From a virus: a DNA stretch of 64,000 bases. The stretch lies in the UHGV virus genome UHGV-2025275; one strand, written 5' to 3'. Below the pieces are notes generated by a model. It did no database searches, was not told the DNA's origin, and saw nothing but the letters and a program-made list of their open reading frames with translations. Made by a program: the position numbers and the translations under genes. Below, piece by piece: positions 1 through 64,000 of this stretch. Position 1 is the first letter of the stretch; the number at the start of each line of letters is the position of its first letter.

Positions 1-660
1 CCCTCCAAGGTCATTACGTATTCTACTAATGCTTCAATCTCGGCCTCAGCCTTTTTGTCGCGTTCGGCTCCGGTCATCTCAAAGATTGAACGGCCCGCCT
101 CTTCGGCATCGTCATAGACGTTGCGGTTGTAAAGGTTCACCGGTGCCGCCTCGATACCGAAGGTTTCGACAATTTCTTTTGCAGCGATAATGCGCGCCGC
201 CTGTGAAGGCAGAGACGGGCATTGGTTCATTACAGCACGGATTTTGATTTTGTCATTCACGCTGCTAACGCTGTCGACAATGGGGTCGATGTCACGCAAG
301 GATTTCAGATCGCGACGTTTCGGGCGAAGCGGGATAAGTATCACGTCAGCCATCAGCATAGCGTGGCGCTGAATTTCGGAGTCGAAACCACCAGCGTCGA
401 CTACGACGTAATCGTAACGGCCACGAAGCGAAGTGATGTGTTTGATGATGTCATCCTGGACGTAGGCGAACGGGATCAGCTCCAACTCTTCATTATGCCG
501 GCGGTCTTCACACCATCCTGTCGTGGTGCGCTGGATGTCGATATCAGTGATCTGGACTTTCTTTTTCTTTTTGATTTTCAGACAGGCTGCAATTTGCTGA
601 GCAACAGTCGATTTGCCTGGGCCACCCTTGGTGCCGCCCACCACAATGATCTGAGTCATT
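1..660 (-). CDS. parA: ParA-like partition ATPase, type Ib (no N-terminal HTH). The C-terminal part runs off the window start.
   Basis: Hand translation of the minus strand from an ATG at 660 gives MTQIIVVGGTKGGPGKSTVAQQ..., with the deviant Walker A KGGxGKS(T). The frame is open to position 1, and an AGGGA-like RBS lies upstream. The + ORF 222..665 in the track is its antisense. Confidence 0.75.
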
Positions 661-694
661 CGTGATATCCCTACGTGTGATTTATCGTCGTATG

Positions 695-726
695 AAACAA
701 CTTGTTTTCTTATATGCGATATAGCC
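695..726 (-). promoter_or_regulatory. Copy of the conserved early-gene upstream element (AAACAACTTGTTTTCTT...GCGATAT on +). It sits just upstream of the parA start.
   Basis: Same motif family as the ten copies at 43496-53778. On the minus strand it reads ...TGCGATAA..., which is extended -10-like, followed by the AAACAAnTTGTTT dyad. Confidence 0.45.
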
Positions 727-856
727 TAAATGCCTACGGCTACGGTGTAAAGGTGAAATGATAGGCAATGCAGGGCGTTAGCTCACAGAGCAAACTAACA
801 GTTGAATGTTTAGCCTATTAGACTTATATTGATTGTACGGAAAAATGCCGTACACA

Positions 857-1010
857 AACCTGAAACTTAGAACCTGAAACTTAGAACCTGAAACTTAGAA
901 CCTGAAACTTAGAACCTGAAACCTAGAACCTGAAACCTAGAACCTGAAACCTAGAACCTGAAACCTAGAAACTGAAACCTAGAAACTGAAACCTAGAAAC
1001 TGAAAACTCG
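857..1010. repeat. 14-bp direct tandem repeat array in three unit variants: GAACCTGAAACTTA x4, GAACCTGAAACCTA x4, GAAACTGAAACCTA x2, plus one degenerate copy. Candidate parC-like centromere/iteron array.
   Basis: Eleven consecutive head-to-tail units are read directly in the sequence. They lie 200-350 bp upstream of the parA start and immediately upstream of tacA. Confidence 0.85.
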
Positions 1011-1058
1011 ACTTTAGAGATGCCTCGCGAGCAAAGGCGTGGGGCTAGGAGTACAAGC

Positions 1059-1328
1059 ATGTCAGCACTGAAAAAACAGCGCATCGATCTCAGATTAACC
1101 GACGACGACAAGAGCATGATCGAAGAAGCTGCGGCAATGACCAACCAGACGATTACTCAGTTTATGGTTGCCAGTGCCTCTGAACGTGCTGCGGAAGTGA
1201 TAGAGCAACATCGCCGATTGATTCTTAGCGAAGAGTCCTGGAATCTGGTAATGAATGCTATCAGCAACCCGCCTGCACCGAATGATAGGCTGAAACGAGC
1301 TGCCAAGCGTCTACAAAGCATGGAGTAA
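1059..1328 (+). CDS. tacA: TacA/KacA/AtaR-like RHH antitoxin (DUF1778 type)
   Basis: 89 aa, MSALKKQRIDLRLTDDDKSMIEEAA... An AGGAG RBS lies 8 nt upstream of the ATG at 1059; the track's 1020 start has no RBS and begins inside the repeats. It is immediately followed by the GNAT toxin gene. Confidence 0.7.
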   Translation: MSALKKQRIDLRLTDDDKSMIEEAAAMTNQTITQFMVASASERAAEVIEQHRRLILSEESWNLVMNAISNPPAPNDRLKRAAKRLQSME

Positions 1329-1331
1329 GAC

Positions 1332-1856
1332 GTGGCCGATCTGACCATAGAGATGTTTTCAGCACAAGCCGTTTACGATTTTTCGGGCTTCGACTGCGGC
1401 GAACCATCTCTGAATGATTTCCTGCAAAACCGCCTGGTACAGCAACACAACGGGCGTATATTACGTGGCTACCTGCTTCTTACCAAAGATCCGGTGCCGA
1501 AAGTTAAGGGTTTTTACACGCTATCCGGGAGCTGTTTTGCAAGACAGACGCTACCATCGAACACCCAGAAGCGGAAAATCCCCTACGCAGATGCACCCAG
1601 CGTTACGCTTGGCCGTCTGGCAATAGATATCAGCCTACAGAAACAAGGCTACGGGGAGGTTCTCGTAACGCACGCGTTGAAGGTTGTTTATCAGGCTTCT
1701 CGCGCAGTAGGCATATACGCTTTGTTTGTGGATGCACTAAACCAAAGCGCAATGCAGTTCTATCAGAAGTTTGGATTCATCCCTTTGACGGGGGCGAATG
1801 CCAACTCGCTTTTCTACCCCACGAAAAGCATTGAAGAGCTGTTTGAAGCAGAGTAA
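1332..1856 (+). CDS. tacT: GNAT-family acetyltransferase toxin (TacT/KacT/AtaT-like)
   Basis: 174 aa with a GTG start 4 nt after the tacA stop and a GGAG RBS. Shows the GNAT motif around QKQGYGEVLV. The small RHH-then-GNAT order matches tRNA-acetylating toxin-antitoxin modules. Confidence 0.7.
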   Translation: MADLTIEMFSAQAVYDFSGFDCGEPSLNDFLQNRLVQQHNGRILRGYLLLTKDPVPKVKGFYTLSGSCFARQTLPSNTQKRKIPYADAPSVTLGRLAIDISLQKQGYGEVLVTHALKVVYQASRAVGIYALFVDALNQSAMQFYQKFGFIPLTGANANSLFYPTKSIEELFEAE

Positions 1857-1861
1857 ACGAA

Positions 1862-1887
1862 GCCCCTCAATCGAGGGGCTTTTTTAA
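1862..1887. terminator. Bidirectional rho-independent terminator between the convergent tacT (+) and o-spanin (-) genes
   Basis: GCCCCTC aatc GAGGGGC followed by TTTTTT on +, and A-run/T-run symmetry. The o-spanin stop codon overlaps the T-run. Confidence 0.8.
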
Positions 1888-2120
1888 TTCAAGGCTTGCC
1901 TGTCCTGCCAGTTGCACAATCGCTCCCCCATCGTGTTATGGAAGAGGATCTCGCGTTCCGTCTCTTCGGTCATACAGTCGTCGTTACTGACATAAATAGG
2001 GTTTGCTGCATCGCAAAACAGCACGCCGGAAGTCTGTGTCTTAATCACGCAGCCACTTATCATGCAGCTCGCGATGAACAGCAGAAGCATCTTTCCGCCG
2101 CACCTCATCAAGTGTTTCAT
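1884..2120 (-). CDS. o-spanin (Rz1-like outer-membrane lipoprotein). It is out of frame with, and overlaps, the 3' end of the i-spanin gene.
   Basis: Internal start MKHLMRCGGKMLLLFIASCMISGC. A signal peptide with an I-S-G-C lipobox is followed by a short mature peptide. Gene overlap with Rz is classic. An alternative start at 2090 is possible. Confidence 0.55.
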   Translation of the reverse strand: MKHLMRCGGKMLLLFIASCMISGCVIKTQTSGVLFCDAANPIYVSNDDCMTEETEREILFHNTMGERLCNWQDRQALN

Positions 2121-2292
2121 TTTTGACGTCCACTGTACTTTGAAGCCTCTTTCTGTCTTCCTGTCGGGCCTTCTCTTCGATTGCTTGCCGAGCCGCACGA
2201 CCTCCCATCGTATAAGCACCGACAAGCACGAAAAGAACGGCAGCCAGAGTCATCAGAGCAAACTTCAGCTTTGAAAATAGGCTGCCGGTCAT
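2041..2292 (-). CDS. i-spanin (Rz-like)
   Basis: 84 aa from the internal ATG at 2292: MTGSLFSKLKFALMTLAAVLFVLVGAYTM, an N-terminal TMD, then a charged coiled-coil region (EEKARQEDRKRLQ...). Located directly after the endolysin stop at 2294. Confidence 0.6.
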   Translation of the reverse strand: MTGSLFSKLKFALMTLAAVLFVLVGAYTMGGRAARQAIEEKARQEDRKRLQSTVDVKNETLDEVRRKDASAVHRELHDKWLRD

Positions 2293-2293
2293 A

Positions 2294-2986
2294 TCAGACC
2301 ATCCCGTTCTGGTGTTTTCGCACCTGTGACCAGGCGATAAAGACAGCCACCACAATGGTCGCGATACCGAAGATGATCCGAACCGTATCACCACTGGTGA
2401 TGTGTCCCTGCGCCTTGTCCATTGCCGCAGAGACCTGTGGCATGACGTCGGCCAGCTGTGCCAGACCAATTCCCGCCGTAACGGTCGCACCGGCAGTCTC
2501 TTTGGTTACAGGAACAGCCTTCACGGTTTTCACCGGCTTAACGACACCAGCGCGACGCAGACCTTCCTCAATAACTTCTGCCGCATACCAGGTATTCGGC
2601 GTTTTGAGCGGGCCACGGCCATTTTCATGACGGATAATCGCCTCAACCAGTGGACGCAGAGTGTCGTAGTCGTGCAGATCGATGATCATGTCCTGGGTGA
2701 CGCCAACGGCTTTAGATACCTCGTTCACGTAAGCCACGGTGTTGTTTTCATGCGGCGGCGCCCAACGCTCGATGACTTCGCGGATCGTATCGATGCTGGA
2801 ACCGTCTTTTGCGCGGCGCTTATCATGGTAGGTGATGAGCGTCACAGTCAGTGCCCGAATCCCCCATACGGGGTCTTTGAAGGTGCAGAAACGCGTCTCT
2901 GCAGGGTTGTTTACTAACCCTTGCCACGGCGAACCTTTATCCAGGTTCCCGGGGTTATTGTTACGAATGCCTCTTGGAGTACCCAT
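2294..2986 (-). CDS. Putative endolysin / peptidoglycan hydrolase, assigned by its position in the S-R-Rz-Rz1 order. It has a C-terminal hydrophobic segment.
   Basis: Start taken at MGTPRGIRNNNPGNL, with an AGGAGA RBS 8 nt upstream. It has a conserved-looking NNPGN motif and a C-terminal stretch IIFGIATIVVAVFIAW. I do not recognise the catalytic family. Confidence 0.4.
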   Translation of the reverse strand: MGTPRGIRNNNPGNLDKGSPWQGLVNNPAETRFCTFKDPVWGIRALTVTLITYHDKRRAKDGSSIDTIREVIERWAPPHENNTVAYVNEVSKAVGVTQDMIIDLHDYDTLRPLVEAIIRHENGRGPLKTPNTWYAAEVIEEGLRRAGVVKPVKTVKAVPVTKETAGATVTAGIGLAQLADVMPQVSAAMDKAQGHITSGDTVRIIFGIATIVVAVFIAWSQVRKHQNGMV

Positions 2987-3002
2987 CCTTGTTGTTCTCC
3001 TG

Positions 3003-3326
3003 TTATTGCAGTCCATTTTTCACGCCATAAGCGGCCAAACCCAAAAGCAGTACGGTGATCAGGAACGAGGTAATCTTGGAAATAATGCCCCCAAAGAACC
3101 CGCTTGAAATTGTGTCGAGCCGATTAAGAAGTTTGTCCAGGTTGGAATGCTGAATGCTATGTTGCGCCGGAGTCATATCACCAAAGTAAGTTCGCAGTTG
3201 ATCGTTGACCTCCTGACCAATATCGTCGCGAAGCTCCTTACTTAATTTGCCGACGACTTCTCGCGCAACAATTGCGGCAATGCGCTCAACCTGCTCTGGC
3301 GTCACGCCTGCCATCTCGTTTGACAT
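3003..3326 (-). CDS. Holin-like small membrane protein with a single C-terminal TMD
   Basis: 107 aa from MSNEMAG..., with a GGAGG RBS directly upstream. The track ORF begins 4 codons earlier with M-E-E-D-M, giving two in-frame Met codons 4 codons apart. C-terminal ITSFLITVLLLGLAAYGV. It is the first gene of the lysis cassette. Confidence 0.35.
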   Translation of the reverse strand: MSNEMAGVTPEQVERIAAIVAREVVGKLSKELRDDIGQEVNDQLRTYFGDMTPAQHSIQHSNLDKLLNRLDTISSGFFGGIISKITSFLITVLLLGLAAYGVKNGLQ

Positions 3327-3384
3327 GTCTTCCTCCATGAATAAGTCAAATCGAATGGCGAATTTATATCATAAATTAAAAATT

Positions 3385-3412
3385 AATAGTAGGTAAGTGC
3401 TTACCTACTATT
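3385..3412. repeat. Dispersed palindrome family copy (AATAGTAGGTAAGTGCTTACCTACTATT)
   Basis: Near-perfect 28-bp palindrome between the tail fiber stop and the holin start. Family consensus is ATAGGTAAGTACTTACCTAT. Confidence 0.8.
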
Positions 3413-3425
3413 ATGATTAACTAAA

Positions 3426-4859
3426 TTACTCCTGAATGGCAGTAACCAAATCTGCGTCGAGAGCTGTTTGATTTACCTTAAGGATATCTCCCGCTTCGGA
3501 TGAATGAAGTGTATTCTCCAGTGATTCAACTCGTTGTAGCAGTACCTTAACAGTTGCCAGCATATCCATCATGAGCACGTTATTGTCCAATTGCAGGCGA
3601 TCGTCATTTACTTGCATGCCGTTCTTCATGTACGAAGTGTGCACCTGCTTAACATATTGAGGATCAACTTCCTGTGCCTGTTGAGCGACAATCCCTCTGC
3701 GAACTCTGCTCAGCTCATCATCGTTGTAGATAAACGTCACTAACTCAAGCTGACGAATGCGATCAACAGACAGCTGACCGTCAGTAGGTTCAATGTCATG
3801 CTTTAACCGCGCATCTGACGTCCCTTGAAATTGAACATTCCCATTCTGGCTACTGTAAATCCTGCCGCCAGGTAAGAACTGCCAGTACTGGACATCCTGC
3901 GAATAACCGCGAAGCATGACGACCAGTCGATGGTTGGTTCCGACCTGTTCCTCAAACCAGATACCTCCCGCCCCAGAGTCGCCATTCCCGTCCGCGCCCC
4001 GCGTGTTTAATCTCCACGTGCTCCTCGGGGTGGCGATGATATCTCCCACTGCTGGTGAACCGTCAGATGATAAACGGCATGTAAAGCCGTCGCTATAAGC
4101 TGAGTTGTACAAAGTGCAAGCACCATACATACCAGTACCTCCACGTACACGTAGCCCCGGAGTAATGGATAGCGCCACATCTTCTGTATAGATCCTGTGC
4201 GTATAGTCAGCCGTAGAATTGTTATGATGAAAGTCAATGAATGGCGTAGCAGCAGAAAGCTCAATGCTCCCGGCATCAATAGCAGTGAACTTCGTGGCAC
4301 TATCCTTTCGCAAAATTTGGCCTGAAGCCGTAATGTTGGCACTGAACGTAACGCCCTTACTGAACGTCTGAGTCTGTGTGAACGTGTTTGCGACGCTCGT
4401 TTTCGCCGCTGCGTTCAGCGAGTTGCTGAGAGCCGCAAGATCAGACGCTTTCGCCATTCCTGAAACAGCAGGAACAGTCACAGATGCACCTGTTAGAGGA
4501 TCTGTCATCGTAATATCGCCACTTCCAGTCAGTGCGGTAGACCATCCCTGGACAACGTTACGCCAAAGGGTGAATGCGCTGGCTAGTTGGTTCGCAAAAG
4601 ACGATGTACTGGCTGTTTCTGATGTGATAATTCCATATTTCGCACCAGAAAAAGCTGTTGTGATGTTTCTCGTCAAAGTCAGTTGAGTGTCATTATTAAC
4701 AGATTTGATGGCATACAGATCTGCACTTCCATTGCGATAAATGACAAGAATCGACCCCTCTTGAATACCAAGTGCAGCCTCCGACCACTTGGTGGAAATA
4801 CCAGTAACCTTTGTCTGGTTTGCTGCACCTGTAACGGTGCCAACTTCGTACATTGCCAT
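3426..4859 (-). CDS. Side tail fiber with a C-terminal intramolecular chaperone (peptidase S74-like) domain
   Basis: 477 aa from MAMYEV..., with an AAGGA RBS. The C-terminus contains SDARLKHDIEP, the hallmark of autoproteolytic chaperone domains of tail fibers and endosialidases, and ends in a coiled-coil tail. Confidence 0.7.
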   Translation of the reverse strand: MAMYEVGTVTGAANQTKVTGISTKWSEAALGIQEGSILVIYRNGSADLYAIKSVNNDTQLTLTRNITTAFSGAKYGIITSETASTSSFANQLASAFTLWRNVVQGWSTALTGSGDITMTDPLTGASVTVPAVSGMAKASDLAALSNSLNAAAKTSVANTFTQTQTFSKGVTFSANITASGQILRKDSATKFTAIDAGSIELSAATPFIDFHHNNSTADYTHRIYTEDVALSITPGLRVRGGTGMYGACTLYNSAYSDGFTCRLSSDGSPAVGDIIATPRSTWRLNTRGADGNGDSGAGGIWFEEQVGTNHRLVVMLRGYSQDVQYWQFLPGGRIYSSQNGNVQFQGTSDARLKHDIEPTDGQLSVDRIRQLELVTFIYNDDELSRVRRGIVAQQAQEVDPQYVKQVHTSYMKNGMQVNDDRLQLDNNVLMMDMLATVKVLLQRVESLENTLHSSEAGDILKVNQTALDADLVTAIQE

Positions 4860-4911
4860 AATTACATTCCTTGTTATTTTAATTGGCGGCTCTTGAAGAG
4901 CCGCCTGAAAC

Positions 4912-7900
4912 TTAAGCCAAAGAGATGGAGCCGGTTGTCCTGTACATGGAGATAACCCCTGTAAATCGGAACTGCCCGCTATCGCCACGATTAGGCCACT
5001 GGATCGTGATATTCTGCGTTTGGCCGTAATTTGATGCCGGTATACGAATGGAGAAAATTGAAGTTTCAAAATTTTTACCTTCGTTACCTGAATCAAATGT
5101 CCATACAACTGTTTCATCAACGCGGATTGTTACGTTTTGACGCCAAACCTGCTGAATAATAATAGACCCGTTAAACACCATACGACGCTCAAATGGCATG
5201 CCCTGCACAGTAGCTATAGGATACCGAGTACCTGATGATGTATCGGCTGTAGAAGGCCAGTTTTTAACAACACGGTCGGTCATTGTCACAACATCACCAA
5301 CAATTTTATTAGCTTGCACTGTGCCAAGCACAGTGCAGTTCTCATTAATAGTCACGTTGTTAAGTACGCCAGTATTTGCGTGAACTTCGCCTCTGATATA
5401 TACATTACTGAATCTGGAACGACCATCTTTGTTGATAAACCACGTAGGATATCCATCACTTTCACGACTATCAGAACTAATTTCTTGCGCGATTTTCGCA
5501 TTGGTGATGGAGCCATCCTTAATCACAGCGGCATTCATGTAGGCAACGCCATTTTCCACAACAAATGGTGTGGTAGTGTTTCCGTTAGAGGTATTGATTA
5601 AGCCGAAGCGATCAGCCTGAACCAGAAACTGGCTCTGCAAATTTTTGCCATCGATACCTAAAGCGATACCAGCAGCATACTTTTTACCGTTGCTGTTGGT
5701 TTCCATTTTGACCATCCAGGTGCTATTAACGTTGCCGTTTTCAACAACCGTTTTCTTCAGCTCCTGCAGCTCGGCAGACTGGCCTCCTACCTGGGCCGTT
5801 AAATTCGTTTGCTGCTGAGACAGCGCACTAATCGTTGTGGCCTGAGTCTGCTGAGTTGATTTAATTGCCGCCATCGAAGTGGTGGCGTTATTCAACTCCG
5901 TCTGGTTCTTGATGTTTGCCGATGCCTGCGCATCAATTTGCGACTGCAAGCTGGTATTCAGCGACGACTGCGTTTTCTCGTTGTTGGTGATGGTTTGCGC
6001 CATCTGATCAACCTTCGAAGACGCATCGTTCACCTGGGACGTCAAAGAGGACAGCTGAGACGCCTGGGATGTCACCTGCCCTTCTACATTGGTAACACGT
6101 GAGGTAAGGCTGGTGAGCGCGGATGCGTTCGCATTAGCCGAATCTTTAGCCTCTTTTGCGTCGGTGATATCGGTGACAACAACGTCATCGATATACAGAT
6201 CATACCCCGGTGTACCAGTGCCAGTTGTGCCGCGGGTAGATACCCAAAATGCGCCGCGAGTGTGGCCAGCGGCTACACGGAGCGTACCGGTGAATTTCTT
6301 CCATGCGCCTCTTGCACCCAATGCGGCTTCATTGATAGTGATTGCCGTCGGCCAGTTATTGTTGTTGGCAGCGTTTTGGGTCTGCAAACCAACGAGCGTT
6401 GACCACCCAGAGGATGGCGACTGATCTGCCGGCATCATCGCCCAGAGTTCAATGCGGAATACCGCATTTTCACGCAGAGCAATCCACTTACCGATGGTTT
6501 TATCGCTGTTTCCGCCCTCACCGGCGCCGCGGGAAACACGCAACGACTTCGTTCCGCTTCGTTTCTGAGAGCTGACGACGACCGCACGCGAGCCGCTGAT
6601 CTGCTGGTTTTCGGAGTACGTCTCCAGAGAACCATCAAACCACGGGTTGCTCCCCATCGCCTGAACAGTACTCAAAGAGTTTTTGAACGAAGTTGTCTGG
6701 CTGCTCTGGGTTTCAATTTCTTTCTCGTTCTGCGTGACGCGATTCGTTAATGCCGTTAACGCAGCCGCATCAGCTTTCTTCGAAACATTTGTGTTTGTGG
6801 TAGCAAGGTCATTCTTAAGTTGCGTAACCTGGCTGCCCTGGCTGGTGATGTCATTCTCTGTCTTGGTCACACGACTATCGAGCTTAGTGATCGCGCTCGA
6901 GTTCGCCTGAGTTTCAACAGAGTCGGTCACATCGACGACATAAAAATCATCAAAGTACATCGCGCCGGCTGACAAGAAAGCAGTGAACTGAACGTCAGCA
7001 AGGACATCCTTTGTCGCCTTCCATGTCCAAGACACCTCCTGCCAGTTAGAGGTGAACGGGCCATAAGCCTTACTTGCGATCAGGCCATTACCGTCCGCCA
7101 CACGGAATTTTGTATTGTCGGTCGACTGAATGGTGGTATTAGGGTCCTGCTTTGCCCAAATTCCAATTTTGTACGACCGATCCTTCTTGAAGGAGATCTT
7201 CTGGCCTACGCCTGCAGAACCACCCGCTGCTAGTTTGGCGGCTTTGGTGCCAAGATGTGGAACCTGCAGCGTTGCCACCGTGGCAATACCGCTCCAACCA
7301 GTGTAGCCCTCCGTACCACGCTCAAAAGACGGGTTTACGATCAGGTTACCGGGGATCTGGCTTGCTGCATCCACGCTGGCGTTACTGGACGCAAGGCTGT
7401 TTTCCAGCGCTGTTGTCGAGGAGCTCAGGGAGTCAATATTATCCCCTTGGGTCTTCACTGTATTCTGGAGCGTGGTAATTGCAGATGCGTTCGCATCAGC
7501 CTTCATCATCACACCACCAGCGGCGCCCAGCCCCATCATTACCCCGTTCACAAACTCGACTGAGGTCGAAATGTGGGCGGTGCCGTCGCCACCGGTTGGC
7601 GCACGCAGTTCCAGACCATCGCCCGGCTTCATACCTTTGCGGCCAAGGAGAATGTAGGCGCCACGATACGGCAGAGAGTTAACGACTTCGGAAGTGCCAC
7701 CAAGAGATTCCAGGGCAGACAACACCTTACCTCGGTTGCCAGTTGGCTCATCGAATGTCAGGACGCAAACGTAAGTCCCACTGGCCAGTGCCTCGATATC
7801 AGCCGACATCGTGGCGCCATTATTCGCGCTGCCAAAGACATCGTATGTTTTGGAGGTCGCAATCACCGTTGATCCGTCGCTGTGTTTTGCAAAAGTGACC

Positions 7901-10900
7901 AGCGCCCAGCTGCGACCAGGAGTAAACAGGTTCTTGCCGCTTTCATCAAACACCCCATGGGTAACGCTATTGCCATTACCCCGTGCGGTTACAGTAAACA
8001 CAGTGCGACGGTTCATCGAGGCCTGCAGGCTGGTAATGCTGCTGTTCGCTGCGGTTAAATCGTCACCCTGAGATGTCACCGTGTTCCGGAGATCCTGCAA
8101 TGCTGAAGCATCAGCTTTCTTGGCAATGTTGTTCTGAGCTGTCGACAGCCCGTTTTCCAGCGATGTGGTGCGATTACCGATAGAGCTTATGGAAGTGCCC
8201 TGCTGATTCACTGTCGTTGTCAACAAGTCCACAGCCGACGCGCTGGCGCTATCAGCCGGAGAGTCGTTCCAGTCGGAAACAACGTTACCTACCTCAAACT
8301 TCGGGCTGTTGATGTACACCGTCTGGTCTTTGGAGGTATTGCTCTCGATACGGCACAGAATCAGGCGCTTGGTGCCCGTGGTAGGTGTCTGTTTCCACTT
8401 AACCCAGTAGCGGGCCCATGAAGTGGTCAGCGTGAACTGCGCACGGCCATCACTGTTGTTACCCTTCGCACCCTGGCTGGTCTCGATAGACGTTGTAGTG
8501 TTCGGATTGTAGAAGAACGCCGTCATAATCTGGCCAGCAACACCGCCTTTCGCATAGAAGCTGTAAACGTACTCACCTGCATCGACCGGCGACTCAAGCG
8601 TGATTTCCCGCAAATCCCTGTAACCGGAGCCGGCTTTTACAGTTGCGCCAATTACCGCGTTACCACGATACGTGTCGCTGGTAACGTTCAACCAGCCGGT
8701 CATATCGCCAGAGTTCTTAATCAGGTTTGTACCGCCAACAGAAATGGCATCAACCTTGTTGTTCAGATTCGTGACAGAAGAACTCGTTGAGTTAATGTCT
8801 TTTTCGGTCTGGGTAACACGGTTGGTCAGTGCCGTCAGAGCATTGGCGTCCGCTTTTTGAGCAACGTTTGCATTTGTTGTTCTCAAATTATTCTCAAGAT
8901 TGGTAGTACGTGTACCAATGCTGGAGATATTCTCCCCCTGCTGATTTACCGTAGAGGTCAGCGAATCAACCGCTTTCGCCGTAGCATCGAGAGAATCCTG
9001 AACTTTGGAGGAGTCGGTTACGTTCCGCAGATGCCAGTCGGTCACATACCAGACGGTGCCGAACGGGCTGGACTGGTTGATTTGCAGGAATGGACGGAAG
9101 AAACCGCGATCGACAATTCCCTGATTAATTTTGAAACGCCAGGTTACTCGCTGCCATGTGGCCGACGCCTTGCGGTTGCCGCCAGATGACAGAGGCGCGC
9201 CCACGCTGCCGCTTGGCCGTGTTGCGGTTCCGAGATACAGGTTGAAATCAGCGGAGCCGGTGCCACACGCGACGAGAGCAGACATTTCATAGACATCCCC
9301 CAATGTCGCCGGAATAGCAGCAAAATTTGGGTGATGGTCGCGAGCCGCAATGCGTGCAACATAAGCGTATGGGCAATTGGCTGGCACGCCCTCAGACGAG
9401 CTGGAAACCACAGTGAAGCCCATCTGACTAAACTCTGGGTCAAATGTCGGGTTGCTAATCAAATCGCCACTTGTCGCATTCCCTGCGCGTACAGATGAAT
9501 TAAGCGCAGTGATACTGCTATTCGCGGAGGATAAGCCCGACTCTGTTTGATCGACGCGCCCGGACAACACGCTTAAAGCGCTCTGATCCGCTTTTTTACT
9601 GACGTTGTTATTGGTCGTTGCCAGGTCATTTGTCAGTTTGGTGATGCTGTTACCCTGACTGGTGATCTGGTCACCCTGTTGGGAGACGGTCGAGTCCAGT
9701 GTCGAAATCGCATTGGCGTTAGCATCTGCTGTACTTTGCGCATTGTAGGCATCAGTTACTTCGGTAATGACCAGGTCATCAATAAGGAATGAGTTTCCCG
9801 CCTTAACGCTGCTAACGTTAGGAATAGAAATCCTCACCATTGCCTGCTTAATACCGCTCTTCGTTGATTTCAGGTAACCAGAAACCTTCGTCCATTGAGC
9901 TGTAGACAGATCTTTCGCCGCTTTGGTTACTGCTGGCCACTGCCAGGAGTTGTCCTGATACTGGAGCGACAAGCCAATGGAGATCTGCGCATTCTCGGCC
10001 ATAGCGGTGCTCTTGGCATCCAGCTTAACCCAGCATTCCATATAGAAGACTGCGTTATCGCGAACCTGGAACCCGCTGAAAATGTGATTATCGCTGTTAT
10101 CAGTTGCGTTAGCGTTGTAATCATTCGGACGCGTCACACGGATGCACTTACTACCGCCATGCGAGTCATCAGTGGTCACGATAACGCGATTATTTGATAG
10201 ATTATGGCCAACCGCGTAGCTTTCAAAAGTGCCATCAGGAAGCAGATTGGCGCCGCGTTTGGATTGCTGGTTCAGAGAGCTGCTGAGCGACGTAATGTTG
10301 CTGTTCGCCGCCGTCAGACCGGACTCCGTCTTCTCTACCCGACCTGTCAGCGTAGTGACTGCCGACTGATCGGCCTTTTTCGCGATGTTTGCGTCAGCGA
10401 CTTCGAGGTCATTGGTCAACTTAGTGATGCTGTTGCCCTGACTGGTGATCTTGTCACCCTGCTGCGTCACCGTGCTCGACAACGTAGACAGCGCATCGCT
10501 ATTAGCCTTGATCTTCACCTCATCCGTGATATCAAAGACCTTAAAGGTATCAACCCAGATTTCGGCATTAGCCGGGTGCGCGTAAAGCTTAAAGTTCTGA
10601 CCATCAGCGTTAGAGGCAGTAAGCCCAGTCTCCCAGGTAATGGTCTGCCACTCACTGGTGAGTGTGACGTTTTTATCTTCATAATTGCTGTCGGTCTGGC
10701 CGATTTTATTCTGGCGCCGGATCAACATGTTCATCGCCCCGGACACGCCCTTGGCTTTAACCACAACACGATATTTGCGCTGACCATTAAGCGGCAGCGG
10801 CTTGTTGTTGTTGGAGAAGATGCCTGGGCTGGTCGTGGTCGTCCGGTTCAGCTTAACCCCAGCCTTACCATCACCGAAGTTGCCGAAAGCGACGCCCGCC

Positions 10901-13900
10901 GGATACTGGATATCCCAAGCAGTTGCACCCTGCAGGAAATCGTAGTTCGGGATCAGGTTGTCACCGGCGTTTCTGGCAGCGGTCAGGGTATTATTCAGGT
11001 TCGTGATGCTGTTACCCTGGCTGGAAATCGTATCCCCCTGCTTGGAGACCGTATTTTGCAGCGTAGACAGCGCCTGTGCATCTGCCTTATTCGCCAGATT
11101 AGCGTTGGTCTGTTCGAGGCTGTTTCGCAGATCAGTAACGCTCTGCGAGGTGCTCGTGACGCGATCACCTACGGTGCTGACGTTTGAGGTGACGGCGCTA
11201 ATGGCATTCGAAAGCGCGTTCATCCCAAGAGCAGAATTCAGCTGGGCTACTTTCTCGGACAGTTTAAAACCGAGGTTAATGTAAGCCTGACCAGTCCATT
11301 GGTTCACCAGGAACTCAACCGTGCTCCAGCCAGCTTTCAGATCAAAGCTAACCGTATTCCAGCTCGCATTACCAAAGGCAGCCCTAACACCGTTCACGTA
11401 CACGGCGCCCGTATCATCAAAAACACGAGCCCCTGGTGCCATAGTGATGGTGGTATCAGCATTGACCTTCACGAAGGCTTTGTAATGCGCGATCACGTAA
11501 CTGCCGGCGCTCGCAAAGTCCAGTTTTGCAGCGTCAGGAACCTCCTCGATCGAGGTTGGCGCCTTACCGTTGATATCGCTAAAGGTCGGCTCAATAGTGC
11601 TGTTTGCCAGTTGTACGTTGTATACGCTACGCACCCACATGTTCTGGCGGCCGTTAACTATCTGGTTTGACAGCGAAGTGATGCTGTTGGAGTTAGACGT
11701 AATGTCTTTTCCCTGCTGGGTCACGGTACTGTTGAGGGTTGATAACGCATTGGACGTCGCATCAATCGCCTTCTCATTGCTCACGTCAACGCAGAAGACG
11801 TCATCGAGATACATATAGCCGGAAGCGACACTTGCGCGCAGAGACACAACCACGCTCGCGGTTTTGGCTGGCGTATACTCGCCGCTAATAAGCGCCCAGT
11901 TAGTCGACAGCCCGGCGCCAGTGATCGGGATATCCTTTATCGGCGTCAGATCTGCGTTTCGAAGGCTAATTTTGTTGTTGCCGGCATTATTGATCGCGAA
12001 GTCAGCGGATTTGCGAACCCATGCGCCGATACGATAAGTCTTGCCGGCCTGCAGCTCGACCGTTTGGTTGCAGCCCGAGTCACCGCCAGAGGCCAGTTTG
12101 CCCGCCTGGATGATGTATTTACCCGATTTGGGGTTCTGGGCCTCCAACAGAGTCCAGCCGACATACTCCCAACCTTCGAAACCACGTTCAAAAGAGTTGT
12201 TTTTGAGCATGTTGCCGATGATCGCTTTCGAGGCATCCGCATCAGCATTGGCGTTATCCAGCGAGTTTGACAGGCTGGTGATGCTCTGGGACTGGCTGGA
12301 GATCTGATTTTCGGCAGCAGTTACGCGGTTTGTCAGATTAGTCACAGCTGAGGCGTCAGCTTTGTTCTTGATGCTGTTCTGCATCGAAGTGATCTGCTGC
12401 CCCTGGCTGGTGATGGTGCCCTCAACAGACGATACCCGAGAGGTCAAAGCATTGGTGGCACTGGCGTTCGCCTCAATCGCCAGAGCATCAGTGACGTCAA
12501 CAAAACCAACATCATCGAAGTACTGAGAACCGGTTTTGAGAGAAGACATGATCGATACGTCAACTTTACCGGTCAGCGTCGCCTTCCAGGTATCAGAGAC
12601 CTCCTTCCATGTTTCATCTTTGGGCAGATTCTCCGGACGGATCGGAATCTCTTTGAGCAACGTGGCCGCGCCAATACGCAGTTTGTTGTTGCCAGGGCTG
12701 CTGATCACCGCATCAGTGGTACACCGCACAAAAGAGGACAGCTTGTATGTCCGCCCTTCGACGACGCTTACAGATTGCGTGATTTGCACCGTGCCGGCGG
12801 CGCAAACAAGAATTTTGCTACCAGAATGGGGCGCACTCGCCTTGATAACACTGGATACGCTGTTCCCTGCAGACCACCCTGCCAGGTCACGCTCAAAGGA
12901 GGCGTTAACCAGCAAATTGCTCGGGTTGCTTTTGGCAGTATCGGTATCGCTCTGGATATCGCTCAGCGAGTTATTCAGGGTGGTGATGCTTTCACTCTGG
13001 CTGCTAAGGGTTTTATCCTGCTGGGTTACGGTCGACTGCAGACCCGTGATCGCCTTGCTATTCGCAGATACACCAGACTCAACACTTCCTACGCGATTGT
13101 CCAGCGTAGACAATGCCGCACCTTGTGATTTAAGGGTGTTGCCCTGCTCTTCAACCTTCTGGGAAATTGTCTGTACTGCACTGGCATCGGCCTTCTGGCC
13201 AAGGCTTGTTTGCAACCCGGTAATCTTGCTTGCCTGGGAAGCTTGTTCAGTGGACAGCGTATGCAGCTCTTCTGCAACAGAGGCTTTGTTTCTGTTGAAT
13301 TCAGTCTGCAGGGATTCACGCGCACTCGCTTCCGCAGCATCGGCAGTGATACGAGCATTTTTCTCCTGATAGATCAGACCGGAGCGAATGTCGTCCAGAT
13401 TTCCGCTTTCAGATGAACCGCGGATTTGTGCAGCCAATGTGCTGCGCGCCTGCGCTTCGGCGGTATCTGCATTCGCACGAGCCTGCTGCTCTTCCTGTAA
13501 CGCGGCCATGCCTGCGCCCGGCGTCGGTCGACCAACGGCGATCCAGTCGAATAACAGGTAATTGTCCGCATCCTGACCCGAAGTGAAATCGAAGCGGAAA
13601 CGACGAATCGTTGTCGAATCCCGCCACTCAATGTCGTGCAGGGTCAGAATCGCAATACCCTTGTCGTCGTATTCCGGCTCATTGATAACCACGGAGCGAC
13701 CAGCATTCCAGCCAGTTTCATCAGCGCCGATCCAGAACATTCTGGCGTTCCAGGTTGGGTTGCCAACCTTTTTAACGCGCATCTTAATGAAACGATAAGC
13801 ATGGGCATCGATCGTCAATCCGTTAGGGGAACGACAGGTTGAGGTCGGATTGTTCGCTTTCAGCCAGCCATCGCTGGTGACGCTCATTGGCGTGTAGCCA

Positions 13901-16900
13901 TTATCATCTTCCGTCCAGCCTTCGGCGTCCTGGTCGAAATACCAGATTTTCAGAGAGTCAAACTGTTCCCCTGTGCCAGCGGCAATCTGCGAGATCTGTC
14001 GCGCGAGGTTTTCGTCACCGGAGGTCACAACCTCAGACAAGCTATCGATAGAGGTTTTCAGCTCATTCTTCGCGCTCAGCAGTTGGTCGGCCGCTTGCTT
14101 GGCTGCATCATTAACATCTGCAATACGGTCATTCGTCTCTTTCTGAATGGCCGCAGTCAGATCTTTGCTGGTCTGGGACAGCGACGTTGTCAGTGATGAC
14201 TGCGCATTCTTAATCTCCTGCGACAGAGCAGCGTCGCCGTCTTTAATCGACTGTTTTGCAGCTTCAATTTGGCTGTTTACGTTGGAGATGTTGGTATTGA
14301 TCGTCTGGTTGACCGTATCGATATTGTCGACAATTGTCTGATTGACGGTATCAATGTCCTCTTTCAGCGACTGATTGACAGAGTCAACCTGCGCCTTAAT
14401 TTCGGAGGAGGTTTGCGCAAGGTCGTTTTCAACTTGCTGAATAGACTCGTTGACTGAGTTCTGAACCTCGCCAATGGCGTTGTCTACCGCCTCCTGAGTG
14501 GCTTTGCTGTCGATTTCGTCGAGCAGCTCTTTGCCGAGTTCAGAAGATGTGATCTTGTCTTTCAGGAAAGACAATACGTCGCGAGTGGTGGCCTCTGTAC
14601 CGAGGTTCGAGTTCGGCTGGCCTACCATCCCACGTTTGTTTACCGCACGAATCCAGTAATACCAGGTCTCGTTGTCACCCAGCCCAGCGTGAGTGAAAGT
14701 CGTTGTGGCGGCCTGAGCAATGAGTGTCGCGGTGTCCAGCTTATTTGTTTTGGACGCATACACGTTGATCTGCGCGAGGTCGACTGAATCAGGGTTAACC
14801 CAATTCAATACCACGTTACGATAATCCCCCACCGCGGTCAGTGATGTGGGCGCCCCTGGCGGCGTCATCGTGCCTTTTACCTGATAGACAGCAGTAATAA
14901 TCTCGGATTTTTTGCCGCCGAAGGAAACGGAATACAGCTGGAAGTCATATCGCCCATTTTCGGCAACATTGACGATTTCATATTGTTCTTCCGTGGCGCG
15001 GGCAGATTGCCAGTTGGAGACGTTGCCCTCGTCGGAGCGGCGCCAGCTGACCCAGTATTCTGGTGATTTACCTTCCCAGGCAAGCATCAGCTTCACGGAC
15101 AAGTTGCCCGGACTGGACAGATAGGTGCCTTCTGAGATGACCAGATTGCTCGGTTTGGAATATGTGGGATCAAGAACCGTCGTATTTTCTGGAACGAGCG
15201 CGGCCCCGTTATCAATCGCCTGGTACTTAGATGCATTGTTCTGCACCACCGTGATATCAAACGACCCCGGGGTTTCACCTTGCGCGATAGCGACAACGCG
15301 CGCCCGCATTGGAACCAGGTCTGGTTCGGTGATCGTCCAGACGCCATTCGCTACTGGTTGATCGGCTGTGGCCAACGCCGTCTTGAAGGTAACTTTAGTG
15401 ATGTTGTCGCCGGTCTCGTTGATGTCTCGCTCAACGATTTTGCCTTCCTGATTGATGATACGGATGAAGCTACCGCTCTTTTTCAGAGAGACAGGTGCAT
15501 CGAGGGTGATGCTGTTTTTGGTGAAAGAGACAATGCGACCGGAATTGCGTTTGCCGGCACGATATTTGTTCTGGATCAGAACGGTTTCGCCCGGCATCAG
15601 GAACGAGGCGTCTAGGCCCGCGGTAAAGGTGATCATGTCTGACTCCATACGCGCGGTATAGAGCAGCCACAAACCTACACGATGAGCCTGACCACGGCTG
15701 GTGCATCCGAACGCAACGGCCTCGGTCTTGCGCTCCCCGTATCGGGCCATCGCTTCCTGATCTTCAACATACTCAACGTTCTGCTTATAGCCGTCTTGTT
15801 TGTTGTTATAAGTGATCAGCGCTACGGACGGCCGGTCTTTTCGAGCAGAGCCTTTATAGGTAAACAGGCCATCTTTTACGTTTGCGTTGGTAAACAGCAT
15901 GACAGGATCAGACGGGCTGTCCTGCATGATATTCACCATGCCACCAGCCCAGAAAACCATGCCACGGAAAGCACCGGCAATATCCTGAATCAGACGATAA
16001 GCGTCCTGACGACTGGTGATCTGGGTGTTGATTGCAAAGCGTTTTTCTTTGCCGCCAAAGCCATCATCAACCTCTTCGTCGCAGTAGCGACCGATCTGAT
16101 AAAGCTGGCCAAGGTCAATCATTGACTCCGAAACAAATTTGCCGAGGCCATAACGAGCATTGGTCAGCAGATCGAACAGAATCCAGGCAGGGTTGGAAGA
16201 CGACAGAAGTTTAAAGGTTCCATCCCAAACGCCGTTATAAGTGTTCGTGTTTTCATCATAATTCGAAGGCACACGGATTTTGAGGCCACGGATAAGATAC
16301 GAACGTGACGGCATAGAGCTACCAAACTGCTCAGAGTTAACCTTAAGGCCAACCAGAACGGAGTTCGGGTAGTTCATTGGGGTGTCAACGATCTCACCGA
16401 TAGAGTCGACCCAGGTATCGTTAAAGAGATACTGATCGTTGCTGTCGGCGGAGAGACGAAGCACGCGCACTTTATAGGCACGCCCAGGCTTTGGAAGCTG
16501 GATTTCGTAACTGCGGTAGTAGACACCAGTCTTTTTCGCAGTCAGCGTCACGTCAGAGCTGCTCTCACCTGCAGCAATCACGTCATAGAAAGAGCCATTG
16601 CCGTTGGCCAGCTGGAACTTAAACTGGACCGAAGTACCGTTTGTGTCCCCTGTTTTCTTGTCAATGTTCCGCAGCGACGGGAACTTCATGATCACTCGGA
16701 CACGATCAGCGTCGTCGTTATCGATGGCGACCGTAACCGCATTTGTGGTTTTCAGCTGTGTGTTAACGGCCTTTGGCGTTTCGACAAAATCGAAACCAGG
16801 CATCGGGCTTTGGTCTTGCGAACCATCCCGGAAATCCCAAGTTACACCGGAACGGTTGAATGAACCGTCTTCGTTCTGTAGCGCCACACCATCGACGAAG

Positions 16901-17091
16901 ATAGATTTAGCACCGTCAATCAACCCACCAACAACACCTTCCCCGAGCAGATCGAGGATAGACGCCATGGTGCGAGAATTAACGGTATCATCCGCTTCAA
17001 CTGGTGTACGGCTTGAGCCTGAGCTCTTTTTGCCGCCCGCTCCCGCAATCAGGAGGGGCAATCTCTTTTTCTTGAACTGATCCATGTTCAA
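4912..17091 (-). CDS. J: Giant central tail fiber / host-specificity protein, lambda gpJ homolog, 4059 aa
   Basis: Roughly the first 1000 aa and last 270 aa align convincingly to lambda J from memory (e.g. SVLVGLKVNSEQFGS, YNGVWDGTFK, CTSRGQAHRVGLWLL, and the C-terminal ANKIVGDVV... block). The middle roughly 2700 aa consists of about 9 tandem modules of a coiled-coil stalk (TLxSTVTQQGDxITSQGNSITxLxNxL) plus a roughly 150-aa beta-sandwich domain with N-x-x-F-E-x-G-W ... YxDDVxVxDVTD signatures. Confidence 0.9.
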   Translation of the reverse strand: MNMDQFKKKRLPLLIAGAGGKKSSGSSRTPVEADDTVNSRTMASILDLLGEGVVGGLIDGAKSIFVDGVALQNEDGSFNRSGVTWDFRDGSQDQSPMPGFDFVETPKAVNTQLKTTNAVTVAIDNDDADRVRVIMKFPSLRNIDKKTGDTNGTSVQFKFQLANGNGSFYDVIAAGESSSDVTLTAKKTGVYYRSYEIQLPKPGRAYKVRVLRLSADSNDQYLFNDTWVDSIGEIVDTPMNYPNSVLVGLKVNSEQFGSSMPSRSYLIRGLKIRVPSNYDENTNTYNGVWDGTFKLLSSSNPAWILFDLLTNARYGLGKFVSESMIDLGQLYQIGRYCDEEVDDGFGGKEKRFAINTQITSRQDAYRLIQDIAGAFRGMVFWAGGMVNIMQDSPSDPVMLFTNANVKDGLFTYKGSARKDRPSVALITYNNKQDGYKQNVEYVEDQEAMARYGERKTEAVAFGCTSRGQAHRVGLWLLYTARMESDMITFTAGLDASFLMPGETVLIQNKYRAGKRNSGRIVSFTKNSITLDAPVSLKKSGSFIRIINQEGKIVERDINETGDNITKVTFKTALATADQPVANGVWTITEPDLVPMRARVVAIAQGETPGSFDITVVQNNASKYQAIDNGAALVPENTTVLDPTYSKPSNLVISEGTYLSSPGNLSVKLMLAWEGKSPEYWVSWRRSDEGNVSNWQSARATEEQYEIVNVAENGRYDFQLYSVSFGGKKSEIITAVYQVKGTMTPPGAPTSLTAVGDYRNVVLNWVNPDSVDLAQINVYASKTNKLDTATLIAQAATTTFTHAGLGDNETWYYWIRAVNKRGMVGQPNSNLGTEATTRDVLSFLKDKITSSELGKELLDEIDSKATQEAVDNAIGEVQNSVNESIQQVENDLAQTSSEIKAQVDSVNQSLKEDIDTVNQTIVDNIDTVNQTINTNISNVNSQIEAAKQSIKDGDAALSQEIKNAQSSLTTSLSQTSKDLTAAIQKETNDRIADVNDAAKQAADQLLSAKNELKTSIDSLSEVVTSGDENLARQISQIAAGTGEQFDSLKIWYFDQDAEGWTEDDNGYTPMSVTSDGWLKANNPTSTCRSPNGLTIDAHAYRFIKMRVKKVGNPTWNARMFWIGADETGWNAGRSVVINEPEYDDKGIAILTLHDIEWRDSTTIRRFRFDFTSGQDADNYLLFDWIAVGRPTPGAGMAALQEEQQARANADTAEAQARSTLAAQIRGSSESGNLDDIRSGLIYQEKNARITADAAEASARESLQTEFNRNKASVAEELHTLSTEQASQASKITGLQTSLGQKADASAVQTISQKVEEQGNTLKSQGAALSTLDNRVGSVESGVSANSKAITGLQSTVTQQDKTLSSQSESITTLNNSLSDIQSDTDTAKSNPSNLLVNASFERDLAGWSAGNSVSSVIKASAPHSGSKILVCAAGTVQITQSVSVVEGRTYKLSSFVRCTTDAVISSPGNNKLRIGAATLLKEIPIRPENLPKDETWKEVSDTWKATLTGKVDVSIMSSLKTGSQYFDDVGFVDVTDALAIEANASATNALTSRVSSVEGTITSQGQQITSMQNSIKNKADASAVTNLTNRVTAAENQISSQSQSITSLSNSLDNANADADASKAIIGNMLKNNSFERGFEGWEYVGWTLLEAQNPKSGKYIIQAGKLASGGDSGCNQTVELQAGKTYRIGAWVRKSADFAINNAGNNKISLRNADLTPIKDIPITGAGLSTNWALISGEYTPAKTASVVVSLRASVASGYMYLDDVFCVDVSNEKAIDATSNALSTLNSTVTQQGKDITSNSNSITSLSNQIVNGRQNMWVRSVYNVQLANSTIEPTFSDINGKAPTSIEEVPDAAKLDFASAGSYVIAHYKAFVKVNADTTITMAPGARVFDDTGAVYVNGVRAAFGNASWNTVSFDLKAGWSTVEFLVNQWTGQAYINLGFKLSEKVAQLNSALGMNALSNAISAVTSNVSTVGDRVTSTSQSVTDLRNSLEQTNANLANKADAQALSTLQNTVSKQGDTISSQGNSITNLNNTLTAARNAGDNLIPNYDFLQGATAWDIQYPAGVAFGNFGDGKAGVKLNRTTTTSPGIFSNNNKPLPLNGQRKYRVVVKAKGVSGAMNMLIRRQNKIGQTDSNYEDKNVTLTSEWQTITWETGLTASNADGQNFKLYAHPANAEIWVDTFKVFDITDEVKIKANSDALSTLSSTVTQQGDKITSQGNSITKLTNDLEVADANIAKKADQSAVTTLTGRVEKTESGLTAANSNITSLSSSLNQQSKRGANLLPDGTFESYAVGHNLSNNRVIVTTDDSHGGSKCIRVTRPNDYNANATDNSDNHIFSGFQVRDNAVFYMECWVKLDAKSTAMAENAQISIGLSLQYQDNSWQWPAVTKAAKDLSTAQWTKVSGYLKSTKSGIKQAMVRISIPNVSSVKAGNSFLIDDLVITEVTDAYNAQSTADANANAISTLDSTVSQQGDQITSQGNSITKLTNDLATTNNNVSKKADQSALSVLSGRVDQTESGLSSANSSITALNSSVRAGNATSGDLISNPTFDPEFSQMGFTVVSSSSEGVPANCPYAYVARIAARDHHPNFAAIPATLGDVYEMSALVACGTGSADFNLYLGTATRPSGSVGAPLSSGGNRKASATWQRVTWRFKINQGIVDRGFFRPFLQINQSSPFGTVWYVTDWHLRNVTDSSKVQDSLDATAKAVDSLTSTVNQQGENISSIGTRTTNLENNLRTTNANVAQKADANALTALTNRVTQTEKDINSTSSSVTNLNNKVDAISVGGTNLIKNSGDMTGWLNVTSDTYRGNAVIGATVKAGSGYRDLREITLESPVDAGEYVYSFYAKGGVAGQIMTAFFYNPNTTTSIETSQGAKGNNSDGRAQFTLTTSWARYWVKWKQTPTTGTKRLILCRIESNTSKDQTVYINSPKFEVGNVVSDWNDSPADSASASAVDLLTTTVNQQGTSISSIGNRTTSLENGLSTAQNNIAKKADASALQDLRNTVTSQGDDLTAANSSITSLQASMNRRTVFTVTARGNGNSVTHGVFDESGKNLFTPGRSWALVTFAKHSDGSTVIATSKTYDVFGSANNGATMSADIEALASGTYVCVLTFDEPTGNRGKVLSALESLGGTSEVVNSLPYRGAYILLGRKGMKPGDGLELRAPTGGDGTAHISTSVEFVNGVMMGLGAAGGVMMKADANASAITTLQNTVKTQGDNIDSLSSSTTALENSLASSNASVDAASQIPGNLIVNPSFERGTEGYTGWSGIATVATLQVPHLGTKAAKLAAGGSAGVGQKISFKKDRSYKIGIWAKQDPNTTIQSTDNTKFRVADGNGLIASKAYGPFTSNWQEVSWTWKATKDVLADVQFTAFLSAGAMYFDDFYVVDVTDSVETQANSSAITKLDSRVTKTENDITSQGSQVTQLKNDLATTNTNVSKKADAAALTALTNRVTQNEKEIETQSSQTTSFKNSLSTVQAMGSNPWFDGSLETYSENQQISGSRAVVVSSQKRSGTKSLRVSRGAGEGGNSDKTIGKWIALRENAVFRIELWAMMPADQSPSSGWSTLVGLQTQNAANNNNWPTAITINEAALGARGAWKKFTGTLRVAAGHTRGAFWVSTRGTTGTGTPGYDLYIDDVVVTDITDAKEAKDSANANASALTSLTSRVTNVEGQVTSQASQLSSLTSQVNDASSKVDQMAQTITNNEKTQSSLNTSLQSQIDAQASANIKNQTELNNATTSMAAIKSTQQTQATTISALSQQQTNLTAQVGGQSAELQELKKTVVENGNVNSTWMVKMETNSNGKKYAAGIALGIDGKNLQSQFLVQADRFGLINTSNGNTTTPFVVENGVAYMNAAVIKDGSITNAKIAQEISSDSRESDGYPTWFINKDGRSRFSNVYIRGEVHANTGVLNNVTINENCTVLGTVQANKIVGDVVTMTDRVVKNWPSTADTSSGTRYPIATVQGMPFERRMVFNGSIIIQQVWRQNVTIRVDETVVWTFDSGNEGKNFETSIFSIRIPASNYGQTQNITIQWPNRGDSGQFRFTGVISMYRTTGSISLA

Positions 17092-17101
17092 AAAACTTCC
17101 C

Positions 17102-17713
17102 TTACAGTTGGTCTATGGTGATTGAAGAACTCACAATCTGTGAGCCAACTAAAATTTCCTCGCCGTAATTAAGCTGAACCGGGTTTCCCTGGTTGCTGGT
17201 GTTTTGAGGCCCATCGAAGTAAAACGAATCCGTGTTATCCGCCTGTCTGACAGACGCATTTGATGCCTGCGGCGAAATCAGCATGGACACACCGCCCATC
17301 ATCAATGACATCCCTCCCATCACCAGCGCGGAAGACGCACCAAAAGTCAGCCCTGAGGCCAGAGCGCCGACAGCGATCATCGCGGCGCCCACGAAAGTAT
17401 GGAACCACCCAAACGCCTTACCACCGCTGCCACGTGGTACGGGAGTAATGCGGATTTTTGCGATATTTTCCGACTCGCCCATCATCTGGTATTCGGTGTC
17501 GTCCATTGACCACTTGTGGCCCTGCTTATTTGTGACCTGGATGTGGTACTTATCGAAGTGGTTACGGTTACGCTTAATCCAGGCTTTAAAGCCCGGGCGA
17601 TTCGCCTCAATCAAATCGATGGCTTGTTTGGTGTTGCGCACCTTCAATTTCCAGTGGCGGCCAAAGTTCTTTGCCATCGCACCGCCGAGCTGAACATGAA
17701 CTAATTCAGACAC
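17102..17713 (-). CDS. I: Tail assembly protein I (lambda gpI-like)
   Basis: 203 aa located between K and J. Shows the lambda gpI-like layout of a ubiquitin-like N-terminal region followed by a C-terminal glycine-rich hydrophobic segment (GAAMIAVGALASGLTF). Confidence 0.7.
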   Translation of the reverse strand: MSELVHVQLGGAMAKNFGRHWKLKVRNTKQAIDLIEANRPGFKAWIKRNRNHFDKYHIQVTNKQGHKWSMDDTEYQMMGESENIAKIRITPVPRGSGGKAFGWFHTFVGAAMIAVGALASGLTFGASSALVMGGMSLMMGGVSMLISPQASNASVRQADNTDSFYFDGPQNTSNQGNPVQLNYGEEILVGSQIVSSSITIDQL

Positions 17714-18498
17714 GTCTCGTCTCCCTTGAGTAAATCCCTGTGACGCAGGTGATGCGTCGTGTGCTTCTGATACATCCCACCGTAATAAGCCCGACAGCTG
17801 AGACGGTCGATCTGGTGATGCATGATCATGCCGTCGCCGATGTATACCGCGCAGTGATCTGGCATTTTCCCGTACTGGATGAAGAAGATGTCGCCGCGCT
17901 GGGGTTCCGTCCCCGGCGCCATGCGGACAAGTCCTTCATTTCGATAGTTCTGGTCGAGGATGTCGTTGTCCCCCGTGTACCAGGAAGGAATATGCAGGTG
18001 GGGGTTTGCATTCAGCTCAACGTCAAATTCACGCTTTAGGTAATCGCGGCACAGCATCCAGCAATCAAACACACCGAATACGTATGGGCGCCCCAGGTAG
18101 GGCATCTCAAAACCACACGGATAAATGACGTTCATTTCGCTAAAGTGGAATGGCATATCGCTTTCCACATTTTTGCGAATTGCCAGAATCATCCACGGTA
18201 ATTCCGTCGCCTCGCACCCGGAGCGATCCGGGTCTGACGCCTCTGCGCTGCGCTCAACGTGAGAGTGCCAAATGGCGATCACTTCCCCAGCATCTTCGGC
18301 CGCAATAATGTCACTGGCACGCATGACAAAATCCTCACGTGGCGTTTCAGAGACATTCATCGCTTCCATAAAGCGATATTTCTCACCCTGTGTGCGCACC
18401 AGAAAGCCACACGCTTCATTCGGGTAACGTTGGATAGCGCAGCGATAGATATCCTGCATGACTTCTGAGCCCAGCTCAGGTAACGTCTGGTTACTCAT
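17701..18498 (-). CDS. K: Tail tip protein K (MPN/JAB plus NlpC/P60 domains, lambda gpK-like)
   Basis: Start taken at MSNQTLPELG..., overlapping the L stop by 8 nt. NEACGFLVRTQGEKYRF and GVFDCWMLCRDY align to lambda K's ESCGFVVSTPEGERYF and GVTDCYTLFRDAY. The longer track ORF (to 18654) begins inside L. Confidence 0.8.
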   Translation of the reverse strand: MSNQTLPELGSEVMQDIYRCAIQRYPNEACGFLVRTQGEKYRFMEAMNVSETPREDFVMRASDIIAAEDAGEVIAIWHSHVERSAEASDPDRSGCEATELPWMILAIRKNVESDMPFHFSEMNVIYPCGFEMPYLGRPYVFGVFDCWMLCRDYLKREFDVELNANPHLHIPSWYTGDNDILDQNYRNEGLVRMAPGTEPQRGDIFFIQYGKMPDHCAVYIGDGMIMHHQIDRLSCRAYYGGMYQKHTTHHLRHRDLLKGDETCLN

Positions 18499-19192
18499 AT
18501 CGTGTCGCCCCAATAAATCCGCCAAAATGAATAACGCCATTCGCGAAGTAGTTGCGACGAGCATTACAGGCGTCGTAACGCTTGGTGCAGTAGTCGGCGC
18601 CGGCCAAAGAGGTTTGCTGGTTGTTTTTGTCGAAATATGGGCCGGTGTAGCCACACTCTGTTCCGCGATATTTCCACGGGCAGCTGTTTTTGATGATCTG
18701 ACGATACGGCAGTTGAACGCCCATCAGATCTAAGACGCTGGACAGCTCGAATTCGACATACTGGTGCGTCTCCAGGGTCTTCTGTTCGACGAACCACATT
18801 TCATCAGCAAAATGCTGACTTGGGTCTGCGGTCGGGTTTCCATCCGGAAAGTTCACCGCGTCCAGAAAACGTGCCAGCGTCATCTTGCGAATGATTTTGC
18901 AGCCAATCAGATCGTCATTGGCCTGCAGCTCGGCAGAAATTACACCGTCGTAGTTGGAAACCTGAATCTTTGGACGAGGAAGTGTTCCCTGACCGCTTTT
19001 ATCAAAGCCAGACGCTTTAATTGGCCACGGCTCATAGGAAACTCCCTGCCAGACAATTGGCTGGCTAAGCCCGTTGGTGCCGGCATGGAAATACAACTTG
19101 CCGCCGGAGGTTGTCACCGACATATCCAGCTCGAACAACTCAATGAGCGCAGAAGGCGATAAACTCTGAATATCAGCTCTAATACCCATCAC
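18491..19192 (-). CDS. L: Minor tail protein L (lambda gpL-like)
   Basis: 233 aa; VWQGVSYEPWPIKASGF, ARFLDAVNF and CPWKYRGTECGY match lambda L, including the cysteine cluster. Confidence 0.85.
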   Translation of the reverse strand: MMGIRADIQSLSPSALIELFELDMSVTTSGGKLYFHAGTNGLSQPIVWQGVSYEPWPIKASGFDKSGQGTLPRPKIQVSNYDGVISAELQANDDLIGCKIIRKMTLARFLDAVNFPDGNPTADPSQHFADEMWFVEQKTLETHQYVEFELSSVLDLMGVQLPYRQIIKNSCPWKYRGTECGYTGPYFDKNNQQTSLAGADYCTKRYDACNARRNYFANGVIHFGGFIGATRYE

Positions 19193-19210
19193 TTCATCCT
19201 TGAAAAACTC

Positions 19211-19231
19211 AACGTCACATCCTGTGACGTT
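19211..19231. repeat. Perfect inverted repeat AACGTCACA tcc TGTGACGTT in the M-L intergenic region
   Basis: Read directly: 9-bp arms with a 3-bp spacer. It is adjacent to palindrome-family copy 19244-19265. Confidence 0.7.
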
Positions 19232-19243
19232 GATATATGATAC

Positions 19244-19265
19244 TAGATAAGTAATTACTTATCTA
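19244..19265. repeat. Dispersed palindrome family copy (TAGATAAGTAATTACTTATCTA), a perfect 22-bp palindrome
   Basis: Read directly. Confidence 0.85.
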
Positions 19266-19275
19266 TAGTCGCAAG

Positions 19276-19611
19276 TTAAGACTCAAAAACCTGTCTAAAT
19301 GTTGCCGTAAGCACTTGATAACCGGGGTAACGCTTTACCGTATGGCTGTCACAAACCACGATAATTGCTTTGCCTCTTGGGTTAGTCCAAATAAATGACT
19401 CCACCCCAGCGCGGGCAGTCAAAAAGTCATCAACGTCGTTTACCACGTCATGGCTACGGGTGAACGTGAGAGACCACTCTTCTTTAATCCGATTGAGCCC
19501 CTGCGACTGGCGCTGCTCGTAATCGTCGCCGTAGTTCAGCACGGTCACGTTAGGCTTTACGGTTTTCTCAGACTCATAATCTGGATACCAATTAAATACT
19601 TTCCTCGACAT
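19276..19611 (-). CDS. M: Minor tail protein M (lambda gpM-like)
   Basis: 112 aa from the ATG at 19611 (MSRKVFNWYPDY...), with an AAGGAAG RBS. Size and position match lambda M (109 aa). The longer track ORF overlaps H. Confidence 0.75.
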   Translation of the reverse strand: MSRKVFNWYPDYESEKTVKPNVTVLNYGDDYEQRQSQGLNRIKEEWSLTFTRSHDVVNDVDDFLTARAGVESFIWTNPRGKAIIVVCDSHTVKRYPGYQVLTATFRQVFES

Positions 19612-19654
19612 ATCACTTCCTTGTGATGGCCGCCCGCTAAGGCGGCCGGCTTTA

Positions 19655-22600
19655 CTACCCTCTGGTGGTATGCGGATTAAGTGAACCACCAGAACGTTTC
19701 TCTTCGGCAATCGTCTCAAGCACAATCGACTTGATTTGCCGTGCTGCGCCGTTCCAGAGACTGCTCTCGCTTCCACTGCTGCTCTCGCTGGTTCGGCCAT
19801 CCTTGGTTACATTGATCTGAATCGAGACAGGTGACACCGCATTACCCGTACTCTTTCCACCTGACTCTGCAGAAAGTGTGACTGGAATGGTTCGACCATC
19901 TGGCAGCGGTACGTAAGCCTCATTCATTGAGCCCTCGCCAAACATCGCCAACTGCGGTGAGGTGGCGATTCCGCCTTTCTGATAGGCTCTCAGAGGTACA
20001 ACCCCTTCCTTGCCAAAGATGCCGCCATTGGCGTGTTTCTTCACATTAGGCTTTGGCTCAGATGAAGACGATGAAGCTGACCCAGCCCAGGCGGATACTG
20101 CGGTACTGGCCAGTGACAGACCGAAATTCAGCCAACGGCTGGACGAACTCGACGACGAAGCACCTACCATGGCGAATGTAGCTGCCAGCGCCCCAGCCGC
20201 GGTAGACAGATTCCCCATACTGAGGATGCTGCTGTTAACCGCTTTGGTTTGATCTTTCGTAGCGTCAGTACCGGTGAACAATGACTTAGTCCAGTCCCAG
20301 ACGCCATTCACCGCCTGACTTAAACCACTGGCCGCATTCTGAGACGCTTGCCCCATAGAGTTCACGCCGGAGGCTGTCTCCTTAGTGGCCTCGCCGACAG
20401 ATTTATCCCCATTGGCCACCGACACACCAGAATTACCTAGCTGAACCCCTTGATTAGCGATCGCAGACGCTACGCCATTCATGAGATTTCCACTTTGTGC
20501 ATTGCCAGCGTTTGTCGTTCCCATTCCCAACATATTCATGAGAGGCAAAGTGATCTGAGTCTTCACGACCATGTTAGTGATGTCTTTAAGGAACGATGTG
20601 GCCAGACTGGAGATGCTCATCTTCCCGTTAACAACAAAGTCAGTAAGCGTGTCAGTTAAACCGCTAAACAGATCTGTCCAGGTACCTTCGATCTGGTCAG
20701 CCAGGTTTTCATATTCCAGAGCCAACTGCTGGGTCGCTGTGCCTGTTTGCTTAATCAGCGCATTATTGCCAGCGGCCACCAGCTGATTAAGCTGCTTGTT
20801 GTAAAGCGAGATGATTTTCGGGTCAGTCGCCTTATCACGCAGCTCGATCAGCGCCTTAAGATTGCGGTTGTAGGTATCCGAAAACTCGGCAGCCTTCTCC
20901 TCATGGCTTTGCATCAAGCCTGCGCTGATAATCGAATCCGATTCCGGCGCCCAAGCGCTGATCATTTGCTCGACGTTGCGGCGATTAAACATTTCACGGT
21001 ATTCGGGGGTAGCGTTCCTCAAATCCGCGAGACGTTTTTTAGCCTGGTCAACCATCTCCTGCGAGATAAACTCGTTAGGCGTGGCGTTTGCAAGATCGGT
21101 TAGTGACTTAGTGACATCACGCAGCGACTGATCAAACGACACGGTGGCCTTTGAACTTTCGCCCATTTGCCCCATGAGCTGATCAGCTTTATCCAGAGCC
21201 TTCTGGAAGCCGGCAGCCAGCTTCTGTTGCGCACTTTCCTCCCTCTTCGCGGCGCGTTCAGAGGCATTCGCGGTACGCTTCCCCGCCCTCTCGGCGGCAG
21301 CAGCATCCTGTTCACGAGCTTTGGTTAGTGCGGCTATGGCGGCTGCACGCTCCTTCTCGCTCATCTTTTCCAGAGACGATGCAGTGGAGGCTTTCTGCAG
21401 GTTAAGCTGGGTTTTAAGCTGCTTCGGCCCAATGATAGGTTTTCCTTCAAAATCCATCATTGGTGTGCCATCAGGCAGCGTGCGCTGGTAAACCGCAGAG
21501 TCCATCTGGTTGCGCATGTACTGCGCGAGCGCTTTATCAGCGCCTTTGTCGCTGGTGCCCAACCCAAGCACTGTTCCCTGGTTGGTCTTCACGCCCTTCC
21601 CGGTTTTCGCCGCGTTATCGCGTTCAAACTCAGCCCGTGTCAGTTCCTGAGCAATCGTCTCCAGGTGTTCCTGATAGCCGCGAATACTGCCCTGCAGCTT
21701 CTGTACCTGTTCTGTGTTTCCTTCTTTTTTCGCCTTTTCCAGCAAATCGCTAAAATGTGCGATCTGCTTTTCAGTTGCGGTCTTGCGCGATGATAAAGAG
21801 TCGACAAGTTTCTGGGCCGGCTGCAGATAAGATTTGTTTACTGTCTCTCGCAGCGGCGCAAGCAGCTTGTTCTTCTCATCATCGGACAGTGTTTTGTCGT
21901 CATTGATCTTCTGGATTTTGTCCAGTGCCTCCTGACGCGCTTTAACAAACGTAGCTGAGAAGAGCTGATTGTCCGCCCGGATTTTCTCGATCTGGGATTC
22001 AGCAGCCTCTTTCGCCAGACGTTTGGATACAGCGCCATCCCCCAGCGCGATGGTGTCAGTGGTTCTCTTGTACTCTTCCTGATTTTTCTTCAGTCGAGCC
22101 TCAACAACCTCTTTAGACTCCTTAACGGCGACAGGGCCGGCGACTGTGGAAATGTAGTTCACACTTTCGCCAGATTTAAGCGCTTGCTGGTCCCGCTGAA
22201 TTTGCTTCTCTAGCTGCGATGCGCGCTCCGCCATTTGTGCGCGCTTGGCCGCCGTCATCGCTTCGGGGATTTTGCGAATCTCCTCAACAACTTTGGACGT
22301 TTCGTTGCGAAGCATGGTCATGTAGGTGATCAGCCCGGCAACAGCCACTGTTGCAACGGTAAACGCAGCACCAATCGGGTTTGCTGCGATAAACGCAGTC
22401 AGCCCAGCGAATGCCCCTTTCAGCCCCGTAATCGCGCCACGAATGGCAAAAATGAGCGATGGGATTGGTGCCAGTCCCATGCGTGCAGCACGATTGAAAC
22501 GAGTGACCGCCGTCGCTCCCAGCGTGAATGGTGTCTGGATTACAGTGGACATCTTCATGAAGGTGGAAAGCATCTGGCCGCCGGCGCCGACAACACCTAA

Positions 22601-24193
22601 AATGCCCGCTCTGAGCATTTTAAATGCCACCATTCCGGCGACAATTTTGCCCAGCGTAATAACCAACTCCTGATTCTTAGCCAACCATTGCGCCAGCTCG
22701 CGCAGGCCATCAATCGCGGTGGTAAGCCCCTCGCCCAATGAATTAGCGAACGAAATGCCTTCTGCGCTGTTCATTACGGCCGCCAGCTCTTTCATCCCCT
22801 TGGTCAGAGAATCAAGATATCCAGCCTGCCCTACTCGATCGGCAAACAGAGTGAAAGAGGTTTGCAGCTGCGCCAACGCACCGGTGTAGGTTTGCATCAT
22901 ATCTTTGGCGGCATTTTCGTTTTCCGCACGCAAACCAACAAACATCAATGAAAGAGCCTGTTTCGCTTCAACGGTCCCACTGGAGACGGCTTTGGTTAGC
23001 TCCCCCATCGTGATACCAGCCGCATCTGCCATAGCCTTCATCGCATTTGGAACCGCTTCACCCAATTGCTGGCGGAGCTCTTCCATCGACACAACGCCTT
23101 TACCAGACATCTGTTGGACGGCCACCGCCGCTCGCTTAAGCAACTCACTATCGCCACCAAAACGTGCGACTGAGTCCACCAGTGCCTTTAACGAGCCATC
23201 AGTAGGATCGAGCCCAGCAGAACGGAACTTCACAAATGAGTCGGTTAAAGCCTGCATCGCAAATGGGGCATTTTTAGCCATGTCCACGATGTACTGCATG
23301 TCTTGGGCGGCAGCTTCTCCAGGATTGACCTTATCCTTGTTCAACCCACGCAACATGACACGCATACGCTGCATCTCGGCCGCAGCCTCTACGATCGGCT
23401 TCTGCCAACCAAACAGGATGTCAGTGACCGTTCTGGCCGCATCCCCAATTTCCCCCAGAAGGAAAATATTGCCGCGTAATCCAGAGAAGACGCCATTTTC
23501 ACGACCACCACCGCGATGGGACGCAGCGGTAAATCGATCAGCGCCACCTCCGCTGCCTCCCCCGACCGTTGTGGTTGTTCTAACCCTGACCGGACGGCTG
23601 ATCAGCTGCTGGCTTCGAATAACGCCATCCATCTGATCTTTGACTTTTTTTAACCCCTCGGCCGCCTGGCTTGTCGTTGTTCCCCAATTACTCAGACGCT
23701 TGCTGGTCGCATTTAGTCTGGTGTTCATTCCACCAAGAGAAGTAGTGGCACCCTTGATCTCAGTGTTGAATTTACCGGCATGGTCTCCTGCGTATTTAAC
23801 CCAATCAGAAAACTCATTGAGTTCCGACTGAACCTTCCGCAATGATGCCAGGAACTTGTGCGTAGACGATGTGGCTGAATCAACGCGATCGGTGAATGTC
23901 CGCAAATCAGTGCTGATAGCGGACAGTTCACGTTGTGCCTTTCTAGAGGTGTTGGAAACGAGCTCAAAACCGGCAGCTACGTCCTGTAGTTTGTCTGCCG
24001 TAGAATTGAGTCTGGTTTCAAGAGCGCCAAGAATGCTGGAGACCGAACCCAGAGAGCGCTCGAGGTTTTTAATTTTTTGAGCCGGTTTGGTAGCCCGCTC
24101 GCCAAATTTGGTAAGTAATTTACCCGCCCGGTCGATTGACGCCGTAAACTGTTTGTCTTCCAGCGACAGGATAAACTCTACGTTTTGTGACAT
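19655..24193 (-). CDS. H: Tape measure protein (lambda gpH-like), about 1513 aa
   Basis: Huge alpha-helical, Ala/Gly/Gln-rich protein between G/GT and M. The C-terminus has a glycine-rich segment. Start taken at MSQNVEF...; the track start 7 codons upstream is a TTG. Confidence 0.85.
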   Translation of the reverse strand: MSQNVEFILSLEDKQFTASIDRAGKLLTKFGERATKPAQKIKNLERSLGSVSSILGALETRLNSTADKLQDVAAGFELVSNTSRKAQRELSAISTDLRTFTDRVDSATSSTHKFLASLRKVQSELNEFSDWVKYAGDHAGKFNTEIKGATTSLGGMNTRLNATSKRLSNWGTTTSQAAEGLKKVKDQMDGVIRSQQLISRPVRVRTTTTVGGGSGGGADRFTAASHRGGGRENGVFSGLRGNIFLLGEIGDAARTVTDILFGWQKPIVEAAAEMQRMRVMLRGLNKDKVNPGEAAAQDMQYIVDMAKNAPFAMQALTDSFVKFRSAGLDPTDGSLKALVDSVARFGGDSELLKRAAVAVQQMSGKGVVSMEELRQQLGEAVPNAMKAMADAAGITMGELTKAVSSGTVEAKQALSLMFVGLRAENENAAKDMMQTYTGALAQLQTSFTLFADRVGQAGYLDSLTKGMKELAAVMNSAEGISFANSLGEGLTTAIDGLRELAQWLAKNQELVITLGKIVAGMVAFKMLRAGILGVVGAGGQMLSTFMKMSTVIQTPFTLGATAVTRFNRAARMGLAPIPSLIFAIRGAITGLKGAFAGLTAFIAANPIGAAFTVATVAVAGLITYMTMLRNETSKVVEEIRKIPEAMTAAKRAQMAERASQLEKQIQRDQQALKSGESVNYISTVAGPVAVKESKEVVEARLKKNQEEYKRTTDTIALGDGAVSKRLAKEAAESQIEKIRADNQLFSATFVKARQEALDKIQKINDDKTLSDDEKNKLLAPLRETVNKSYLQPAQKLVDSLSSRKTATEKQIAHFSDLLEKAKKEGNTEQVQKLQGSIRGYQEHLETIAQELTRAEFERDNAAKTGKGVKTNQGTVLGLGTSDKGADKALAQYMRNQMDSAVYQRTLPDGTPMMDFEGKPIIGPKQLKTQLNLQKASTASSLEKMSEKERAAAIAALTKAREQDAAAAERAGKRTANASERAAKREESAQQKLAAGFQKALDKADQLMGQMGESSKATVSFDQSLRDVTKSLTDLANATPNEFISQEMVDQAKKRLADLRNATPEYREMFNRRNVEQMISAWAPESDSIISAGLMQSHEEKAAEFSDTYNRNLKALIELRDKATDPKIISLYNKQLNQLVAAGNNALIKQTGTATQQLALEYENLADQIEGTWTDLFSGLTDTLTDFVVNGKMSISSLATSFLKDITNMVVKTQITLPLMNMLGMGTTNAGNAQSGNLMNGVASAIANQGVQLGNSGVSVANGDKSVGEATKETASGVNSMGQASQNAASGLSQAVNGVWDWTKSLFTGTDATKDQTKAVNSSILSMGNLSTAAGALAATFAMVGASSSSSSSRWLNFGLSLASTAVSAWAGSASSSSSEPKPNVKKHANGGIFGKEGVVPLRAYQKGGIATSPQLAMFGEGSMNEAYVPLPDGRTIPVTLSAESGGKSTGNAVSPVSIQINVTKDGRTSESSSGSESSLWNGAARQIKSIVLETIAEEKRSGGSLNPHTTRG

Positions 24194-24200
24194 TCCCTTG

Positions 24201-24868
24201 TCATCCTCTGCCAAAAATTTGCATCAGCTGCTCTTTGGCGTCGGGGTCTGCCTTATCCATATGCGGACGGTAGACTTTATCAGTAACGACTGGCCTTCCA
24301 ATCCTGAGTTGCAAACCCTCCATGAACGCCTTAACGCCATCGCCATCCGCTTGGGCGACGCGGGCGACCTGCAGATTGCGGACATCCTCTTCCGCTCGCA
24401 GACGATCGATATTGCGGCTGAGCATCCAGAACATGGTCAATGGGACACTCAGTAGCTCTGTTGGCGATACGGCGTAGTGAGCAACTACACGACTGAAATA
24501 GAATCCGAGATCTATCGAAACGGTCTTTACCCCGGATTCATCGCGGGATATTACTTTGCCCCTTCGCCAGCCGCTTTTTCGTTCTCTTCATCAATCACTT
24601 CCATGGCGAAGGTGAAGATCTGCTGGAGTTGCTGGACAGTCAGTTTTTCCAGAACGGAGTCAGGTACTGACGGAATGACTTTGCGTACCAGTTCTGCGTA
24701 GGCAGTTACCTGGTCGACGGGAGACATATTCATGAGGTCTTTGTCTTCCATCTGCTTGATAGAAACAAAGAGGCCGACGGTCATTTCAACGATGGGATAT
24801 TCTTTGCCACCAAATTTGATGCTTTTTTTCGGCGGCAGAATGGAGTCGAGATCGAGTAATTTGGTCAT
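24201..24868 (-). CDS. GT: Tail assembly chaperone GT fusion made by a predicted -1 frameshift; the T part is 24201-24578 in the -1 frame
   Basis: I translated the -1 frame by hand. It is open from 24587 down to 24201 and overlaps the G 3' end. The putative slip site is GAA-AAA-G (5 A's, + coordinates 24574-24580) about 8 codons before the G stop. The product would read ...EENEK-SGWRRGKVISRDESGVKTV.... The heptamer is non-canonical. Confidence 0.5.
24551..24868 (-). CDS. G: Tail assembly chaperone G
   Basis: 105 aa, acidic C-terminus, located between V and H as in lambda. Confidence 0.65.
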   Translation of the reverse strand: MTKLLDLDSILPPKKSIKFGGKEYPIVEMTVGLFVSIKQMEDKDLMNMSPVDQVTAYAELVRKVIPSVPDSVLEKLTVQQLQQIFTFAMEVIDEENEKAAGEGAK

Positions 24869-24929
24869 GGTTTAAATCCTTTTAAACTCATACAGAGGCC
24901 CATCCATGGGCCTCTTGGGTTATCACAAT

Positions 24930-25676
24930 TTAGCTTGCGGCAGTTACAGAGACGGCTTTGGTCGCCTTCTTGGCACCGTCATTAGTTGTGAAGGTGATAT
25001 TGGCTGAACCGACAGCTTTACCAGTTACCAGTCCGTTCTGATCTACGGTCGCTTTATCAGTCGCATCAGAGCTCCACACGCCAGTCTTATTGGTTGCATC
25101 GGCCGGGGTGAAGGTTGCGCTCAATTGAACTTTAGCGCCCACTTTTACGGTCGGTGAAGACGGGGTCAGCGTGACGCTCTCAACCGGCTTTGGGAGGCTC
25201 ATTTTCCCCAACACGCCAGCGTCGTCCGGGTAAGCGGAAAACTCAACTGAGAACACGCGAACGTCGTCAGACTGGTAGGTCATGGTGAAGTTACCCGCGG
25301 TTGCTGCTTTAGGGATGGTCAGAACATAATCCGTCGCATCCTGCGGGGTCAGCACCAACTCTTTCGCAACGTCGATCAGGTTCACTCCCTGCGCAGACGT
25401 GATGGTTACGGTATCTTCGCCAGAACTCAGCGTGGAACCTGGCATCAGATCGACCATGTTTTTCAACACGGATTCAGCCAGCGGCGCAGTAATGGTGATG
25501 TTGCGGCCCTGGATCAGCTCGGAGATCGTGGTCTGGCCCAGCTGGTCTACGGTCACTTTCAGCGTTTCGGTTGCGATTTCAACCTGAACACCGCCTTTGG
25601 TGTAACCCAGATCCACGCCACCAAACGACACCTTGCAGGCGCCAAGCTTGATGTTTTTAACATGGGTATTGGACAT
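24930..25676 (-). CDS. V: Major tail tube protein (gpV-like) with a C-terminal Ig-like (Big_2) domain
   Basis: 248 aa. The C-terminal roughly 90 aa (VTLTPSSPTVKVGAKVQLSATFTPADATNKTGVWSSD...) is a typical Big_2 Ig-like domain, as on lambda V. Confidence 0.8.
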   Translation of the reverse strand: MSNTHVKNIKLGACKVSFGGVDLGYTKGGVQVEIATETLKVTVDQLGQTTISELIQGRNITITAPLAESVLKNMVDLMPGSTLSSGEDTVTITSAQGVNLIDVAKELVLTPQDATDYVLTIPKAATAGNFTMTYQSDDVRVFSVEFSAYPDDAGVLGKMSLPKPVESVTLTPSSPTVKVGAKVQLSATFTPADATNKTGVWSSDATDKATVDQNGLVTGKAVGSANITFTTNDGAKKATKAVSVTAAS

Positions 25677-25723
25677 TATTGGAAAACTCCTTTTTCCGTT
25701 AAAACAGTGTCATTCCGACACAC

Positions 25724-25748
25724 AATAGTAAGTATATACTTACTTATT
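25724..25748. repeat. Dispersed palindrome family copy (AATAGTAAGTATATACTTACTTATT)
   Basis: Near-palindrome in the intergenic region between V and the upstream gene. Confidence 0.75.
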
Positions 25749-26223
25749 TATTCAGTTCAATAAAGTACCCGGCAAATTCAAGTGGAATCCCCGTTTCAAT
25801 AAGCGATCCGTCATTTATTGGGTACGTTATTGGCATCGCCATCGGCCTAACCATTTTGAAGAATACCCCGTCAGACTCTACGTTGCTAACAGGAAGGATA
25901 TCCATGATTTTGTTTGCCATTTCAACAGATTTTGTAATACTCGCATTGCGAACTACTATCGTGAATGAGTCGAAGTAAAAACCCTGCAAATCCGGATCGA
26001 TGGTTATGCCTGTATTGGGATTAATCAGCAAGATGCCAGACTTAACTTTTGCTGGCATATAGTGACAGAAAATGTCTGTCCCTACTTTTCCAAGCCCATT
26101 TTTCTGTATCAATTTTGCGAATGCTTCTACAAACACATCAACCTCGCGTAAATCCTGCTTTTCTGGCGGCTTCCATGATCGTCTGCGAAAATTGCTTTTC
26201 GCTGATCTGAGTCGCTCGCTCAA
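25744..26223 (-). CDS. Putative tail terminator / tail completion protein (by position); the start is uncertain
   Basis: 159-aa ORF immediately upstream of V. Its 5' end overlaps the preceding gene by about 85 nt, so the true start may be internal. Confidence 0.4.
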   Translation of the reverse strand: MSERLRSAKSNFRRRSWKPPEKQDLREVDVFVEAFAKLIQKNGLGKVGTDIFCHYMPAKVKSGILLINPNTGITIDPDLQGFYFDSFTIVVRNASITKSVEMANKIMDILPVSNVESDGVFFKMVRPMAMPITYPINDGSLIETGIPLEFAGYFIELNK

Positions 26224-26611
26224 GGAAATATGGGCCCACTTTAGGCTTCACGCCGGCGACAGGAGGGTTGGTAACATTCTTCATACGAGACAAATAACCA
26301 AGACGGTACTTACCAAGCTCCATGTATTTGGCATAGTCCCCCACCTCAACGCCTGGATGCCCTTCGCGCTGCTTTGCGCCTGATACGGAAAGCTCAATAC
26401 GAAGTCCCGCGTATCCTTCTTTTACAACCCGCGCAAAAATGGCGCTCTCCAGCGATCCGGTTTCAAGCGGGGCCATGGCTCGTGCCAGTCGTTCAACCAG
26501 ACGCGCCAGCTTTTCCATGTCCCTGATTAGGTATCGCTTGAACGCTTTCTGGCTGTTATTAAGTCTGGCGCCGGCACGCTTAAACTGGTGTGCGTCATAT
26601 TTCAAACCCAT
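26138..26611 (-). CDS. Head-tail connector / neck protein (by position)
   Basis: 157-aa ORF in the head-to-tail joining block; family not recognised with confidence. Confidence 0.4.
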   Translation of the reverse strand: MGLKYDAHQFKRAGARLNNSQKAFKRYLIRDMEKLARLVERLARAMAPLETGSLESAIFARVVKEGYAGLRIELSVSGAKQREGHPGVEVGDYAKYMELGKYRLGYLSRMKNVTNPPVAGVKPKVGPYFLERATQISEKQFSQTIMEAARKAGFTRG

Positions 26612-27060
26612 ATATTCGCCCCCAGCTCAAGATGCCCAGGGCGGCCACGTAGTCCCCATCGCCGATGTACGCTTGAGACCTTCAGCTTCTGTCCCTCCAG
26701 CACAAGAACGTCATCGAGTTGAACAGCGGCTTCAAGTGGAACAATAAGTACTGCGTCAAACAACTCCAGCGCCGCCTTTCCGCGACTTCCAGAGCTATCT
26801 GCCCTGACGGACGATTTTTCATTGCTCTGTTCAAATTTAACGATGCCTACTTTCGTCTTCCTGACGAACTGCAATTGCGCTTCACCGTAGACGTTTTTGG
26901 AACCAAACCGGTAGATCGACAATTCGGCTTGCCACGAAATATTCATCCACTCTCCTTCTGTGAAGTCGTCGCACTCATTACCAGGCGGAGGCGCGGTTTC
27001 CCGTCTTTGGCCTGTCGACCAGAAGTAAAGAGCACGACGTGTGTTACGCACGACGAACAA
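26602..27060 (-). CDS. Head-tail connector protein (by position)
   Basis: 152-aa ORF; the start may be the internal MNISWQ.... Confidence 0.35.
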   Translation of the reverse strand: MFVVRNTRRALYFWSTGQRRETAPPPGNECDDFTEGEWMNISWQAELSIYRFGSKNVYGEAQLQFVRKTKVGIVKFEQSNEKSSVRADSSGSRGKAALELFDAVLIVPLEAAVQLDDVLVLEGQKLKVSSVHRRWGLRGRPGHLELGANIWV

Positions 27061-27880
27061 TCATCCGATTGTTGATGTAACTAATAAGCAATCGCCAAGT
27101 GCTGCGAGCCACACGGACATTCGCCACTTTGCTTGTGCGGTACATATTGGTTGTTTCACCGATAGATTCAGACAAAATGCCGTCTTCACGCGCACTCGCA
27201 ATATCGTTGCCATTGGCGATCTCGCATGCCTCATTAACGGTGGCCAGAAGCAGCGCCTCTTTAAAGTAGTCTGGCAACTCCGCAAACTGCTCCGAAGTGA
27301 TCCGTTCCCAGTCCACCAAATCCTGCCGATACACGCCGTCAGCCCCCCAGGGAATGTCATAGACATTCAGCATGTTTTGGGGACGGTCATACCGGTCGAA
27401 ATCGATGCGCAAGATCCTCCGGATAGAGAAAGGTAATGTTTTGATTCGCCGTGTCGCTTCGATTAACCGCTTGCGCATCAAACCCTCTCCATCAGCCAGC
27501 AATGTATCTCCATTGATCATATCAATGGCCTGCATTTGAGCATCGGCTACGGTGGCAAACGACTGACCCGGGACGGATAGTACAAAGCTATTAAGCAGCA
27601 CATACATCTGCCGCTCTTCGTGGGTTAACCCACCCGCTGTGGCCTTCACGATGACGTAGCGCAGATCACGCTCTTTTTCGACCAGCTGGTTATGCTCTGC
27701 TGAGACCACAACCGGTATAGACATTTGGCCTTCTGCAATATCGAGAGGCTCTTCGTCCACAAGAGTGGTGCCTGCACTATCTCGCACGGTGTAAGAGGCG
27801 GAATCGATATCCAGTACGTTAAAGGCGAAGGTCAGAGACACGATGTCTCCGCTACGAAACGTGTCGATCAGAGCCATCAC
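27044..27880 (-). CDS. Structural protein of the head-tail joining block, function unknown
   Basis: 278-aa ORF with small overlaps to its neighbours (translational coupling). Confidence 0.4.
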   Translation of the reverse strand: MMALIDTFRSGDIVSLTFAFNVLDIDSASYTVRDSAGTTLVDEEPLDIAEGQMSIPVVVSAEHNQLVEKERDLRYVIVKATAGGLTHEERQMYVLLNSFVLSVPGQSFATVADAQMQAIDMINGDTLLADGEGLMRKRLIEATRRIKTLPFSIRRILRIDFDRYDRPQNMLNVYDIPWGADGVYRQDLVDWERITSEQFAELPDYFKEALLLATVNEACEIANGNDIASAREDGILSESIGETTNMYRTSKVANVRVARSTWRLLISYINNRMIVRRA

Positions 27881-28311
27881 TCACCGCCTTGTGCTTTCAG
27901 GATGCCCTCAATCATTTCAACAATGCCCTTCGCTTTCACGCCAAGCGTGTTGCCGATCTGGCGCAGGCCGGCGATACCTTCACAGTCAGCAATGGACTCC
28001 AGCTCTTCTCGGGTGAAGCGCTGCACATCTTTTGTCTCCTCCTTCGCGACGCCACGTTTCATAGGGACAATATCAGGGGCCGTAGGCTCCACAATCTGAT
28101 CGGCCACCAGCTCGTTACGATTGCTGAAGGCAGCTGATGGAGAGACATTTTTTCCATCAATGGTTTCGGCACGCATTGAGGCGCAGATCCGCTGTTGATC
28201 GAGAAATGGCAGCTCTGCTACGGAAATGCCGTCTTTAAAATAAACGCCGCACAGGATGCCCGTGTATCCAAGGAACTGAGGTTCCAGAAGATGAATTTTT
28301 GCTGGTTTCAT
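27877..28311 (-). CDS. Head-tail adaptor-like protein (by position)
   Basis: Start taken at the ATG at 28311 (MKPAKIHLLEPQF) with an AGAGGAA RBS; the track start at 28344 is a GTG. Confidence 0.4.
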   Translation of the reverse strand: MKPAKIHLLEPQFLGYTGILCGVYFKDGISVAELPFLDQQRICASMRAETIDGKNVSPSAAFSNRNELVADQIVEPTAPDIVPMKRGVAKEETKDVQRFTREELESIADCEGIAGLRQIGNTLGVKAKGIVEMIEGILKAQGGE

Positions 28312-28358
28312 GAGTTTTCCTCTGAACAGGGTGGCCAGAGCCACCCCTTGTTACTGAA

Positions 28359-28787
28359 TCAGGCTGCAGCTGCTGTAACTTGAATAGTTGCGGTTGCTTT
28401 ATGGCTGCCGTCTGCGGTCGTGACTTCAATCGTCGCAGTCCCTTCTGCAACGCCGGTCACGAGACCAGTAGCCGCGTCAACCGTTGCAAATTCTGCATTT
28501 TTCGACGCCCAGGTAACTTTCTTGTTGGTAGCACCAGCAGGCGCCACGGTAGCCGTGAGTTGAACCGTTTTTTTCACCTCCACCGATGTCGACTTAGGAC
28601 TTACCGAGACACCAGTAACAGCGACAGTGGGCTCCAACGGAGCCGCTCGCATAGCTGCGGAGATACGGCTCTGCATGAGCTCGTTTACTGGGTGATCGGA
28701 CACCGATTTAGTGAACGAGGTACGGAACATCACCCCTGTAAAGTCGGTGAAGGCCTTTTCAGTGATCTTCATTTTTTTTTCTGACAT
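28359..28787 (-). CDS. Ig-like (Big_2) capsid decoration protein
   Basis: 142 aa; VTGVSVSPKSTSVEVKKTVQLTATVAPAGATNKKVTWASKN...TATIEVTTADGSHKATATIQVT is a Big_2 fold signature. It is immediately downstream of the capsid gene, with an AGGAG RBS. Confidence 0.7.
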   Translation of the reverse strand: MSEKKMKITEKAFTDFTGVMFRTSFTKSVSDHPVNELMQSRISAAMRAAPLEPTVAVTGVSVSPKSTSVEVKKTVQLTATVAPAGATNKKVTWASKNAEFATVDAATGLVTGVAEGTATIEVTTADGSHKATATIQVTAAAA

Positions 28788-28800
28788 TTATCGCTCCTAT

Positions 28801-28826
28801 AAAAAGGGTGGGCGTATAGCCCACCC
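28801..28826 (-). terminator. Rho-independent terminator (minus strand) between the capsid and decoration genes
   Basis: On the minus strand: GGGTGGGC uauac GCCCACCC UUUUU. It probably acts as a partial terminator setting capsid to decoration stoichiometry. Confidence 0.7.
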
Positions 28827-28836
28827 ATTCAAAATC

Positions 28837-28858
28837 AATAGGTAAGTACCTACCTATT
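28837..28858. repeat. Dispersed palindrome family copy (AATAGGTAAGTACCTACCTATT)
   Basis: Read directly; it lies between the capsid stop and the terminator. Confidence 0.8.
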
Positions 28859-28865
28859 GTTAGGA

Positions 28866-29744
28866 TTAAATTTTGACGTTAGTCAGCGCCGCGATAGCTT
28901 TATCGTGCTTATTGGCCAGAGAGCAGTACCACTTCACACGAGTACGTACTGCGTCTTTGTTCTGAACAGTACCGATGTTTTCCACAACGATACCGGCGTT
29001 TTCGCCGCCGTACAGACCAGTTACACCGTTTTCTTCAGAAAGGTGCAGACAGTAGATATCCGCTTTGGTGGAGTCCGCAACCGGAATGAAGTCGTTTACG
29101 ATAAACGGAACGCCGTTATGGCACAGCATTGGTCGACCGAAGTTTTCCATCATGATTTCGGACGGGCCTACGTTTACAGTACGCAGCAACGCACGATATG
29201 CACGAAGATGCTCAGAACGCATCATGATGCAGTCTGCGCCCAGATCTTTAACTGCGTCGACCAGTTCGTCGAACATGGAGAAAGTCATGGAAGCGCCGGA
29301 GATGTCGATTTTCTGATCGTCATGCATCAGCTTCGGAATACCGTCGAAGGCTTTGTTGTTGGTGGTGGAGTCGCCAACAATCAGATTGCGACGGAAGGCA
29401 CGAGCCAGGCCTTTGACTTTCTGACGAACCTGGATAGCCAGCTGGTTGTTAGTATCAGCCATAGTGGTAGCCAGGAACTTATCGACGTCAACGTCGCCAG
29501 CCAGAATGCGCAGCTTCGCAACTTTCTCTTCGAAGGTTGCTGCACCTTCGGTGATGGTGTCGTTCACATCAATGAAAGTAGCTTCGCTCAGGGTTTTTTC
29601 GCGGTTATACAGATATGCCTTCGAATTGATCTTCATGAAAGGCAGGACGGCGAACAGGTCGTCACGATCGATAATGGTCTCGATCACGCCCTGTTCAAGC
29701 TCGTTATTAGACAGCTTTTCAGCTTCTTCACGCAGTAATGGCAT
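28866..29744 (-). CDS. Major capsid protein (by position and size)
   Basis: 292 aa, between the scaffold and decoration genes; family not firmly recognised. A 293-aa antisense ORF (28857..29738) on + is an artefact. Confidence 0.6.
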   Translation of the reverse strand: MPLLREEAEKLSNNELEQGVIETIIDRDDLFAVLPFMKINSKAYLYNREKTLSEATFIDVNDTITEGAATFEEKVAKLRILAGDVDVDKFLATTMADTNNQLAIQVRQKVKGLARAFRRNLIVGDSTTNNKAFDGIPKLMHDDQKIDISGASMTFSMFDELVDAVKDLGADCIMMRSEHLRAYRALLRTVNVGPSEIMMENFGRPMLCHNGVPFIVNDFIPVADSTKADIYCLHLSEENGVTGLYGGENAGIVVENIGTVQNKDAVRTRVKWYCSLANKHDKAIAALTNVKI

Positions 29745-29770
29745 CTTTCATTTCCCTATGATTTAAGATG

Positions 29771-30670
29771 TTACTTGATTCCGATTTTCCCTAAACCGGC
29801 AGTCAACTTATCCATTGTCGACTTGTTCTTCGGCTGGGTTACTTTGTGGGTCGGTTTACTAATTGAACCAGCACCCTGCTTAGCTTCGCTGCGCAATAAA
29901 GCGTCAGCTTCCGGATCTGCACGTAAAATACGCTCAATCGCGGATTCGAACGGTAACGGCTTACCTTCACCGTCAACCAGAACAGCACGCTCTTTCTGAC
30001 CTGCCGGCTTGTCATAGCCAACGACGTTACCGTCTTCACCCACTTCGAAATGAGAGCCGTAGATAACGCGGGCCTTAGCCGGAGTCATCAGAACTTTTTC
30101 ACGCAGGAAGTTGGAGCCAGAAAAGGAAGCGCCAACGGTCATTTCAACCAGTTGGGCTTTCAGTGCGGCGTTTTCGCTCTCCAGAGCAGAAAAACGTTCG
30201 TCACGTTGAGCCATCTCTGCCTGGTGAGCTTCAATCATTTGCTTTTTCACAGCATCGAATTCACCGCGGCGTTCCAGTTCAGCTTGCTCCGCCTCACGAC
30301 GTGCGTTTTCTGCGGCTTGCTCCGCTTCAAGAAGCTGGCGTGCTCGTGTCGGATCGATATCACCGTACTGAGCCAGCTGATCGGCCATGGCACGCTCTTT
30401 TTCCTTGCGTTTCATGTTCTCTTTCAGCAGGTCAGCACCGGCTTTCTTGGATTTACGCAATTCAGCGAGCAACTCTTCCTGAGTCATCCCTCCGAATTCA
30501 TCGTCTTCGATTTTCGGCTGATCCTTCTGCTCGCCGTTCTGCTTACCAGATTCCTGGCTGCCCTGCTCTTCTGCACCAGCAGGAGTACCAGCGCCTGCGC
30601 CACCACGTTCATGTGACTCGGCGACATCCATGAGGCCACGACGGGCCATTAGCATTTGCCACAGATTCAT
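29771..30670 (-). CDS. Scaffolding protein
   Basis: 299 aa, highly charged and Ala/Glu/Gln-rich, with a coiled-coil centre (EAEQAAENARREAEQAELERR...), between portal and capsid. Confidence 0.65.
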   Translation of the reverse strand: MNLWQMLMARRGLMDVAESHERGGAGAGTPAGAEEQGSQESGKQNGEQKDQPKIEDDEFGGMTQEELLAELRKSKKAGADLLKENMKRKEKERAMADQLAQYGDIDPTRARQLLEAEQAAENARREAEQAELERRGEFDAVKKQMIEAHQAEMAQRDERFSALESENAALKAQLVEMTVGASFSGSNFLREKVLMTPAKARVIYGSHFEVGEDGNVVGYDKPAGQKERAVLVDGEGKPLPFESAIERILRADPEADALLRSEAKQGAGSISKPTHKVTQPKNKSTMDKLTAGLGKIGIK

Positions 30671-30692
30671 AAAAATTCCTTTTAATTACTTA

Positions 30693-32267
30693 TCACTCGG
30701 TTGCTTGAGTTGATGAGTTCCCATTCCCTTGGGATAGATCTTGTCCGCTCTCTTGGACTGTACCACGATGATAAGTAAGTACTGACTTATTTTCAAGGGT
30801 GTTAAGAGCATTTTTTGGCGGAAAATTCAAGAGATCTTTCTCAAATTCTTTCTGCATCGCGGCCGAAATATTCGGGAAGATTTTCTCAATGAGCATTTCC
30901 ATCTGATATCGACGCACAGAGTCCGGTGCTTCCAGCAGCCCAAGTTTCTCGGCAACGGCAAATTCATCCGTCAGACCGCGGATATCAAAGCTCTCAGGAT
31001 AGGCAATCAGCGAATGCTCCTCATCGAGATCGACCCCCATCCACTTCGCCACCAAAAACATCATCTGGCGTTCAGCCCGCTCAAGACGCTCGGCTTTAGT
31101 AATAAGCAAACTATTAACCCGCTGGAAGTCATATAACTTGGCGGCCCCGGATGAATTATCGATCCCCTTAGCGTTATCCTGCTTTGTTCGCTCACCAGCG
31201 ACCCCAACGGAGTGGTAGATCTCATTAATCACTGTCTGGATAGTGGTGATGATCATCTGAGCTTGCTTAGGGTCTGGCGACAAATAGAAAGGCTGGTTGC
31301 CACTTTCCGAGTCATAGGTGAAGACGCGTTTTGTCCCCATTTCCATTACCTTTGTATGGTTCTCATCACCTGGCAGGAGAGACTGAACAGGAATGGCCAG
31401 TTGGCTGAACGTCTGATCCTGAATAATGGCGTCAAGGTTCGACAGATAGTTGGCCACCGCACGGTCAAGGTAGGCGATATCATCAATAAGCGACGGGCTA
31501 AAATACGGCGATTCGCTCTCCCCTATGCAATCAACAGGAAACACAGGTACAACGCCAAGCTTGTGTTCGCCTTTATCTTCAAGCACAACTTTTGCGGTCC
31601 GACGGCCGGCACTCCCGGCGCCTTTCTTAACCTCTTCCCGGAAGAGAAACCACTCGTTACGTGTCCAGAGACGATAACGCTGAAACTCCTGGCCAGATGA
31701 GGTGAAAGGATCTTCATCATCGCGCGCCACTTCGACAATTAGCGCCCAGATCAAATTGCCGTCATCGTCCCACGCCATATCCAACATCTGCTGCGGAGAA
31801 ATCCAGTAGGCATAGGCACGAACATCCTTCTTCTTCTCGTCAGCGACGGATTCTGCGTCACTATCCATCGTGCTATCGACCACCACCCAGACACGGCCAT
31901 AGATGGAGGACTGGAGGTCAAGCGCTGACATAAAGCCATCGATGGAAACATTCTGTCGTGTCGCGCGTTTCCAGAATTTCTGAATTGGCTCAGGCGCTTC
32001 CTCAACATTCCGATGGATATCCTCTTTGAAGAGATATTTATTAATCAGGTTCACCACTTCCCTGGTGTGATTGAAGCGGTAGGCGCGTTCCAGGCGCTCC
32101 TTGAACTCCTGATCACCTTCTTTGAAGTATCGGAAAATGTTGTCATCGAACCAGGCACGCCCGCCAGCGTATGTGCTGGCGAGGAAATCCCAGTGCTCTT
32201 TTTTCTTTTTATATTCGGGGTGGCGTCTTGCCACAAGATCCTTAATTTGCTTATCAGTCAATTCCAT
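30693..32267 (-). CDS. Portal protein
   Basis: 524 aa, immediately downstream of TerL and upstream of the scaffold; acidic C-terminal tail. Confidence 0.65.
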   Translation of the reverse strand: MELTDKQIKDLVARRHPEYKKKKEHWDFLASTYAGGRAWFDDNIFRYFKEGDQEFKERLERAYRFNHTREVVNLINKYLFKEDIHRNVEEAPEPIQKFWKRATRQNVSIDGFMSALDLQSSIYGRVWVVVDSTMDSDAESVADEKKKDVRAYAYWISPQQMLDMAWDDDGNLIWALIVEVARDDEDPFTSSGQEFQRYRLWTRNEWFLFREEVKKGAGSAGRRTAKVVLEDKGEHKLGVVPVFPVDCIGESESPYFSPSLIDDIAYLDRAVANYLSNLDAIIQDQTFSQLAIPVQSLLPGDENHTKVMEMGTKRVFTYDSESGNQPFYLSPDPKQAQMIITTIQTVINEIYHSVGVAGERTKQDNAKGIDNSSGAAKLYDFQRVNSLLITKAERLERAERQMMFLVAKWMGVDLDEEHSLIAYPESFDIRGLTDEFAVAEKLGLLEAPDSVRRYQMEMLIEKIFPNISAAMQKEFEKDLLNFPPKNALNTLENKSVLTYHRGTVQESGQDLSQGNGNSSTQATE

Positions 32268-32283
32268 TTGCTTTTCTTCCTTG

Positions 32284-32304
32284 ATAGGTAAGTACTTACT
32301 TATC
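32284..32304. repeat. Dispersed palindrome family copy (GATAGGTAAGTACTTACTTATC)
   Basis: In the TerL-portal intergenic region. Confidence 0.8.
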
Positions 32305-33556
32305 TTGAGCCACCAAGAATAACACGATTTTTCACGGGATACCTACGATGAACCGGGTAGCCCAGGGCATCCGCACTGTGCTCAATCCCCCCGCTCTTAT
32401 CCATATCGCGAGAGCCTGGTTTGTAGATAACTTTCTCCAGTGAATCGATGAGATGTTTGCACTTAGGGTCGATATACAAACGAGTTTCGCCAGAGGCGCT
32501 CATCAACATGCGGTTCACTGAGTTCACACGATCAGCAATCGGTGGGTGCTTTTTCGGATAATCAACACGCAGAAAGCCCTTCTCCTTGAAGATGTCGATG
32601 TCCGATTCCCCACGAGCGTGCTGACGATAGGCGCCGGCCGGGTCTGGGAAAATAGTGACTTGCGATTTCCACCGCCAGAAGCGACGCTCCAGCTCATCGC
32701 ACACTTCTGCCGTATTCGACGAAAACAAGACAAGCTCATCCACTGCCCACAGCTCCCCATTCGGTTGTGGCTGCAGGATGACCGACGACATTGGATCAAT
32801 GTTGAAGTCCTGGCCTACCCACACCGGTAATTTAGGATTGAACTGCAGCGGCTTAACGTGAACGCTACGATCGAACGGGTAATATACGCGCCCAGACATG
32901 TTTTCGAAGCTGGCTAGGTACTCCTGTGCGAACGACTTAGGGTCCATATCGTTCTTGGCTGCCTCGATTTCTGCCGTCGGAACGAATGGTGAATCAGCGG
33001 TTACAAACTGCCAGCTTTTCCACTGACCTTTACGTTGCAGCTCTTTGTTCTGCCCGATAGTCCATAGTTTGTGGAATTCGGAGAACCCTTTCGGCGTACC
33101 GATGATCAGCGCGCCCCCGCGGGTGGATGACAATGTCGGACGGAGAACCTTGTACCAGGTGTCTGGCTTCATATCCTGGAACTCGTCGAGCACAACGAAA
33201 TGCAGCGCAACACCACGAAGCGTATCCGGTTTATCTGCGCCTTTAAGCGCGATCTCCGAACCGTTTTTCAACACGATGGTCATCGTGGTGTCGTTCTTCT
33301 TCCGAATCCACTTACGCGGCAGAACTTCCTGCAGATCATCCCACAAAATCTGGCGCGCCATTTGATAGGTCGGCGCGACGTACCAAACTCGTTGTTTTCT
33401 TTCCTTAGCGGCAGCGCGAATGATGGTTGAGATCGACAGCCTCGATTTACCCCAACGTCGTCCGGCGCACACCACTTTGAAACGATGTGGCGACTGGAAG
33501 ACTTGCATCTGCCCGGAGTGCAGTTGTACGAGACTTAGAGACGACGGGATGGACAT
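32300..33556 (-). CDS. terL: Terminase large subunit
   Basis: 418 aa with Walker A (VVCAGRRWGKS) and Walker B (FVVLDEFQD) motifs, and an acidic C-terminal nuclease region (DPMSSV, DEL). Confidence 0.8.
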   Translation of the reverse strand: MSIPSSLSLVQLHSGQMQVFQSPHRFKVVCAGRRWGKSRLSISTIIRAAAKERKQRVWYVAPTYQMARQILWDDLQEVLPRKWIRKKNDTTMTIVLKNGSEIALKGADKPDTLRGVALHFVVLDEFQDMKPDTWYKVLRPTLSSTRGGALIIGTPKGFSEFHKLWTIGQNKELQRKGQWKSWQFVTADSPFVPTAEIEAAKNDMDPKSFAQEYLASFENMSGRVYYPFDRSVHVKPLQFNPKLPVWVGQDFNIDPMSSVILQPQPNGELWAVDELVLFSSNTAEVCDELERRFWRWKSQVTIFPDPAGAYRQHARGESDIDIFKEKGFLRVDYPKKHPPIADRVNSVNRMLMSASGETRLYIDPKCKHLIDSLEKVIYKPGSRDMDKSGGIEHSADALGYPVHRRYPVKNRVILGGSR

Positions 33557-33558
33557 GG

Positions 33559-34200
33559 TTATGCATCTCCATCATCGTCTTCGCCCGATGCGTCAAAATC
33601 GCTCTCAGCTTCGCTCAGCGCTTCTTCTTCGAGTGATTCCAACAGATCGTCATCAATCACTTCGGGCTCATCATCTTCCTTGCGCAGCTGGGCCACCTGT
33701 GACGGCGTTAGCTCGCCAAAGACAAGGTTCGGAATATCTTCTTCACCGCCTTCTTCTTTCTCCATGCCCAAGGCCTTGGAGGAAATTTCGAAGCACTTAG
33801 CCAGCGTGCCGCTGGCGCGCTGCAGGCTTTTAAGATCGTCCTCAATCGAGGCCAGTGGCTTACCTTCGCGCTTTGCTGTAGTGACCTCGACCATCACCAT
33901 CTGACCAAGGGCATACGCCCAGCCGTCATAGCGTGTCCGGCGGTCTTCTATCTTTTCGGCACGGGCTTTAGCGCGCAGTTCTGCATCGGACTTGAGAGAC
34001 TCGCGCACCATCTTCCCAACAGAGTCGGCGCCTTTCTCTAATCCACGCTTTTTGAAGTGTCTGGAAAGCGTTTCACGACGGATGCCGTACTCTTCTTCCA
34101 GTTTTGAGAGCGTATACTCGCCCGAAGTCCATTTCGCTTCGGCTTCCGCCCATTCAGCCGGAGTCAGGCGAGTTTTGCTCTCGTCTTTTTCGACAGTCAT
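33559..34200 (-). CDS. terS: Terminase small subunit (N-terminal HTH, acidic C-terminus)
   Basis: Start at MTVEKDESK...; it has an HTH-like segment (TLSKLEEEYGIRRETLSRHFKKRG) and is directly upstream of terL. Confidence 0.6.
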   Translation of the reverse strand: MTVEKDESKTRLTPAEWAEAEAKWTSGEYTLSKLEEEYGIRRETLSRHFKKRGLEKGADSVGKMVRESLKSDAELRAKARAEKIEDRRTRYDGWAYALGQMVMVEVTTAKREGKPLASIEDDLKSLQRASGTLAKCFEISSKALGMEKEEGGEEDIPNLVFGELTPSQVAQLRKEDDEPEVIDDDLLESLEEEALSEAESDFDASGEDDDGDA

Positions 34201-34272
34201 AGATCCCTCTAAAACACACACAGAGCGCTTCCTTGCGCTCTTAAACAATTTGTTTTCTGGTTGTATTAATTA

Positions 34273-34372
34273 GGTCTGGGGAATCTGTTTGAGAGCCTGC
34301 TTCCGTATATATTTAATAAGTGACTTATTAGTTATATATACAGACGCAGGCTGTTAATCTGACTCCCAGACC
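34273..34372. repeat. Roughly 100-bp quasi-palindromic element A (GGTCTGGG...GCCTGCTTCCGTATATAT-TAATAAGTgACTTATTA-ATATATACAGACGCAGGC...CCCAGACC), immediately upstream of terS
   Basis: Read directly. A near-identical element in inverted orientation is at 57860-57953. Confidence 0.8.
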
Positions 34373-34375
34373 AAC

Positions 34376-34642
34376 TTACATCACCAGTAACTTGGCTCTG
34401 GCTCGACCTAATGTTGTCAGTCCCAAAGTTCGACGCTGGTAGCCAGAATCCTCTCGCGGCCGGCAGTCGTGCTTTTCGACCAAACCTTTCTTGATCAGTG
34501 CGCGCAGGGAGAATTGCATAGACTGCTTTGTCGTCCGGTAAGGCAGCACTTCCAGCAGCTCGTCCAGATCGAGCAAATGGCCACGTTCATGGCCTAAGTT
34601 GATGGTCTTAATGATGTCTTTCTGTTTATCAGTCAGTGTCAT
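34376..34642 (-). CDS. Small winged-helix DNA-binding protein
   Basis: 88 aa; helix-rich, with a basic C-terminus (RTLGLTTLGRARAKLLVM). Confidence 0.4.
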   Translation of the reverse strand: MTLTDKQKDIIKTINLGHERGHLLDLDELLEVLPYRTTKQSMQFSLRALIKKGLVEKHDCRPREDSGYQRRTLGLTTLGRARAKLLVM

Positions 34643-34651
34643 GGCAAATCC

Positions 34652-35551
34652 TTATGCCGGTAACGCAATATCCAGTGGTGCATTCAGCGGTTGTTTATCA
34701 AAAGCCAGCAGTGGCAGTGTGTCAGGCAGCTGGCGACCAAAATCAGGGTTGCGATAAACCCCATAGAGCGGTGAAGTGAAGCTCAGATTGTGAATATCCT
34801 TGAGCAGTTTCACGATGCTGGCCTCATCCACCAGGCTATCCGCGATATCCTGAATGGTAGTGCCACGGTTGCGGCCTGCTTTTGCCAGAGAACTATTCTT
34901 GTGGTAGTCCGCCACCAGATCTCGCAGTGCGCGGCGCCGGCGTGAATCAGTCATCGCAAACAGCTCCTTCACAATCGCTTCGTTGTCGCCGGGATCAGAA
35001 CGAAAATGGCGCTGAAAGACGCGAAGTGCGCTTTCGTAGCTCTTCGGACGTTCAGGACGTATGAAGCAAAACCCTGCTTTCATAGCAAACGGGTTATATT
35101 TGCTCATCGACGACTGGATCTCGATGATTGGCCGGTCATGCATCCTGCTAACCAGATTAATCATGCGATACGATACCCCGACGCCACGATACTGGGTGTC
35201 CACTACAGAGCGGCTGATCACAGCGAAGTTGTTGTTTACGTAACGTCCCCAGTACTGATTTGCCACAGTGGTGTTGGTTGTGGGTTTCAGCTTTGGAAAC
35301 ATGCGATGCCGCGGCGCCAGCAGCAGTTTAGGGAAGGCCATAACTACAACGCCTACCAACCGACCATCTAGCTCACAACGGTAGTAGGTAGGGGCGAACG
35401 GCTTCCCATCTGTCTTGTAGTGAAGCGACTTAAGCGCGTGCCAGTCTTCTACCGTCCCCCTGGTGACGGTCATGCGCTCAAGAAAGTCCAGATGGCGCGG
35501 GAACTCCTCCGGGCGATACCGTTTGATGATGATGTCTGTCATGCCGATCAC
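34652..35551 (-). CDS. GNAT-fold-like protein, 299 aa, function unknown
   Basis: The segment NFAVISRSVVDTQYRGVGVSYRMINLV fits GNAT motif A (Q/R-x-x-G-x-G/A). The C-terminal roughly 150 aa are unassigned. Confidence 0.35.
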   Translation of the reverse strand: MIGMTDIIIKRYRPEEFPRHLDFLERMTVTRGTVEDWHALKSLHYKTDGKPFAPTYYRCELDGRLVGVVVMAFPKLLLAPRHRMFPKLKPTTNTTVANQYWGRYVNNNFAVISRSVVDTQYRGVGVSYRMINLVSRMHDRPIIEIQSSMSKYNPFAMKAGFCFIRPERPKSYESALRVFQRHFRSDPGDNEAIVKELFAMTDSRRRRALRDLVADYHKNSSLAKAGRNRGTTIQDIADSLVDEASIVKLLKDIHNLSFTSPLYGVYRNPDFGRQLPDTLPLLAFDKQPLNAPLDIALPA

Positions 35552-35802
35552 CTGCGCTCGATATTGGCATTGATGAAGTCCAGGCGAAGCGATTCTATCG
35601 CCCCAACCATGACGTATGGGCGCCCACCGTTATGCCAGCAATCCAGAACACTCTCGTCGTTATTGATCATCAGCAGCGCCAGGCTCTGGCTTTTGCCTTC
35701 TCTGGCGTACTGGAGTGCATCTTCCAGCAGGCGGATGACTTCAACGTTATTGTTGTCAGTCTCTTTCGATGGCTTCAGCTCTACGATCTTCAAATCAGGC
35801 AT
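35548..35802 (-). CDS. Hypothetical protein
   Basis: 84-aa ORF, translationally coupled to both neighbours. Confidence 0.4.
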   Translation of the reverse strand: MPDLKIVELKPSKETDNNNVEVIRLLEDALQYAREGKSQSLALLMINNDESVLDCWHNGGRPYVMVGAIESLRLDFINANIERR

Positions 35803-36433
35803 ATTCCACCTTCACGCGTTCTTTGTAGTGCTTGGTGATCTGCATATCCGGGCGCAGCGCGTTCTTCAGGTCTTCGTGGGTCGTCGCCACCATTACCGTC
35901 GCACCTACCTTTCGCGCGGCACGCTGGAGGTTCGACGCCACAACCTGGGCGGTAACACGATCAAGAACTGCGCCAAATTCATCCGCAGCCCATACCTTTG
36001 CGCCCGACTCAATAAGCTTGGCGATCTTGAGCCGGTATTTCTGGCCATCCGACATTTCAGAAGGTTTGCGCACAAAGAGATAGGCATCATTCAAGCCAGC
36101 CATCGAAAGCAGCCCTAACGCTTCGCTGGTGGTTTTACCCAGCTGGTCGATGACATTGACGTCGTTGTCAAAGGTAAAGTCATCAATGGAGGCGACTGAA
36201 AGCCCTTCCTCTTTCATCTGGCGTTGTAGCTCACGCAGCACGACAGATTTTCCGGAACCTGACTGGCCAGTGATGTAAACCACATCACCCTGCTCAACTT
36301 CCAGCTCAAGATTGTCGTAAAGTGTCCAGTCTTTTTCATCCAGGCCAAGCCCAAACGATTCGGCGATCTCAAGCGTGCGAGTAGTCTTGTTGACACGGGT
36401 CTGGAACGATACGTTGATGGTATATGTGCTCAT
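35795..36433 (-). CDS. Small stand-alone ABC-type ATPase
   Basis: Walker A GQSGSGKS, signature-like MSDGQKYR, Walker B VWAADEFGAVLD, H-loop ATTHE; 212 aa. Confidence 0.65.
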   Translation of the reverse strand: MSTYTINVSFQTRVNKTTRTLEIAESFGLGLDEKDWTLYDNLELEVEQGDVVYITGQSGSGKSVVLRELQRQMKEEGLSVASIDDFTFDNDVNVIDQLGKTTSEALGLLSMAGLNDAYLFVRKPSEMSDGQKYRLKIAKLIESGAKVWAADEFGAVLDRVTAQVVASNLQRAARKVGATVMVATTHEDLKNALRPDMQITKHYKERVKVEYA

Positions 36434-37107
36434 GCTTCGACTCCCCCGGAGGAAACTTTCTGCGCATAAGCAACGAACGCGTCTACCCCGCTCTCTCCCG
36501 TGATTTCTTCCATATGGGCAAGCAAATCCCCCACGACAATCGCAGAGCCAGCAGGGAGCGTTTTAAAGCCCAGAACATCGACCACTCGAACCTCTTCGGC
36601 GGCGACTTCGCGACTGATTTCGGTGTGCTCTTCTTTCTGGCGCTCGGTTTCCTCCCCCAGATCCATAACCAGTGCGCCAGTATCCATTTCTTCGGTCATG
36701 CTACCGACCAGCACGTTCAGCTCACGCTCGTCAAAGCCGAAGACTTCAACGTCACCAAGTACCAGAGACTCCAGCTCTTTCTGTAACTTGATGGCATCGT
36801 AATCAATGCTGGCCAGCCGGTTATCCTCCAGACGCTTCGCCTTCACTTCTTCATCGGACAGATCGTCGCGAACGATCACCGGCACACTTTTCAGCCCCGC
36901 TAAAAGCGCAGCTTCGCGGCGGCCGTGGCCAGTAATGATGACATCGTCTTTATCGACAGTGATCGGCTGGTCAAAACCACGCTTTTTTATGGCTGCGGCC
37001 AGGTCACGGATCTGCTGCTCGTCATGCTTTTTGGCGTTCATTTCATAGGGAATGAGCTCTGCCGGGTCTCGGTAGACGATTTCGAACGTTTTGGTCATTA
37101 AATACAC
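36430..37107 (-). CDS. ParB/Srx-like nuclease domain protein
   Basis: ITVDKDDVIITGHGRREAALLAGLKSVPVIVR is a ParB N-terminal domain signature. Acidic C-terminal half. Confidence 0.6.
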   Translation of the reverse strand: MYLMTKTFEIVYRDPAELIPYEMNAKKHDEQQIRDLAAAIKKRGFDQPITVDKDDVIITGHGRREAALLAGLKSVPVIVRDDLSDEEVKAKRLEDNRLASIDYDAIKLQKELESLVLGDVEVFGFDERELNVLVGSMTEEMDTGALVMDLGEETERQKEEHTEISREVAAEEVRVVDVLGFKTLPAGSAIVVGDLLAHMEEITGESGVDAFVAYAQKVSSGGVEA

Positions 37108-37802
37108 TCCTTGTAGTTATCGACCAGCCATACCAGAGCTTCACCAGCATTTTCCATGTCGTTGCCGGTGTTGATCGCCTGCTCTTTGATGATGGATTTG
37201 ATGGTTTCGGTAACGCGATCAGAAGCGTCAAACGTCACTTTGAAGCGCATGGTCTGGTGTTCCGCACCAACACGCTCAGCTTTTTCACGAGAGTCCTTCT
37301 CAACGGGCTCTTCGTCACCACGCGACAACGCCTCAAGCATTTCCAGGTCGATTGCCGACTCACGAGCCAGTGTGGCCGCCAGTTCGTCGTCGTAAGGGGC
37401 AATTTCCGACAGCTGATAATCGAGTTCGGACTGAATTTCCTCGATCAGACGCTGTAATGCGACCTGATCGTCTTCACCGTATCGCTCGTTATCGACCAGA
37501 GACATTTGTTTCGCGACCAGATCGCTTATTTTGCCCACCGATATAACGGGAACCGTGGAAATACCCTGTTCCATAGCGGCTCGCCAGCGATGTTCGCCAC
37601 CGAGGATCTCAAATAAGCCCCCGTCCAGCTCACGCGCGAGAATTGGCTTGAAAAAACCCAGTTTTTCGATGGAGCCTTTCAGTTTTTCGAAGTTTTGAGC
37701 ACCAACCGAGTTGGTGTTCCAGGGATTTGGCCGGAGTCTGGCCACTTCTACCTGCAGAATGGTAATTTTTACGCCCATACTTTTTGATACAATCCATTGC
37801 AT
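37098..37802 (-). CDS. Second ParB/Srx-like nuclease domain protein
   Basis: RLRPNPWNTN...FEILGGEHRWRAAMEQG. The start may be the internal MGVKITIL at 37778. Confidence 0.55.
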   Translation of the reverse strand: MQWIVSKSMGVKITILQVEVARLRPNPWNTNSVGAQNFEKLKGSIEKLGFFKPILARELDGGLFEILGGEHRWRAAMEQGISTVPVISVGKISDLVAKQMSLVDNERYGEDDQVALQRLIEEIQSELDYQLSEIAPYDDELAATLARESAIDLEMLEALSRGDEEPVEKDSREKAERVGAEHQTMRFKVTFDASDRVTETIKSIIKEQAINTGNDMENAGEALVWLVDNYKECI

Positions 37803-37828
37803 AAGTACTTACTTACTTACTTACTATT
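37801..37828. repeat. Dispersed palindrome family copy plus an ACTT-ACTT-ACTT microrepeat (ATAAGTACTTACTTACTTACTTACTATT)
   Basis: Read directly; it lies in the divergent region before the + strand helicase. Confidence 0.7.
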
Positions 37829-37869
37829 CTAGCCAATTAACATATAAAAGGCACGAAGGAAAGATATTT

Positions 37870-39429
37870 ATGACTGTTAGGATTGTTTCGAACGCGGTCA
37901 ACGCTATGGTCTCCGGCGCTGATGACAACGTGAAGCGACTCGTCCAGGAAATGCTGAGTTACGAAGTCGAAGCCGGCGACTGGAAAGGCACCAGTACTAT
38001 GTTCAACTGGAGCAAAAATGCCTTCCCCGCGGGTTTTGCCAAATCGGTAGCAGCCAATCTGGTGAAGGCTGGCATCAAATGCGTCCATATTCGCAAAGAC
38101 AAGGTTCCGGCGCTGGGCAAACCAAACCCGGCAGTTAACCCCTTCCCCTATAATCCGGACTATGCGTATCAAGATCAGGCTGTAGAGACACTGGTTCGCG
38201 AAGGAATGATGATTGCGCAGATCGCCACTGGCGGGGGAAAGTCTAACGTGGCTTGCAAAGCCGCGGCGCGTATTGGGCGCATGACGCTGTTTTTAACCAC
38301 CCGCTCTGTACTTATGTTCCAAATGGCAGATAACTTCCAGAAGTCGATAGACTATCGAGCTGAGAATGGCGAACAGTGGCTCAAAGGTCAGAAGGTTGGC
38401 ATCATTGGTTCTGGTGAGTTTCAGGTATCTCGCCATATCAATGTCGCAACAGTGCAAACCCTGGCGAGTTTTCTTGAAGAGCCTCCACGCGATATGCCGG
38501 CGGACAAAAAGGCTTATCATCTTAAGCGCCGGGAGCTGGTTAAGCGTTTCCTCTCAAGTGTCTCACTGCTAATCCTTGAAGAAGCACACGAATCCTCCGG
38601 TTCAAACTTTTATGACATCGCCAGGCTGTGCATTAACGCAGACTATCGTCTGGCGCTGACCGCTACCCCGTTTATGAAAGCTTCAACTGAGGCCAATATG
38701 CGTCTGATGGCTGTTGCTGGACGCATCGAGATAAAGGTCACTGAAAAATATCTGATCGAGCGAGGTATTTTGGCCAAACCCTACTTCGTATACCATAAAA
38801 TCGCGTACACTCCGGATGAGGCTCGTATACGAGCGGAGCTCGCTTTCAAGCATCTGAACTTCAGAGTTGGGATGAGCACGCCGTATCAGAAAGCTTATCA
38901 GCTCGGTATCGTTTACAATATTGGACGTAACGAGGCCGTCGTTCGCGACGCGCTGATGTACCGTGATCATGGACTGAACTGTATGACTCTGGTGAGGATC
39001 AAACGCCACGGTCAGATACTGATGGAAATGATGAAAGAGAGCGGCTTACGGGTAGATTTTATTTACGGTGAATCCAACCAAAGTACCAGACAGGCTAAGC
39101 TCAACAGCCTGGCTGCAGGGAAAATTGATGTGCTGATCGGCTCTACGATACTGGATGTCGGTGTCGATGTGCCAAGTGTTGGCGCCGTAATTCTTGCCGG
39201 AGGAGGCAAGGCCGAAGTCGAAATGCGTCAACGTGTTGGTCGCGGCCTTCGAGCCAAGAAAAATCAGGCAAATGTGTGTTTTATTTCGGATTTTATCGAT
39301 ATAAGCAACAAACACCTGATGTCACACTCATACGAACGAAAACACATTATTGACACCACTCCCGGGTTTGCGGAAGGCGTGTTGCCTGTCGGGAGCAGTT
39401 TTGACTTTGGTGTATTACAAAGAGATTAA
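37870..39429 (+). CDS. SF2 (DEAD/DEAH-type) DNA helicase
   Basis: Start at ATG 37870 (MTVRIV...) with an AAGGAAAG RBS. Motifs: I IATGGGKS; II LILEEAHE; III LTATPF; V-VI VLIGSTILDVGVDVP, RQRVGRGLR. Confidence 0.8.
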   Translation: MTVRIVSNAVNAMVSGADDNVKRLVQEMLSYEVEAGDWKGTSTMFNWSKNAFPAGFAKSVAANLVKAGIKCVHIRKDKVPALGKPNPAVNPFPYNPDYAYQDQAVETLVREGMMIAQIATGGGKSNVACKAAARIGRMTLFLTTRSVLMFQMADNFQKSIDYRAENGEQWLKGQKVGIIGSGEFQVSRHINVATVQTLASFLEEPPRDMPADKKAYHLKRRELVKRFLSSVSLLILEEAHESSGSNFYDIARLCINADYRLALTATPFMKASTEANMRLMAVAGRIEIKVTEKYLIERGILAKPYFVYHKIAYTPDEARIRAELAFKHLNFRVGMSTPYQKAYQLGIVYNIGRNEAVVRDALMYRDHGLNCMTLVRIKRHGQILMEMMKESGLRVDFIYGESNQSTRQAKLNSLAAGKIDVLIGSTILDVGVDVPSVGAVILAGGGKAEVEMRQRVGRGLRAKKNQANVCFISDFIDISNKHLMSHSYERKHIIDTTPGFAEGVLPVGSSFDFGVLQRD

Positions 39430-39431
39430 TT

Positions 39432-39707
39432 ATGACCGAAAATCGCTCAATTTCATGTCAGGTGAAGCTCACCGAAAAAGCCAACGAAAAGCTTGGTTCG
39501 TTCAAAACGCGCCTGAAAGAGCGCAACATCAAAATGTCTAAGTCAGACATCATTAACCTTGTTCTGACCAAGATGAGCACAGCAGAGTTTGAGAAGATCG
39601 CGACCTCGATGGCAGCGGCTGAGAACGCTAGACAGAAAGTGTTGCAGATCTACGAGAACTCCGGGATGACCAAGGAAGACTTGGAAGATATCCTCAAACG
39701 TCTCTAA
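39432..39707 (+). CDS. Small putative RHH/Arc-like regulator
   Basis: 91 aa; its start overlaps the helicase stop. Confidence 0.35.
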   Translation: MTENRSISCQVKLTEKANEKLGSFKTRLKERNIKMSKSDIINLVLTKMSTAEFEKIATSMAAAENARQKVLQIYENSGMTKEDLEDILKRL

Positions 39708-39757
39708 CGCGTACTTACGGAGGGCGTGGGTAAAAAGCTCTCGCCCTCCTCTACCAT

Positions 39758-40195
39758 TTATTTATAGGCTGTTTTCATGATGAACAGCTCTGCCGACACC
39801 GTCACCCCGATCCGATATTCGTCTTGCTTATCTTTTGACACCATGATTTCTCTTTCGGTGTTCATCTTGCCGCACATAATAGACATACCCTGCAGATCTA
39901 CAGACAGAATATGCTCGCCATAAGGCAGGTTTAACTCAACCTTCTCAGATGTTTTGATATCAGCAACTGGCTCACCATCAACAGAAAGCCGGCTGGTACA
40001 AAGCGCACCCTTACTGCCAGAGTCTCGTTTCACGATGATTTTTTGCGTATTCTCTGACGGCGTATTGTATTTGGTCGACAGTATTCTCGACGCTGGGACT
40101 GGGTCGGCAGCACTCGTCCTGACCGCCTGGGTTGAACATCCGGCCACCAGTAAACTGGAGGTTAGCAAAGCTATTAATGCGCACTTGTTCATCAT
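39758..40195 (-). CDS. Lipoprotein (moron-like; candidate superinfection-exclusion or surface protein)
   Basis: MMNKCALIALLTSSLLVAGCSTQ carries a signal peptide with an LVAGC lipobox. It is in opposite orientation to its neighbours. Confidence 0.55.
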   Translation of the reverse strand: MMNKCALIALLTSSLLVAGCSTQAVRTSAADPVPASRILSTKYNTPSENTQKIIVKRDSGSKGALCTSRLSVDGEPVADIKTSEKVELNLPYGEHILSVDLQGMSIMCGKMNTEREIMVSKDKQDEYRIGVTVSAELFIMKTAYK

Positions 40196-40350
40196 TCTTC
40201 ACCATATAGAAACTTGCCTGCAAACTATAACAATTCTAAGTATTTGCAACAAGGTAACGCTTTTTCGCCTGTCAAAACTAAGGAAATAGAAGATAATGGT
40301 GACTCGTACCTTCTGGTAATTTTTATCGCATAACATGAGGCGTTTAAAAT

Positions 40351-40881
40351 ATGCCCAATACCATTACCGATATCACCTACGGGATACCTGCTGAGGTCTG
40401 GCCGCGCGATTACTCAAAAGTAGAGGCGTCGTTGATGTTCTGGCGCAAGGAGCAAATTCCCGTCAAGGTCACGATGGAAGATGGCCAGGTGTTCTGCATG
40501 TACGTTCAGGGGACGATGTCCTCCCGTAACAAGGTAGATCTATGCCCGGCGCCGTTCGACAAAGACAATCGTGTAAGGTTGCCACTTGAGCGAATCAGCA
40601 CTATCGAGTCAGGTGTAAATGACGCTGTCACCCATGATTTCGTTGGTCGCGTAACCGTACATCCAGACTATGTTGATAACCGGCCATCCCGCCGTGATTT
40701 CTTTAAAATTTGCCGCCAGGCCCACGAGAACCAGAAATCAGTAAGGGTCTACATGGCGGACGGCCGCGAAATTGAAGGTGTGTCACTTGGCGTCGACGCT
40801 TGTCAGGTCACACTTGCCGTTGGGAACGGGCGAAAAATGATCGTCCTGTTTGATTGGGTTGAACGAATTCTGCCGTTTTAG
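40351..40881 (+). CDS. Hypothetical protein, possibly made of two similar halves
   Basis: 176 aa; the halves around VKVTMEDGQVFCMYVQG and VRVYMADGREIEGVSLG look similar. Confidence 0.4.
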   Translation: MPNTITDITYGIPAEVWPRDYSKVEASLMFWRKEQIPVKVTMEDGQVFCMYVQGTMSSRNKVDLCPAPFDKDNRVRLPLERISTIESGVNDAVTHDFVGRVTVHPDYVDNRPSRRDFFKICRQAHENQKSVRVYMADGREIEGVSLGVDACQVTLAVGNGRKMIVLFDWVERILPF

Positions 40882-40890
40882 GATATTGAT

Positions 40891-41190
40891 GTGAAAACTG
40901 TAGCAGCATTAACATTCTTAACTTTCATTTTTAGCTCTTCCGCATTTTCTCAAGAAAATAGCATTGAACGAGCTCAACGTGTCACTACAAAGGTGTGTTC
41001 AAAGGCGGAAGACTACGATTTGTGCATGTTAGAGCTAAGCATGGCTTTAGGCGCTGCATATCAAGATGGACTGATCGTTTCGGGATGCAAGTTGGGGCTT
41101 GATGAGCCTTCGAAAGACAAATGCGAAAACTCGGAACGTTTTGGGGAGTATATAATAAAAGAAATCAGGAACTATGCAAAAAAGATGTAA
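40891..41190 (+). CDS. Small secreted Cys-containing protein (moron-like, AT-rich codon usage)
   Basis: Signal peptide MKTVAALTFLTFIFSSSAFSQ and 5 Cys. Followed by a terminator at 41204-41236 (AATAACCGG ctatgt CCGGTTATT TATTTAT). Confidence 0.5.
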   Translation: MKTVAALTFLTFIFSSSAFSQENSIERAQRVTTKVCSKAEDYDLCMLELSMALGAAYQDGLIVSGCKLGLDEPSKDKCENSERFGEYIIKEIRNYAKKM

Positions 41191-41513
41191 ATTCCTATAA
41201 GGGTAATAACCGGCTATGTCCGGTTATTATTTATGGGTCATTTCCCGATAAATTAAATCACCATAAGTATGGTCAGAGCTAAATATATAAGGGTAATACA
41301 CCGAGTACGGAATTTATTTAGGCAACACCTTCGAGAAAACGCTATTTATTTCTAAGACTTTGATTTATTTGTGAAATAAATTTTTTATCACCCCTTTCGA
41401 AAAACGCTTGATTTTATTTTTTGTATGTCGATAATTACTTACATCGAAAGCAAACATGCTGACGATAGACGAAAAACAAAATAAGTTTTCAATATTACAT
41501 AAGGATTAAAATC

Positions 41514-42164
41514 ATGTCTAACGTAACCATTTCTAAAAAATCCATCATTGATGCTGCTGTAGTTATCACTGACGAATTACAATTAAAAGCAGATCAAGCT
41601 ACACAGACTTACAACGAACATTATCAGAATGGCACGCACACCAAAGCAGATAAAGCTAACATGCTTGCAGCGTCTACTAAACTTGCATACTTTGTGAATA
41701 ACGTTGTAAACGCAGTAAACGACGATAAGCTGTCTGGTGTTTTCTACTACGCGATTAAAGCAAGCAAGCAAACGCCAGAAGTGTTTTTCCGCGAAGCGAT
41801 GACAAATAGCTACTCTCTCGAAAAGCTGGTTTATCTGGTTAAATCTATCAAGTCTGGTAAATGTGTGTATTCAGTCGCTGATATGTCCGGATCTCGCGTA
41901 TTCGCTTTAATCGATATGATTAACGATGAGATCGACACGTTCACAAATGGTGCTGTTTTCGATTTGATGAATGAAGCAAAACAAGCAAATGAAATTAAGT
42001 TAGATGCAGGATATACGCAAGCCAACCAGCTGATTAATCTGTGTGAACGTCTGGGACTGGTCGAGAAGATTAAAGGAATGGGCGCTGCCAAAAACGGATC
42101 GCAGCAATATCGCTTTATCAAAAATGATTTTTATAACTATCTGGCTGACGCTTTCAAAGCATAA
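41514..42164 (+). CDS. Hypothetical protein in the AT-rich accessory island
   Basis: 216 aa, preceded by a 320-bp AT-rich region with direct repeats, and followed by a terminator (AGCGCCCA cta TGGGCGCT) at 42177-42201. Confidence 0.45.
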   Translation: MSNVTISKKSIIDAAVVITDELQLKADQATQTYNEHYQNGTHTKADKANMLAASTKLAYFVNNVVNAVNDDKLSGVFYYAIKASKQTPEVFFREAMTNSYSLEKLVYLVKSIKSGKCVYSVADMSGSRVFALIDMINDEIDTFTNGAVFDLMNEAKQANEIKLDAGYTQANQLINLCERLGLVEKIKGMGAAKNGSQQYRFIKNDFYNYLADAFKA

Positions 42165-42214
42165 GTAGACGGATTCAGCGCCCACTATGGGCGCTAGTTT
42201 TAAGGATAAAAATC

Positions 42215-42418
42215 ATGATTAGCTATGACCAGATCCGCGCGGAGTATCGCGCTAAATATCGCGCTTATAAACTTGAACTCATCGACGAATTAAGCGCCCA
42301 GCGTGACGCGCTAAACTTTACGTTCTCTGATTTGCTTAACAGCAAGCGAGACTGTAAACGGAAAAGAGAATATTTGCGCTTGTCTGAAATGATCGGAAAG
42401 TTGCAAAACAGCATTTAG
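42215..42418 (+). CDS. Small hypothetical protein
   Basis: 67 aa, followed by a second copy of the AGCGCCCA cta TGGGCGCT TTTT terminator (42424-42447). Confidence 0.4.
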   Translation: MISYDQIRAEYRAKYRAYKLELIDELSAQRDALNFTFSDLLNSKRDCKRKREYLRLSEMIGKLQNSI

Positions 42419-42840
42419 CCACCAGCGCCCACTATGGGCGCTTTTTCCGTTTCAGGATCTCCACCATAACGCGCCAACAATGGCGCGTTTTCTTTTATCT
42501 GGCGTTCACTCATTCACACCAAAAATAAGCGCCATAAACGCGCCAATTTAACGCTTTTTTACGTGTGGTAGTACATACCCATTACACACAGTAAAAAACA
42601 CGTTATAGCGCGTTTAAAAGCGTTTTAGCGCGTGGCTTATTTTGTCGTGTCGTGGGCGTGATCGTCTGGTGACGCGATCCGCGCTATCCTTCGGGGCGTG
42701 TCGGCAATATTGGCGCGATCCGTGGGCGCTCACGTATCATTAGCACGTTGGCGCAACGTGTACGCGCTAACAATGCAGCGCTGGACGTATGGCGCAAAAA
42801 TAGCTTATGTCCACCAGCTGGCGACGATTCTGGCGTCTCC

Positions 42841-42995
42841 CTCTATACAAATTTTTCCCATGAGGCGACCCCCGCCGTTTCCCGAAAATTTTCTGGCCGT
42901 TTCCCGTCGGTTGCCCGGATGGCTTTCTGCCCGTTCCTGAATTTCCCTGCGGGAGCTGGTGGACGGAAAGAAAGGGGCATTTCCAGCCCCCTCCC
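42841..42995. repeat. Roughly 150-bp direct-repeat region R1, containing GCCGTTTCCCGAAAA-type sub-repeats
   Basis: CTCTATAC...CCATGAGG...GCCGTTTCCCGAAAA...GCCGTTTCCCGTCGG...CCCGTTCCTGAA...TTCCCTGCGGGAG...GAAAGGGGC...CCCCCTCCCCTCT. A paralogous copy is at 45841-46075. Confidence 0.7.
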
Positions 42996-42998
42996 CTC

Positions 42999-43481
42999 TT
43001 ACTTGCCAGCCAGTATGTGAATCCGATTACTGGCTGGCATCTCTTTCACGAACTCCCCGCAAGTGACCTTCCAGGAGTCGATACCGGCTTCGTAAATGAC
43101 GTTTTTGCACTTAAGAGCATTGTCAGCGATCCGCACACCCTGAGCGGTTGCTTCCTGGTCTGTAAAGTCGAACCCTGACTCTGTTTTGATCCACACAGCA
43201 ATCTGTGTTGCGAGCTCGATGAGTTTTGACTGACAGAACCGCCCGCTTCGAACCGGGAAGATAAACACCCCGAATCCTGAGGTGGTGACATAAGCTTTTT
43301 CGAAGACACGCGTGAATCGACGGTTGCAAATGATGTCGTTGGCGATCTGCTGCTTCTCTTTCCCGGACAGCTGGATGGTCTCTTCTTCGCGCCAGGCGCC
43401 CAGGATGTTCTTTTCAATATCGGAGTATGTGACAGAGATGGTGCCATGCGCGGGAGTGTTTACAGTGGCGATATAGTTCAT
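42999..43481 (-). CDS. Early hypothetical protein
   Basis: 160 aa; its own copy of the early promoter-like element (43496-43531) sits directly upstream. Confidence 0.5.
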   Translation of the reverse strand: MNYIATVNTPAHGTISVTYSDIEKNILGAWREEETIQLSGKEKQQIANDIICNRRFTRVFEKAYVTTSGFGVFIFPVRSGRFCQSKLIELATQIAVWIKTESGFDFTDQEATAQGVRIADNALKCKNVIYEAGIDSWKVTCGEFVKEMPASNRIHILAGK

Positions 43482-43495
43482 TGTGATAATCCTTT

Positions 43496-43531
43496 AAACA
43501 ACTTGTTTTCTCGTTGGTTTAATTATCGCAA
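43496..43531 (-). promoter_or_regulatory. Early-gene upstream element copy
   Basis: TAAACAACTTGTTTTCTCGTTGGTTTAATTATCGCAA on +. On the minus strand this reads TTGCGATAAT (an extended -10-like TGn-GATAAT) followed by the AAACAAGTTGTTTA dyad. Confidence 0.5.
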
Positions 43532-43686
43532 TGGGTGTGAGGCGTCCAAGCGTTCTGTTTCGGCAGCTGGTGGCCGTCGGGAAGTCGGTGGGTGTTTCGG
43601 TAGCCTGGCGGTAAGAGGTGGGTGTTTTTAGCCTGCGGGAAAGCAGGTGGTAATTGAGGGCCACCAGCATCGGTGGCCCTCCCCTC

Positions 43687-43968
43687 TCAATGAAGTAATC
43701 CGATGTCGATGGTGTCGCCTGAATCTGTCACGCGGATCATCAGCATAGCGAAGGCATTCAGTGGATAGCCGGCGTGCCATTCCGGGAAGCGGTCATCGCG
43801 CATGAAATCGGCAATGTCATAAACGCTATCCTGATAATGGAAGAAGCGGGAGCTGGTTTGTTCGTCCGGTTCGACGTGATCCATTTCTTTCTGCTCGGCC
43901 GGCGACAGGTCAAGCCAGGATTCCAGCCATACGTTTTCTGCTTTCGGGGAGATGGTGAAATCGGTCAT
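43687..43968 (-). CDS. Early hypothetical protein
   Basis: 93 aa with a GAGGAAA RBS. Promoter element copy at 43989-44023 plus a partial second copy at 44037-44060. Confidence 0.5.
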   Translation of the reverse strand: MTDFTISPKAENVWLESWLDLSPAEQKEMDHVEPDEQTSSRFFHYQDSVYDIADFMRDDRFPEWHAGYPLNAFAMLMIRVTDSGDTIDIGLLH

Positions 43969-44094
43969 GTTCGTTTCCTCACTGCGTTAATAACTTGTTT
44001 TCTTGTTGGTGTTATTATCGCAACGCAGGAGAGGCATAAAACAACTTGTTTACGGGTTGGGGAAAATGGCGCGGGTTACGCGCCATTGGCTGGT

Positions 44095-44502
44095 TTACTG
44101 GACGTTGTAGACGGACTCAGGCAGATACTCTTCCAGAGAGCCGCCAGACACAATGGTAATGCCGTATGAACCAACCCAGGTATTGTTGGCGCCCAGGTTG
44201 CCCTCGATCATATCCTGAACCTGTGCCATCAGGTTTTCGAAAATGGTCTTCGGGTCTGTTCGATAATAGGCTTCAATGGCGGCCAGCAGAGTGTCCGAAC
44301 CATTTTTCACTGACTGCTCGCCGACGGCATAAACCTTCGAGCGATCTCGCTTAAGAGTTGTGCGGGCCAGCTGGGTGGTCACATGCGGAACAGCCGATGC
44401 ATCACGGAACTGAACGGTCAGCTGGGCCAGTTTATTGCCTTCTTCGTCAGTGCTGGATGCGTAGTAAAGGTCAAATACTAAATCTTCTTTGGTCAAACTC
44501 AT
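44095..44502 (-). CDS. Early hypothetical protein
   Basis: Start at MSLTKEDL (ATG 44502) with a GGAGG RBS. The first 20 codons of the track ORF are the translated palindrome 44540-44560. Confidence 0.5.
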   Translation of the reverse strand: MSLTKEDLVFDLYYASSTDEEGNKLAQLTVQFRDASAVPHVTTQLARTTLKRDRSKVYAVGEQSVKNGSDTLLAAIEAYYRTDPKTIFENLMAQVQDMIEGNLGANNTWVGSYGITIVSGGSLEEYLPESVYNVQ

Positions 44503-44560
44503 TTTTACCTCCATGTAAATGCGTCGTAATACTATCGCCGTAGGTAAGTACTTACAATAC

Positions 44561-44592
44561 AAAAAAGCCCCGAAGGATCGACGGGGCTGTCG
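44561..44592 (-). terminator. Rho-independent terminator (minus strand) after gene 44622-44933
   Basis: On the minus strand: GCCCCGUCGAUCCUUCGGGGC UUUUUUG. Confidence 0.7.
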
Positions 44593-44621
44593 TAAATTCG
44601 ACTAATCTGTGTTGCACATGA

Positions 44622-44933
44622 CTATGCAATGGCGAGGGTTGTTGCGCGTTGAATTTCCTGCTGGGCGACCTTGTTAACTTCCAGTAAAGCCAACTCCAGA
44701 TCTGACTCAGGCCAGATAACTTGTTTAGCTACCCACCCTTTCCCACTATGGCGCCGGACGTTCATTACGATGCGCTTGCGAGAAGTTTCGCCGAAGACGA
44801 CAACGGTTTCTTTGAAAAGTCGGATGGCTGTGCCGTTGGCCACTATGTCCACTAAAGTGATCGAACCGAGTACTGCAGGTTTGTCTTTGCGAGGCTGGAG
44901 TTTATCCAGTTTCAAAATCATCTCGGTATTCAT
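44622..44933 (-). CDS. Early hypothetical protein
   Basis: 104 aa from MNTEMILKL.... Promoter element copy 44946-44980 directly upstream. Confidence 0.5.
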   Translation of the reverse strand: MNTEMILKLDKLQPRKDKPAVLGSITLVDIVANGTAIRLFKETVVVFGETSRKRIVMNVRRHSGKGWVAKQVIWPESDLELALLEVNKVAQQEIQRATTLAIA

Positions 44934-45069
44934 TACACACTCCGTAAACAACTTGTTTTCTTGTTGGTGTAAATAATACCAGTGTGAAAACGGCCACCAA
45001 GCGAAGCGTTCCGGCATTCCGCTGGCCGCAGGCTACATTCATTAAAAAGCCACCTGCTGGTGGCCATCG

Positions 45070-45282
45070 TTAATCTTCGTCAGGGAACTCCTCTTTCACT
45101 GCGGCCACCAGCTCCCGCTTCTCTTCATCAGTCAGCAGGTGCCAAACATCCTTCCCTTTGGGTGACTCTCCCTTAGCTGGTACAAACGACCATAATTTAC
45201 GGGTTAGTGCTGGCCCTACGCCATCAAGACACTCAGCCAGCGAGTCCACGCTCCATACTTCCACAATCACAGGCATATCCAT
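45070..45282 (-). CDS. Small acidic early protein
   Basis: 70-aa ORF. Confidence 0.4.
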   Translation of the reverse strand: MDMPVIVEVWSVDSLAECLDGVGPALTRKLWSFVPAKGESPKGKDVWHLLTDEEKRELVAAVKEEFPDED

Positions 45283-45294
45283 TGTCTCTCTCCT

Positions 45295-45513
45295 TTATCT
45301 GGACTCTGACGTGGTGCAGTTCCACGCGACGGACATTGCGTTGTCCTCGATATGAAAATCAAACGTGCCCTCGCGATACCCTTCGCCAATCAGCGTACCA
45401 ATGCGCCCAGCGACATCCGCAGAGCGGATAACGTCATCCAGAGAGATCTGGAGTTCGTCAGTAAATGTCTCTTCTCCGCAAAGGGTGATGCTGATGTTCA
45501 AATGCTTGTACAT
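45295..45513 (-). CDS. Small early protein
   Basis: 72 aa; promoter element copy 45531-45566 directly upstream. Confidence 0.45.
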   Translation of the reverse strand: MYKHLNISITLCGEETFTDELQISLDDVIRSADVAGRIGTLIGEGYREGTFDFHIEDNAMSVAWNCTTSESR

Positions 45514-45840
45514 GTTTTTCTCCTTTGTCTAAACACGTTGTTTTCTTGTTGGTGTTATTATCGCAATAAGACATAGGCGAAAAAGCATTTTGTATCGGGG
45601 AGAACTGGAAAACAGTGAGTATCCGGGAGCGTATCGGGAGCGCTTTTTACATTATTCTTCTCAACGCGCACCGCAGGGCTGGTGGGCAGTATTTTCCTCT
45701 TCCCGAAAACCTACTGAAACAGCTTGTGACCCTCGAACGCTCTGGCAGAATACGTATCAGCAGCTGCGCGCAGCGGGAAGAAAGCCACCCGCGCACCAAA
45801 GGGTGTACCGCCAGAGAATCAGCCGTCCCCGCGGCATTTT

Positions 45841-46075
45841 GTCTCTATACCGGCACACACCCTTTCCATGACGGGAACCCAGCCGTTTCCCGAAAAACCT
45901 CCAACCGTTTCCACTCAGGGAGCCCGCCTTTCCCCTGCGGGGACGCTCCCGATAGATTTTCGCGGTGGCCCTTTCACTCGTTCGACCGCAGGGATGTTAC
46001 GGGGGATAAAATCAGGACTTGAATAAATACGGGAAAGGGAGCGATCCCCCTCCATCCTCTCTCTCTTATATCTGT
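45841..46075. repeat. Direct-repeat region R2 (paralog of R1)
   Basis: GTCTCTATAC...CCATGACGGGAACCCAGCCGTTTCCCGAAAAACC...CCGTTTCCACTC...TTCCCCTGCGGGG...GGGAAAGGGAGCGATCCCCCTCCATCCTCTCTCTC. Confidence 0.7.
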
Positions 46076-47090
46076 GTTCTTTCCTGACTCGAATAACCTC
46101 TCTTATGGGGACTCGTATCTCTCTTATTAGCGCTCTATACGGTGACCATTCGTATGGGAGAAAAGGCGACTTTCTTCTCTCTGCCGGTAAGTGGTTTTGC
46201 AGATGTTGTAGAGGTGGTTGTCTTGTGGTTTTCCTCTGGTCTGTATTCTTCGTTTTGGGGATAGTTCTTCTCTGTGTATGGAGTGATGGCGTGTGCGCTT
46301 TTCCTTTCGTTTACCTTGAGAGGTGGAAGTGTGGGTGATGTGGTTTCTGGTCTGTTGTCGTTCTCCGCATGTGAAGTAATGGCGTTCTCTGCTTATCAGG
46401 AATTTGCGTTATCTTTCGGGGTAAGAGTGGGTAAACGAGATGGCGCCGGGTACTGTTCTGGCCTGGTCTTGTCTGGAGTTTCTTCCCGGGTATTCTCTTC
46501 CGTGTATTGGGGAATGGCGTTCAGAGAAATTGCCTTTCTCTCGTCGCTATTCAGTGGTGGTCGAGGTTTGTTTCATGGGGTCGGTAGCCTGGGGCAAAGA
46601 GGTTGGTCTTTTCGGTAGCCTGGCTGGAAGAGGTGGGTATTGCCTGGGTGTGGGGTAATGGCAGTTCCTTTTCTTCGTTATCTTGTTTTGTTGTTTTCTT
46701 ATTTCCTAAAACAATTTGTTTATATGCTCATTAAACGCAACGAGAGCCATTCTGAGCGTGTCTGTTTTGTGGTGCTATCAGGAGTCGTTTTTGGCGTTTT
46801 CGTCGCAGGGTGTTGGTCTCTGGTACGCTTCTTAACGGATATAAGAAGTGGCATGGCAAAACGTCAACTTTCGAGACCAAATCAGGGTAAAGCGTTGACT
46901 TTTCATTGATGTGTTATTTATTTGTTTTCTTGTGGGTGTTATGTGCGTAAAAGCCTTGCCGCGCCTGGAGTGTATGAGGTTGGAGGGTAGGGAAGAAGGG
47001 CGATCAACGAGTTCTTATAGAAATCCTCAATTAGTGACCGCCAATGTCAACGTGTTGCAGGCTATGGCTGCGCGTTAACTATCCGCCAGG

Positions 47091-47495
47091 CTATCGCATA
47101 GAGCTGCTCTCTAACTTCCGTATCCATCCCCACTCATTGGCCAGTGCCTTTAACTCAGCTGGTATGTTGTCAAATACGGTGGCTATAAGGAGATGATCAG
47201 GTAGCTTACCCAGCTCGGCATCACGATCAACAGGAACCACGTCGTAAGCGGCATCCAGTATCATCTTGATATTGGCGATCGCCGCTTCGAAGATGTTGAA
47301 TGTACGCAGTTCATCTGCCCAGCTATTGTCACGCATTCCGGCACGAACAATCCAATCATATTCTGTGCCGTGTGCCCAGTTCAGTCCGCGATCGGTGATT
47401 GGGTCAAAACAGGCAATTGGCAGTTGTTCAAAGTCTTCCGCGGTAACGTGCGCAGTGCTGATAATAGCTGTCTTGTAGGCTTCAGTAATTTTCAA
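47091..47495 (-). CDS. Early hypothetical protein
   Basis: 134 aa; promoter element copy 47513-47551 directly upstream. Confidence 0.5.
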   Translation of the reverse strand: MKITEAYKTAIISTAHVTAEDFEQLPIACFDPITDRGLNWAHGTEYDWIVRAGMRDNSWADELRTFNIFEAAIANIKMILDAAYDVVPVDRDAELGKLPDHLLIATVFDNIPAELKALANEWGWIRKLESSSMR

Positions 47496-48061
47496 TATTA
47501 CTTAAATCTCTTAACTAGTTGTTTTCTTATTTTAGTTATTATCAGAGATAAGAATAGGTAGAAAACATTTTGTTTGAAGCAGTGCGGCTGCCTCGATACT
47601 GTCATAGCGATAATCAGGCGCATAGTGTCAAAGCTAAGTTCAGATGTTAGGGGCAGGGCAAAGTTGAAATGTCCACTTCGTGCCAGGAGCGGAAGTTGCT
47701 AAGTTTGGTCTGCATTAATTTGAAGGGAGCAGAACACATGAGCCAAGAACGAATTTCTGCGAAATTTTTTTCGTGCACCGCGGAGGTGAAAGGTCATAAA
47801 TGGTACGCCAGCACCGACTTTACCTAGCTTTTTTTAAGTTCAGCAGCAAAACCTGCCTTGCAGGTTTCCTGCGTCGGGATAATCGATACTGAACCTTGTG
47901 CATACCGTTCTCATCAGTTAAATTAAAGATTCCACACTCTTTACCGATATCACCTTGGTTCTTGCTTGTGATGCGTTCAGTGTTCAGCGCTGTTTGCTGT
48001 AGCCCTCCAGACTGATTACAGACTGCCTCTTAAAAGCCAATCCTTACTCTAAAGGGAACTT

Positions 48062-49003
48062 ATGAGATTAAAATACTCAGCACTCTTACTCGCCGTTGCC
48101 ATTACAGGCTGTGATAACAAAAAAGACGTGATCGGTTGTTCCTCTGAAATGACCCAGTCAGCTCTCATGGATTTAATAAAAAAATCTGCTTATGAAGGTC
48201 TCTCTGAACAGGTCGACAAATACCCTGACGTCACTAATCAGACCAAACGAAGCGCTTTGGACAAGATTAAACTGACCATCTCTGAAATCTCCACAACTTC
48301 AAGTGACACGGGCAGCACAATGAAAACTTGTGAAGGGACCGTGACGATGACCCTACCTGCGAACGAGTACGCACAGCTTTCTGATGCTTACAGAAAGAAC
48401 TTTAACCGTAATCTCGACAAGCAAATGGAAAGCCTGTCTTTGGATAACAACGCAAACGCCTTTTCAAAACGCATCTCCTACACCGCACAGGCAACCGACG
48501 ATCAGAAAAACGTTTTTGTGAAAGCTACTTCTAACAACCCAATATCAGTGGGTGCCGCTGCACTGACATCGCTTTCCATCATCAACCCGATCGTTGAGCA
48601 GCAAAAAATCCAGCAGGCTAAGGATGCCCAGCGAAGTCAAATTGAAGCGGAACAACAAGCACAACTCAGGGCGCAGCAACAGGATAAATATGAGGCGGAG
48701 CAGCAGGTTCAGCAAACCATTCAACAACAATCCTACCAGCAGCCTCAGCAACAAAAAGCTGACAACCTTGATCAGTCCCGAATGGCTTTTGCGAATGCTG
48801 ACTCTGATTTGAATACCGCTTGGAGCACATTAACACCAGAGAAGAAAAAAGAGTTGCTGCCTTCTCAGCGCCAGTGGATCAAAACTAAGGACGCTATGTG
48901 CGGCAAAGTTTCAATGCAGGGAACAGATGCTGAAGTCAAGAAAATGGTCGACTGCCAGACGCAAATGACCCTTTCAAGGACCGCGTTCTTCAGAAATCAA
49001 TAG
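48062..49003 (+). CDS. Lipoprotein with a Gln-rich linker and a C-terminal DUF1311 (LprI/lysozyme-inhibitor-like) domain
   Basis: MRLKYSALLLAVAITGCDNKKD has an LAITGC-type lipobox. QQKIQQAKDAQRSQIEAEQQAQLRAQQQ is the linker. The C-terminal LNTAWSTLTPEKKKELLPSQRQWIKTKDAMCG is the DUF1311 signature. Confidence 0.6.
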   Translation: MRLKYSALLLAVAITGCDNKKDVIGCSSEMTQSALMDLIKKSAYEGLSEQVDKYPDVTNQTKRSALDKIKLTISEISTTSSDTGSTMKTCEGTVTMTLPANEYAQLSDAYRKNFNRNLDKQMESLSLDNNANAFSKRISYTAQATDDQKNVFVKATSNNPISVGAAALTSLSIINPIVEQQKIQQAKDAQRSQIEAEQQAQLRAQQQDKYEAEQQVQQTIQQQSYQQPQQQKADNLDQSRMAFANADSDLNTAWSTLTPEKKKELLPSQRQWIKTKDAMCGKVSMQGTDAEVKKMVDCQTQMTLSRTAFFRNQ

Positions 49004-49550
49004 CGGAAACTCCCTTCAATCTGGTGGCCAAGGCTAAGCTGGCGCCAGCGTAATGCGGGATAATTTCAGCCGTTGTTCCATGATGCCCCACGCCGGATAT
49101 TTTACTCGCGGTTAGAACGGGATTTTGGGACGTAAATATTTCATTAAAGGCGATGACCATCATAGTCATCGACTACATGAATTTTCTGTTAAAGATATGC
49201 AAGTATTAAGACATCTTACTTTCCGTGATTACCAATGATGTTAATCGTTGCAGGCACTCAAAACCGTCCACATGAGTCTTGCCCAACCAATAGCCGCCAC
49301 CATACTCTCTCTCGCTGGAAAAAGACGCACTGGCCAGGTTTGAATGTTTAAGTGTCTCGCCTCTGTAGACGATCTGATAACTGGTGTCTTTTCCGCCCAT
49401 TTTATCATCCCAAAATACTGTATATTTAAACAGTTACTCTTTGATGAAATGCAGTCAAGTTTGACAGCGGGGATAATAACTTGTTGGTGAAAACAAATTA
49501 TTTAAGGCTATATCAATAGCCTTAAATTGGTGAAACCAGTTACGACCTCA

Positions 49551-50279
49551 TCATGATTCGGTGGCGTGTGGGTTTTGCCGCTGCAGTGTCTTGACCTGTT
49601 CTTCAAGCTCACGCACATACTCAACGAGAGATCCGCCTGGCGGTATTTGGCACTCTTCCATGAGTTGATAGTAAACGTCGGCTGCCGCGCGAATGTTTGA
49701 GCCTTTGGTTAACTGATCACTGAGCAGTTCGTCACGCTCTTTCATAAGCCGCACGCATTCCCCATTGCGTTGGTCGACTACAGCCTCAAGCTCTGCGATG
49801 CGCTCGCCTGGCGTTTTGCCATCCTTACGTTGAGTCGTAACCGTGAAACATCCAAGTTCAGGAACGTCGTAGTTCAATTCCAGATAGTTTTTTGCACCGT
49901 GTCGAACAAATTCGCCGGCGAACATGGTGGCGAACATGGCAGAGGCCAGCTCTCCGTTAAACAACGACTCCAGATCTACAGGAGTGCCAGCAGCAAGAGC
50001 GGCGCGCGCAGCCTCTATGACATGCATAAACTCATCATAATGTCTGGCGCGCTTCTCCAGCTCTGCCCACTGCTGACTGTTTCGACGCACCAGGTACTCA
50101 ATAAAAATCAGCGCTGATTCGTCGGCGTCGCCTTCAAATGAGACCTTACCCTTATCGACAATAATCGTGCCCACAGCGGTTGGGTTGTTGCCCTGAAGGC
50201 AAAATCTGAAAGGAGTCCCCGTGTTCATCGGTGATACAGCCTGTATATCCATAGAAGTGGCTTTATTCCTGCTTTCCAT
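49551..50279 (-). CDS. Hypothetical protein
   Basis: 242 aa; a hairpin (AAGGCTAT atca ATAGCCTT) at 49500-49530 downstream is terminator-like. Confidence 0.45.
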   Translation of the reverse strand: MESRNKATSMDIQAVSPMNTGTPFRFCLQGNNPTAVGTIIVDKGKVSFEGDADESALIFIEYLVRRNSQQWAELEKRARHYDEFMHVIEAARAALAAGTPVDLESLFNGELASAMFATMFAGEFVRHGAKNYLELNYDVPELGCFTVTTQRKDGKTPGERIAELEAVVDQRNGECVRLMKERDELLSDQLTKGSNIRAAADVYYQLMEECQIPPGGSLVEYVRELEEQVKTLQRQNPHATES

Positions 50280-50340
50280 GTGTTTTTCCCTCTAAGTATC
50301 GCGTCATTATTCTTACATAAAATAAGTATGTGGTTACCTA

Positions 50341-52044
50341 TTATTTTATGCGTTTGAAGACATACACACTGACAGTTATCCCCGTGTCATCAAACTCGCC
50401 TGTGAACGACTTACCTTTGGCGTAGACGAAATTCTCCAGCATCATCCAGTTCAGGGTTGGTGAGTCCCCCGGCAAAACAGCAACAAGGCGCCCGCCGACT
50501 TTAAGATGCTCCAGCGCGGCCAGCGTATGCTCTCTGTGACGGCCAAGAGAGTAGGGCGGGTTCATGACGATTTTGTCGAACTGATAGCCTGCGTTGTCCT
50601 CAGACCACTTCATGAAGTCACAGCAGACCGTATTTGTGTACCCCTTGCCAAGCAGGATATCAGCGAAGAGAGGTGCGACTTCTATGCAGGTAACGTCTTC
50701 CGGATTGGCGTCGATGCAGGCCAACAGATCTCCGCGCCCGGCTTCAGGCTCCAGCAGCTTCTCACCTGGCTTCAGCTCGATGGCTCTGGCAACGTACTCC
50801 GCTATCAAACGTGGGGTAGGGTAGAACTGGTGTGATTTTGTATCCGGTATTAAGCCGGTGGCCACAATCGTATTGAGCGTATGGCCGATCTCATACGGGA
50901 ACTGCCAGTGCTTTTTCTCCTGCACGCCGCCAATGAAGTTCAGTGTGCGCTCAAGCTCTTCCACCTGTGACTTCTGTAGGTTGGAATCAGAGAAGTACCA
51001 GACGCCTTTGTCTTTGCTGAATCGCCCGTCGCGCAGCGCGGTACGAACCGGCTCGGAGATCGTCTTCTGGATTAACCCGAACTCTTTTGGTGCCCGTATT
51101 TTGGGTGCAGTACGGCATGGCGCCGGGATTGCTGCAGGCATACTGTAAGCCAGCACCTCATTCAGCTTCCAGGCCACGTCAGGATGTATTTCAAAGTGAA
51201 CGTTGCCGTTCTTGAACATCTTCACGCGCATCAGGTTTCCGTCGACATTCATCCAGTCACCGGTCTGGCAGTCGTTTGCCCGGTACGCAGCTGATAGCAT
51301 CTCAGTTGTGCGGTTGATGGTGATGAACTCTTTGTGTGCGAAGAAATGAAGCATGACGCGCAGGTCGTCGATGTAGTCCTCTTTCCGGTAGTTCACGCTG
51401 ACGCTGTCCCGCCAGAACTCTGAAATGCAGCTGGCGATGATCAGCCGCTCGCTAAAGCCGTTCGTTTTATTGGTCTTGTGCGCAGGGCTTAGCGCCTTAA
51501 ACAAACCGTACACGCGCTCAGAGAGATATTTATGCCTGTCATTCAGCAGATTGACCATCGTGGGGATGACCGTCTCTGCTTTGAACTCAGGTACGCCAAC
51601 GAACTCCTTAACCTTCATCTGGTAGCCGGTTCTGTCAGTCTTGATGGTTTCCTGCTTGCCTTCTATGAACTGTTCGCGCCACTCATCTCGGCGGGAAGCT
51701 GGCATGATCAGCAGAACGTTTGTCATATCTGTGACCTTCTTCCAGTATTCGGCCCAGATATTCTGCTTCACCCACTCAAGATCGACCTTATCCAGCCAGG
51801 CTCTGTTGAAGCGTGTGCGTTCGTCATCCGGCCGGTGGTTGAGTCGAAGCAGGCGGTTAATCATGTTGTGACGCTCATCGCCATAAACGAAGTCGTGAAC
51901 CTGATGCATGAATGCGATCTCTTTCTCGCACTCGGCCACAATTTCGTGGATGACGTTCATTTCCTGCCGGTAGTCGATATCAGTGTTTGGGGTGATAGCG
52001 TCAATGATGGAAAGGGCTGTATTCATGATTGCACCATTAAACAA
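50341..52044 (-). CDS. Gamma-class N6-adenine DNA methyltransferase with a large (about 400 aa) N-terminal domain of unknown function
   Basis: The C-terminal third has motifs in gamma order: FYPTP, then motif I LEPEAGRGDL, then motif IV NPPYS. No restriction endonuclease partner is visible. The start may be M7 (52026). Confidence 0.7.
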   Translation of the reverse strand: MFNGAIMNTALSIIDAITPNTDIDYRQEMNVIHEIVAECEKEIAFMHQVHDFVYGDERHNMINRLLRLNHRPDDERTRFNRAWLDKVDLEWVKQNIWAEYWKKVTDMTNVLLIMPASRRDEWREQFIEGKQETIKTDRTGYQMKVKEFVGVPEFKAETVIPTMVNLLNDRHKYLSERVYGLFKALSPAHKTNKTNGFSERLIIASCISEFWRDSVSVNYRKEDYIDDLRVMLHFFAHKEFITINRTTEMLSAAYRANDCQTGDWMNVDGNLMRVKMFKNGNVHFEIHPDVAWKLNEVLAYSMPAAIPAPCRTAPKIRAPKEFGLIQKTISEPVRTALRDGRFSKDKGVWYFSDSNLQKSQVEELERTLNFIGGVQEKKHWQFPYEIGHTLNTIVATGLIPDTKSHQFYPTPRLIAEYVARAIELKPGEKLLEPEAGRGDLLACIDANPEDVTCIEVAPLFADILLGKGYTNTVCCDFMKWSEDNAGYQFDKIVMNPPYSLGRHREHTLAALEHLKVGGRLVAVLPGDSPTLNWMMLENFVYAKGKSFTGEFDDTGITVSVYVFKRIK

Positions 52045-52075
52045 ATTGTTTTCTTGTTGGTGTTATTTTCCCAAA
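52039..52075 (-). promoter_or_regulatory. Early-gene upstream element copy (upstream of the methyltransferase)
   Basis: AAACAAATTGTTTTCTTGTTGGTGTTATTTTCCCAA. Confidence 0.5.
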
Positions 52076-52167
52076 GTTGAAAAGGCGTAAAAGCAGCATT
52101 CACAGGCGTTGCAGCTGATTTAAGGCGTAAAAAAGGGGGCTTTCGCCCCCTGTCGGCAGGTGAGAAA

Positions 52168-52767
52168 TTAGTGGTGTACGTGCTGCGTTTTGTGCGGCTG
52201 TTTGTTCAGGTCGTGGCGATGGGTCAGCTCGCGCATCATGTCTTCAAGACGGCTCTTGGTGTCGTCAAGCTGGTCGGCCATTGCCCCCAGCAGCTGGCGA
52301 ACGGCCATCGGATCGTCGCTGTTCAGATCAGGCATTTTGAACCCAGCCTGGGAAGACATCAGTTTGAAGGCGGCCAGCAACATCGCCAGAGAAGACTTCA
52401 GTCCGGCGATTTCGCGATCTTTGCTGGCGTTGGTTTCATCTGCCTTGACTGAATCCGGTGAGCACTTCGGCTTGCTTACCATTTCCAGAGTTGCCTGAAG
52501 TTTGTCGGCGCGTTCTTTCTCTTCCAGATACGCTTCGCCGAAATGACGCGCCAGCATCACAATTTCAATCGGATCATCAATCATGCTTGAGAACTTGAGA
52601 ACGCTGAAAAGGCGGTCGATAGGGGAGGCGTCGTCTTCGTGACCAACCACAAGACCCATGATCTCAACCAGTTCGGCCGCACCAACTTTTTTAATCACGC
52701 TTTCAACTTTGGCATTAGTTTTTTTGCATTTTTCGCACATGTGTTTTTTCCTTATGTTTTTAAACAA
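52168..52767 (-). CDS. Hypothetical protein
   Basis: 199 aa; promoter element copy 52762-52796 upstream, so the start is probably the internal M (MCEKCKK, 52740). Confidence 0.45.
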   Translation of the reverse strand: MFKNIRKKHMCEKCKKTNAKVESVIKKVGAAELVEIMGLVVGHEDDASPIDRLFSVLKFSSMIDDPIEIVMLARHFGEAYLEEKERADKLQATLEMVSKPKCSPDSVKADETNASKDREIAGLKSSLAMLLAAFKLMSSQAGFKMPDLNSDDPMAVRQLLGAMADQLDDTKSRLEDMMRELTHRHDLNKQPHKTQHVHH

Positions 52768-52848
52768 GTTGTTTTCTCGATGGCGTTATTGTGGCGTGAC
52801 TGAAAAGGTGGGCAAACGCTACGTAAAGGCGGACGCCCACACTGACGG

Positions 52849-53691
52849 TTAATGAAGACGTTTGGATTCCTCCATTTCACGTTCGACATGCTCACGACAC
52901 GGCTCATACTCAATGGCGCTGGCGGTAATTTTCCCGGCAGCAATTAGCTTCACGGCAGCAAAGCAAAGTCCTTTAAAGGTGAACTTGGCCTGGTTGCGTC
53001 CGTTTCCGATGACAACGTTTTTGCCATATCCGCGGTCAATGAAGATCTTGAGGAACTGGCGGTTAACAGTGGTGTATTTGCGCTTAACGTACACATCACC
53101 CAGCGAGTCCATCAGCGCACCCAGAACAGCCCCGGACGTTCCGAGAATGCGACCAGCTTCATTCAGCCCATAAAGCTCATCAGCAGTGCCGCAAATGGTG
53201 TCCATGAGAATGGCTTTTGGCCTTGCCACCGACAGCTTGCGCTCAAGATCAGCACGCTGTTCTTCAAGATCGGCTGCCAGTCGAAGTGCTTCTGAAAAGG
53301 TTTCCGGGATGCTGGGGTAGGCACCGTAAAGCGCCCCGCTTGAAACACTCATTTCCAGCTCATGCCAGCGCTCAATGACAGCAGCGCGGTACTTCAACGA
53401 GTAGCCGGTAATGAGAACATCGGTATGCTTTCGGTCGAGCATGTACTCGCCTTCCATTCCCCGGTAATCGATGTTGACAACAATGCCTTCAACAATTGTA
53501 AGCAACTGATTTTTCTCATAACGCAATTTTGCGTTATGGTAATCGTCGGCATACAGCTCATTCAGCACGCTACGGATGTCGCGAAGAATGTCGCTGTGTC
53601 GTTTACCGGTCAGCTTTGAGATTTCTTTTGAGGACATCAATGGTCTGTCCGGGAGCACACCGGGAATCGATAAAGTAGTCATCTCAAACAT
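52849..53691 (-). CDS. Rha-family phage regulatory protein / antirepressor
   Basis: The N-terminal segment SSKEISKLTGKRHSDILRDIRSVL is typical of phage Rha (pRha) proteins. The C-terminal half is antirepressor-like. Promoter element copy at 53751-53778. Confidence 0.6.
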   Translation of the reverse strand: MFEMTTLSIPGVLPDRPLMSSKEISKLTGKRHSDILRDIRSVLNELYADDYHNAKLRYEKNQLLTIVEGIVVNIDYRGMEGEYMLDRKHTDVLITGYSLKYRAAVIERWHELEMSVSSGALYGAYPSIPETFSEALRLAADLEEQRADLERKLSVARPKAILMDTICGTADELYGLNEAGRILGTSGAVLGALMDSLGDVYVKRKYTTVNRQFLKIFIDRGYGKNVVIGNGRNQAKFTFKGLCFAAVKLIAAGKITASAIEYEPCREHVEREMEESKRLH

Positions 53692-53799
53692 ACATTCTCC
53701 ATTCAGTGTAAAAAGGGCCGTCAGTGGCCCTTGTTGTTAACTCTCATTGGTTAATTGGCTAAACAATTTGTTTTAACAGTGCCGAAAATGGATTCGGCA

Positions 53800-53988
53800 T
53801 CAAAAGAACCCGAGAATGCTGCCCACCGGAACAACGAAAATTCCCACGACACGCGCAAGTGTCATTCCGGCATCAAACTGAAGATCACCACCGTTCACGA
53901 GTTTCACTAGATTCATGATCCAGCCACCAAGTAGAAAAATGGCGAGGCCAACAATCATCGCGGTGACTTTCCGGAAGGTCCATTTCAT
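53800..53988 (-). CDS. Small two-TMD membrane protein
   Basis: 62 aa: MIVGLAIFLLGGWIM ... VVGIFVVPVGSILGFF. Confidence 0.45.
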   Translation of the reverse strand: MKWTFRKVTAMIVGLAIFLLGGWIMNLVKLVNGGDLQFDAGMTLARVVGIFVVPVGSILGFF

Positions 53989-53997
53989 GCAATAGCC

Positions 53998-54492
53998 TCA
54001 GTCACAGCAGAAGGAAGATCCGGAGTTGCAGGTCGAGTTGGAATCGTGTCCAACAGCATCCCATCCAGAGAGACAGGAGGTCGTTCTGGCAGGGGTGTCG
54101 TCTGCAAGGTTGTGGTGGAAGTAGTTGTGTCCGGTATCAACAGACTCTGACCGGCTGGTACGGCTACCGCTGCCAGGGTTGCTAAAATTACTCCGTAGGC
54201 CATTGGCTTCAGTCGATTTCGTTGAAAATTTTCCATGAGAACTGTCCTTGTGCGTCTGGGATTCACGCAACACACGAGAGGCGACGGAATCACGCACCTT
54301 CTCCATGCCTACTGTCGCACCCAGATTTGCTATGGCGGTAGCTTGCGCATCAATGCGCTTCTCCAGCTCAAACACTCGTTCTTCCAGTTCCGCAAGGCGT
54401 GCAGAAACACGACCGCTAAACAGCTCGGTCAGAACCAGGCGAATTGAACGGGGACGTTTATTGAAAGAAGTGAAAGGCGTTTGACGTGCCAT
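53998..54492 (-). CDS. Hypothetical protein with an N-terminal coiled coil. It extensively overlaps the other-frame ORF 53985-54293, which has a signal-peptide-like start, so its extent is uncertain.
   Basis: The N-terminal 80 aa look genuine (RLAELEERVFELEKRIDAQATAIANLGATV). The C-terminal half is Ser-rich and low-complexity, while the alternative frame encodes MAYGVILATLAAVAVPAGQ.... A frameshift or two overlapping genes are both possible. Confidence 0.35.
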   Translation of the reverse strand: MARQTPFTSFNKRPRSIRLVLTELFSGRVSARLAELEERVFELEKRIDAQATAIANLGATVGMEKVRDSVASRVLRESQTHKDSSHGKFSTKSTEANGLRSNFSNPGSGSRTSRSESVDTGHNYFHHNLADDTPARTTSCLSGWDAVGHDSNSTCNSGSSFCCD

Positions 54493-54616
54493 TTGGATTC
54501 CATTCAGTGTCAGAAAGAGTTGCGGCTGGCCAAGCCAGCCGCCTTTTGGCGTTCCATCCTGGAACAGTACCTAACCGGTACTTCGTCATCCTGACGAACG
54601 GTAAGATACCTGATTT

Positions 54617-54648
54617 AAAATGATAGGTAAATACTTACCTATCATTTT
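54617..54648. repeat. Dispersed palindrome family copy, 32 bp (AAAATGATAGGTAAATACTTACCTATCATTTT)
   Basis: Near-perfect palindrome. Confidence 0.85.
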
Positions 54649-54848
54649 GTGACAAAAATCCAATATCACGCTTGTGAGGCATATCAGCTGCGGAGTAGAC
54701 GGCGATCTTCGACAGGCGGTCACACATTAAGTCGGCTTTGAGCGAGGAGCGGACGTTGACTTAGCCGGATCGCTTAGGGCTTTTAATATTACTGGCGCGG
54801 ATTTCTGGGATACTTTCAAGCTCTTTCCTCAACTAAAACGGAAAATTT

Positions 54849-54886
54849 CGGCGGACTTTCTACTAGATAGTCCGCCATTATAGTTG
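54849..54886 (-). terminator. Terminator-like hairpin after the DUF262 gene
   Basis: On the minus strand: GGCGGACU aucuaguagaa AGUCCGCC GAAAUUUUCC. Confidence 0.5.
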
Positions 54887-54900
54887 CTTTTATATAGTTA

Positions 54901-56583
54901 TTAATCAACCTTCCAAACGTTGACAGCTTGCTTTGACATCCATTTCTGAAAATCATTGACAGTTTCTAAATTCCACTCTGCATATTCAGTGACTTTTGAA
55001 GCCAGAAAATATCCAGATTTTGTATATTCTTTTTTCTTATCTTCAAATGATGAGCGCTTTAAGTTATCTTTATCCATTAAAATCATGTTTCCAAGCCTAT
55101 CTTTTACATCATTAATTCCTTCACCAAAAGAATCGCACCATTCTTTTTCGGGGTGATAAGGACAAATATGTTCTAATGTGGTTTTTTCATAATCACATTG
55201 ATTACCTAAATGCCCCTCAATCTCAGAAAGTAAAAACCGTATTTTTTTTGCCGTTTGCCTACTTGGCATCCTATGAAACTCAAAAGCATTAAAGAATGAA
55301 TTATCATCAGGATACAAGCGTTTAAATTCTTCACTATTTTTTACATGACTAGCTCTTAAAAACTCTCGATTATAAACTTTGTTAGCAATTTGATTGTAAA
55401 TATTCTCTTGCTCGCTGGGCGATAAGTGGCAAATAACGTTATAACGAATAGATAATACGTATAAATATCTTACGAGTTTAACAAACTCTTCAGGAGAAAA
55501 GTTACCGAAGGCAGCAAGGAATATCGTAAGTGGTTGCTTGATATTGAATAACCTTATTCCATTAAGATAATGCAAAACATTTCTGTATTTCTCATCTTGA
55601 TCTCCCCACCATGCATCATTAGGGTTAATCAATGATGCATAGATAGGTGAGTAGTCAATTAATGATTTTAAATACTGATACGCTTCTTCCGGTTTCGTTA
55701 ATATCTTTCTCATAGAGGAAAACAGGTTGTTCTTAGTGACCATTTTTCTCTGCGAGTTATAGTGATATCTAATGTAATCAGAAACATTGCTTTCGCCAAG
55801 TTGGACGATCATTTCTGACCATTGCTCGTCCAAATCATTGAGTTCATCTTCTCCGATTTGATCATCTTTTGTCACAATTGAGAATAAATAGTTCTTAAGT
55901 AGATCTGGGGTGGAAAGTTGAACACCTCTCGCATTCAAAGTTTCAAAAACTTTATAAGCATTAAGATCATCTTGCACTATTATCTTTGTGAAAACCATGC
56001 TCGAAGAAAAATCTGCAATGAACTGAGCAATATCAGCACCTGTTCTACCAAAATCTTTCTTAGTAAAAAAATCAAAACATTTTCTTATCAATTTATTAGT
56101 CGATGTTATACCTCGAGGATTTTGAGTCTCTAAATGCGATGACATTCTTTGAAAATAACTTTTATTGTTTCTATTTAGTTCTAATTTATTAATCACTTTG
56201 AGCGTAACGAAGTTCTTACTTCCTACAAAGTTTTGAGTTATACCATTGAGTCGCTCAGTGTTTCCCTCTACATCCTCTCCATTATCAATTAAGGTTTTGA
56301 TAGCTTTCATTGCAGCCAGAACTATAATCGATAACGTAACTAAACGTTGTTGCCCATCGATAATTTCATGTTGATACTGTTCTTTTTGCTGAAGGACAAT
56401 GTAGCCCATATAATGGAACCCTTCATCATCAAGTGCATTTATATCCCCCCACAAGTCCTCCCATTGCCCCACATCCCATGCGTAGTCTCGCTGGAACCTG
56501 GGTACAATATATTTGTTTGGACCACCAATTAATTCATTAAAATTCTCATTTTTTGGTTCCATCAACATAAATTGCTTTGCCAT
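54901..56583 (-). CDS. DUF262 (ParB-like NTPase) plus DUF1524 (HNH-like nuclease) protein of the GmrSD/BrxU/SspE-like family, carried in an AT-rich island
   Basis: 560 aa. The N-terminus PRFQRDYAWDVGQWEDLWGDI carries the DUF262 (D/E)GQQR-type motif (HEIIDGQQRLVTLSII). The C-terminal region has the His-containing DUF1524-like segment TLEHICPYHPEKEW. The nucleotide composition is visibly more AT-rich than the flanking phage genes. Confidence 0.65.
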   Translation of the reverse strand: MAKQFMLMEPKNENFNELIGGPNKYIVPRFQRDYAWDVGQWEDLWGDINALDDEGFHYMGYIVLQQKEQYQHEIIDGQQRLVTLSIIVLAAMKAIKTLIDNGEDVEGNTERLNGITQNFVGSKNFVTLKVINKLELNRNNKSYFQRMSSHLETQNPRGITSTNKLIRKCFDFFTKKDFGRTGADIAQFIADFSSSMVFTKIIVQDDLNAYKVFETLNARGVQLSTPDLLKNYLFSIVTKDDQIGEDELNDLDEQWSEMIVQLGESNVSDYIRYHYNSQRKMVTKNNLFSSMRKILTKPEEAYQYLKSLIDYSPIYASLINPNDAWWGDQDEKYRNVLHYLNGIRLFNIKQPLTIFLAAFGNFSPEEFVKLVRYLYVLSIRYNVICHLSPSEQENIYNQIANKVYNREFLRASHVKNSEEFKRLYPDDNSFFNAFEFHRMPSRQTAKKIRFLLSEIEGHLGNQCDYEKTTLEHICPYHPEKEWCDSFGEGINDVKDRLGNMILMDKDNLKRSSFEDKKKEYTKSGYFLASKVTEYAEWNLETVNDFQKWMSKQAVNVWKVD

Positions 56584-57517
56584 TTAATCAATTCCCGTTA
56601 TTTTAAAATGACGTCATCATAAGGCTGCTAATTATTAACAAGGAAATATGACGAAAGTTTGCATAATTTTGATGTACTATGAACAATTCAAGCATTAAAA
56701 GGGACTCTTGACGCTCGACTTCATAAAAGATAATCATCTAGGCAGCCTTGAGCAAGCTATAGAGTTGTTAAAAGTCATCCTATATATCTAAACCACTGTC
56801 TGGAGCAACTGTAACTTAGAGCGCGAACACTCAAGAATCCCCGCTGGTAGTGGCAACTTTTGACAATTCGCTCCCATCGCCGGTTGACTGGCCTGTCCTC
56901 AGTTGATTAACACATTTTGAGGTCAGCTATGTCCGCTTATGGCACATTGAAGACATTGCGATGGGCGATTTTTTTCTCTCGCGCGCGTGCGTGTAAATAT
57001 TAAAAATGTTTAGAAAATAAAAACTTACTTCCCAGAACAGGTTTTAATAAAACCTGAACTGAACGAACGAAGTGAGTGAAGTTCACCTCGAACGAAGTGA
57101 GAGGTTGTCTTTTCAGGTAATACTCTCCCAGGGAGGTGAGTACAAAATCTCCTCACCAACCTGGTCGTTACATAACCTGAAAAGTTATGACCTAAGTCTA
57201 CTGCCAGCTTAGGCTTGGGAAGTTATGGATGACAGCACCCCAGAACCGAGATCTTCCCACACTTTATGAAGGGGAGTACTGGATTCAACCTCTCGAAACA
57301 CTCCAGACTCGACAATCATAAAGTGACCCTTCTCTCCGCTCACTTTGGTTCCCCCTTCCCCAACCCCTAAGCGGTGCCGGTTCTACGCTGGTAGTGAGCT
57401 TTTTTAAACCTGACGCCAGTGACGCTATCCCCCACCCATCAGGTCGAGCTGCCGGAATCAATCCGGAAAGCGAGTGGATTTTATCACTGGCGATCTGCGT
57501 TTTAAATGGTAAGTACT

Positions 57518-57531
57518 TACCGATTATTTCG
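57518..57531. repeat. Dispersed palindrome family core (GGTAAGTACTTACC)
   Basis: Perfect 14-bp palindrome overlapping the stop of gene 57524-57754. Confidence 0.75.
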
Positions 57532-57754
57532 ATTGATTATTTTCTCGACCATGAAGCTGGACGTTCAGGGCAAACACCTCATTGATGAGTTCCCCTAACA
57601 GCTGCTCCACCAGCTCTTTGTGCTCGCCTGAATGAAGACATTTGAGCGACCATTCGTAGAGACTGAAAGCCTTATCGCGATCTTTCATCATGTCGCGCAC
57701 TTTGGCCAGAAAATCGCTCTCAACGAGCGCTACGACGTTCGTCGGGTATACCAT
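57524..57754 (-). CDS. Small hypothetical protein
   Basis: 76-aa ORF downstream of element B. Confidence 0.4.
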   Translation of the reverse strand: MVYPTNVVALVESDFLAKVRDMMKDRDKAFSLYEWSLKCLHSGEHKELVEQLLGELINEVFALNVQLHGRENNQSK

Positions 57755-57859
57755 GATAGTTTTCCTTACTGTGGTTCATAAAATCGATTCTAGAGCGTCT
57801 GAAGAGGGGTTCCAGTGGGTTCTGGAGGTGTAAAACGGTCTGGGAGTTGTTTGGAAATC

Positions 57860-57953
57860 ACGTCTTAAAAAGCCTGCGTCTGTATATATTAATAATTAGT
57901 ACTTAGTTATTTATATATATACGGAAGCAGGTTCTCAAACTAACTCCCAGACT
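57860..57953. repeat. Quasi-palindromic element B, the inverted copy of element A at 34273-34372
   Basis: AGCCTGCGTCTGTATATAT-TAATAATTAGTACTTAGTTATT-TATATATATACGGAAGCAGG...CTCCCAGAC. Its reverse complement aligns to element A along its whole length. Confidence 0.8.
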
Positions 57954-57958
57954 GGTGT

Positions 57959-58576
57959 TTACGCTGCCTTTTTACGTGGTCTCTTCTTCCTGACAACATT
58001 GGCAGGATCATAACCACCCAGCTTTTTCATCACCGCCAGCGGTATCTTGCTGATGGTGTGCCCAGCTTCCTGACAGTAGCCACGGAAGATAAGCAACATG
58101 CTACCACCAGGGTTGATGTTCACCTCCACCAGCCCAAGTTCAACATCCGGCTCAACGAACGCCACGCGGCCGCCAGACAAGATGACGGTTTCGTTGGCGC
58201 ATTCAGCCGCACGCTCGTACCACTGCGTATCGAGGGATTGTGGTATCAACATGACTGTCGTCACTCCACGCGCCTGCTCGCGAATGGCTGCGTCTATCCA
58301 GGGGGTGATTTTGGAGTAGGGCGGGTTAAGGAACGCCACAGTGCCAGGTTCTCCCCAGCTGCACTTGAGCGCATCACGCTCAACACCGATAAAGTTCGGC
58401 AGGAGGGCATTATCTTTGTTGCAGGCGACGTCCACATCGAACTTTACGCCTATGTAACGTTGGATGGCGACAAACAACCACTGCGGTGTGCGCCAAAGGT
58501 CGCGAAGAGAGGCATCACGCTCTCGCTTTTTGATTTTTTCGGCTGCGATCATTACTTTGCTTTGATAGGTAAACAC
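57959..58576 (-). CDS. dam: Phage-type Dam N6-adenine methyltransferase
   Basis: LWRTPQWLF near the N-terminus and FLNPPYS. 205 aa. The track start is a GTG overlapping palindrome 58565-58584; the ATG at 58552 is an alternative. Confidence 0.75.
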   Translation of the reverse strand: MFTYQSKVMIAAEKIKKRERDASLRDLWRTPQWLFVAIQRYIGVKFDVDVACNKDNALLPNFIGVERDALKCSWGEPGTVAFLNPPYSKITPWIDAAIREQARGVTTVMLIPQSLDTQWYERAAECANETVILSGGRVAFVEPDVELGLVEVNINPGGSMLLIFRGYCQEAGHTISKIPLAVMKKLGGYDPANVVRKKRPRKKAA

Positions 58577-58584
58577 TTACCTAT
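58565..58584. repeat. Dispersed palindrome family copy (ATAGGTAAACACTTACCTAT)
   Basis: Followed by TTTTTTC; it overlaps the annotated dam start. Confidence 0.8.
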
Positions 58585-58736
58585 TTTTTCATTTAATCCA
58601 ACGGATAGCAAACAAAGAAGAACGCGCCAGATCCGCAAACGGGAAGCTCTCTGGCGCGTTTATCGATGCTGGGTATGCGATTGGCTTACCCAGCGTCCTA
58701 AAGCTCTCAGGGGGCTTTAGATCGGGTAGGGGAACA

Positions 58737-59579
58737 TCATCCAATGGAATACTCCGCTATGAATTTTTTGACGATCGGCGACTCTTTATTAAGGGTTAGA
58801 TTTCCACCTTCCCTGGTGGCAATGCCAGTAGCTGGAAACACAGCCATCATCTGGCCAGCCTGAGTCGAAGCGGTGTTGAGCGGATATGGTTTTTCCGGGT
58901 TGCTCATTAGCGCCAGTTTAATGCTATTGCTGGTCGCCGTGTTCGCGTCAAGGATATGGCGCATTGCGATTACCGTGTAGACGCTGATTTCCGGCCCACC
59001 ACTAAACCAGTTCAAAAGGTTTAAGATCTTGTCTTTCGCTTTGACTGGCGCCCCTTCGAATGCGGCAGTAAAGCTCTCACTTTCCAGACCGGCTGTCGCA
59101 TAGAACGATTCGTCCTTACCTTCCAGCGTGAAGCGAGGTTTGGCCGGTGTACGCTCTGATTTTGCCTTCTGGCGTTTTGGCTGCTCTTCTTCAGGTTTAG
59201 GCTCTGACGCCACTGAAGGTAAAGGGGTTGGATCTGTACCGGTAGTCTCAGTACTTCGAGCGTCAAGTTCAGGCGCTGTCTCGTTCACTATCTCCGCAAC
59301 AAGGTCACGCTCTGGTTCCTCGACCTTCACCGATTCGTGCTCAATCTCAAGCTCTTCCAGAACGCTACTCAGATCGCCGGTAGAGCTGGCATTCATGACT
59401 TCATCCGCCACCGCCTCGACTGGTTTTGCGATTGCATCATCCAGACCAGAGAGAAGATTGTCGATCTCGTCGACACCGCTCATTTTCGCAGCTTTCTGCA
59501 CTGGTTCGTCGAGAGATTGCAACATTGCAGTCAGTTCGTCCAGGTCATCGTTTTTAACAGTGTTTGTAACTGCGCTCAT
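58737..59579 (-). CDS. Acidic hypothetical protein
   Basis: 281 aa from MSAVTNTV (ATG 59579) with a strong AAGGAG RBS. Acidic N-terminal half, Pro/Glu-rich middle. Confidence 0.5.
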   Translation of the reverse strand: MSAVTNTVKNDDLDELTAMLQSLDEPVQKAAKMSGVDEIDNLLSGLDDAIAKPVEAVADEVMNASSTGDLSSVLEELEIEHESVKVEEPERDLVAEIVNETAPELDARSTETTGTDPTPLPSVASEPKPEEEQPKRQKAKSERTPAKPRFTLEGKDESFYATAGLESESFTAAFEGAPVKAKDKILNLLNWFSGGPEISVYTVIAMRHILDANTATSNSIKLALMSNPEKPYPLNTASTQAGQMMAVFPATGIATREGGNLTLNKESPIVKKFIAEYSIG

Positions 59580-59707
59580 TTTTAACTCCTTATGTTTTCG
59601 TTGGTGCGTTTCCGCGTTTTGGTTGAGCGTATTCTGGCAAAACCTATCAGGCGGAAAAGTCATAATTACAGGCAGTTAGAAGAACTGAAGGCAAAGAAAA
59701 AGCGCCA

Positions 59708-60265
59708 TCAGGCGCTTTCGAATGGGAGTTCGAAGAAGCCGTATTTCTCTCGGGCTTTGAAGAAACACTGCATCATCAGGTCAGTATCGTAGAGAGCGCT
59801 GTGGGCCTTCTCACGGTCGTAAGTGAACCCAAGTGAGAACGCCAGCTCTTCCAGGCGTGGGCGCTTCCCATCCTCGGTAGCCCACAAGCCATCCAGCATG
59901 GAGTCAACCAGAGGGATATCTGGCAATTTCACCCCATAGCTACCGAACTCGTGGCGAATGAACGGAAGGTCAAAAGCCTCTCCGTTATGGGCGACTAACG
60001 CGCTACATGCGCCCATGTACGCAGCAATCTTGCCTGCGTGGTCAGCCAGTAGCGGTTCCGTCGCCAGATCTTCCAGTGAAATGCCATGCACTGCCTGCGC
60101 CTTCGGATCGATACTGCGACGCGGGTTGAAGCGCATCTCAAGGCTGTCGATGTGCTTCTGGGTTTCCAGTTCATAACGGGTTATCGCGATTTCGATAATT
60201 TTGTGGCCGGATGTGAAGTCCAGCCCTGTGGACTCAATATCGACGCCACCGACAATCGTGGTCAT
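59708..60265 (-). CDS. DnaQ-like (DEDDh) 3'-5' exonuclease
   Basis: Exo I VDIESTGLD, exo II VAHNGEAFDLPFI, exo III HSALYDTDL. Confidence 0.75.
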   Translation of the reverse strand: MTTIVGGVDIESTGLDFTSGHKIIEIAITRYELETQKHIDSLEMRFNPRRSIDPKAQAVHGISLEDLATEPLLADHAGKIAAYMGACSALVAHNGEAFDLPFIRHEFGSYGVKLPDIPLVDSMLDGLWATEDGKRPRLEELAFSLGFTYDREKAHSALYDTDLMMQCFFKAREKYGFFELPFESA

Positions 60266-60274
60266 TGGTACTCC

Positions 60275-60694
60275 TTACAGCTTCTTCGCGCCTTTCAGCA
60301 GTGCGCCACGCACAAACTGAGCAGCCTTTTTCAGTGCGTCCTCGCCACTTTCGCAGACGACCGGCTCGCGCCATTCGCCCGTTGATGTGTTGAGGATCTG
60401 GATTTGGTTGGTCTCCAGGCAGACGGACACGTACAAAACCGTACCGCCTGAGAGTTTGAGGTGCATAGGAAACAGAGGGCGCTTGGTGCCGCCATTGAAC
60501 TGCGACATCGCCACATTGATGGCTTCGCCAACCTCTTCCCCAACAAGCCCTTGAACGGACTCAAACACTGCGCGGATAGCCAGACGTGCTTCACGTTCAC
60601 TCATCAAAGAGCGGGATTGTTCGTCAGCAATGCGGATCAGTGCTTCAATCGCTTTACGATCTAATTCATCCGAGAGGGGAAGTTCATCTATCAT
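60275..60694 (-). CDS. Hypothetical protein
   Basis: 139-aa ORF, tightly packed with its neighbours. Confidence 0.45.
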   Translation of the reverse strand: MIDELPLSDELDRKAIEALIRIADEQSRSLMSEREARLAIRAVFESVQGLVGEEVGEAINVAMSQFNGGTKRPLFPMHLKLSGGTVLYVSVCLETNQIQILNTSTGEWREPVVCESGEDALKKAAQFVRGALLKGAKKL

Positions 60695-60757
60695 TCTGTT
60701 TTTCCTCGATTCATTTCGCGTGTCTTATTGTCACACTGCCCAACAGGGGAGCAATAT

Positions 60758-61402
60758 TCAGTGGAAGGTCACTCGTCCTGTTATACGGCGCTCGATGTTT
60801 TCAGCGGCTCTGTCCAGCACTCGCAATACCGATCTGGCTCGCGCTTCAACCGTGCGGCACTTTTCAGAGATAACGAACACCTGCAGATCGCCGGTTTGGG
60901 GAAGCGTGTTGATTTTCGTCAGCTCACCGCACATAAGTGCATCGATGCGAGCAACATAGAGACGGTCAAGCGATCCTCGCTGGGGACGCGCGAGATCTTT
61001 GCTGGAAAGCTCAACGCCCGGGCGAAGACCCGCGATAGCATTGAAGTTGGAAATGGCCGCTTTGTGGCAAAACTGCTCAATGTCGAGAGCCAGCTCGATG
61101 CAGCGGTCTTCGTTGGTCTGGCCGACCAGGTCAAGCGTATAAGCCATGACATCGGCTGGCGTGCGGTCGATAACAAAACCTTCAACGCCGCGGGTGATCA
61201 TCTCGATATGTCTGGCAATCTCCATCTGAACCTGAAGACGTTCGTAAAGGGGCAAACGCTCGCCAACCTTCACCCCCAGACTGCTCATCAGCTTGCCAAC
61301 GCCGGCATCCACATACGGAATGCCATAATGCGCATCGATGTATTTTGCCAGGGTTGTTTTTCCACTGCCCTGTGCGCCAGTGATTCCAATCCGGTAATCC
61401 AT
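60758..61402 (-). CDS. P-loop nucleotide/nucleoside kinase (dNMP-kinase-like)
   Basis: GITGAQGSGKTTLAKYI Walker A at the N-terminus; 214 aa; lies in the nucleotide-metabolism block. Confidence 0.55.
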   Translation of the reverse strand: MDYRIGITGAQGSGKTTLAKYIDAHYGIPYVDAGVGKLMSSLGVKVGERLPLYERLQVQMEIARHIEMITRGVEGFVIDRTPADVMAYTLDLVGQTNEDRCIELALDIEQFCHKAAISNFNAIAGLRPGVELSSKDLARPQRGSLDRLYVARIDALMCGELTKINTLPQTGDLQVFVISEKCRTVEARARSVLRVLDRAAENIERRITGRVTFH

Positions 61403-61878
61403 TACGACCTTCTGTATACGATCTGCAAAAAGCCAGGCTCATCCTCATTTGCACGTTGGGTATAAGCCGTTTCGACTGGTACGAACCCTAAAGAACGCAT
61501 CATTGGCGCCGGGAAGAACGCATCCGCGCCCGGCACATCCACGCCAATATGCGACAGCCAGATCTCTTCTACGTGTGGCATAAAGAGCGAGTAAATCTGC
61601 CCGCCACCAATCACCCAGACCGGATCTGGTAGTCTCAAAACGTCATCGATGCCAGCGGGGTAGAACCCATTGGGGATATAGCCACGAGAGCGCGTCAAAA
61701 CGAGGTTATGGCGCTCTGGCAGCGGGCGCTTGAGACTTTCCATCGTCTTACGTCCCATCACGACAGTGGCGTTTTTGGTGAGTTGTTTGAACAGTTTCAG
61801 ATCGGTCGGGCAACGCCAGGGAAGTTCGTTGCCAATGCCGATTTCATAGTTGCGGCCGACACCTGCAATCATCTTCAT
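61402..61878 (-). CDS. folA: Dihydrofolate reductase
   Basis: IGIGNELPW and VVMGRKTMESL motifs; 158 aa. Confidence 0.8.
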   Translation of the reverse strand: MKMIAGVGRNYEIGIGNELPWRCPTDLKLFKQLTKNATVVMGRKTMESLKRPLPERHNLVLTRSRGYIPNGFYPAGIDDVLRLPDPVWVIGGGQIYSLFMPHVEEIWLSHIGVDVPGADAFFPAPMMRSLGFVPVETAYTQRANEDEPGFLQIVYRRS

Positions 61879-62288
61879 TGGCTTACCTCATAGATGGTTG
61901 GTCGCTGGTGAGAATCTGCCAGCGCAGAACGCAGACGCGGATCATGAACCAGTGCGGCGATAAGTAAGTCGCCTTTGTGCTCTGCCAGCGTGCGCTTGAT
62001 ATGGGTTTCAAAACTGACACCGCGCGGAACTAGGTGGAGCCAGTCATAATCAATGCCGAAGTCCTTCAGCCAGCGTTTGGTTGGGCCTTCGAGCGCTTCC
62101 GGACGACTACTGATAAGCACCACTTCAGCACCGGAGCGAGCAAAACCACGCAACATGCGGCTGGTGGGAAAGATGAGTTCATCACCGGCAATGAGAGCGC
62201 CTGCATCCGCATCAGGCACTGCTTTGCGATGGCTGGCTCTCGCCAGCACACCCTCAATTTCACACAACACATACATCCCTCTGGCCAT
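61875..62288 (-). CDS. Hypothetical protein between thyA and folA
   Basis: 137 aa from MARGMYV..., whose ATG is 1 nt after the thyA stop; the longer track ORF overlaps thyA. Confidence 0.4.
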   Translation of the reverse strand: MARGMYVLCEIEGVLARASHRKAVPDADAGALIAGDELIFPTSRMLRGFARSGAEVVLISSRPEALEGPTKRWLKDFGIDYDWLHLVPRGVSFETHIKRTLAEHKGDLLIAALVHDPRLRSALADSHQRPTIYEVSQ

Positions 62289-62289
62289 A

Positions 62290-63405
62290 TCACACCGCCA
62301 CTGGAACCTTGATCCACGGAAGAGGGCTGTAGCCGCACACCTGCACGCCTTCCCATTTGAAGTCGTCCAGTTCGGCCCATTCATGCGGGAAGATGACAAC
62401 CGGGTCGGACTCTTTGGGCGGCTCGCGCTTCATCAGTTCCTCAACGCCTTCCATGTGGTTGTCGTAGAGATGAACGTCAAAGCCAAAATGCACGAATGCG
62501 CCAGCCATATGGCCGGTGATCTTCGCGAGGAAGTGGGTGAGAATGCCGTAACCGGCGATGTTGAACGGCATACCAACAAAGGTATCGACGCTGCGTTGAA
62601 CCAGGCATGAGTTCAGAATGCGTTTCGGGATGCCCAGCTCGTCCAGCATGTTCTCAGTAATGCCACCATCTCTTTCCAGAAGACACAGCATCTGGGTGTA
62701 AATGGACTCGTGGCCGTGGCGGTTGTGCTGGATGCCAATGTCGGTGGCCATAGTCAGTCGGGTCTCAAAGTCCAGCTCGCGACTCCACAGTGAAAACACG
62801 AAATGGCATGGCGGCAGCTTCATATCTTCCAGTTCGCCAACATTCCAGGCATTCAGCAGGATGCGACGATCTGTCGGGTTGGTGCGAAGCGTGTGAACGA
62901 TACGCTGTAGCTGGTCGATTTCACGGGACAACACAACGCGATCTTCACTTACGCCCAGATACCCCTCGACCTTGTACCCGCGCTCACGGAACGTGTCGAT
63001 TTTGCTCAAATACTCGCTATGGCTCACGATGCGGGTATCTTCCCACCGACGCCATTGTTTGCCATAGACCGGGCCTAAATCGCCATTTTCATCAGCCCAG
63101 GCATCCCAGATTTTGACGCCATTGTCTTTCAGGAACTGGATGTTGCCCGTTCCTTTGAGATACCACTCCAGCTCAATCAGTAACGACTTCAGGTTGACGG
63201 CTTTTCCGGAGATAAGTGGAACAGAGCCGCCCGTCAGCATGTAGTAGGAAGGGACATATGAAACGCTTTTTGTGCCGGTTCCGGTGCGATCACCCGCGTG
63301 AACGCCAGTGTTGAGCACCGTTTCAACCACTTTGGCATACGAACCACTGGCAAACTGACCGTTCGTAAAGTCTCGATTCAGTAGGGTAGACAAAATCAAC
63401 CTCAC
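62290..63405 (-). CDS. thyA: Thymidylate synthase (ThyA fold) with two insertions, 371 aa
   Basis: Aligns to E. coli ThyA from memory: DRTGTGT, IWDAWADENGDLGPVYGKQWR, RRILLNAWNVGELEDMKLPPCH (catalytic Cys), MPFNIAGYGILTHFLA, HLYDNHM. It carries roughly 30-aa and roughly 60-aa insertions relative to the 264-aa host enzyme. Confidence 0.85.
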   Translation of the reverse strand: MRLILSTLLNRDFTNGQFASGSYAKVVETVLNTGVHAGDRTGTGTKSVSYVPSYYMLTGGSVPLISGKAVNLKSLLIELEWYLKGTGNIQFLKDNGVKIWDAWADENGDLGPVYGKQWRRWEDTRIVSHSEYLSKIDTFRERGYKVEGYLGVSEDRVVLSREIDQLQRIVHTLRTNPTDRRILLNAWNVGELEDMKLPPCHFVFSLWSRELDFETRLTMATDIGIQHNRHGHESIYTQMLCLLERDGGITENMLDELGIPKRILNSCLVQRSVDTFVGMPFNIAGYGILTHFLAKITGHMAGAFVHFGFDVHLYDNHMEGVEELMKREPPKESDPVVIFPHEWAELDDFKWEGVQVCGYSPLPWIKVPVAV

Positions 63406-63582
63406 ACAAGATAAGTAAGTACATACATATTATTTTATACAAGTTTATCTGTCAGAAGTGTGTAAGGCTAGGAGGGGAGTAAAAAAAATGGTGGCTCTTA
63501 GGCCACCATTGCAATGAGCAATTAAGAACTTGGACAATAAAACACGCCCAGGCAATATATAATGATAAGTAGATACTTACAA

Positions 63583-63990
63583 TTATTTTTTTACCATCTC
63601 GTAAAGAGATGAGGCTTTCGCCTTCTCAACAAAGCGAGTCAGATCCACATCGCTGTAGGTTGGGGATTTGAGGATCTTGCCATCAGAAACTCTGAAGCCA
63701 ATCATCATGTCAGTCCCTTCAGCGTGGCGGAAGCCCAGATCTTCCTTGTCGTATTTGCAATTCTCTACCGCCACACGACGCTCTTCGGCGTCAGCCGGCC
63801 ACAGCTTGGTCATGTTGGAACGATGGATTTCTGCCACCAGCTCAACAATATCGATACCGAGAAAATCAGCCAGGCGGTAGGTCATCATGCAGGCAACGTA
63901 GATTTTATTCATCACGCGGCGCAGCTCCTGCACCAATTCGGAATCGCTAATCGGCTTCGCTTCGAGTTTGTCAGCCAGCGCATTCAGCAT
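63583..63990 (-). CDS. Putative MazG-like all-alpha NTP pyrophosphohydrolase
   Basis: 135 aa, helical, EEL-rich; placed in the nucleotide-metabolism block. The family call is tentative. Confidence 0.35.
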   Translation of the reverse strand: MLNALADKLEAKPISDSELVQELRRVMNKIYVACMMTYRLADFLGIDIVELVAEIHRSNMTKLWPADAEERRVAVENCKYDKEDLGFRHAEGTDMMIGFRVSDGKILKSPTYSDVDLTRFVEKAKASSLYEMVKK

Positions 63991-64000
63991 TAATGCAGCT

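Follow-up and report, generated by a model that had tools for sequence, protein, structure and literature searches.

The first 1,887 positions of a 64,000-nt stretch of the virus genome UHGV-2025275 (the whole stretch is called the window below) bring together a plasmid-type partition ATPase gene, an array of 14-bp tandem repeats, a toxin-antitoxin gene pair, and the lysis genes of a phage. This arrangement raises two questions: what kind of element carries the locus, and which of the adjoining modules does the array serve? An earlier note on this DNA read the locus as the maintenance corner of a phage-plasmid, possibly SSU5/pHCM2-like, with the array as a parC-like centromere/operator. All the features that it listed (the ParA, the array, the RHH-GNAT pair, the terminator, and the lysis genes) were recovered in place, and the two questions were addressed by comparing them with plasmid and phage relatives.

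The first 3.4 kb of the window match NZ_CP082171.1, a Raoultella planticola plasmid (circular, 116 kb, IncFIB), at 99.1% identity; this plasmid is collinear with all 64 kb at ~98-99% identity and carries the terminase, portal, capsid, tape-measure, and lysis genes. Altogether, 713 plasmid records of ~110 kb each matched the window (691 of them non-mobilizable); the relatives inspected were complete circular plasmid records, and the fetched examples were typed as IncFIB, except for a Cronobacter record. Phage SSU5 is 83.5% identical to the window over parA and the lysis genes and has the same gene order (tail, holin, endolysin, spanins, parA, adaptor, DUF2971, DnaB helicase, and primase). The SSU5 group further shares with the element a conserved block upstream of parA, a palindrome within it, and an IncFIB-type RepA with iterons elsewhere. 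The related Cyrano is maintained as a 5.5-copy plasmid and makes virions (PMC9928086), and the SSU5 supergroup of phage-plasmids includes SSU5_pHCM2, pKpn, pSLy3, and pMT1 (Pfeifer et al., 2021, PMC7969092). Judged by synteny and similarity to SSU5-group genomes, with virion and lysis genes included, these 64 kb come from a phage-plasmid of the SSU5 type, and the element would be a siphovirus living as a low-copy circular plasmid. The phage-plasmid proposal of the earlier note was thereby borne out; this reading is already known, the element belongs to a large and well-described supergroup, and near-identical plasmids are public.

The partition module at the left end of the window comprises the following features:

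1-659, minus strand: parA, a ParF-like type Ib partition ATPase (residues 1-219 of 221 in the window; the last 7 nt, two codons and the stop, lie outside)
686-766: conserved non-coding block of 81 nt that holds the putative parA promoter and the palindrome; candidate centromere/operator
695-707: 13-bp palindrome AAACAA-C-TTGTTT, an operator-like element separating the putative parA promoter from the start of parA
709-736, minus strand: putative parA promoter, recognized by eye (-35 TAGGCA, 736→731; 16-nt spacer; -10 TATAAG, 714→709)

The 221-aa ParA is small, lacks an N-terminal DNA-binding domain, and carries the deviant Walker A sequence KGGPGKST at residues 11-18. It matched the Pfam families AAA_31, MipZ, CbiA, and ParA above cut-off, PHROG 164 (ParA-like) with E 2e-50, and the NCBIfam family ParA_partition with E 1e-35 and 123 bits, the latter under the 180-bit cut-off. 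Among solved structures, ParF of TP228 is its best match (4dzz; E 4e-12, residues 8-215), in agreement with the type Ib assignment made in the earlier note. A 118-aa adaptor gene follows parA in all relatives compared, and this order is kept in three divergent groups. The adaptor has a helical core and a disordered basic N-terminal tail with an invariant RxPxRPQGRPTRGK motif. Among seven close relatives, which carry 14-, 7-, or 12-bp units or no array, its identity is 90-99%, and residues 22-117 hardly vary. The comparison of the adaptor with the RHH family aCcr1 gave E 2e-4, below cut-off; profile searches against Pfam and PDB returned no match, and neither did a Foldseek search of PDB at E <= 0.001 with its AF2 monomer (pLDDT 69). 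The gene pair resembles the ParF-ParG-parH system of TP228 in its small Walker ATPase, for which ParF is the best solved match over the full length, in the small protein that follows the ATPase and has a basic, flexible N-terminal tail, and in the conserved non-coding region upstream. In contrast to TP228, similarity of the adaptor to ParG was detected neither in sequence nor in fold, and the sole nearby tandem array belongs to the toxin-antitoxin operon rather than to a parH-like repeat set.

The par operon would consist of parA and the adaptor gene, which lies just beyond the window, with its promoter inside the 81-nt block. This block is 90-99% identical among relatives in which the parA coding sequence is 77-80% identical, and it is unique in the plasmid, with the exception of the palindrome. 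By analogy with TP228, in which parH precedes parF, this block most likely contains the centromere/operator for the adaptor, which would make it the best candidate binding site. The putative parA promoter was assigned from its sequence and was not reported by the promoter scan tool; the CATAAG/TATAAG hexamer adjoining the palindrome is kept in three divergent groups. The palindrome itself is not confined to parA: the pattern AAACA-N3-TGTTT has 11 exact copies in the window versus 0.02 expected (the parA copy and 10 other sites), and the 13-bp palindrome with up to 3 mismatches has 17 matches versus 0.82 expected. These shared sites fit the earlier remark that parA lies under a phage early-promoter element, in that the palindrome before parA recurs elsewhere in the window. 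The copy before parA is conserved in SSU5, Cyrano, pJN2-26, and the loci L158 and L161. The plasmid pMT1 has a P7-like type Ia ParAB in place of the ParA/adaptor pair and no homologue of that pair, yet it carries 4 palindromes with the same flanks versus 0.08 expected. The persistence of these sites in a plasmid that lacks the adaptor makes it improbable that the ParA adaptor is the palindrome regulator; by the same evidence, an adaptor acting on these sites as a global regulator (omega/KorB-like), or a set of palindromes forming an N15-like dispersed centromere, is unlikely. If one regulator acted on all these sites, plasmid partition would be controlled together with many phage genes. Literature searches with the palindrome and array sequences found no relevant paper, and a search on the pHCM2/SSU5 centromere found no paper.

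On the other side of the 81-nt block, a second set of features points away from parA:

802-830, plus strand: predicted kacAT promoter TTGAAT-17-TATATT, facing kacA and away from parA
834-854: KacA-type operator TGTACGG-N7-CCGTACA, which begins 3 nt past the -10 hexamer and has no second exact copy in the window
857-1005, plus strand: 14-bp tandem array of 10.6 units, a variable-number repeat in the kacAT 5' leader
1022-1045, plus strand: stem-loop predicted immediately ahead of the Shine-Dalgarno sequence of kacA, AGGAG (1047-1051)
1059-1328, plus strand: kacA, DUF1778/RHH antitoxin of 89 aa (Pfam TacA1, E 3e-26)
1332-1856, plus strand: kacT, GNAT toxin of 174 aa with a GTG start and GNAT Pfam matches

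The antitoxin, a DUF1778 protein with an N-terminal RHH, matched KacA in the solved KacAT complex (PDB 5zgn_A) with E 8e-44, and the DNA-contact residues R8, D10, and R12 are identical. The GNAT toxin that follows matched 5zgn_C with E 3e-67, with AtaT as the next best match, and has the catalytic tyrosine aligned with KacT Y145. The site at 834-854 has the half-sites and the spacer length (7 nt) of the crystallised KacAT operator, AAATGTACGGTTATTAACCGTACATGA (PMC6698736). This palindrome at the promoter is predicted to be recognized by the antitoxin, as in KacAT, AtaRT, and TacAT. By homology, these two genes form an orthologue of KacAT that has a promoter of its own and is related to the GNAT-RHH type II systems KacAT of Klebsiella pneumoniae (PDB 5ZGN) and AtaRT of E. 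coli O157 (6AJM/6GTS). The earlier description of a TacAT-like module was right about the RHH-GNAT pair, although its closest solved relative is KacAT and not Salmonella TacAT. The promoter is conserved in all kacAT-carrying relatives, and a chromosomal Klebsiella kacAT locus (L070) has the same promoter-operator layout. A scan of genome contigs with a 14-base operator pattern found the palindrome ahead of DUF1778 antitoxins at no fewer than 30 loci among the 120 genome loci listed, about three quarters of the listed matches being chance occurrences in unrelated GC-rich genomes. The distance between operator and start codon is 204 nt here versus 4-73 nt in the other kacA loci among the matches listed (n=30), and it is 20 nt in the chromosomal Klebsiella locus. 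The present locus differs from the other kacA loci found in that its leader is mostly a variable tandem array. An equivalent hairpin ahead of the Shine-Dalgarno sequence folds in 7 of 7 related leaders, in spite of their differing sequences; the RNAalifold analysis of this hairpin was run on a MAFFT alignment of divergent leaders and not on a structural one, and it is the individual sequences that fold.

The toxin-antitoxin genes converge on the phage lysis genes across a terminator:

1859-1882: GC-rich terminator hairpin where kacT and the o-spanin gene converge
1884-3326, minus strand: lysis cassette (PHROGs and the annotation of SSU5 and relatives)
1884-2048, minus strand: o-spanin (PHROGs)
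2041-2292, minus strand: i-spanin (PHROGs)
2294-2986, minus strand: endolysin (PHROGs)
3003-3326, minus strand: gene in the holin position, matching only an unannotated PHROG

The o-spanin stop codon (1884-1886) lies 27 nt after that of kacT. The terminator is strong on the plus strand, where it is followed by a T-run, and the tool also listed it on the minus strand, with a weaker, T-poor tail (CGTTTACTCT). The bidirectional terminator proposed earlier was thus found on both strands, with the reservation that its minus-strand tail is weak.

Taken together, positions 1-1887 would form a maintenance corner of two independent modules, par and kacAT, transcribed divergently. The kacAT genes would be a cargo cassette of 1.1 kb (~767-1886), inserted in a slot of variable content that has parA on one side and the lysis genes on the other. 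The cassette would begin with a sigma-70 promoter and a KacA operator that spans the transcription start, followed by the long leader, the antitoxin and toxin genes, and the terminator. In SSU5, this slot holds the unrelated genes SSU5_031/032 instead of the kacAT cassette with its repeat-bearing leader, whereas in the pKpn-type relative L158 it is empty. By homology with KacAT and AtaRT (PMC6698736), KacT would acetylate aminoacyl-tRNA, and KacA would neutralise KacT and repress the operon; loss of the plasmid would then free the toxin and result in addiction. A defence role for kacAT is also possible; PADLOC gave no matches for KacA, KacT, SSU5_031/032, and pJN2-26_0081. In Cyrano lysogens, transcription of kacT, the antitoxin gene, and the adaptor gene was 35-, 60-, and 9-fold above background, respectively (PMC9928086).

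The array is the sole tandem repeat scoring >=60 in the 64 kb (TRF: period 14, 10.6 copies, 98% matches, score 249). It is composed of four a, four b, and two c units and a partial unit, where a is CCTGAAACTTAGAA, b is CCTGAAACCTAGAA, and c is ACTGAAACCTAGAA, and it lies downstream of the kacAT promoter and the KacA operator, on the far side from parA. Elements with identical KacA and KacT carry 8.6-19.6 copies in differing block patterns. At the same position, other lineages have 7-bp or 12-bp arrays, and a sister lineage has a non-repetitive leader of 222 nt, of the C. freundii type. Among viral contigs, the 14-mer pattern was found in only two, both times upstream of kacA. The 7-bp array GAAAACT x4 gave 20 matches in viral contigs, mostly unrelated ones; the two that were checked (L144 and L146) are SSU5-like kacAT loci. 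A role of the array as additional KacA sites was rejected, as it contains no GTACGG half-site, and a coding role was rejected on account of stop codons in all frames of both strands. With the transcription start placed according to the K. pneumoniae kacAT precedent, the array would occupy roughly +20 to +170 of the kacAT transcript, as a slippage-prone, long, A-rich, and unstructured untranslated leader. Most likely, it has no dedicated binding protein, and any effect of the array would fall on kacAT expression via leader length or RNA stability. We consider it probable that this whole reading is correct, namely, an SSU5-like element with independent par and kacAT modules in which the array is a repeat of the kacAT leader without a dedicated binder.

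Other readings were weighed against this one. The par locus could be a relic in an integrated prophage that uses an integrase-family gene located elsewhere in the genome. A tblastn search of the 64-kb window found no homologues of integrase, RepA, or recombinase, as the earlier note had it for integrase; however, a tyrosine 'site-specific integrase' gene is present on the near-identical complete plasmid, beyond the part covered by the window, and pMT1 is also annotated with such a gene. The chromosomal flanks that would accompany integration were not seen over the 64 kb, the inspected relatives are circular plasmids with hundreds of matching plasmid records, ParA and the adaptor are intact under strong purifying selection, and Cyrano has a measured plasmid copy number. 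In P1, moreover, a tyrosine recombinase serves dimer resolution, and we regard the relic as extremely unlikely. The same near-identical plasmid bears on the proposal that the array represents replication iterons or an incompatibility locus of the plasmid replicon, for which its tandem, direct, and non-coding nature and the earlier name "iteron array" could speak. The repA gene and the ParA partner, which the earlier note suggested seeking just outside the window, are both present on that plasmid, and repA is flanked there by at least 20 iterons of 19-21 bp (CTACTCACTACAGTGGATA), ~34 kb away from the array. The 14-bp unit has no similarity to these iterons and no other occurrence in the plasmid, and the array is missing from most family members; an iteron function has next to no likelihood. 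A centromere is a more substantial alternative: the array would be a parC/parH-like centromere/operator that serves as the assembly site of the ParA partner during partition of the prophage plasmid. In type Ib systems, short tandem repeats classically lie upstream of parA (parH of TP228, parC of pB171), and arrays of 7-bp heptads are the binding sites of some RHH centromere binders, omega of pSM19035 among them. The location of the array between parA and kacA, its 14-bp unit built of 7-bp half-units comparable to the omega heptads, and the presence of its core GAAAC in the parA-proximal palindrome fit this precedent. In contrast, the outward-facing kacAT promoter and operator separate the array from parA, and no array exists in SSU5, pJN2-26, p4727, Cyrano, Cronobacter, and pKpn-type relatives (L158) that keep ParA and the adaptor. 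The adaptor remains essentially invariant while the units vary among 14, 7, and 12 bp or give way to unique sequence. Relatives without kacAT also lack the array, which was found only in the company of kacAT. A short-repeat centromere would be conserved with the par genes, and the 14-bp array is not; the centromere assignment made in the earlier note is therefore improbable.

A different possibility keeps the array in the kacAT leader and gives it a sequence-specific function as a platform, where CTGAAAC/UGAAAC is bound by a protein or small RNA, or where Rho or RNase E enters, such that KacAT is tuned or coupled to the state of the plasmid or phage. The independent 14-, 7-, and 12-bp arrays of three lineages share a related CTGAAA(A)C core at the same position, which hints at selection of the motif rather than neutral slippage. 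The non-repetitive sister leader contains four copies of TGAAAT in its 222 nt versus ~0.2 expected by a rough composition-based estimate; this enrichment was noticed post hoc. Every leader is long, A/U-rich, and less structured than its shuffles and has the hairpin ahead of the Shine-Dalgarno sequence, whereas the excess of C over G is found in the 14- and 12-bp lineages only and is not common to all. Copy number and unit order, however, vary freely among near-identical elements, the Cronobacter and Cyrano leaders have no clear array, and no candidate binder was identified. Overall, we consider a platform unlikely, and somewhat less likely still in the specific form in which the repeat-bearing leaders are selected for (C/T)TGAAA(C/T) motifs that recruit a host or phage factor as DNA or RNA. 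If true, the plasmid or lytic state would influence how strongly the addiction or defence toxin is expressed, and rapid changes in copy number would tune this coupling.

The preferred reading, an array that is a leader repeat of kacAT, implies that a tandem array adjoining parA is not automatically a centromere or an iteron, as it belongs here to the leader of a neighboring KacAT cassette. A sequence-only reader was able to recognize the phage-plasmid from its maintenance corner. Within the family, the slot that separates parA from the lysis genes is a cargo site whose modules differ from one relative to the next, and the variable repeat found there could be used to type these clinically common plasmids at a fine scale.

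Each feature that the earlier note had described at positions 1-1887 was present, namely ParA, the repeat array, an RHH-GNAT pair, a hairpin and the o-spanin stop. The features of this corner are as follows.

659→1, minus: parA, covering residues 1-219 of the 221-aa ParA, with the final 7 nt beyond the window edge
736→709, minus: putative parA promoter (TAGGCA 736→731, 16 nt, TATAAG 714→709), chosen by eye and adjoining the next palindrome
695-707: palindrome AAACAA-C-TTGTTT, the "phage early-promoter element" of the earlier note
802-830, plus: sigma-70-like promoter TTGAAT-17-TATATT, directed at kacA
834-854: perfect palindrome TGTACGG-AAAAATG-CCGTACA, beginning 3 nt past that promoter; single exact copy in the window
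857-1005, plus: 14-bp array (Tandem Repeats Finder: period 14, 10.6 copies, 98% matches, score 249)
1059-1328, plus: DUF1778 antitoxin of 89 aa (TacA1 match, E 3e-26)
1332-1856, plus: GNAT protein of 174 aa (kacT), GTG start, downstream of the antitoxin
1859-1882: GC-rich hairpin with T-run, downstream of kacT
1884-1886: o-spanin stop, separated from the kacT stop by 27 nt

The o-spanin, i-spanin and endolysin identities were confirmed by PHROGs; the gene in the holin position matched only an unannotated PHROG, and its counterpart in SSU5 is named holin.

The first 3.4 kb showed 99.1% identity to p3_SCLZS62 of Raoultella planticola (NZ_CP082171.1), a circular, non-mobilizable IncFIB plasmid of 116 kb, and matched 713 plasmid records (mostly ~110 kb, hosted mainly by Klebsiella, Escherichia, Enterobacter, Salmonella, and Citrobacter) and 12 phage records, among them SSU5 at 83.5%. 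By local BLAST, the entire window was collinear with NZ_CP082171.1 in the order parA, lysis, tail, head, terminase, and early region, and the IS elements of the plasmid were missing from the window. SSU5-type elements form an established phage-plasmid supergroup (PMC7969092), and Cyrano, a relative, exists as a plasmid of 5.5 copies and produces virions (PMC9928086). The plasmid matches, the collinearity, the supergroup, and the plasmid state of Cyrano thus support the proposed extrachromosomal SSU5/pHCM2-like prophage; this phage-plasmid interpretation is correct, yet already known.

Beyond the part matching the window, NZ_CP082171.1 carries the gene after parA, DnaB helicase, primase, ligase, dnaE, a recombinase, and repA, as well as a tyrosine "site-specific integrase" gene beside a regulator. 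Homologues of these outside maintenance genes, including the integrase, recombinase, and repA, were not found in the window. The claimed lack of an integrase therefore holds for the window alone. By analogy with Cre, the resolution recombinase of P1, the integrase-family gene is most simply viewed as a resolution or regulatory recombinase. Beyond the window, this complete relative has a candidate ParA partner gene and a repA (L009 32900-35100) with a 19-21-bp iteron, CTACTCACTACAGTGGATA, repeated at least 20 times across its two flanks, an arrangement similar to the P1/F-type incC and incA arrays. These repeats are the real iterons of the replicon.

ParA is assignable to type Ib, because it carries a Walker A motif of the deviant kind (KGGPGKST), is devoid of an N-terminal DNA-binding extension, and has ParF of TP228 as its closest solved structure (4dzz, E 4e-12, full length). 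The Pfam models AAA_31, MipZ, CbiA, and ParA matched above cut-off, and NCBIfam ParA_partition matched with E 1e-35, under its equivalog cut-off. The 81-nt block at 686-766 upstream of parA was 90-99% identical among relatives, compared to just 77-80% for the parA coding sequence; this stronger constraint on a non-coding block indicates that it must carry cis functions.

The window contains 11 exact copies of AAACA-N3-TGTTT versus 0.02 expected (starting at 695, 34243, 43496, 44039, 44946, 45531, 46709, 47563, 52039, 52762, and 53761) and 17 palindrome matches with up to three mismatches versus 0.82 expected. For most of the others, a sigma-70-like promoter lies on one side and a Shine-Dalgarno sequence on the other; these copies share the flank TTGCGATAATAACACCAACAAG and belong to minus-strand genes in the 34-54 kb region, chiefly small unknown genes, together with one for a DUF4942 protein and one for a Rha-like protein. 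The interval 52849-53691 codes for a Rha-like regulatory protein. In the full plasmid, copies were also located before the DnaB-helicase gene and near the integrase/regulator locus. The placement of parA behind an early-promoter element stands, parA being wired to a family-wide operator-like element. The Y. pestis plasmid pMT1 keeps four of these palindromes (0.08 expected), flanked in the same way, and homologues of ParA and of its putative partner, the 118-aa adaptor encoded next to parA just outside the window, were not found in it; therefore, the palindrome binder is not the adaptor. The CATAAG-palindrome junction before parA is retained in three groups with adaptors only 51-62% identical.

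The adaptor family comprises 29 clusters, every one annotated as hypothetical and found on SSU5-like contigs. In its members, a helical core with no more than hints of an RHH fold comes after a disordered N-terminal tail, which carries the invariant motif RxPxRPQGRPTRGK. Two ParB_N-domain proteins (36430-37802), encoded with an ABC-type ATPase after them beside the terminase (cluster 35795-37802, minus strand) and kept in pMT1, are unlikely partners of a type Ib ParA.

The RHH-GNAT pair was upheld as a toxin-antitoxin module, and its TacAT-like label is replaced by KacAT-type with its own operator, since the nearest solved proteins are KacA (5zgn_A, E 8e-44) and KacT (5zgn_C, E 3e-67) of K. 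pneumoniae, with AtaR/AtaT next. The DNA-contacting residues R8, D10, and R12 of KacA (PMC6698736) are identical in the antitoxin, and the toxin has a Tyr where KacT has Y145. In its half-sites and 7-nt spacer length, the palindrome at 834-854 is identical to AAATGTACGGTTATTAACCGTACATGA, the duplex crystallised with KacA4KacT2 and described as covering the kacAT transcription start (PMC6698736). Promoter and palindrome were kept in all kacAT-bearing relatives examined. In a palindrome scan of one genome per species (at least 120 loci, L012-L131), a DUF1778 homologue with 24-84% identity began 4-73 nt past the palindrome in 30 of the 120 loci listed, from many phyla. Examples of scanned loci are L070 (chromosomal Klebsiella kacAT), L112, L017, L054, and L037; TGTACGG-N7-CCGTACA precedes DUF1778 antitoxins only 24-50% identical in Acidobacteriota, Actinomycetota, Collinsella, Mesorhizobium, and others. 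Judging from these sequences, the KacA operator is unusually conserved across phyla. The promoter facing kacA, the KacA-type palindrome, and their conservation with kacAT/DUF1778 genes identify 802-854 as the predicted autoregulated promoter of the cassette itself, neither a phage promoter nor a part of the par locus. In Cyrano lysogens, kacT, the antitoxin, and the gene after parA were transcribed 35-, 60-, and 9-fold over local background (PMC9928086).

Between parA and the o-spanin gene (~767-1886) lies a cargo slot, which was compared across L002, L005, L007, L008, L158, and L161. The pKpn-type element has nothing in it; SSU5, p4727, and L161 carry an SSU5_031/032-type gene pair there, pJN2-26 a 185-aa gene, the window kacAT, and Buttiauxella a restriction endonuclease in addition to kacAT. 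Cargo other than kacAT had no Pfam or PADLOC matches. Elsewhere, a defence gene aboard the phage-plasmid encodes a GmrSD-like type IV restriction enzyme of 560 aa (54901-56583, minus; GmrSD_N E 1e-35, GmrSD_C E 3e-15), and a DUF2971 protein two genes past parA, outside the window (L001 6852-7586), matched the PADLOC candidate defence system PDC-S31 (E 6.5e-37). A single minus-strand tail protein ORF of 4059 aa with many internally repeated modules (4912-17091) exceeds the length of the tail-fibre protein of SSU5 (~1260 aa) several-fold.

The array, the sole tandem repeat with a score of at least 60 within the 64 kb, begins 2 nt past the operator and stops 53 nt short of the kacA start codon, which places it in the kacAT leader, from about +20 to +170 on the inferred transcript. 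The earlier note had read it as a parC-like site or iterons, a reading that was not supported. In SSU5, pJN2-26, and p4727, the array is missing and the cargo is different, but parA, the adaptor, and the non-coding block next to parA are all retained; in the pKpn-type element (L158), a terminator alone separates the spanin gene from the par promoter. The kacAT cassette is present in only 76 of the 713 related plasmids, with leaders of 14-bp units (Klebsiella/Raoultella type), 11 copies of the 7-bp GAAAACT (one Enterobacter type), four 12-bp units (Buttiauxella), no clear array (Cronobacter and Cyrano), or a non-repetitive, AT-rich stretch of 222 nt before a 97% identical cassette (Citrobacter/Enterobacter plasmids). 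Elements with identical KacA and KacT had 8.6, 10.6, 10.6, 13.6, 14.6, and 19.6 of the 14-bp units, with the unit variants in a different order in each (a4 b4 c2 in the window). Across seven close relatives, which include carriers of three array types and array-less elements, the adaptor was 90-99% identical, with residues 22-117 almost invariant; the array thus cannot be its co-evolving centromere, and a centromeric role of any kind is highly improbable. The array is unrelated to the RepA iterons, the unit did not recur elsewhere in the plasmid, and in a scan of viral contigs the 14-mer pattern was found in only two, each time upstream of kacA. Our conclusion was a variable-number tandem repeat within a toxin-antitoxin leader, not a parC-like site or a set of iterons.

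A sequence-specific regulatory platform is an unlikely, though less remote, alternative: CTGAAA(A)C is a core common to the arrays, and the sister leader that lacks repeats holds four TGAAAT copies, so a selected motif is conceivable. Rich in A or in AT, the long kacAT leaders have lower folding stability than shuffled versions of themselves, and every frame contains stops. In the window, a stem-loop at 1022-1045, directly 5' of the kacA Shine-Dalgarno sequence, closes the leader; an equivalent hairpin of different sequence occurs in all seven enterobacterial kacA leaders examined, among them the short leader of a chromosomal Kosakonia locus. Covariation in this hairpin was not confirmed by RNAalifold on a MAFFT sequence alignment. 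In the reading that we favor, the array arose by slippage and is an unstructured spacer lacking a dedicated binder, and any effect that it has would act on the fate of the kacAT mRNA.

Follow-up and report, generated by a model that had tools for sequence, protein, structure and literature searches.

A giant lambda J-like central tail fibre with eleven beta-sandwich modules in the shaft of a Klebsiella phage-plasmid

What fills a tail-fibre gene of more than 12 kb, and what might so long a protein do at the tip of a phage tail? The question is raised by positions 4912..17091 on the minus strand of the window—the whole stretch of 64,000 nucleotides analyzed here, taken from the virus genome UHGV-2025275—which form a single uninterrupted ORF with a 12.2 kb frame. 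This ORF is a real, intact gene. Its start is likely the ATG at 17085, two codons downstream of the TTG at 17091, and the whole coding sequence of this giant J-like central tail fibre then spans 4912..17085 (minus strand), with 4,057 aa plus a stop codon; the J gene has the same annotation in the record AP014953.1, which is 99.5% identical. The protein shares 99.5% identity with "Gp21" of the K. oxytoca plasmid pKO_JKo3_2. The annotated relatives and the ORF layout of the window give the gene order TMP-M-L-K-I-J-side fibre-lysis genes. Upstream lies a tail-tip operon (17102..24193), all on the minus strand, with I at 17102-17713, K/NlpC-P60 at 17701-18498, L at 18491-19189, M at 19276-19611 and the tape measure protein (~1,512 aa) at 19655-24193. 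Downstream, a short side fibre or spike gene of 477 aa (3426..4859, minus strand), with a C-terminal Peptidase_S74 intramolecular chaperone domain, is followed by a terminator-like hairpin at 3413-3384. In annotated relatives, the tail operon is adjoined by genes for ParA, a DnaB-like helicase and SSU5-like lysis functions. The hub of the J protein is 83% identical to that of SSU5, and the element is an SSU5-like, IncFIB-type Klebsiella phage-plasmid.

By sequence homology, the encoded protein is a homologue of lambda gpJ, i.e., the tip attachment protein and central tail fibre. Residues 20-859 align to lambda J 3-836 (8iyk_J, E 2e-145) and residues 3771-3970 to lambda J 843-1035. The J hub and FNIII domains (aa 1-835; 14581..17085, minus strand), delimited by Pfam and by the lambda J alignment, contain FNIII-A_GpJ at aa 101-235 (108 bits) and Phage-tail_3 at aa 357-519 (109 bits), whereas the C-terminal part matches Phage_Tail_Tip/DUF1983 (PF09327) at aa 3776-3906 (131 bits). 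Pfam and the 8iyk alignment thus agree with the first-pass annotation that this lambda J homologue carries a single large insertion. The extent of the parts needs correcting: the N-terminal ~1000 and C-terminal ~270 aa had been aligned to gpJ, but the aligned blocks are those given above and the last ~87 aa have no counterpart; likewise, the insert had been put at 2.7 kb, by which ~2.7 thousand residues must have been meant, but it measures ~2,940 aa, or 8.8 kb of DNA. In lambda, the alpha-helical shaft (AHS) comprises residues 809-861, 53 residues in all (PMC11101478). Since the two aligned blocks end and restart within this element, all ~2,940 extra residues fall inside it, and the resulting shaft is ~55 times longer than that of lambda. 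In the insert, 12 stalk segments (1,164 aa) alternate with 11 beta-sandwich modules. As judged from its homology to the lambda trimer structure and from the trimer-specific beta-layer motif described below, the protein presumably sits at the tail tip as a trimer and closes it.

The stalk segments, all on the minus strand, share a hydrophobic periodicity of 3.5-3.67 residues. The first, S0 (aa 836-1039; 13969..14580), begins where the alpha-helical shaft of lambda begins and is homologous to the coiled coil of the solved fibre 9l9p (query 17-1044 = chain 8-1022), and S1 (aa 1193-1383; 12937..13509) is long and rich in Ala and Gln. S2 (aa 1537-1618; 12232..12477) is built from two units of ~34 aa, with a KAD beta-layer motif at its centre, and KAD motifs also occur in S4 (aa 1951-2036; 10978..11235), S5 (aa 2194-2274; 10264..10506), S6 (aa 2451-2533; 9487..9735), S8 (aa 2949-3021; 8023..8241) and S10 (aa 3394-3473; 6667..6906). 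S3 (aa 1779-1805; 11671..11751) and S9 (aa 3196-3239; 7369..7500) are short, single-unit segments, the latter with its KAD motif at the start. The AF2 monomer model of S7 (aa 2696-2779; 8749..9000) shows two long helices (pLDDT ~90), and the break between them coincides exactly with the K2744-A-D motif. The last stalk, S11 (aa 3647-3775; 5761..6147), is heptad-like with a period of 3.5 and is homologous to the coiled coil ahead of the straight fibre in the solved structures 23gd and 9l9p; the lambda J alignment restarts near its end (aa 3771 = J 843). All nine KAD motifs lie within stalks, mid-stalk in most, and 8/9 fit an a-b-c-KAD-e-f-g-a register with I/V/L at both 'a' positions. Beta-layers of trimeric coiled coils are defined by an abc-bbb-efga register with a small hydrophobic central beta residue and a nonad/hexad insertion (PMC4786415). 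Periodicity, monomer AF2 models and motif register together suggest that the stalks are helical and compatible with a trimeric coiled coil broken by KAD beta-layers. The trimeric coiled-coil heptads proposed earlier hold up in so far as the segments are helical and fit a trimer; these are not, however, plain heptads, given the 3.5-3.67 period and the KAD beta-layers in mid-stalk. A hendecad description was dropped for S2-S10, whose consensus has 3-4 spacing and polar core positions.

The modules fall into five families: seven are CBM4/9/16/22-like, and one each is CBM11-like, PA14/GH2-N-like, GTA-spike-fibre-like and ILEI-like. When the protein was chopped into overlapping pieces and compared with itself, 55 paralogous segment pairs emerged (23-62% identity, E<1e-4), bearing out the internal repetition described before. 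The motifs then quoted are also present—Q[QK]G..I[TS]S, N.SFE-type starts and DD.x.x[DE][VI][TS][DN]-type ends, five times each. About nine modules of one repeated type had been counted; there are 11, and while seven do belong to the motif-bearing CBM family, four have other folds. Five modules, all encoded like the rest on the minus strand, pass the gathering score of CBM_4_9 (Pfam PF02018; 25.9 bits): D1 (aa 1384-1536; 12478..12936; 35.7 bits), D2 (aa 1619-1778; 11752..12231; 37.1 bits), D4 (aa 2037-2193; 10507..10977; 27.0 bits), D9 (aa 3240-3393; 6907..7368; 38.6 bits) and D10 (aa 3474-3646; 6148..6666; 26.4 bits). The CBM_4_9-like D5 (aa 2275-2450; 9736..10263) scores 23.4 bits, under the cut-off, and is a paralogue of D10 (E 5e-13). 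D6 (aa 2534-2695; 9001..9486), a divergent CBM jelly-roll according to its AF2 model and Foldseek, lacks a Pfam match and is linked to D9 at E 5e-5. D9 itself aligns end-to-end with the solved CBM16-1 (2zew, E 9e-11), with the N-terminal aromatic motif kept and the second ligand-platform region in an indel; its specificity is therefore unreadable from the alignment.

The remaining modules are more varied. D0 (aa 1040-1192; 13510..13968) is a CtCBM11-like beta-sandwich homologous to the 'carbohydrate-binding domain' (482-629) of the megatron protein of roseophage R4C (E 1.3e-14). J proteins of normal size, too, have this module in the corresponding place. For D3 (aa 1806-1950; 11236..11670), a medium-confidence beta-sandwich model (AF2 pLDDT 71.5) resembles the GH2 N-terminal sugar-binding domain and PA14 adhesin lectins. 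Its homologues were found in Klebsiella alone, and its profile gave a marginal sialidase match alone against PDB sequences (E ~1e-3). D7 (aa 2780-2948; 8242..8748) is a jelly-roll that marginally passes the NCBIfam model GTA_spike_fiber (NF048003; 37.6 bits, cut-off 36), a cut-off under which D6 (22.7) and D8 (17.3) remain. D8 (aa 3022-3195; 7501..8022) is of the ILEI/FAM3 type (Pfam PF15711), scoring 42 bits by itself and 36.7 bits within the full-length protein against a gathering score of 27. In Foldseek, D6 and D7 from the D6-S7-D7 AF2 model (pLDDT 80) matched CBM22, CBM4 (CBM4-2) and CBM16 with probability 1.00 and target-normalised TM-scores of 0.5-0.6, and the model also matched phage adhesion proteins, including 5e7t and 8zdp. 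With five CBM_4_9 passes, the CBM16 match of D9 and these structural hits, the proposal of a beta-sandwich/CBM fold is upheld.

Beyond the last stalk, the central straight fibre (aa 3776-3970; 5176..5760, minus strand) is equivalent to lambda J ~848-1035 and leads to a putative terminal receptor-binding domain (aa 3971-4057; 4915..5175, minus strand). The latter has no similarity to the LamB-binding domain of lambda, and a comparison of the C-terminal tip with phages of known receptor gave no informative match. This domain is part of a swapped cassette: the C-terminal ~190 aa are exchanged between variants, with the junction near aa 3,865-3,872, inside the straight fibre. Matches to plasmids stop at gene nt 11,600, 11,621 or 12,180, depending on the plasmid, and the tips diverge by 22-26%.

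The J gene matches 419 PLSDB plasmids, 401/419 of them from Klebsiella, and ~300 independent plasmid records contain at least 80% of it, most sharing one length of 12.18 kb. SSU5-like phage-plasmids are ~100-120 kb in size and combine an SSU5-type virion module with genes for partition and replication; full-length matches are confined to plasmids or 'phages' of 104-128 kb. Many homologue entries found with protein segments as queries are 'partial' proteins on 1-2 kb contigs, with short-read assemblies often breaking in the J gene, and a few records (H22, H49, H60) have it split into several ORFs. Compared with the E. coli orthologue, nearly all changes are synonymous, in stalks and modules alike, a pattern which indicates that both parts of the array are under purifying selection. 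Whole modules, on the other hand, come and go. The pC250_2 variant (3,602 aa) is without D4 and D5, pJN2-26 has another domain in place of D6, and modules of 48ST307 are 95%, 95% and 96% identical to D5, D7 and D8. Deletion, replacement and inter-phage exchange, the last with phiKO2-like phages, are thus all seen, and they bear out in part the hotspot for recombination and length variation predicted at the outset. The DNA repeats, however, are only 61-74% identical, and most copies keep to 12.18 kb. The architecture had also been called very unusual, which overstates the case: phiKO2 gp21 (3,433 aa) has been in GenBank since 2004, PHROG 2589 is a 3,686-position profile, and proteins of more than 3,000 aa account for 13 of the 150 nearest J representatives. 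The family is already sequenced and annotated in databases, and comparable giants are frequent among J homologues. In the literature on the SSU5 tail fibre, phiKO2 gene 21, DUF1983 in Klebsiella and the phage-plasmids named here, we found no description of this architecture and no virion micrograph.

What, then, could the array be for? From sequence, the likely role is multivalent glycan binding in early adsorption to capsulated hosts. On balance, and with some reservation, we favor a trimeric gpJ-type central fibre that carries a multivalent lectin-type array for such hosts, ends in an exchangeable tip and evolves in modular fashion. Its N-terminal 835 aa are the conserved tail-tip hub and FNIII gate, and its C-terminal ~285 aa are the straight fibre and a putative terminal receptor-binding domain. 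Between them, the stalks could extend up to ~170-200 nm. Extrapolating from monomer models, three copies of each module may splay out per node, so that 33 modules of five families would be displayed per fibre. The modules may attach, weakly and multivalently, to capsule, O-antigen or similar polysaccharides on the cell surface; the cell would thereby be captured, and the fibre could act through a thick capsule. The same array occurs in fifteen E. coli genomes and is therefore not limited to heavily capsulated Klebsiella. The exchangeable C-terminal cassette would then bind a terminal outer-membrane receptor and trigger tip opening as in lambda, while the array would evolve by whole-module gain, loss and exchange via the conserved stalk sequences. 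In lambda and the F7 pyocin, the signal that the receptor is bound reaches the FNIII gate through the shaft (PMC11101478; PMC12874032). A lambda-like relay is hard to picture across 2,940 residues, and the triggering step is therefore a weak point of this scheme.

CBM-type folds can be purely structural. It is conceivable, if rather unlikely, that the array serves as a length ruler or scaffold carrying the terminal domain through the capsule, with modules that act as trimer-stabilising knots and bind no glycan. A stalk reach of up to ~170 nm would suit such a spacer, as would the strongly conserved gene length in ~300 plasmids and the purifying selection on stalks and modules both, and the alignment of D9 with CBM16, with its platform region in an indel, leaves the ligand-binding residues unreadable. 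Yet five lectin-type families would be an odd choice for inert knots, particularly as the CBM_4_9, ILEI and GTA-spike cut-offs are passed. Moreover, the replacement of D6 by an unrelated domain in pJN2-26 and the cross-family exchange at 95-96% identity are typical of specificity determinants, and the viable variant lacking two modules (pC250_2) means that the exact length is not required.

A more doubtful proposal holds that some or all stalks pass from coiled coil to beta structure after receptor binding, shortening the fibre several-fold, pulling the tip and relaying the trigger. The array does lie within the part of the fibre that changes fold in lambda (residues 841-861) and the F7 pyocin (163 residues), and the predicted beta-layers would give the stalk a mixed alpha and beta conformation from the start. 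The F7-pyocin switch pattern SxSxxMxxLxS is strongly enriched in S1 alone, with 12 matches vs ~2.5 expected (P<0.002; 8 forward and 4 reverse vs ~1.2 expected each), and weakly in S11 and S9. However, a search of the eight short inter-module stalks (S2-S8, S10) revealed no enrichment, S7 is predicted as confident helices in the AF2 monomer, and S1 is far from the beta-prism seed, the nucleus proposed in a preprint (PMC12874032). Reading S2-S10 as copies of the F7 switch segment was dropped for want of enrichment in the short stalks; the idea is kept as a lead for S1 and S11. Less probable again is a reading in which the lambda/F-pyocin relay shaft has been multiplied into a spring or reel of ~170-200 nm, giving a tail that is itself non-contractile a central fibre able to contract. 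Here, the lectin modules would catch the capsule and the tip cassette would bind, after which coiled coil would turn into beta structure, S1 and S11 first; as the fibre became several-fold shorter, it would pull the tail tip across the capsule and up to the outer membrane.

Modules of the CBM4/9/16/22 type are normally found alongside glycoside hydrolases, and these enzymes are among the Foldseek matches, so the modules could in principle be the CBMs of a polysaccharide-degrading tail enzyme that digests the capsule. We regard this depolymerase reading as very improbable and rejected it: searches of all 4,057 aa against Pfam, PHROGs and the PDB revealed no catalytic domain, every globular segment is explained as a beta-sandwich of ~150-175 aa, and the sole enzyme-associated signature nearby is the S74 chaperone domain in the separate side-fibre gene. 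Finally, an assembly artefact or decaying pseudogene built of mis-joined repeats—a mis-assembled concatenation was the flaw that the first-pass annotation itself had foreseen—has next to no probability despite the 'partial' entries and the split ORFs of H22, H49 and H60, being refuted by the unbroken frame, the ~300 complete plasmid records of mostly equal length, the 99.5% identity to an independently finished plasmid, the mainly synonymous substitutions and repeats diverged enough to make collapse or expansion unlikely.

IncFIB phage-plasmids are very common in clinical Klebsiella, as reflected in the PLSDB matches. According to published work, phage-plasmids can carry resistance genes, and knowing the determinants of their entry into cells is therefore of practical use. 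The 11 lectin-type domains, with variants showing deletions, replacements and tip swaps, also constitute a natural modular set that could be mined for glycan specificities or used in retargeting phages and tailocins. In addition, the protein poses the mechanistic question of how a receptor signal crosses a shaft so much longer than the lambda relay.

Among the closest known systems, lambda gpJ (PDB 8iyk, 8xcg-8xck) has a homologous hub, FNIII domains and straight fibre and the same operon position, but it comprises 1,132 aa, has a shaft free of the 11 globular modules found here and ends in a LamB-binding domain that the last ~87 aa do not resemble. The central fibre of F-type pyocins (F7, F2; PDB 25vf) is likewise a J homologue with a coiled coil between FNIII domains and straight fibre, and both the hub and the C-terminal part can be aligned with 25vf; unlike the present shaft, the 163-residue coiled coil of F7 is free of inserted domains, and its conversion to a beta-prism has been demonstrated (PMC12874032). 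A KAD-type beta-layer in the abc-KAD-efga register is shared with the stalks of trimeric autotransporter adhesins (TAAs) and with a tail-fibre hyaluronidase of an S. pyogenes prophage (PMC4786415), e.g., IENKADKADV in OMP100 and LQQKADKETV in 2C3F. TAAs, too, alternate stalks with globular heads, but homology to either protein ends at the motif, TAAs are bacterial surface proteins and the heads here are CBM-type lectin folds.

Lectin-type jelly-rolls grafted onto tail-tip proteins are also known from siphophages, where binding to saccharides on the host surface has been proposed or demonstrated (PMC7291167; PMC10276861); examples include 'evolved' Dit/Tal, the Tal extensions of streptococcal phages, BppA of Tuc2009, the central fibre of mycobacteriophage Douge and the megatron protein of R4C. 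Those devices carry one to few CBMs and mostly serve Gram-positive hosts, and in none of the ones compared do 11 serial modules lie inside an enterobacterial lambda-like J shaft. Closer in design are gp21 of phiKO2 (AY374448, 'similar to lambda J protein') and the 48ST307 fibre (3,193 aa), both beads-on-a-string proteins with the same module families. D0 is 46-47% identical and S1 59-69%, and in phiKO2 D6, D7, D9 and D10 are 52-67% identical; these phages are, however, N15-like linear plasmid prophages, with hubs 32% identical to the present one and a different order and number of modules. SSU5, Cyrano and a Cronobacter SSU5-like plasmid, by contrast, belong to the same phage-plasmid family, with the same operon and hubs 83-84% identical, but in their J proteins (1,385-1,575 aa) the D modules are all absent and the long coiled coil is free of modules. 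The long side fibres of SSU5 and Cyrano measure ~1,260 aa or more. SSU5 pairs a J protein of 1,385 aa with a side fibre of 1,260 aa and Cyrano one of 1,575 aa with a long side fibre, against 4,057 and 477 aa here, and the module array may have taken over the role of the long side fibres of SSU5 and Cyrano.

The gene for the central tail fibre protein J occupies one uninterrupted frame on the minus strand (4912..17091; 4,059 codons counted from a TTG). Counted from the ATG at codon three (window 17085), the protein measures 4,057 aa, and the 99.5% identical "Gp21" on Klebsiella oxytoca plasmid pKO_JKo3_2 has its annotated start at the equivalent ATG. The single long frame with internal repeats described in the first-pass annotation was borne out: mutual comparison of overlapping pieces of J yielded 55 paralogous segment pairs (23-62% identity, E<1e-4), and each of the motifs it had quoted was found several times in the protein. 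The proposed homology to lambda J also held, with its extent reduced from roughly 1,000 N-terminal and 270 C-terminal residues to residues 20-859 and 3771-3970 only. The structural reading—stalk repeats combined with β-sandwiches—proved largely right once its numbers were corrected, as the insert spans ~2,940 residues (8.8 kb rather than 2.7 kb) and holds 11 globular modules instead of about nine. Numbered from the N-terminus, 12 stalk segments (S0-S11, 1,164 aa) alternate with these modules (D0-D10, 1,776 aa) between the hub, i.e., the N-terminal J domains plus FNIII, and the straight fibre and tip (aa 3776-4057). Since the two alignment blocks end and restart at lambda residues 836 and 843, respectively, the entire insert lies within lambda's shaft, where residues 841-861 become β-strands upon LamB binding as the FNIII gate opens (PMC11101478). 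The last ~87 residues of J have neither a lambda counterpart nor a Pfam match.

Judged by sequence, the 4,057-aa gene is the J gene of an SSU5-like, IncFIB-type phage-plasmid, an identification resting on operon order, plasmid matches and an 83% identity between its hub and that of Salmonella phage SSU5. J is preceded by a tape measure gene and by homologues of lambda M, L, K and I, and a short fibre gene, holin and endolysin genes, and genes for ParA and a DnaB-like helicase follow downstream, in this order. Full-length matches (95-99.5% identity) were found in ten Klebsiella "phage" records of 84-120 kb and in plasmids from 15 of 5,426 complete E. coli genomes, with none in the chromosomes; in PLSDB, 419 plasmids match J (401 from Klebsiella), ~300 of them covering at least 80% of the gene. 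The J stop codon and the start of the side-fibre gene are separated by 52 nt (window 4860-4911) that contain a GC-rich hairpin, GGCGGCTCT-TCA-AGAGCCGCC, which lacks a T-run and was not called by the terminator scan; past the side-fibre gene, a 13-bp stem followed by a T-run (3384-3413) looks like the operon terminator. Elsewhere in the window, a 560-aa ORF with GmrSD_N and GmrSD_C domains (54901-56583, minus strand), a type IV restriction endonuclease, looks like acquired anti-phage defence cargo, given that the surrounding stretch at ~54-58 kb has 41% GC against ~51% elsewhere. A second low-GC dip (0.419) occurs at 40001-42000, and a 216-aa ORF there (41514-42164, plus strand) has no Pfam match. 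In a Cronobacter malonaticus SSU5-like plasmid, sbmA (20470-21663), encoding a peptide antibiotic transporter, sits directly 3' of the tail fibre gene.

The globular modules were assigned one by one. D1, D2, D4, D9 and D10 score above the Pfam CBM_4_9 cut-off; D5 falls slightly under it and is a clear paralogue of D10, and D6 is weakly linked to D9, which itself aligns end to end with the solved CBM16-1 of C. polysaccharolyticus Man5A (E 9e-11). An AF2 model of D6-S7-D7 (pLDDT 80.4) displays two all-β domains bridged by two long helices, and Foldseek searches with the D6 and D7 models retrieved CBM22, CBM4-2, CBM16 and CBM61, together with phage adhesion proteins, e.g., Tuc2009 BppA and the central fibre of mycobacteriophage Douge. 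D7 is marginally above the NCBIfam "GTA head spike fibre" cut-off, and D8 exceeds that of Pfam ILEI. D0 has a profile match (E 1.3e-14) to the roseophage R4C megatron carbohydrate-binding domain—so named by the authors of the R4C structure, who described a CtCBM11-like topology (PMC10276861)—and the medium-confidence D3 model (pLDDT 71.5, pTM 0.71) resembles the GH2 N-terminal sugar-binding domain and PA14 adhesin lectins. Every one of the 11 inserts is therefore a lectin-type β-sandwich; five families are represented, seven modules are CBM_4_9-like, and searches against Pfam, PHROGs and PDB found no catalytic domain in the entire 4,057-aa protein. D0 (window 13510-13968, minus strand; motif EQFD..IWYFD..EGW ... 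DWIAVGRPTPGA) also occurs in J proteins of 1,426-2,103 aa, at about the matching position in four representatives (P0132, P0057, P0081 and P0099), and seems to belong to the older, fixed parts of this J subfamily and not to the mobile array.

The stalks are devoid of proline, rich in S, T, A, N and Q, and show a hydrophobic periodicity of 3.5 to 3.67 residues, a stalk of ~80 aa comprising two ~34-aa units. Their best-conserved motif is KAD, with nine occurrences, all within stalks; an a-b-c-KAD-e-f-g-a register (e.g., NN-I-A-K-KAD-A-S-A-L) fits eight of them. S7 is helical in the AF2 model (pLDDT ~90), and its helix break coincides exactly with KAD. The motif matches that of the canonical β-layer of trimeric coiled coils, known from solved structures of the OMP100 adhesin stalk (IENKADKADV) and of a tail fibre from a Streptococcus pyogenes prophage (LQQKADKETV) (PMC4786415). 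Together with the trimeric state of lambda J, these features support a trimeric α/β coiled coil. If every stalk residue were in extended coiled coil, the stalk by itself would be ~172 nm long; in lambda, 29.7 nm separate FNIII from the tip (PMC11101478).

Relative to an E. coli plasmid orthologue, changes in stalks and modules are overwhelmingly synonymous (in S0, 17 nucleotide changes produce a single amino-acid change), and the array is therefore kept by selection. The distal straight fibre and the tip are more divergent, at 22-26%, and plasmid matches stop at gene nucleotide 11,600, 11,621 or 12,180 depending on the plasmid, indicating at least three exchangeable C-terminal cassettes of ~190 aa each. 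Compared with K. pneumoniae relatives, the tip is only 83-88% identical, and it bears no likeness to tips of phages with known receptors. The array itself also varies: the J of pC250_2 (3,602 aa) lacks D4 and D5, and that of pJN2-26 (4,045 aa) has D6 exchanged for an unrelated domain. This substitute (pJN2-26, 16591-17079) has a very weak CBM_4_9 signal (E 0.064), clusters with no other module and may represent a sixth family. The J of the Cronobacter plasmid (1,385 aa) carries no D module, and the SSU5 protein is presumably module-free as well, being of equal length; in Escherichia phage Cyrano (1,575 aa), the array would not fit. The gene is thus mosaic, which bears out only in part the predicted hotspot for recombination and length variation: its length does not slip rapidly, for most copies are equal in length and internal DNA repeats reach just 61-74% identity, with no long exact repeats. 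In databases, module homologues are mostly 'partial' proteins encoded on Klebsiella draft contigs of 0.3-2 kb; assembly from short reads evidently breaks down within this repetitive gene, so that draft data under-sample its variation.

The hub of the phiKO2-like Klebsiella phage 48ST307 is only 32% identical to the present one, yet this phage carries D5, D7, S8 and D8, reordered and at 95-97% identity, so whole modules travel between unrelated Klebsiella phages; phiKO2 gp21 (3,433 aa) has module families in common with J at 46-69% identity. S1 (window 12937-13509, aa 1193-1383) is 59-69% identical to the corresponding phiKO2-like stalk and has matches in 18 of the best 150 J representatives, with as many as eight in one protein. 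The 48ST307 'tail fiber protein' (3,193 aa; 1939-13271) stops soon after the D8-S9 equivalents, without a straight-fibre or tip region, and is followed by a separate 552-aa 'hypothetical protein'; this J may be split or differently organised.

The best-supported reading is a trimeric, multivalent lectin fibre with an exchangeable tip. The trimer would display 33 lectin modules that hold surface polysaccharide weakly and multivalently, the tip would supply final receptor binding, and the fibre could thereby assume the early-adsorption role of long side fibres in this lineage, whose side fibre, bearing an S74 chaperone domain, is 477 aa long, whereas those of SSU5 and Cyrano reach ~1,260 aa or more. 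Triggering is the weak point, because in lambda and F7 pyocin receptor binding is relayed by a short shaft that itself refolds to β structure (PMC11101478; PMC12874032). A fold-switching, contractile fibre would supply such a step, and the F7-pyocin switch pattern SxSxxMxxLxS is indeed strongly enriched in S1 (12 matches vs ~2.5 expected); enrichment is weak in S11 and S9 and absent from the eight short stalks, which leaves this alternative improbable. The notion that each stalk repeats the published switch segment was abandoned for S2-S10 and retained as a lead for S1 and S11 only.

How unusual, then, is this fibre? We found no literature description of the domain anatomy of this J and no micrograph of virions from these phage-plasmids. 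A PHROGs "tail protein" profile of 3,686 positions already matches J at 4,459 bits, and a hub search of a representative library returned 10,675 relatives, the best 150 of which have a median length of 1,451 aa and a maximum of 4,353 (38 of at least 2,000 aa, 13 of at least 3,000 and four of at least 4,000). Two unrelated giants whose hubs are 46-47% identical to this one likewise contain CBM_4_9 domains, and the CBM-helix-CBM unit finds 358 structural matches in predicted viral proteins. In siphophages, CBM decoration of Tal, Dit and central-fibre proteins is a well-established pattern (PMC7291167). The finding holds up, and J is a large representative of a class of lectin-loaded J proteins that is fairly frequent and has already been sequenced and annotated; to this class the present analysis adds a domain map, an insertion point in the signal-relaying shaft, a β-layer stalk and module traffic with phiKO2-like phages.

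Follow-up and report, generated by a model that had tools for sequence, protein, structure and literature searches.

The ~100-kb plasmid prophage of P1 carries many scattered copies of one operator, through which one repressor acts on many lytic operons. These operators are 17-bp asymmetric sites bound by monomeric C1. RK2 has 12 dispersed palindromic KorB sites, each OB being a 13-bp palindrome bound by a ParB-type helix-turn-helix (HTH), and N15 has four dispersed palindromic centromeres. Classical XRE/cI-Cro repressors act at two to six operators clustered in one immunity region, the palindrome lying in the -35/-10 spacer or at the start site. Cluster A mycobacteriophages (L5, Bxb1) carry 20-30 stoperators per genome, in short intergenic gaps of early and late regions, some within promoters and most outside. 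Each stoperator is an asymmetric 13-bp site whose orientation follows transcription, and a monomer binds it without cooperativity. D29 retains repressor binding sites. Lytic D29 has been described as a deletion derivative of a temperate parent (PMC5712189), and the stoperator motif differs between lineages, co-varying with the repressor (PMC6550527).

The 20-bp palindrome described here shares features with each of these systems. As in P1, many copies of one site are scattered over a plasmid prophage of ~100 kb; unlike in P1, the site is a dyad extending to ~30 bp and lies also inside late structural operons, and no C1-like annotation was found in the relatives. The likeness to P1 would reach to induction via antirepressor-type proteins; a Rha/Ant homologue and a LexA-box gene of 64 aa (49206-49400) are present. 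Number and placement resemble those of stoperators, but the sites are symmetric, with a core that has no orientation, a larger share (about 45%) overlaps promoter-like sequence, and the phages, which infect Enterobacterales, belong to an unrelated family. As with OB, a dozen or more dispersed identical palindromes lie both near to and far from promoters on an element that encodes ParB-family proteins; here, however, those proteins have no HTH recognisable by eye and do not covary with motif type. Like the operators of classical repressors, the palindrome can occupy the -35/-10 spacer or the start site of a predicted promoter. Its candidate binder is likewise of the XRE type, a small HTH protein whose gene adjoins that of the integrase and has a copy of the site across its predicted start, but there are ~27 sites across ~100 kb. 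In searches of papers on SSU5, pHCM2, pMT1, pLF82 and Klebsiella p2 we found no earlier description of the palindrome, nor any of lysogeny control in SSU5-type phage-plasmids.

The stretch analysed (the window, 64 kb) belongs to a Klebsiella SSU5-type phage-plasmid, with the majority of genes on the minus strand. A search with ATAGGTAAGTACTTACCTAT at three or fewer mismatches gives 9 matches, compared with 0.00 expected from 100 dinucleotide shuffles. A position weight matrix trained on the sites of the window, pJN2-26 and SSU5 marks 15 places, and there are 14 palindrome sites in total. Each copy comprises two half-sites with the consensus ATARGTAAGT. The sites, with sequences on the sense strand where so marked and promoter-like matches to a sigma-70-like consensus, are as follows.

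3389-3408 (sense strand minus): copy GTAGGTAAGCACTTACCTAC, in the gap from the tail-fibre stop (3426) to the holin start (3338), inside a 28-bp palindrome (3385-3412); a conserved extended -10-like TGATATAAA lies ~20 nt downstream; orthologues at pJN 69442, SSU5 27474 and Cyrano 26657.
19243-19266: variant copy TAGATAAGTAATTACTTATCTA, flanked by the stop of tail M (19276) and the start of tail L (19189); with four additional central bases (TAAGT-AATT-ACTTA) it forms a perfect 22-bp palindrome at 19244-19265; the sense strand has the promoter-like match TAGATA-17-TATCAT and, after the copy, a terminator-like hairpin (19233-19209).
25728-25747: variant copy ATAAGTAAGTATATACTTAC (sense), across the stop of gene 25744-26136 and 51 nt upstream of the major tail gene start (25676); also with four additional central bases (TAAGT-ATAT-ACTTA); sense promoter-like match TTGAAC-18-TATACT.
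28838-28857: copy ATAGGTAGGTACTTACCTAT (sense), 8 nt past the major capsid stop (28866), followed by a strong terminator-like hairpin (28826-28806) and then the next gene (28787).
30771-30790: copy ATAAGTCAGTACTTACTTAT (sense), within the 3' end of the portal gene, next gene 100 nt on; the palindrome is the spacer of the region's best promoter match, TTGAAA-17-TATCAT (10/12), an architecture retained in the Cronobacter and Pectobacterium types.
32284-32303: copy ATAAGTAAGTACTTACCTAT (sense), with the TerL stop codon TAA as bases 2-4, ending 16 nt ahead of the portal ATG; the element at this junction differs by lineage.
37797-37826: degenerate copy, expanded by (GTAA)4, sense GTAAGTAAGTAAGTAAGTACTTATGCAA; it lies in the 92 bp that separate two divergent genes, one ParB-like (ATG 37778, minus) and one for a UvsW-type helicase (ATG 37871, plus).
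44540-44559: weaker copy, sense TATTGTAAGTACTTACCTAC, with the same site in pJN at 28036; on the sense strand a terminator-like hairpin precedes it and an ATG follows after 37 nt; TTGTAA-17-TAGTAT was seen by eye, below the scan threshold.
50322-50341: copy ATAGGTAACCACATACTTAT (sense), across the stop of a DUF4942 methylase gene; the extended -10-like TGTAAGAAT starts 5 nt downstream; orthologues at pJN 20935, SSU5 84178 and Cyrano 84620.
54617-54648: best copy, AAAATGATAGGTAAGTATTTACCTATCATTTT (sense), perfectly palindromic over 32 bp; the intergenic region that holds it measures 400 bp.
57505-57524: copy ATCGGTAAGTACTTACCATT (sense), across the stop of gene 57524-57754; TTTAAA-17-TAAAAT, with a TG, lies directly after the copy.
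58565-58584: copy ATAGGTAAGTGTTTACCTAT (sense), with the adenine methylase ATG 12 nt on.
63411-63430: copy ATATGTATGTACTTACTTAT (sense), with the thymidylate synthase start ~17 nt on; promoter-like match CTGACA-17-TAATAT terminates within the copy.
63565-63584: weaker copy AATTGTAAGTATCTACTTAT (sense), across the stop of gene 63583-63990; promoter-like match TTGTAA-17-TATATT.

The dispersed palindrome had been proposed in a sequence-only reading of the window, and its existence is borne out. One-by-one inspection upholds 12 of the 14 coordinates given there as copies or variants (3385-3412, 19244-19265, 25724-25748, 28837-28858, 30770-30791, 32284-32304, 37801-37828, 44540-44560, 54617-54648, 58565-58584, 63410-63433 and 63562-63586). 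The copy placed at 57518-57531 is in fact at 57505-57524, and 34314-34330 is the core TAATAAGTGACTTATTA of a separate palindrome of ~110 bp, with a second copy around 57895-57914, and is no copy of the 20-bp element. The copy at 50322-50341 was absent from that list. All sites of the window are intergenic or lie across a stop codon, except that in the portal 3' coding end, and, in early and late regions alike, they occupy the short gaps that separate lytic-strand genes. The intergenic location claimed before holds also in SSU5, where intergenic DNA makes up 11.6% of the genome but holds 25 of 27 sites (binomial P = 1.1e-21). This excess, together with the recurrence of the sites at orthologous positions in relatives, is contrary to an artefact of spacer composition, for which equal density in coding DNA and a lack of conservation would be expected.

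About 25-31 sites are present in each of five complete related genomes, and SSU5 has 27. Conservation extends over Klebsiella, E. coli, Salmonella, Cronobacter and Pectobacterium elements, with sites at the TerL/portal junction, at the portal 3' end, before nrdA, thyX and the methylase gene, and in the helicase/ParB divergent region; a site flanking the capsid gene follows it in Klebsiella, Salmonella and Cronobacter and precedes it in Pectobacterium. The sequence at these positions is lineage-specific. Klebsiella, E. coli and Salmonella elements share the consensus ATARGTAAGTACTTACYTAT (type A), the Cronobacter element has ATAGGTAGTTAACTACCTAT (type C) and the Pectobacterium element GTAKGTATTTAAATACSTAT (type E), so that the inner bases have changed in concert across all sites of a genome with palindromy retained. 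The central four bases are palindromic in every lineage (GTAC, TTAA, TTAA/AATT). Cognate matrix A finds 25-26 sites in pJN2-26 and SSU5 and 21 in Cyrano, matrix C 25 in Cronobacter and matrix E 31 in Pectobacterium, while non-cognate matrices find 2-14 per genome; the best match is always the genome's own matrix. Cyrano, from E. coli, is type A genome-wide, and the deviation of the E. coli group is a single-site variant. The distant Rhizobium phage RHEph10 has gene order in common with SSU5-type elements, and its first 50 kb hold at least 10 copies of another, unrelated palindrome of 20 bp (TCAGTCAATATTGACTGA-like). Some of these occupy comparable places (such as the tail M/L and CobT/CobS junctions) and, by eye, are again flanked by TTGnnn and TAnnAT.

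Concerted change by lineage points to a co-evolving phage factor. A host factor was rejected as the binder: among 185,579 species genomes, no more than 4 contigs contain the exact 18-mer, and the motif differs among phages of closely related hosts. A further question is whether the repeats have a dedicated binder at all. Recombination could have spread and homogenised promoter or stem-loop cassettes, comparable to REP-like elements or the PeSL cassettes of T4-type phages; these, or weak bidirectional terminators, could account for the symmetric flanks (A-rich, palindrome, T-rich), for the 4-bp periodicity of the half-site with its one (GTAA)n expansion, and for one terminator-like call (28859-28836). 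Sites that hold their positions through deep divergence, with concerted change of the sequence where they stand, argue against such an origin, as does the length of 20 bp, which is short for gene conversion. The stems are moreover AT-rich and frequently mismatched, and no RAYT- or transposase-like gene was found in the relatives' annotations or in profile searches of selected window proteins. We regard this explanation as extremely improbable. As to intrinsic terminators, defined by a G+C-rich stem and a T run after it on the transcribed strand, the scan passes only that one of the 14 sites, with 3 GC pairs; true terminator-like hairpins stand beside the palindrome and not within it.

The two arms of the palindrome deviate independently within a genome. 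At positions 4/17 the combinations are G-C 10, A-C 10, A-T 9 and G-T 8, and Watson-Crick pairing between arms equals that of arm-shuffled controls in four genomes (z -0.78 to +0.66), with no compensatory covariation in any of them. The eight sites folded give hairpin energies between -15.2 and -3.7 kcal/mol; three of them (TerL/portal, portal 3' and 50322) are indistinguishable from shuffles. Independent arms and a hairpin stability that is not conserved speak for duplex DNA bound by a dimer rather than for a hairpin of RNA or DNA.

The alternative offered in the sequence-only reading, an RNA stem-loop in polycistronic transcripts, is accordingly disfavoured. Such a structure could mark where transcripts are processed, stabilise them or act as a translational operator, with the FljA-family protein (40351-40881) as one possible partner. 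That protein is full-length and conserved in the leftward operon (Pfam E = 1e-86); FljA-like proteins block translation of fliC mRNA (PMC2652032). The sites are transcribed intercistronic palindromes, some fold well (-15 kcal/mol), and some end 1-16 nt ahead of a start codon, a placement that also counts against an operator. However, pair 4/17 has A-C mismatches as often as G-C, folding energies are only -4.4 kcal/mol (z -0.6) for TerL/portal and -3.7 for portal 3', and a palindromic centre is not required of a loop. Sense-strand G-T versus A-C counts are 32 versus 23, a difference that is not significant and in which orthologous sites are counted repeatedly. Rfam gives no match in the window. 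The E. coli fliC leader has no real resemblance to the palindrome, sharing only a trivial ATAGG, and the FljA-family protein was rejected as the binder. An RNA stem-loop is thus quite unlikely.

Many sites are associated with promoter-like sequence, defined as a match to the host-type, sigma-70-like consensus at 9 or more of 12 positions. Matches on the sense strand overlap 9/22, 11/21, 7/14 and 10/24 sites (antisense 2, 4, 2 and 5), or 37 of 81 pooled (about 45%) compared with 13 antisense (P = 0.0009), while genome-wide totals of such matches are similar on both strands. In the window the overlap is at 6 of 13 sites sense and 1 antisense. Most commonly the palindrome fills the 17-bp spacer between -35 and -10, its terminal TAT opening the -10; across the predicted promoters its centre lies at about +8, -20, -23, -29 and -45, by arithmetic from match offsets. 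This variable position fits a repressor better than an activator. We rejected a fixed downstream -10 that would make the palindrome an oriented promoter, because TATYAT belongs to the extended palindrome and is equal at both ends: -10-like TAnnnT occurs at the two ends in 16 vs 16, 15 vs 16, 11 vs 9 and 12 vs 16 cases.

Positive control has to be weighed against the same data. The palindrome might be recognised by an activator of the lytic phase, or might itself determine promoter specificity, and so switch on a class of ~27 phage promoters with a weak or absent -35. P1 late promoters offer a precedent, consisting of a -10 plus an inverted repeat that replaces the -35. Most sites have the -10-like TATYAT at their edge and no good -35, before the holin gene and at 57505 the palindrome lies at ~-45 from an extended -10-like element, and RHEph10 encodes its own sigma factor. 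Against this, the hexamers are equally frequent at both ends and the offset varies from +8 to -45, whereas activators need a fixed geometry; a site at -20 between a good -35 and -10 with optimal 17-bp spacing is a repressor-type arrangement. Early and late genes are both covered, a poor fit for an activator of one temporal class, and no sigma factor was seen in the annotations of SSU5-type genomes. We therefore consider an activator unlikely.

Not all of this evidence favours an operator. About half of the sites have no promoter match, and several are bracketed by a stop codon and a strong terminator-like hairpin (after capsid, after tail M and before nrdA), which is odd for a promoter. The four additional central base pairs at two window sites should be poorly tolerated by a rigid dimer.

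The late operon begins with genes for two ParB-N-domain proteins (37098-37802 and 36430-37107), and the dispersed palindromes could be places where these load, or centromeres of a kind, serving partition, long-range silencing or both. Both are core genes, a variant of the motif directly precedes the first of them, and KorB of RK2 and the N15 centromeres are precedents. Yet the first ParB-like protein has an arginine patch and box III with no ParB helix-turn-helix recognisable by eye after them, and the conserved segment at its C terminus (TMRFKV...) does not vary with motif type. Better centromere candidates are three large palindromes of ~110 bp and a separate ParA module, and promoter association and strand bias are unexpected for centromeres. 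This role is very improbable. No greater weight attaches to an extension of it, in which the palindromes would also be entry or roadblock sites of the paired ParB-type CTPase-fold proteins: ~27 sites could impose KorB/KorA-like silencing, by a sliding clamp with a site-specific partner, on a lytic genome of ~100 kb, and the motif type would set both immunity and incompatibility.

The earlier proposal that the palindromes are scattered operators of one dimeric regulator is favoured by the concerted change, the independent arms and the promoter overlap, but the three proteins it named are not. The recognition region of the 88-aa wHTH protein (34376-34642) is identical in motif types A and C; the predicted contact strand of the 91-aa RHH-like protein (39432-39707) varies among type-A genomes, and is similar between one type-A genome and the type-C genome; and Rha is an antirepressor-type protein. 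The RHH-like protein has no Pfam match. Its gene is the fastest-diverging of its region. A 70-aa wHTH protein encoded after the ligase gene, outside the window, was also rejected, being absent from the Cronobacter genome, which retains 25 sites. Per-gene identity tables (80 loci, four genomes) reveal no gene that switches categorically with motif type.

The most likely binder, judged from sequence, is an XRE-type repressor encoded outside the window (PQ492289.1, 73832-74209) and adjoining the integrase. Its gene has a predicted promoter of its own, TTTACA-16-TAATAT, and in nearly all of 80 loci from three lineages GGTAAG(T/C)ACTTACC stands one base past the -10 hexamer; a few loci read AG- or GA-TAAGCACTTACC, and one starts too near the gene to show the site. 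The recognition helix GYKN(P/A)N(I/N)LSLIK is conserved across the 80 loci despite 56% overall identity. It differs in Cronobacter (SNIK) and Pectobacterium (SMLK), although this covariation with motif type spans three lineages that differ in everything else too. There are three genome-wide motif types, with a fourth in RHEph10, and a helix that differs between types in lineages that are not independent. Cyrano, the E. coli relative, expresses the XRE gene in lysogens and can itself be induced by ciprofloxacin (PMC9928086). However, SSU5 has no XRE homologue yet has 27 sites, a state that would parallel that of D29, the XRE promoters of Cronobacter and Pectobacterium have no clean cognate site at the same place, and the homologue in RHEph10 is on the lytic strand.

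On balance we think it probable that the palindrome is a multi-copy, dyad-symmetric operator for a homodimer of one phage-encoded protein, which most likely represses lytic operons in the prophage. The homodimer would read the two half-sites on duplex DNA and, when bound, would occlude RNA polymerase at many promoters simultaneously; at copies with no recognisable promoter it could block elongation. Its role would be genome-wide repression of lytic operons while the element persists as a plasmid prophage, and the motif sequence would define the immunity type. The XRE-type repressor next to the integrase would most likely be this protein.

Phage-plasmids of the SSU5 type occur commonly in Klebsiella, E. 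coli, Salmonella, Enterobacter, Cronobacter and Yersinia: 141-302 plasmid records match a query with the TerL region. Some of these elements carry resistance genes, according to one study (PMC9600943). If one protein acting at ~27 operators gates most lytic units of these elements, their plasmid/virus switch would become directly testable, with several natural specificity types at hand. Motif types would then predict heteroimmune elements able to co-reside or superinfect, and SSU5 would be explained as a derivative without the repressor. The strategy of many identical sites, used by P1 and the Cluster A mycobacteriophages, would have arisen in a third, unrelated phage lineage, with a symmetric site, and would persist from Enterobacterales to Rhizobium phages.

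The dispersed palindrome noticed in the sequence-only reading is a true repeat of the window: ATAGGTAAGTACTTACCTAT has nine matches at ≤3 mismatches, with none in shuffled sequences, and looser and matrix-based scans bring the total to 14 sites. Twelve of the positions read by eye are correct. Another, 57518-57531, is displaced from the true site at 57505-57524; the last, 34314-34330, belongs instead to another palindrome, of ∼110 bp, whose core it forms; and the site at 50322-50341, overlooked by eye, is added here. All sites are intergenic or overlap a stop codon, except that at 30771-30790, which falls within the 3′ end of the portal gene. The symmetry runs past 20 bp (AAAATR...YATTTT), with a perfect 32-mer at 54617-54648. 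Two sites are longer by four bases at the centre, which is hard to square with a rigid dimer. A variant at 37801-37826 lies in a 92-bp divergent control region and contains (GTAA)4 on the sense strand; the same site has (GTAA)2 in pJN2-26 and 18 IMG/VR relatives, so the tetranucleotide tract separating the two divergent starts is expanded here by 8 bp.

Positions 18000-38000 share 98% identity with the Klebsiella phage-plasmids vB_KpnS_p4727 and pJN2-26, and ∼80% with Salmonella phage SSU5 and the E. coli phages Cyrano, CMS-2020a, and PhiR41_1. Gene annotation was transferred from pJN2-26 by alignment and cross-checked with the ORF list. Almost all genes lie on the minus strand, here called sense:

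Minus strand: lysis, tail fibres (one 4,059-aa ORF), tail, head, portal, terminase
Minus strand, continued: two ParB-N-domain proteins with ABC-type ATPases; early nucleotide-metabolism genes
Plus strand, short operon: UvsW-type helicase, 91-aa protein, FljA-family protein
4912-17091, minus strand: the 4,059-aa ORF, a tail fibre in the pJN2-26 annotation; SSU5 has at this position SSU5_020 (tail protein, 1,385 aa), then a separate 1,260-aa tail fibre gene

The window has a mosaic make-up: identity to pJN2-26 is 97-98% in the late region and at 35.8-47 kb, and only 75-80% at 57-63 kb; within this last stretch, the 45-55 nt flanks of five motif sites (63565, 63411, 58565, 57895, 57505) are nearly identical to SSU5. 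The ∼110-bp imperfect palindromes (34260-34370 and ∼57850-57960) form a distinct family, with GGTCTGGG...CCTGC..GTATATAT arms and a TAATAAGTnACTTATTA core, present in three copies per genome (pJN2-26 15285, 38548, and 74858; SSU5 33473, 78319, and the record end). One copy, termed element A by eye, always lies between the 88-aa winged-helix (wHTH) gene and the small-terminase-like gene; the family is a candidate packaging, origin, or centromere site.

At ≥12 bits, pJN2-26 has 28 palindrome sites and SSU5 27; Cyrano has 20 at a stricter cut-off. In SSU5, 25 of the 27 are intergenic, although intergenic sequence makes up 11.6% of the genome (P = 1.1e-21), an excess that answers the concern that the motif might be equally dense in coding sequence. 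Sites tend to keep close to the upstream stop codon, typically ∼13 nt off and sometimes overlapping it, and the distance to the next start varies from 1 to >150 nt. The lytic strand is thereby cut into ∼27 blocks; neither the leftward helicase/FljA operon nor the adjoining ∼15 kb of small accessory genes contains a site. The exact 18-mer core occurs in only 4 contigs among 185,579 species genomes and is thus not a host motif.

The sites are conserved at equivalent junctions across complete genomes and 80 TerL-anchored IMG/VR loci. A palindrome-like element with lineage-specific inner bases occupies the TerL/portal junction in every one of these loci, and the other sites within a locus carry the same change. 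Complete genomes bear out three genome-wide motif types, each with ∼25-31 sites at the same gene junctions, every genome being best matched by its own matrix.

Motif types in complete genomes
Type A: ATARGTAAGTACTTACYTAT; Klebsiella, E. coli, Salmonella
Type C: ATAGGTAGTTAACTACCTAT; Cronobacter NZ_CP017663
Type E: GTAKGTATTTAAATACSTAT; Pectobacterium NZ_KP942676

The distant Rhizobium phage RHEph10 has the gene order of SSU5-type phage-plasmids, and its first 50 kb holds at least 10 copies of an unrelated, TCAGTCAATATTGACTGA-like palindrome, at junctions including tail M/L and CobT/CobS. Taken together, the stability of the positions, the palindromic form of the consensus in each lineage, and the change across whole lineages argue for a trans-acting, co-evolving factor that would read the sequence. 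RHEph10 also encodes its own sigma-70-family factor (39826-40461) between CobS and DNA polymerase, a place taken in SSU5 by no more than a 67-aa ORF.

An RNA stem-loop had been proposed as an alternative. If pairing were important, a change in one arm should be matched by a compensating change in its partner; no such compensation is seen. Watson-Crick pairs stay at the right-arm-shuffled level in four genomes (z +0.66, -0.52, -0.78, and -0.50); pair 4/17 occurs as G-C 10, A-C 10, A-T 9, and G-T 8 times; and sense-strand G-T is not clearly above A-C (32 versus 23). Fold energies lie between -15.2 and -3.7 kcal/mol; two conserved sites, TerL/portal and portal-3′, fold no better than shuffles; and an Rfam search gave 0 matches. 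With neither compensation nor conserved stability, an RNA role is unlikely. A homodimer on duplex DNA would give just such independent half-sites, with a purine/pyrimidine-degenerate position.

A consensus scan of the late region finds nine sigma-70-like matches, below the number in shuffles. Six are on the sense strand, and three of these coincide with motif sites, among them the best (TTGAAA-17-TATCAT), at the portal 3′ site. The early region gives a similar pattern. With the scan re-implemented for four genomes, sense matches overlap 9/22, 11/21, 7/14, and 10/24 sites and antisense matches 2, 4, 2, and 5 (37 versus 13, P = 0.0009), genome-wide match totals being alike on both strands. Given a symmetric core whose -10-like ends are equally frequent on both strands, the bias must stem from the flanks, so many sites appear to be embedded in gene-oriented promoter-like sequence. 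Most commonly the -35 hexamer starts 6 or 3 bp ahead of the palindrome, which forms the 17-bp spacer, and the -10 begins with its last TAT; the same geometry is visible by eye in RHEph10 (TTGGCA-17-TACCAT). Elsewhere the palindrome covers the start site or the -35 of extended -10-like elements (TGTAAGAAT, TGATATAAA), or lies upstream of them. Such variable placement would suit a repressor rather than an activator.

A promoter match is absent from about half of the sites. Several are flanked by a stop codon on one side and a strong terminator-like hairpin on the other, as happens behind the capsid gene and tail M and ahead of nrdA. By analogy with stoperators, most of which are roadblocks (PMC6550527), these sites may be roadblocks; alternatively, they may be weak promoters. 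At several junctions (pJN2-26 5035, window 28838 and 19243, and orthologues) the order is stop codon, palindrome, strong GC-rich terminator-like hairpin, next gene. Upstream of nrdA, transcription from the motif-embedded promoter is predicted to start within the terminator stem's 5′ arm, and we speculate that such transcripts could escape a terminator that halts upstream read-through; this idea fails at the capsid site.

Identity tables for the 80 loci and four genomes reveal no gene that switches with motif type. Two of the candidate regulators named earlier do not follow it: the recognition region of the 88-aa LexA-like wHTH protein (Pfam E = 7.6e-4, below the family cut-off) is identical in types A and C, and the 91-aa RHH-like protein diverges fastest, yet out of step with the motif. 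The ParB-like proteins have N-domain motifs and no recognisable HTH. The FljA family comprises translational repressors (PMC2652032); its member here is rejected as the binder, since the RNA reading fails the pairing and stability tests and the fliC leader is unlike the motif. This protein (40351-40881, plus strand) is full-length (PF03614, E = 1e-86) with a weak Hfq-like match in its C-terminal part, and may act on host flagellin mRNA. Its gene is found in all relatives examined, in the sole conserved leftward operon, with the UvsW-type helicase and the 91-aa protein.

The best candidate, held tentatively, is an XRE-type protein encoded beside the integrase, outside the window (PQ492289.1 73832-74209 in the closest full genome). 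In Cyrano, a ciprofloxacin-inducible phage, its gene is among the few expressed in lysogens (PMC9928086). In nearly all of the 80 loci, across three lineages, the XRE promoter TTTACA-16-TAATAT is followed one base past the -10 hexamer by GGTAAG(T/C)ACTTACC; a few loci have AG- or GA-TAAGCACTTACC instead, and one starts too near the gene to show the promoter. Those lineages share a conserved recognition helix although overall identity is 56%; in genomes of types C and E the helix is different. Two observations count against this candidate: genomes of types C and E have no clean cognate site at the equivalent promoter position, and SSU5 keeps its sites without an XRE gene. SSU5 may be a repressor-less derivative, as mycobacteriophage D29 reportedly is.

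A near-consensus LexA box, TACTGTATATTTAAACAGTT (49416-49435; 1 mismatch, 0.18 expected), is preceded by a hairpin and placed between the hexamer TTGACT and the ATG that opens a 64-aa ORF (49206-49400, minus strand). The ORF may encode a small antirepressor induced by the SOS response, which would fit the induction of Cyrano by ciprofloxacin (PMC9928086).

A literature search found no description of the motif in the papers covered. Its nearest functional counterparts are the C1 operators scattered over P1 and, in Cluster A mycobacteriophages, the stoperators, with KorB/OB of RK2 a looser parallel. P1 C1 sites and stoperators are asymmetric and bound by unrelated monomeric repressors, whereas the palindrome, tested for such asymmetry, is symmetric and belongs to neither family. 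The proposal of one dimeric regulator acting at many operators gains support, short of proof, from the comparative sequence evidence. The palindrome is probably a protein-bound DNA operator linked to promoter control, and the chances are even that it serves as the site of a lysogenic repressor.
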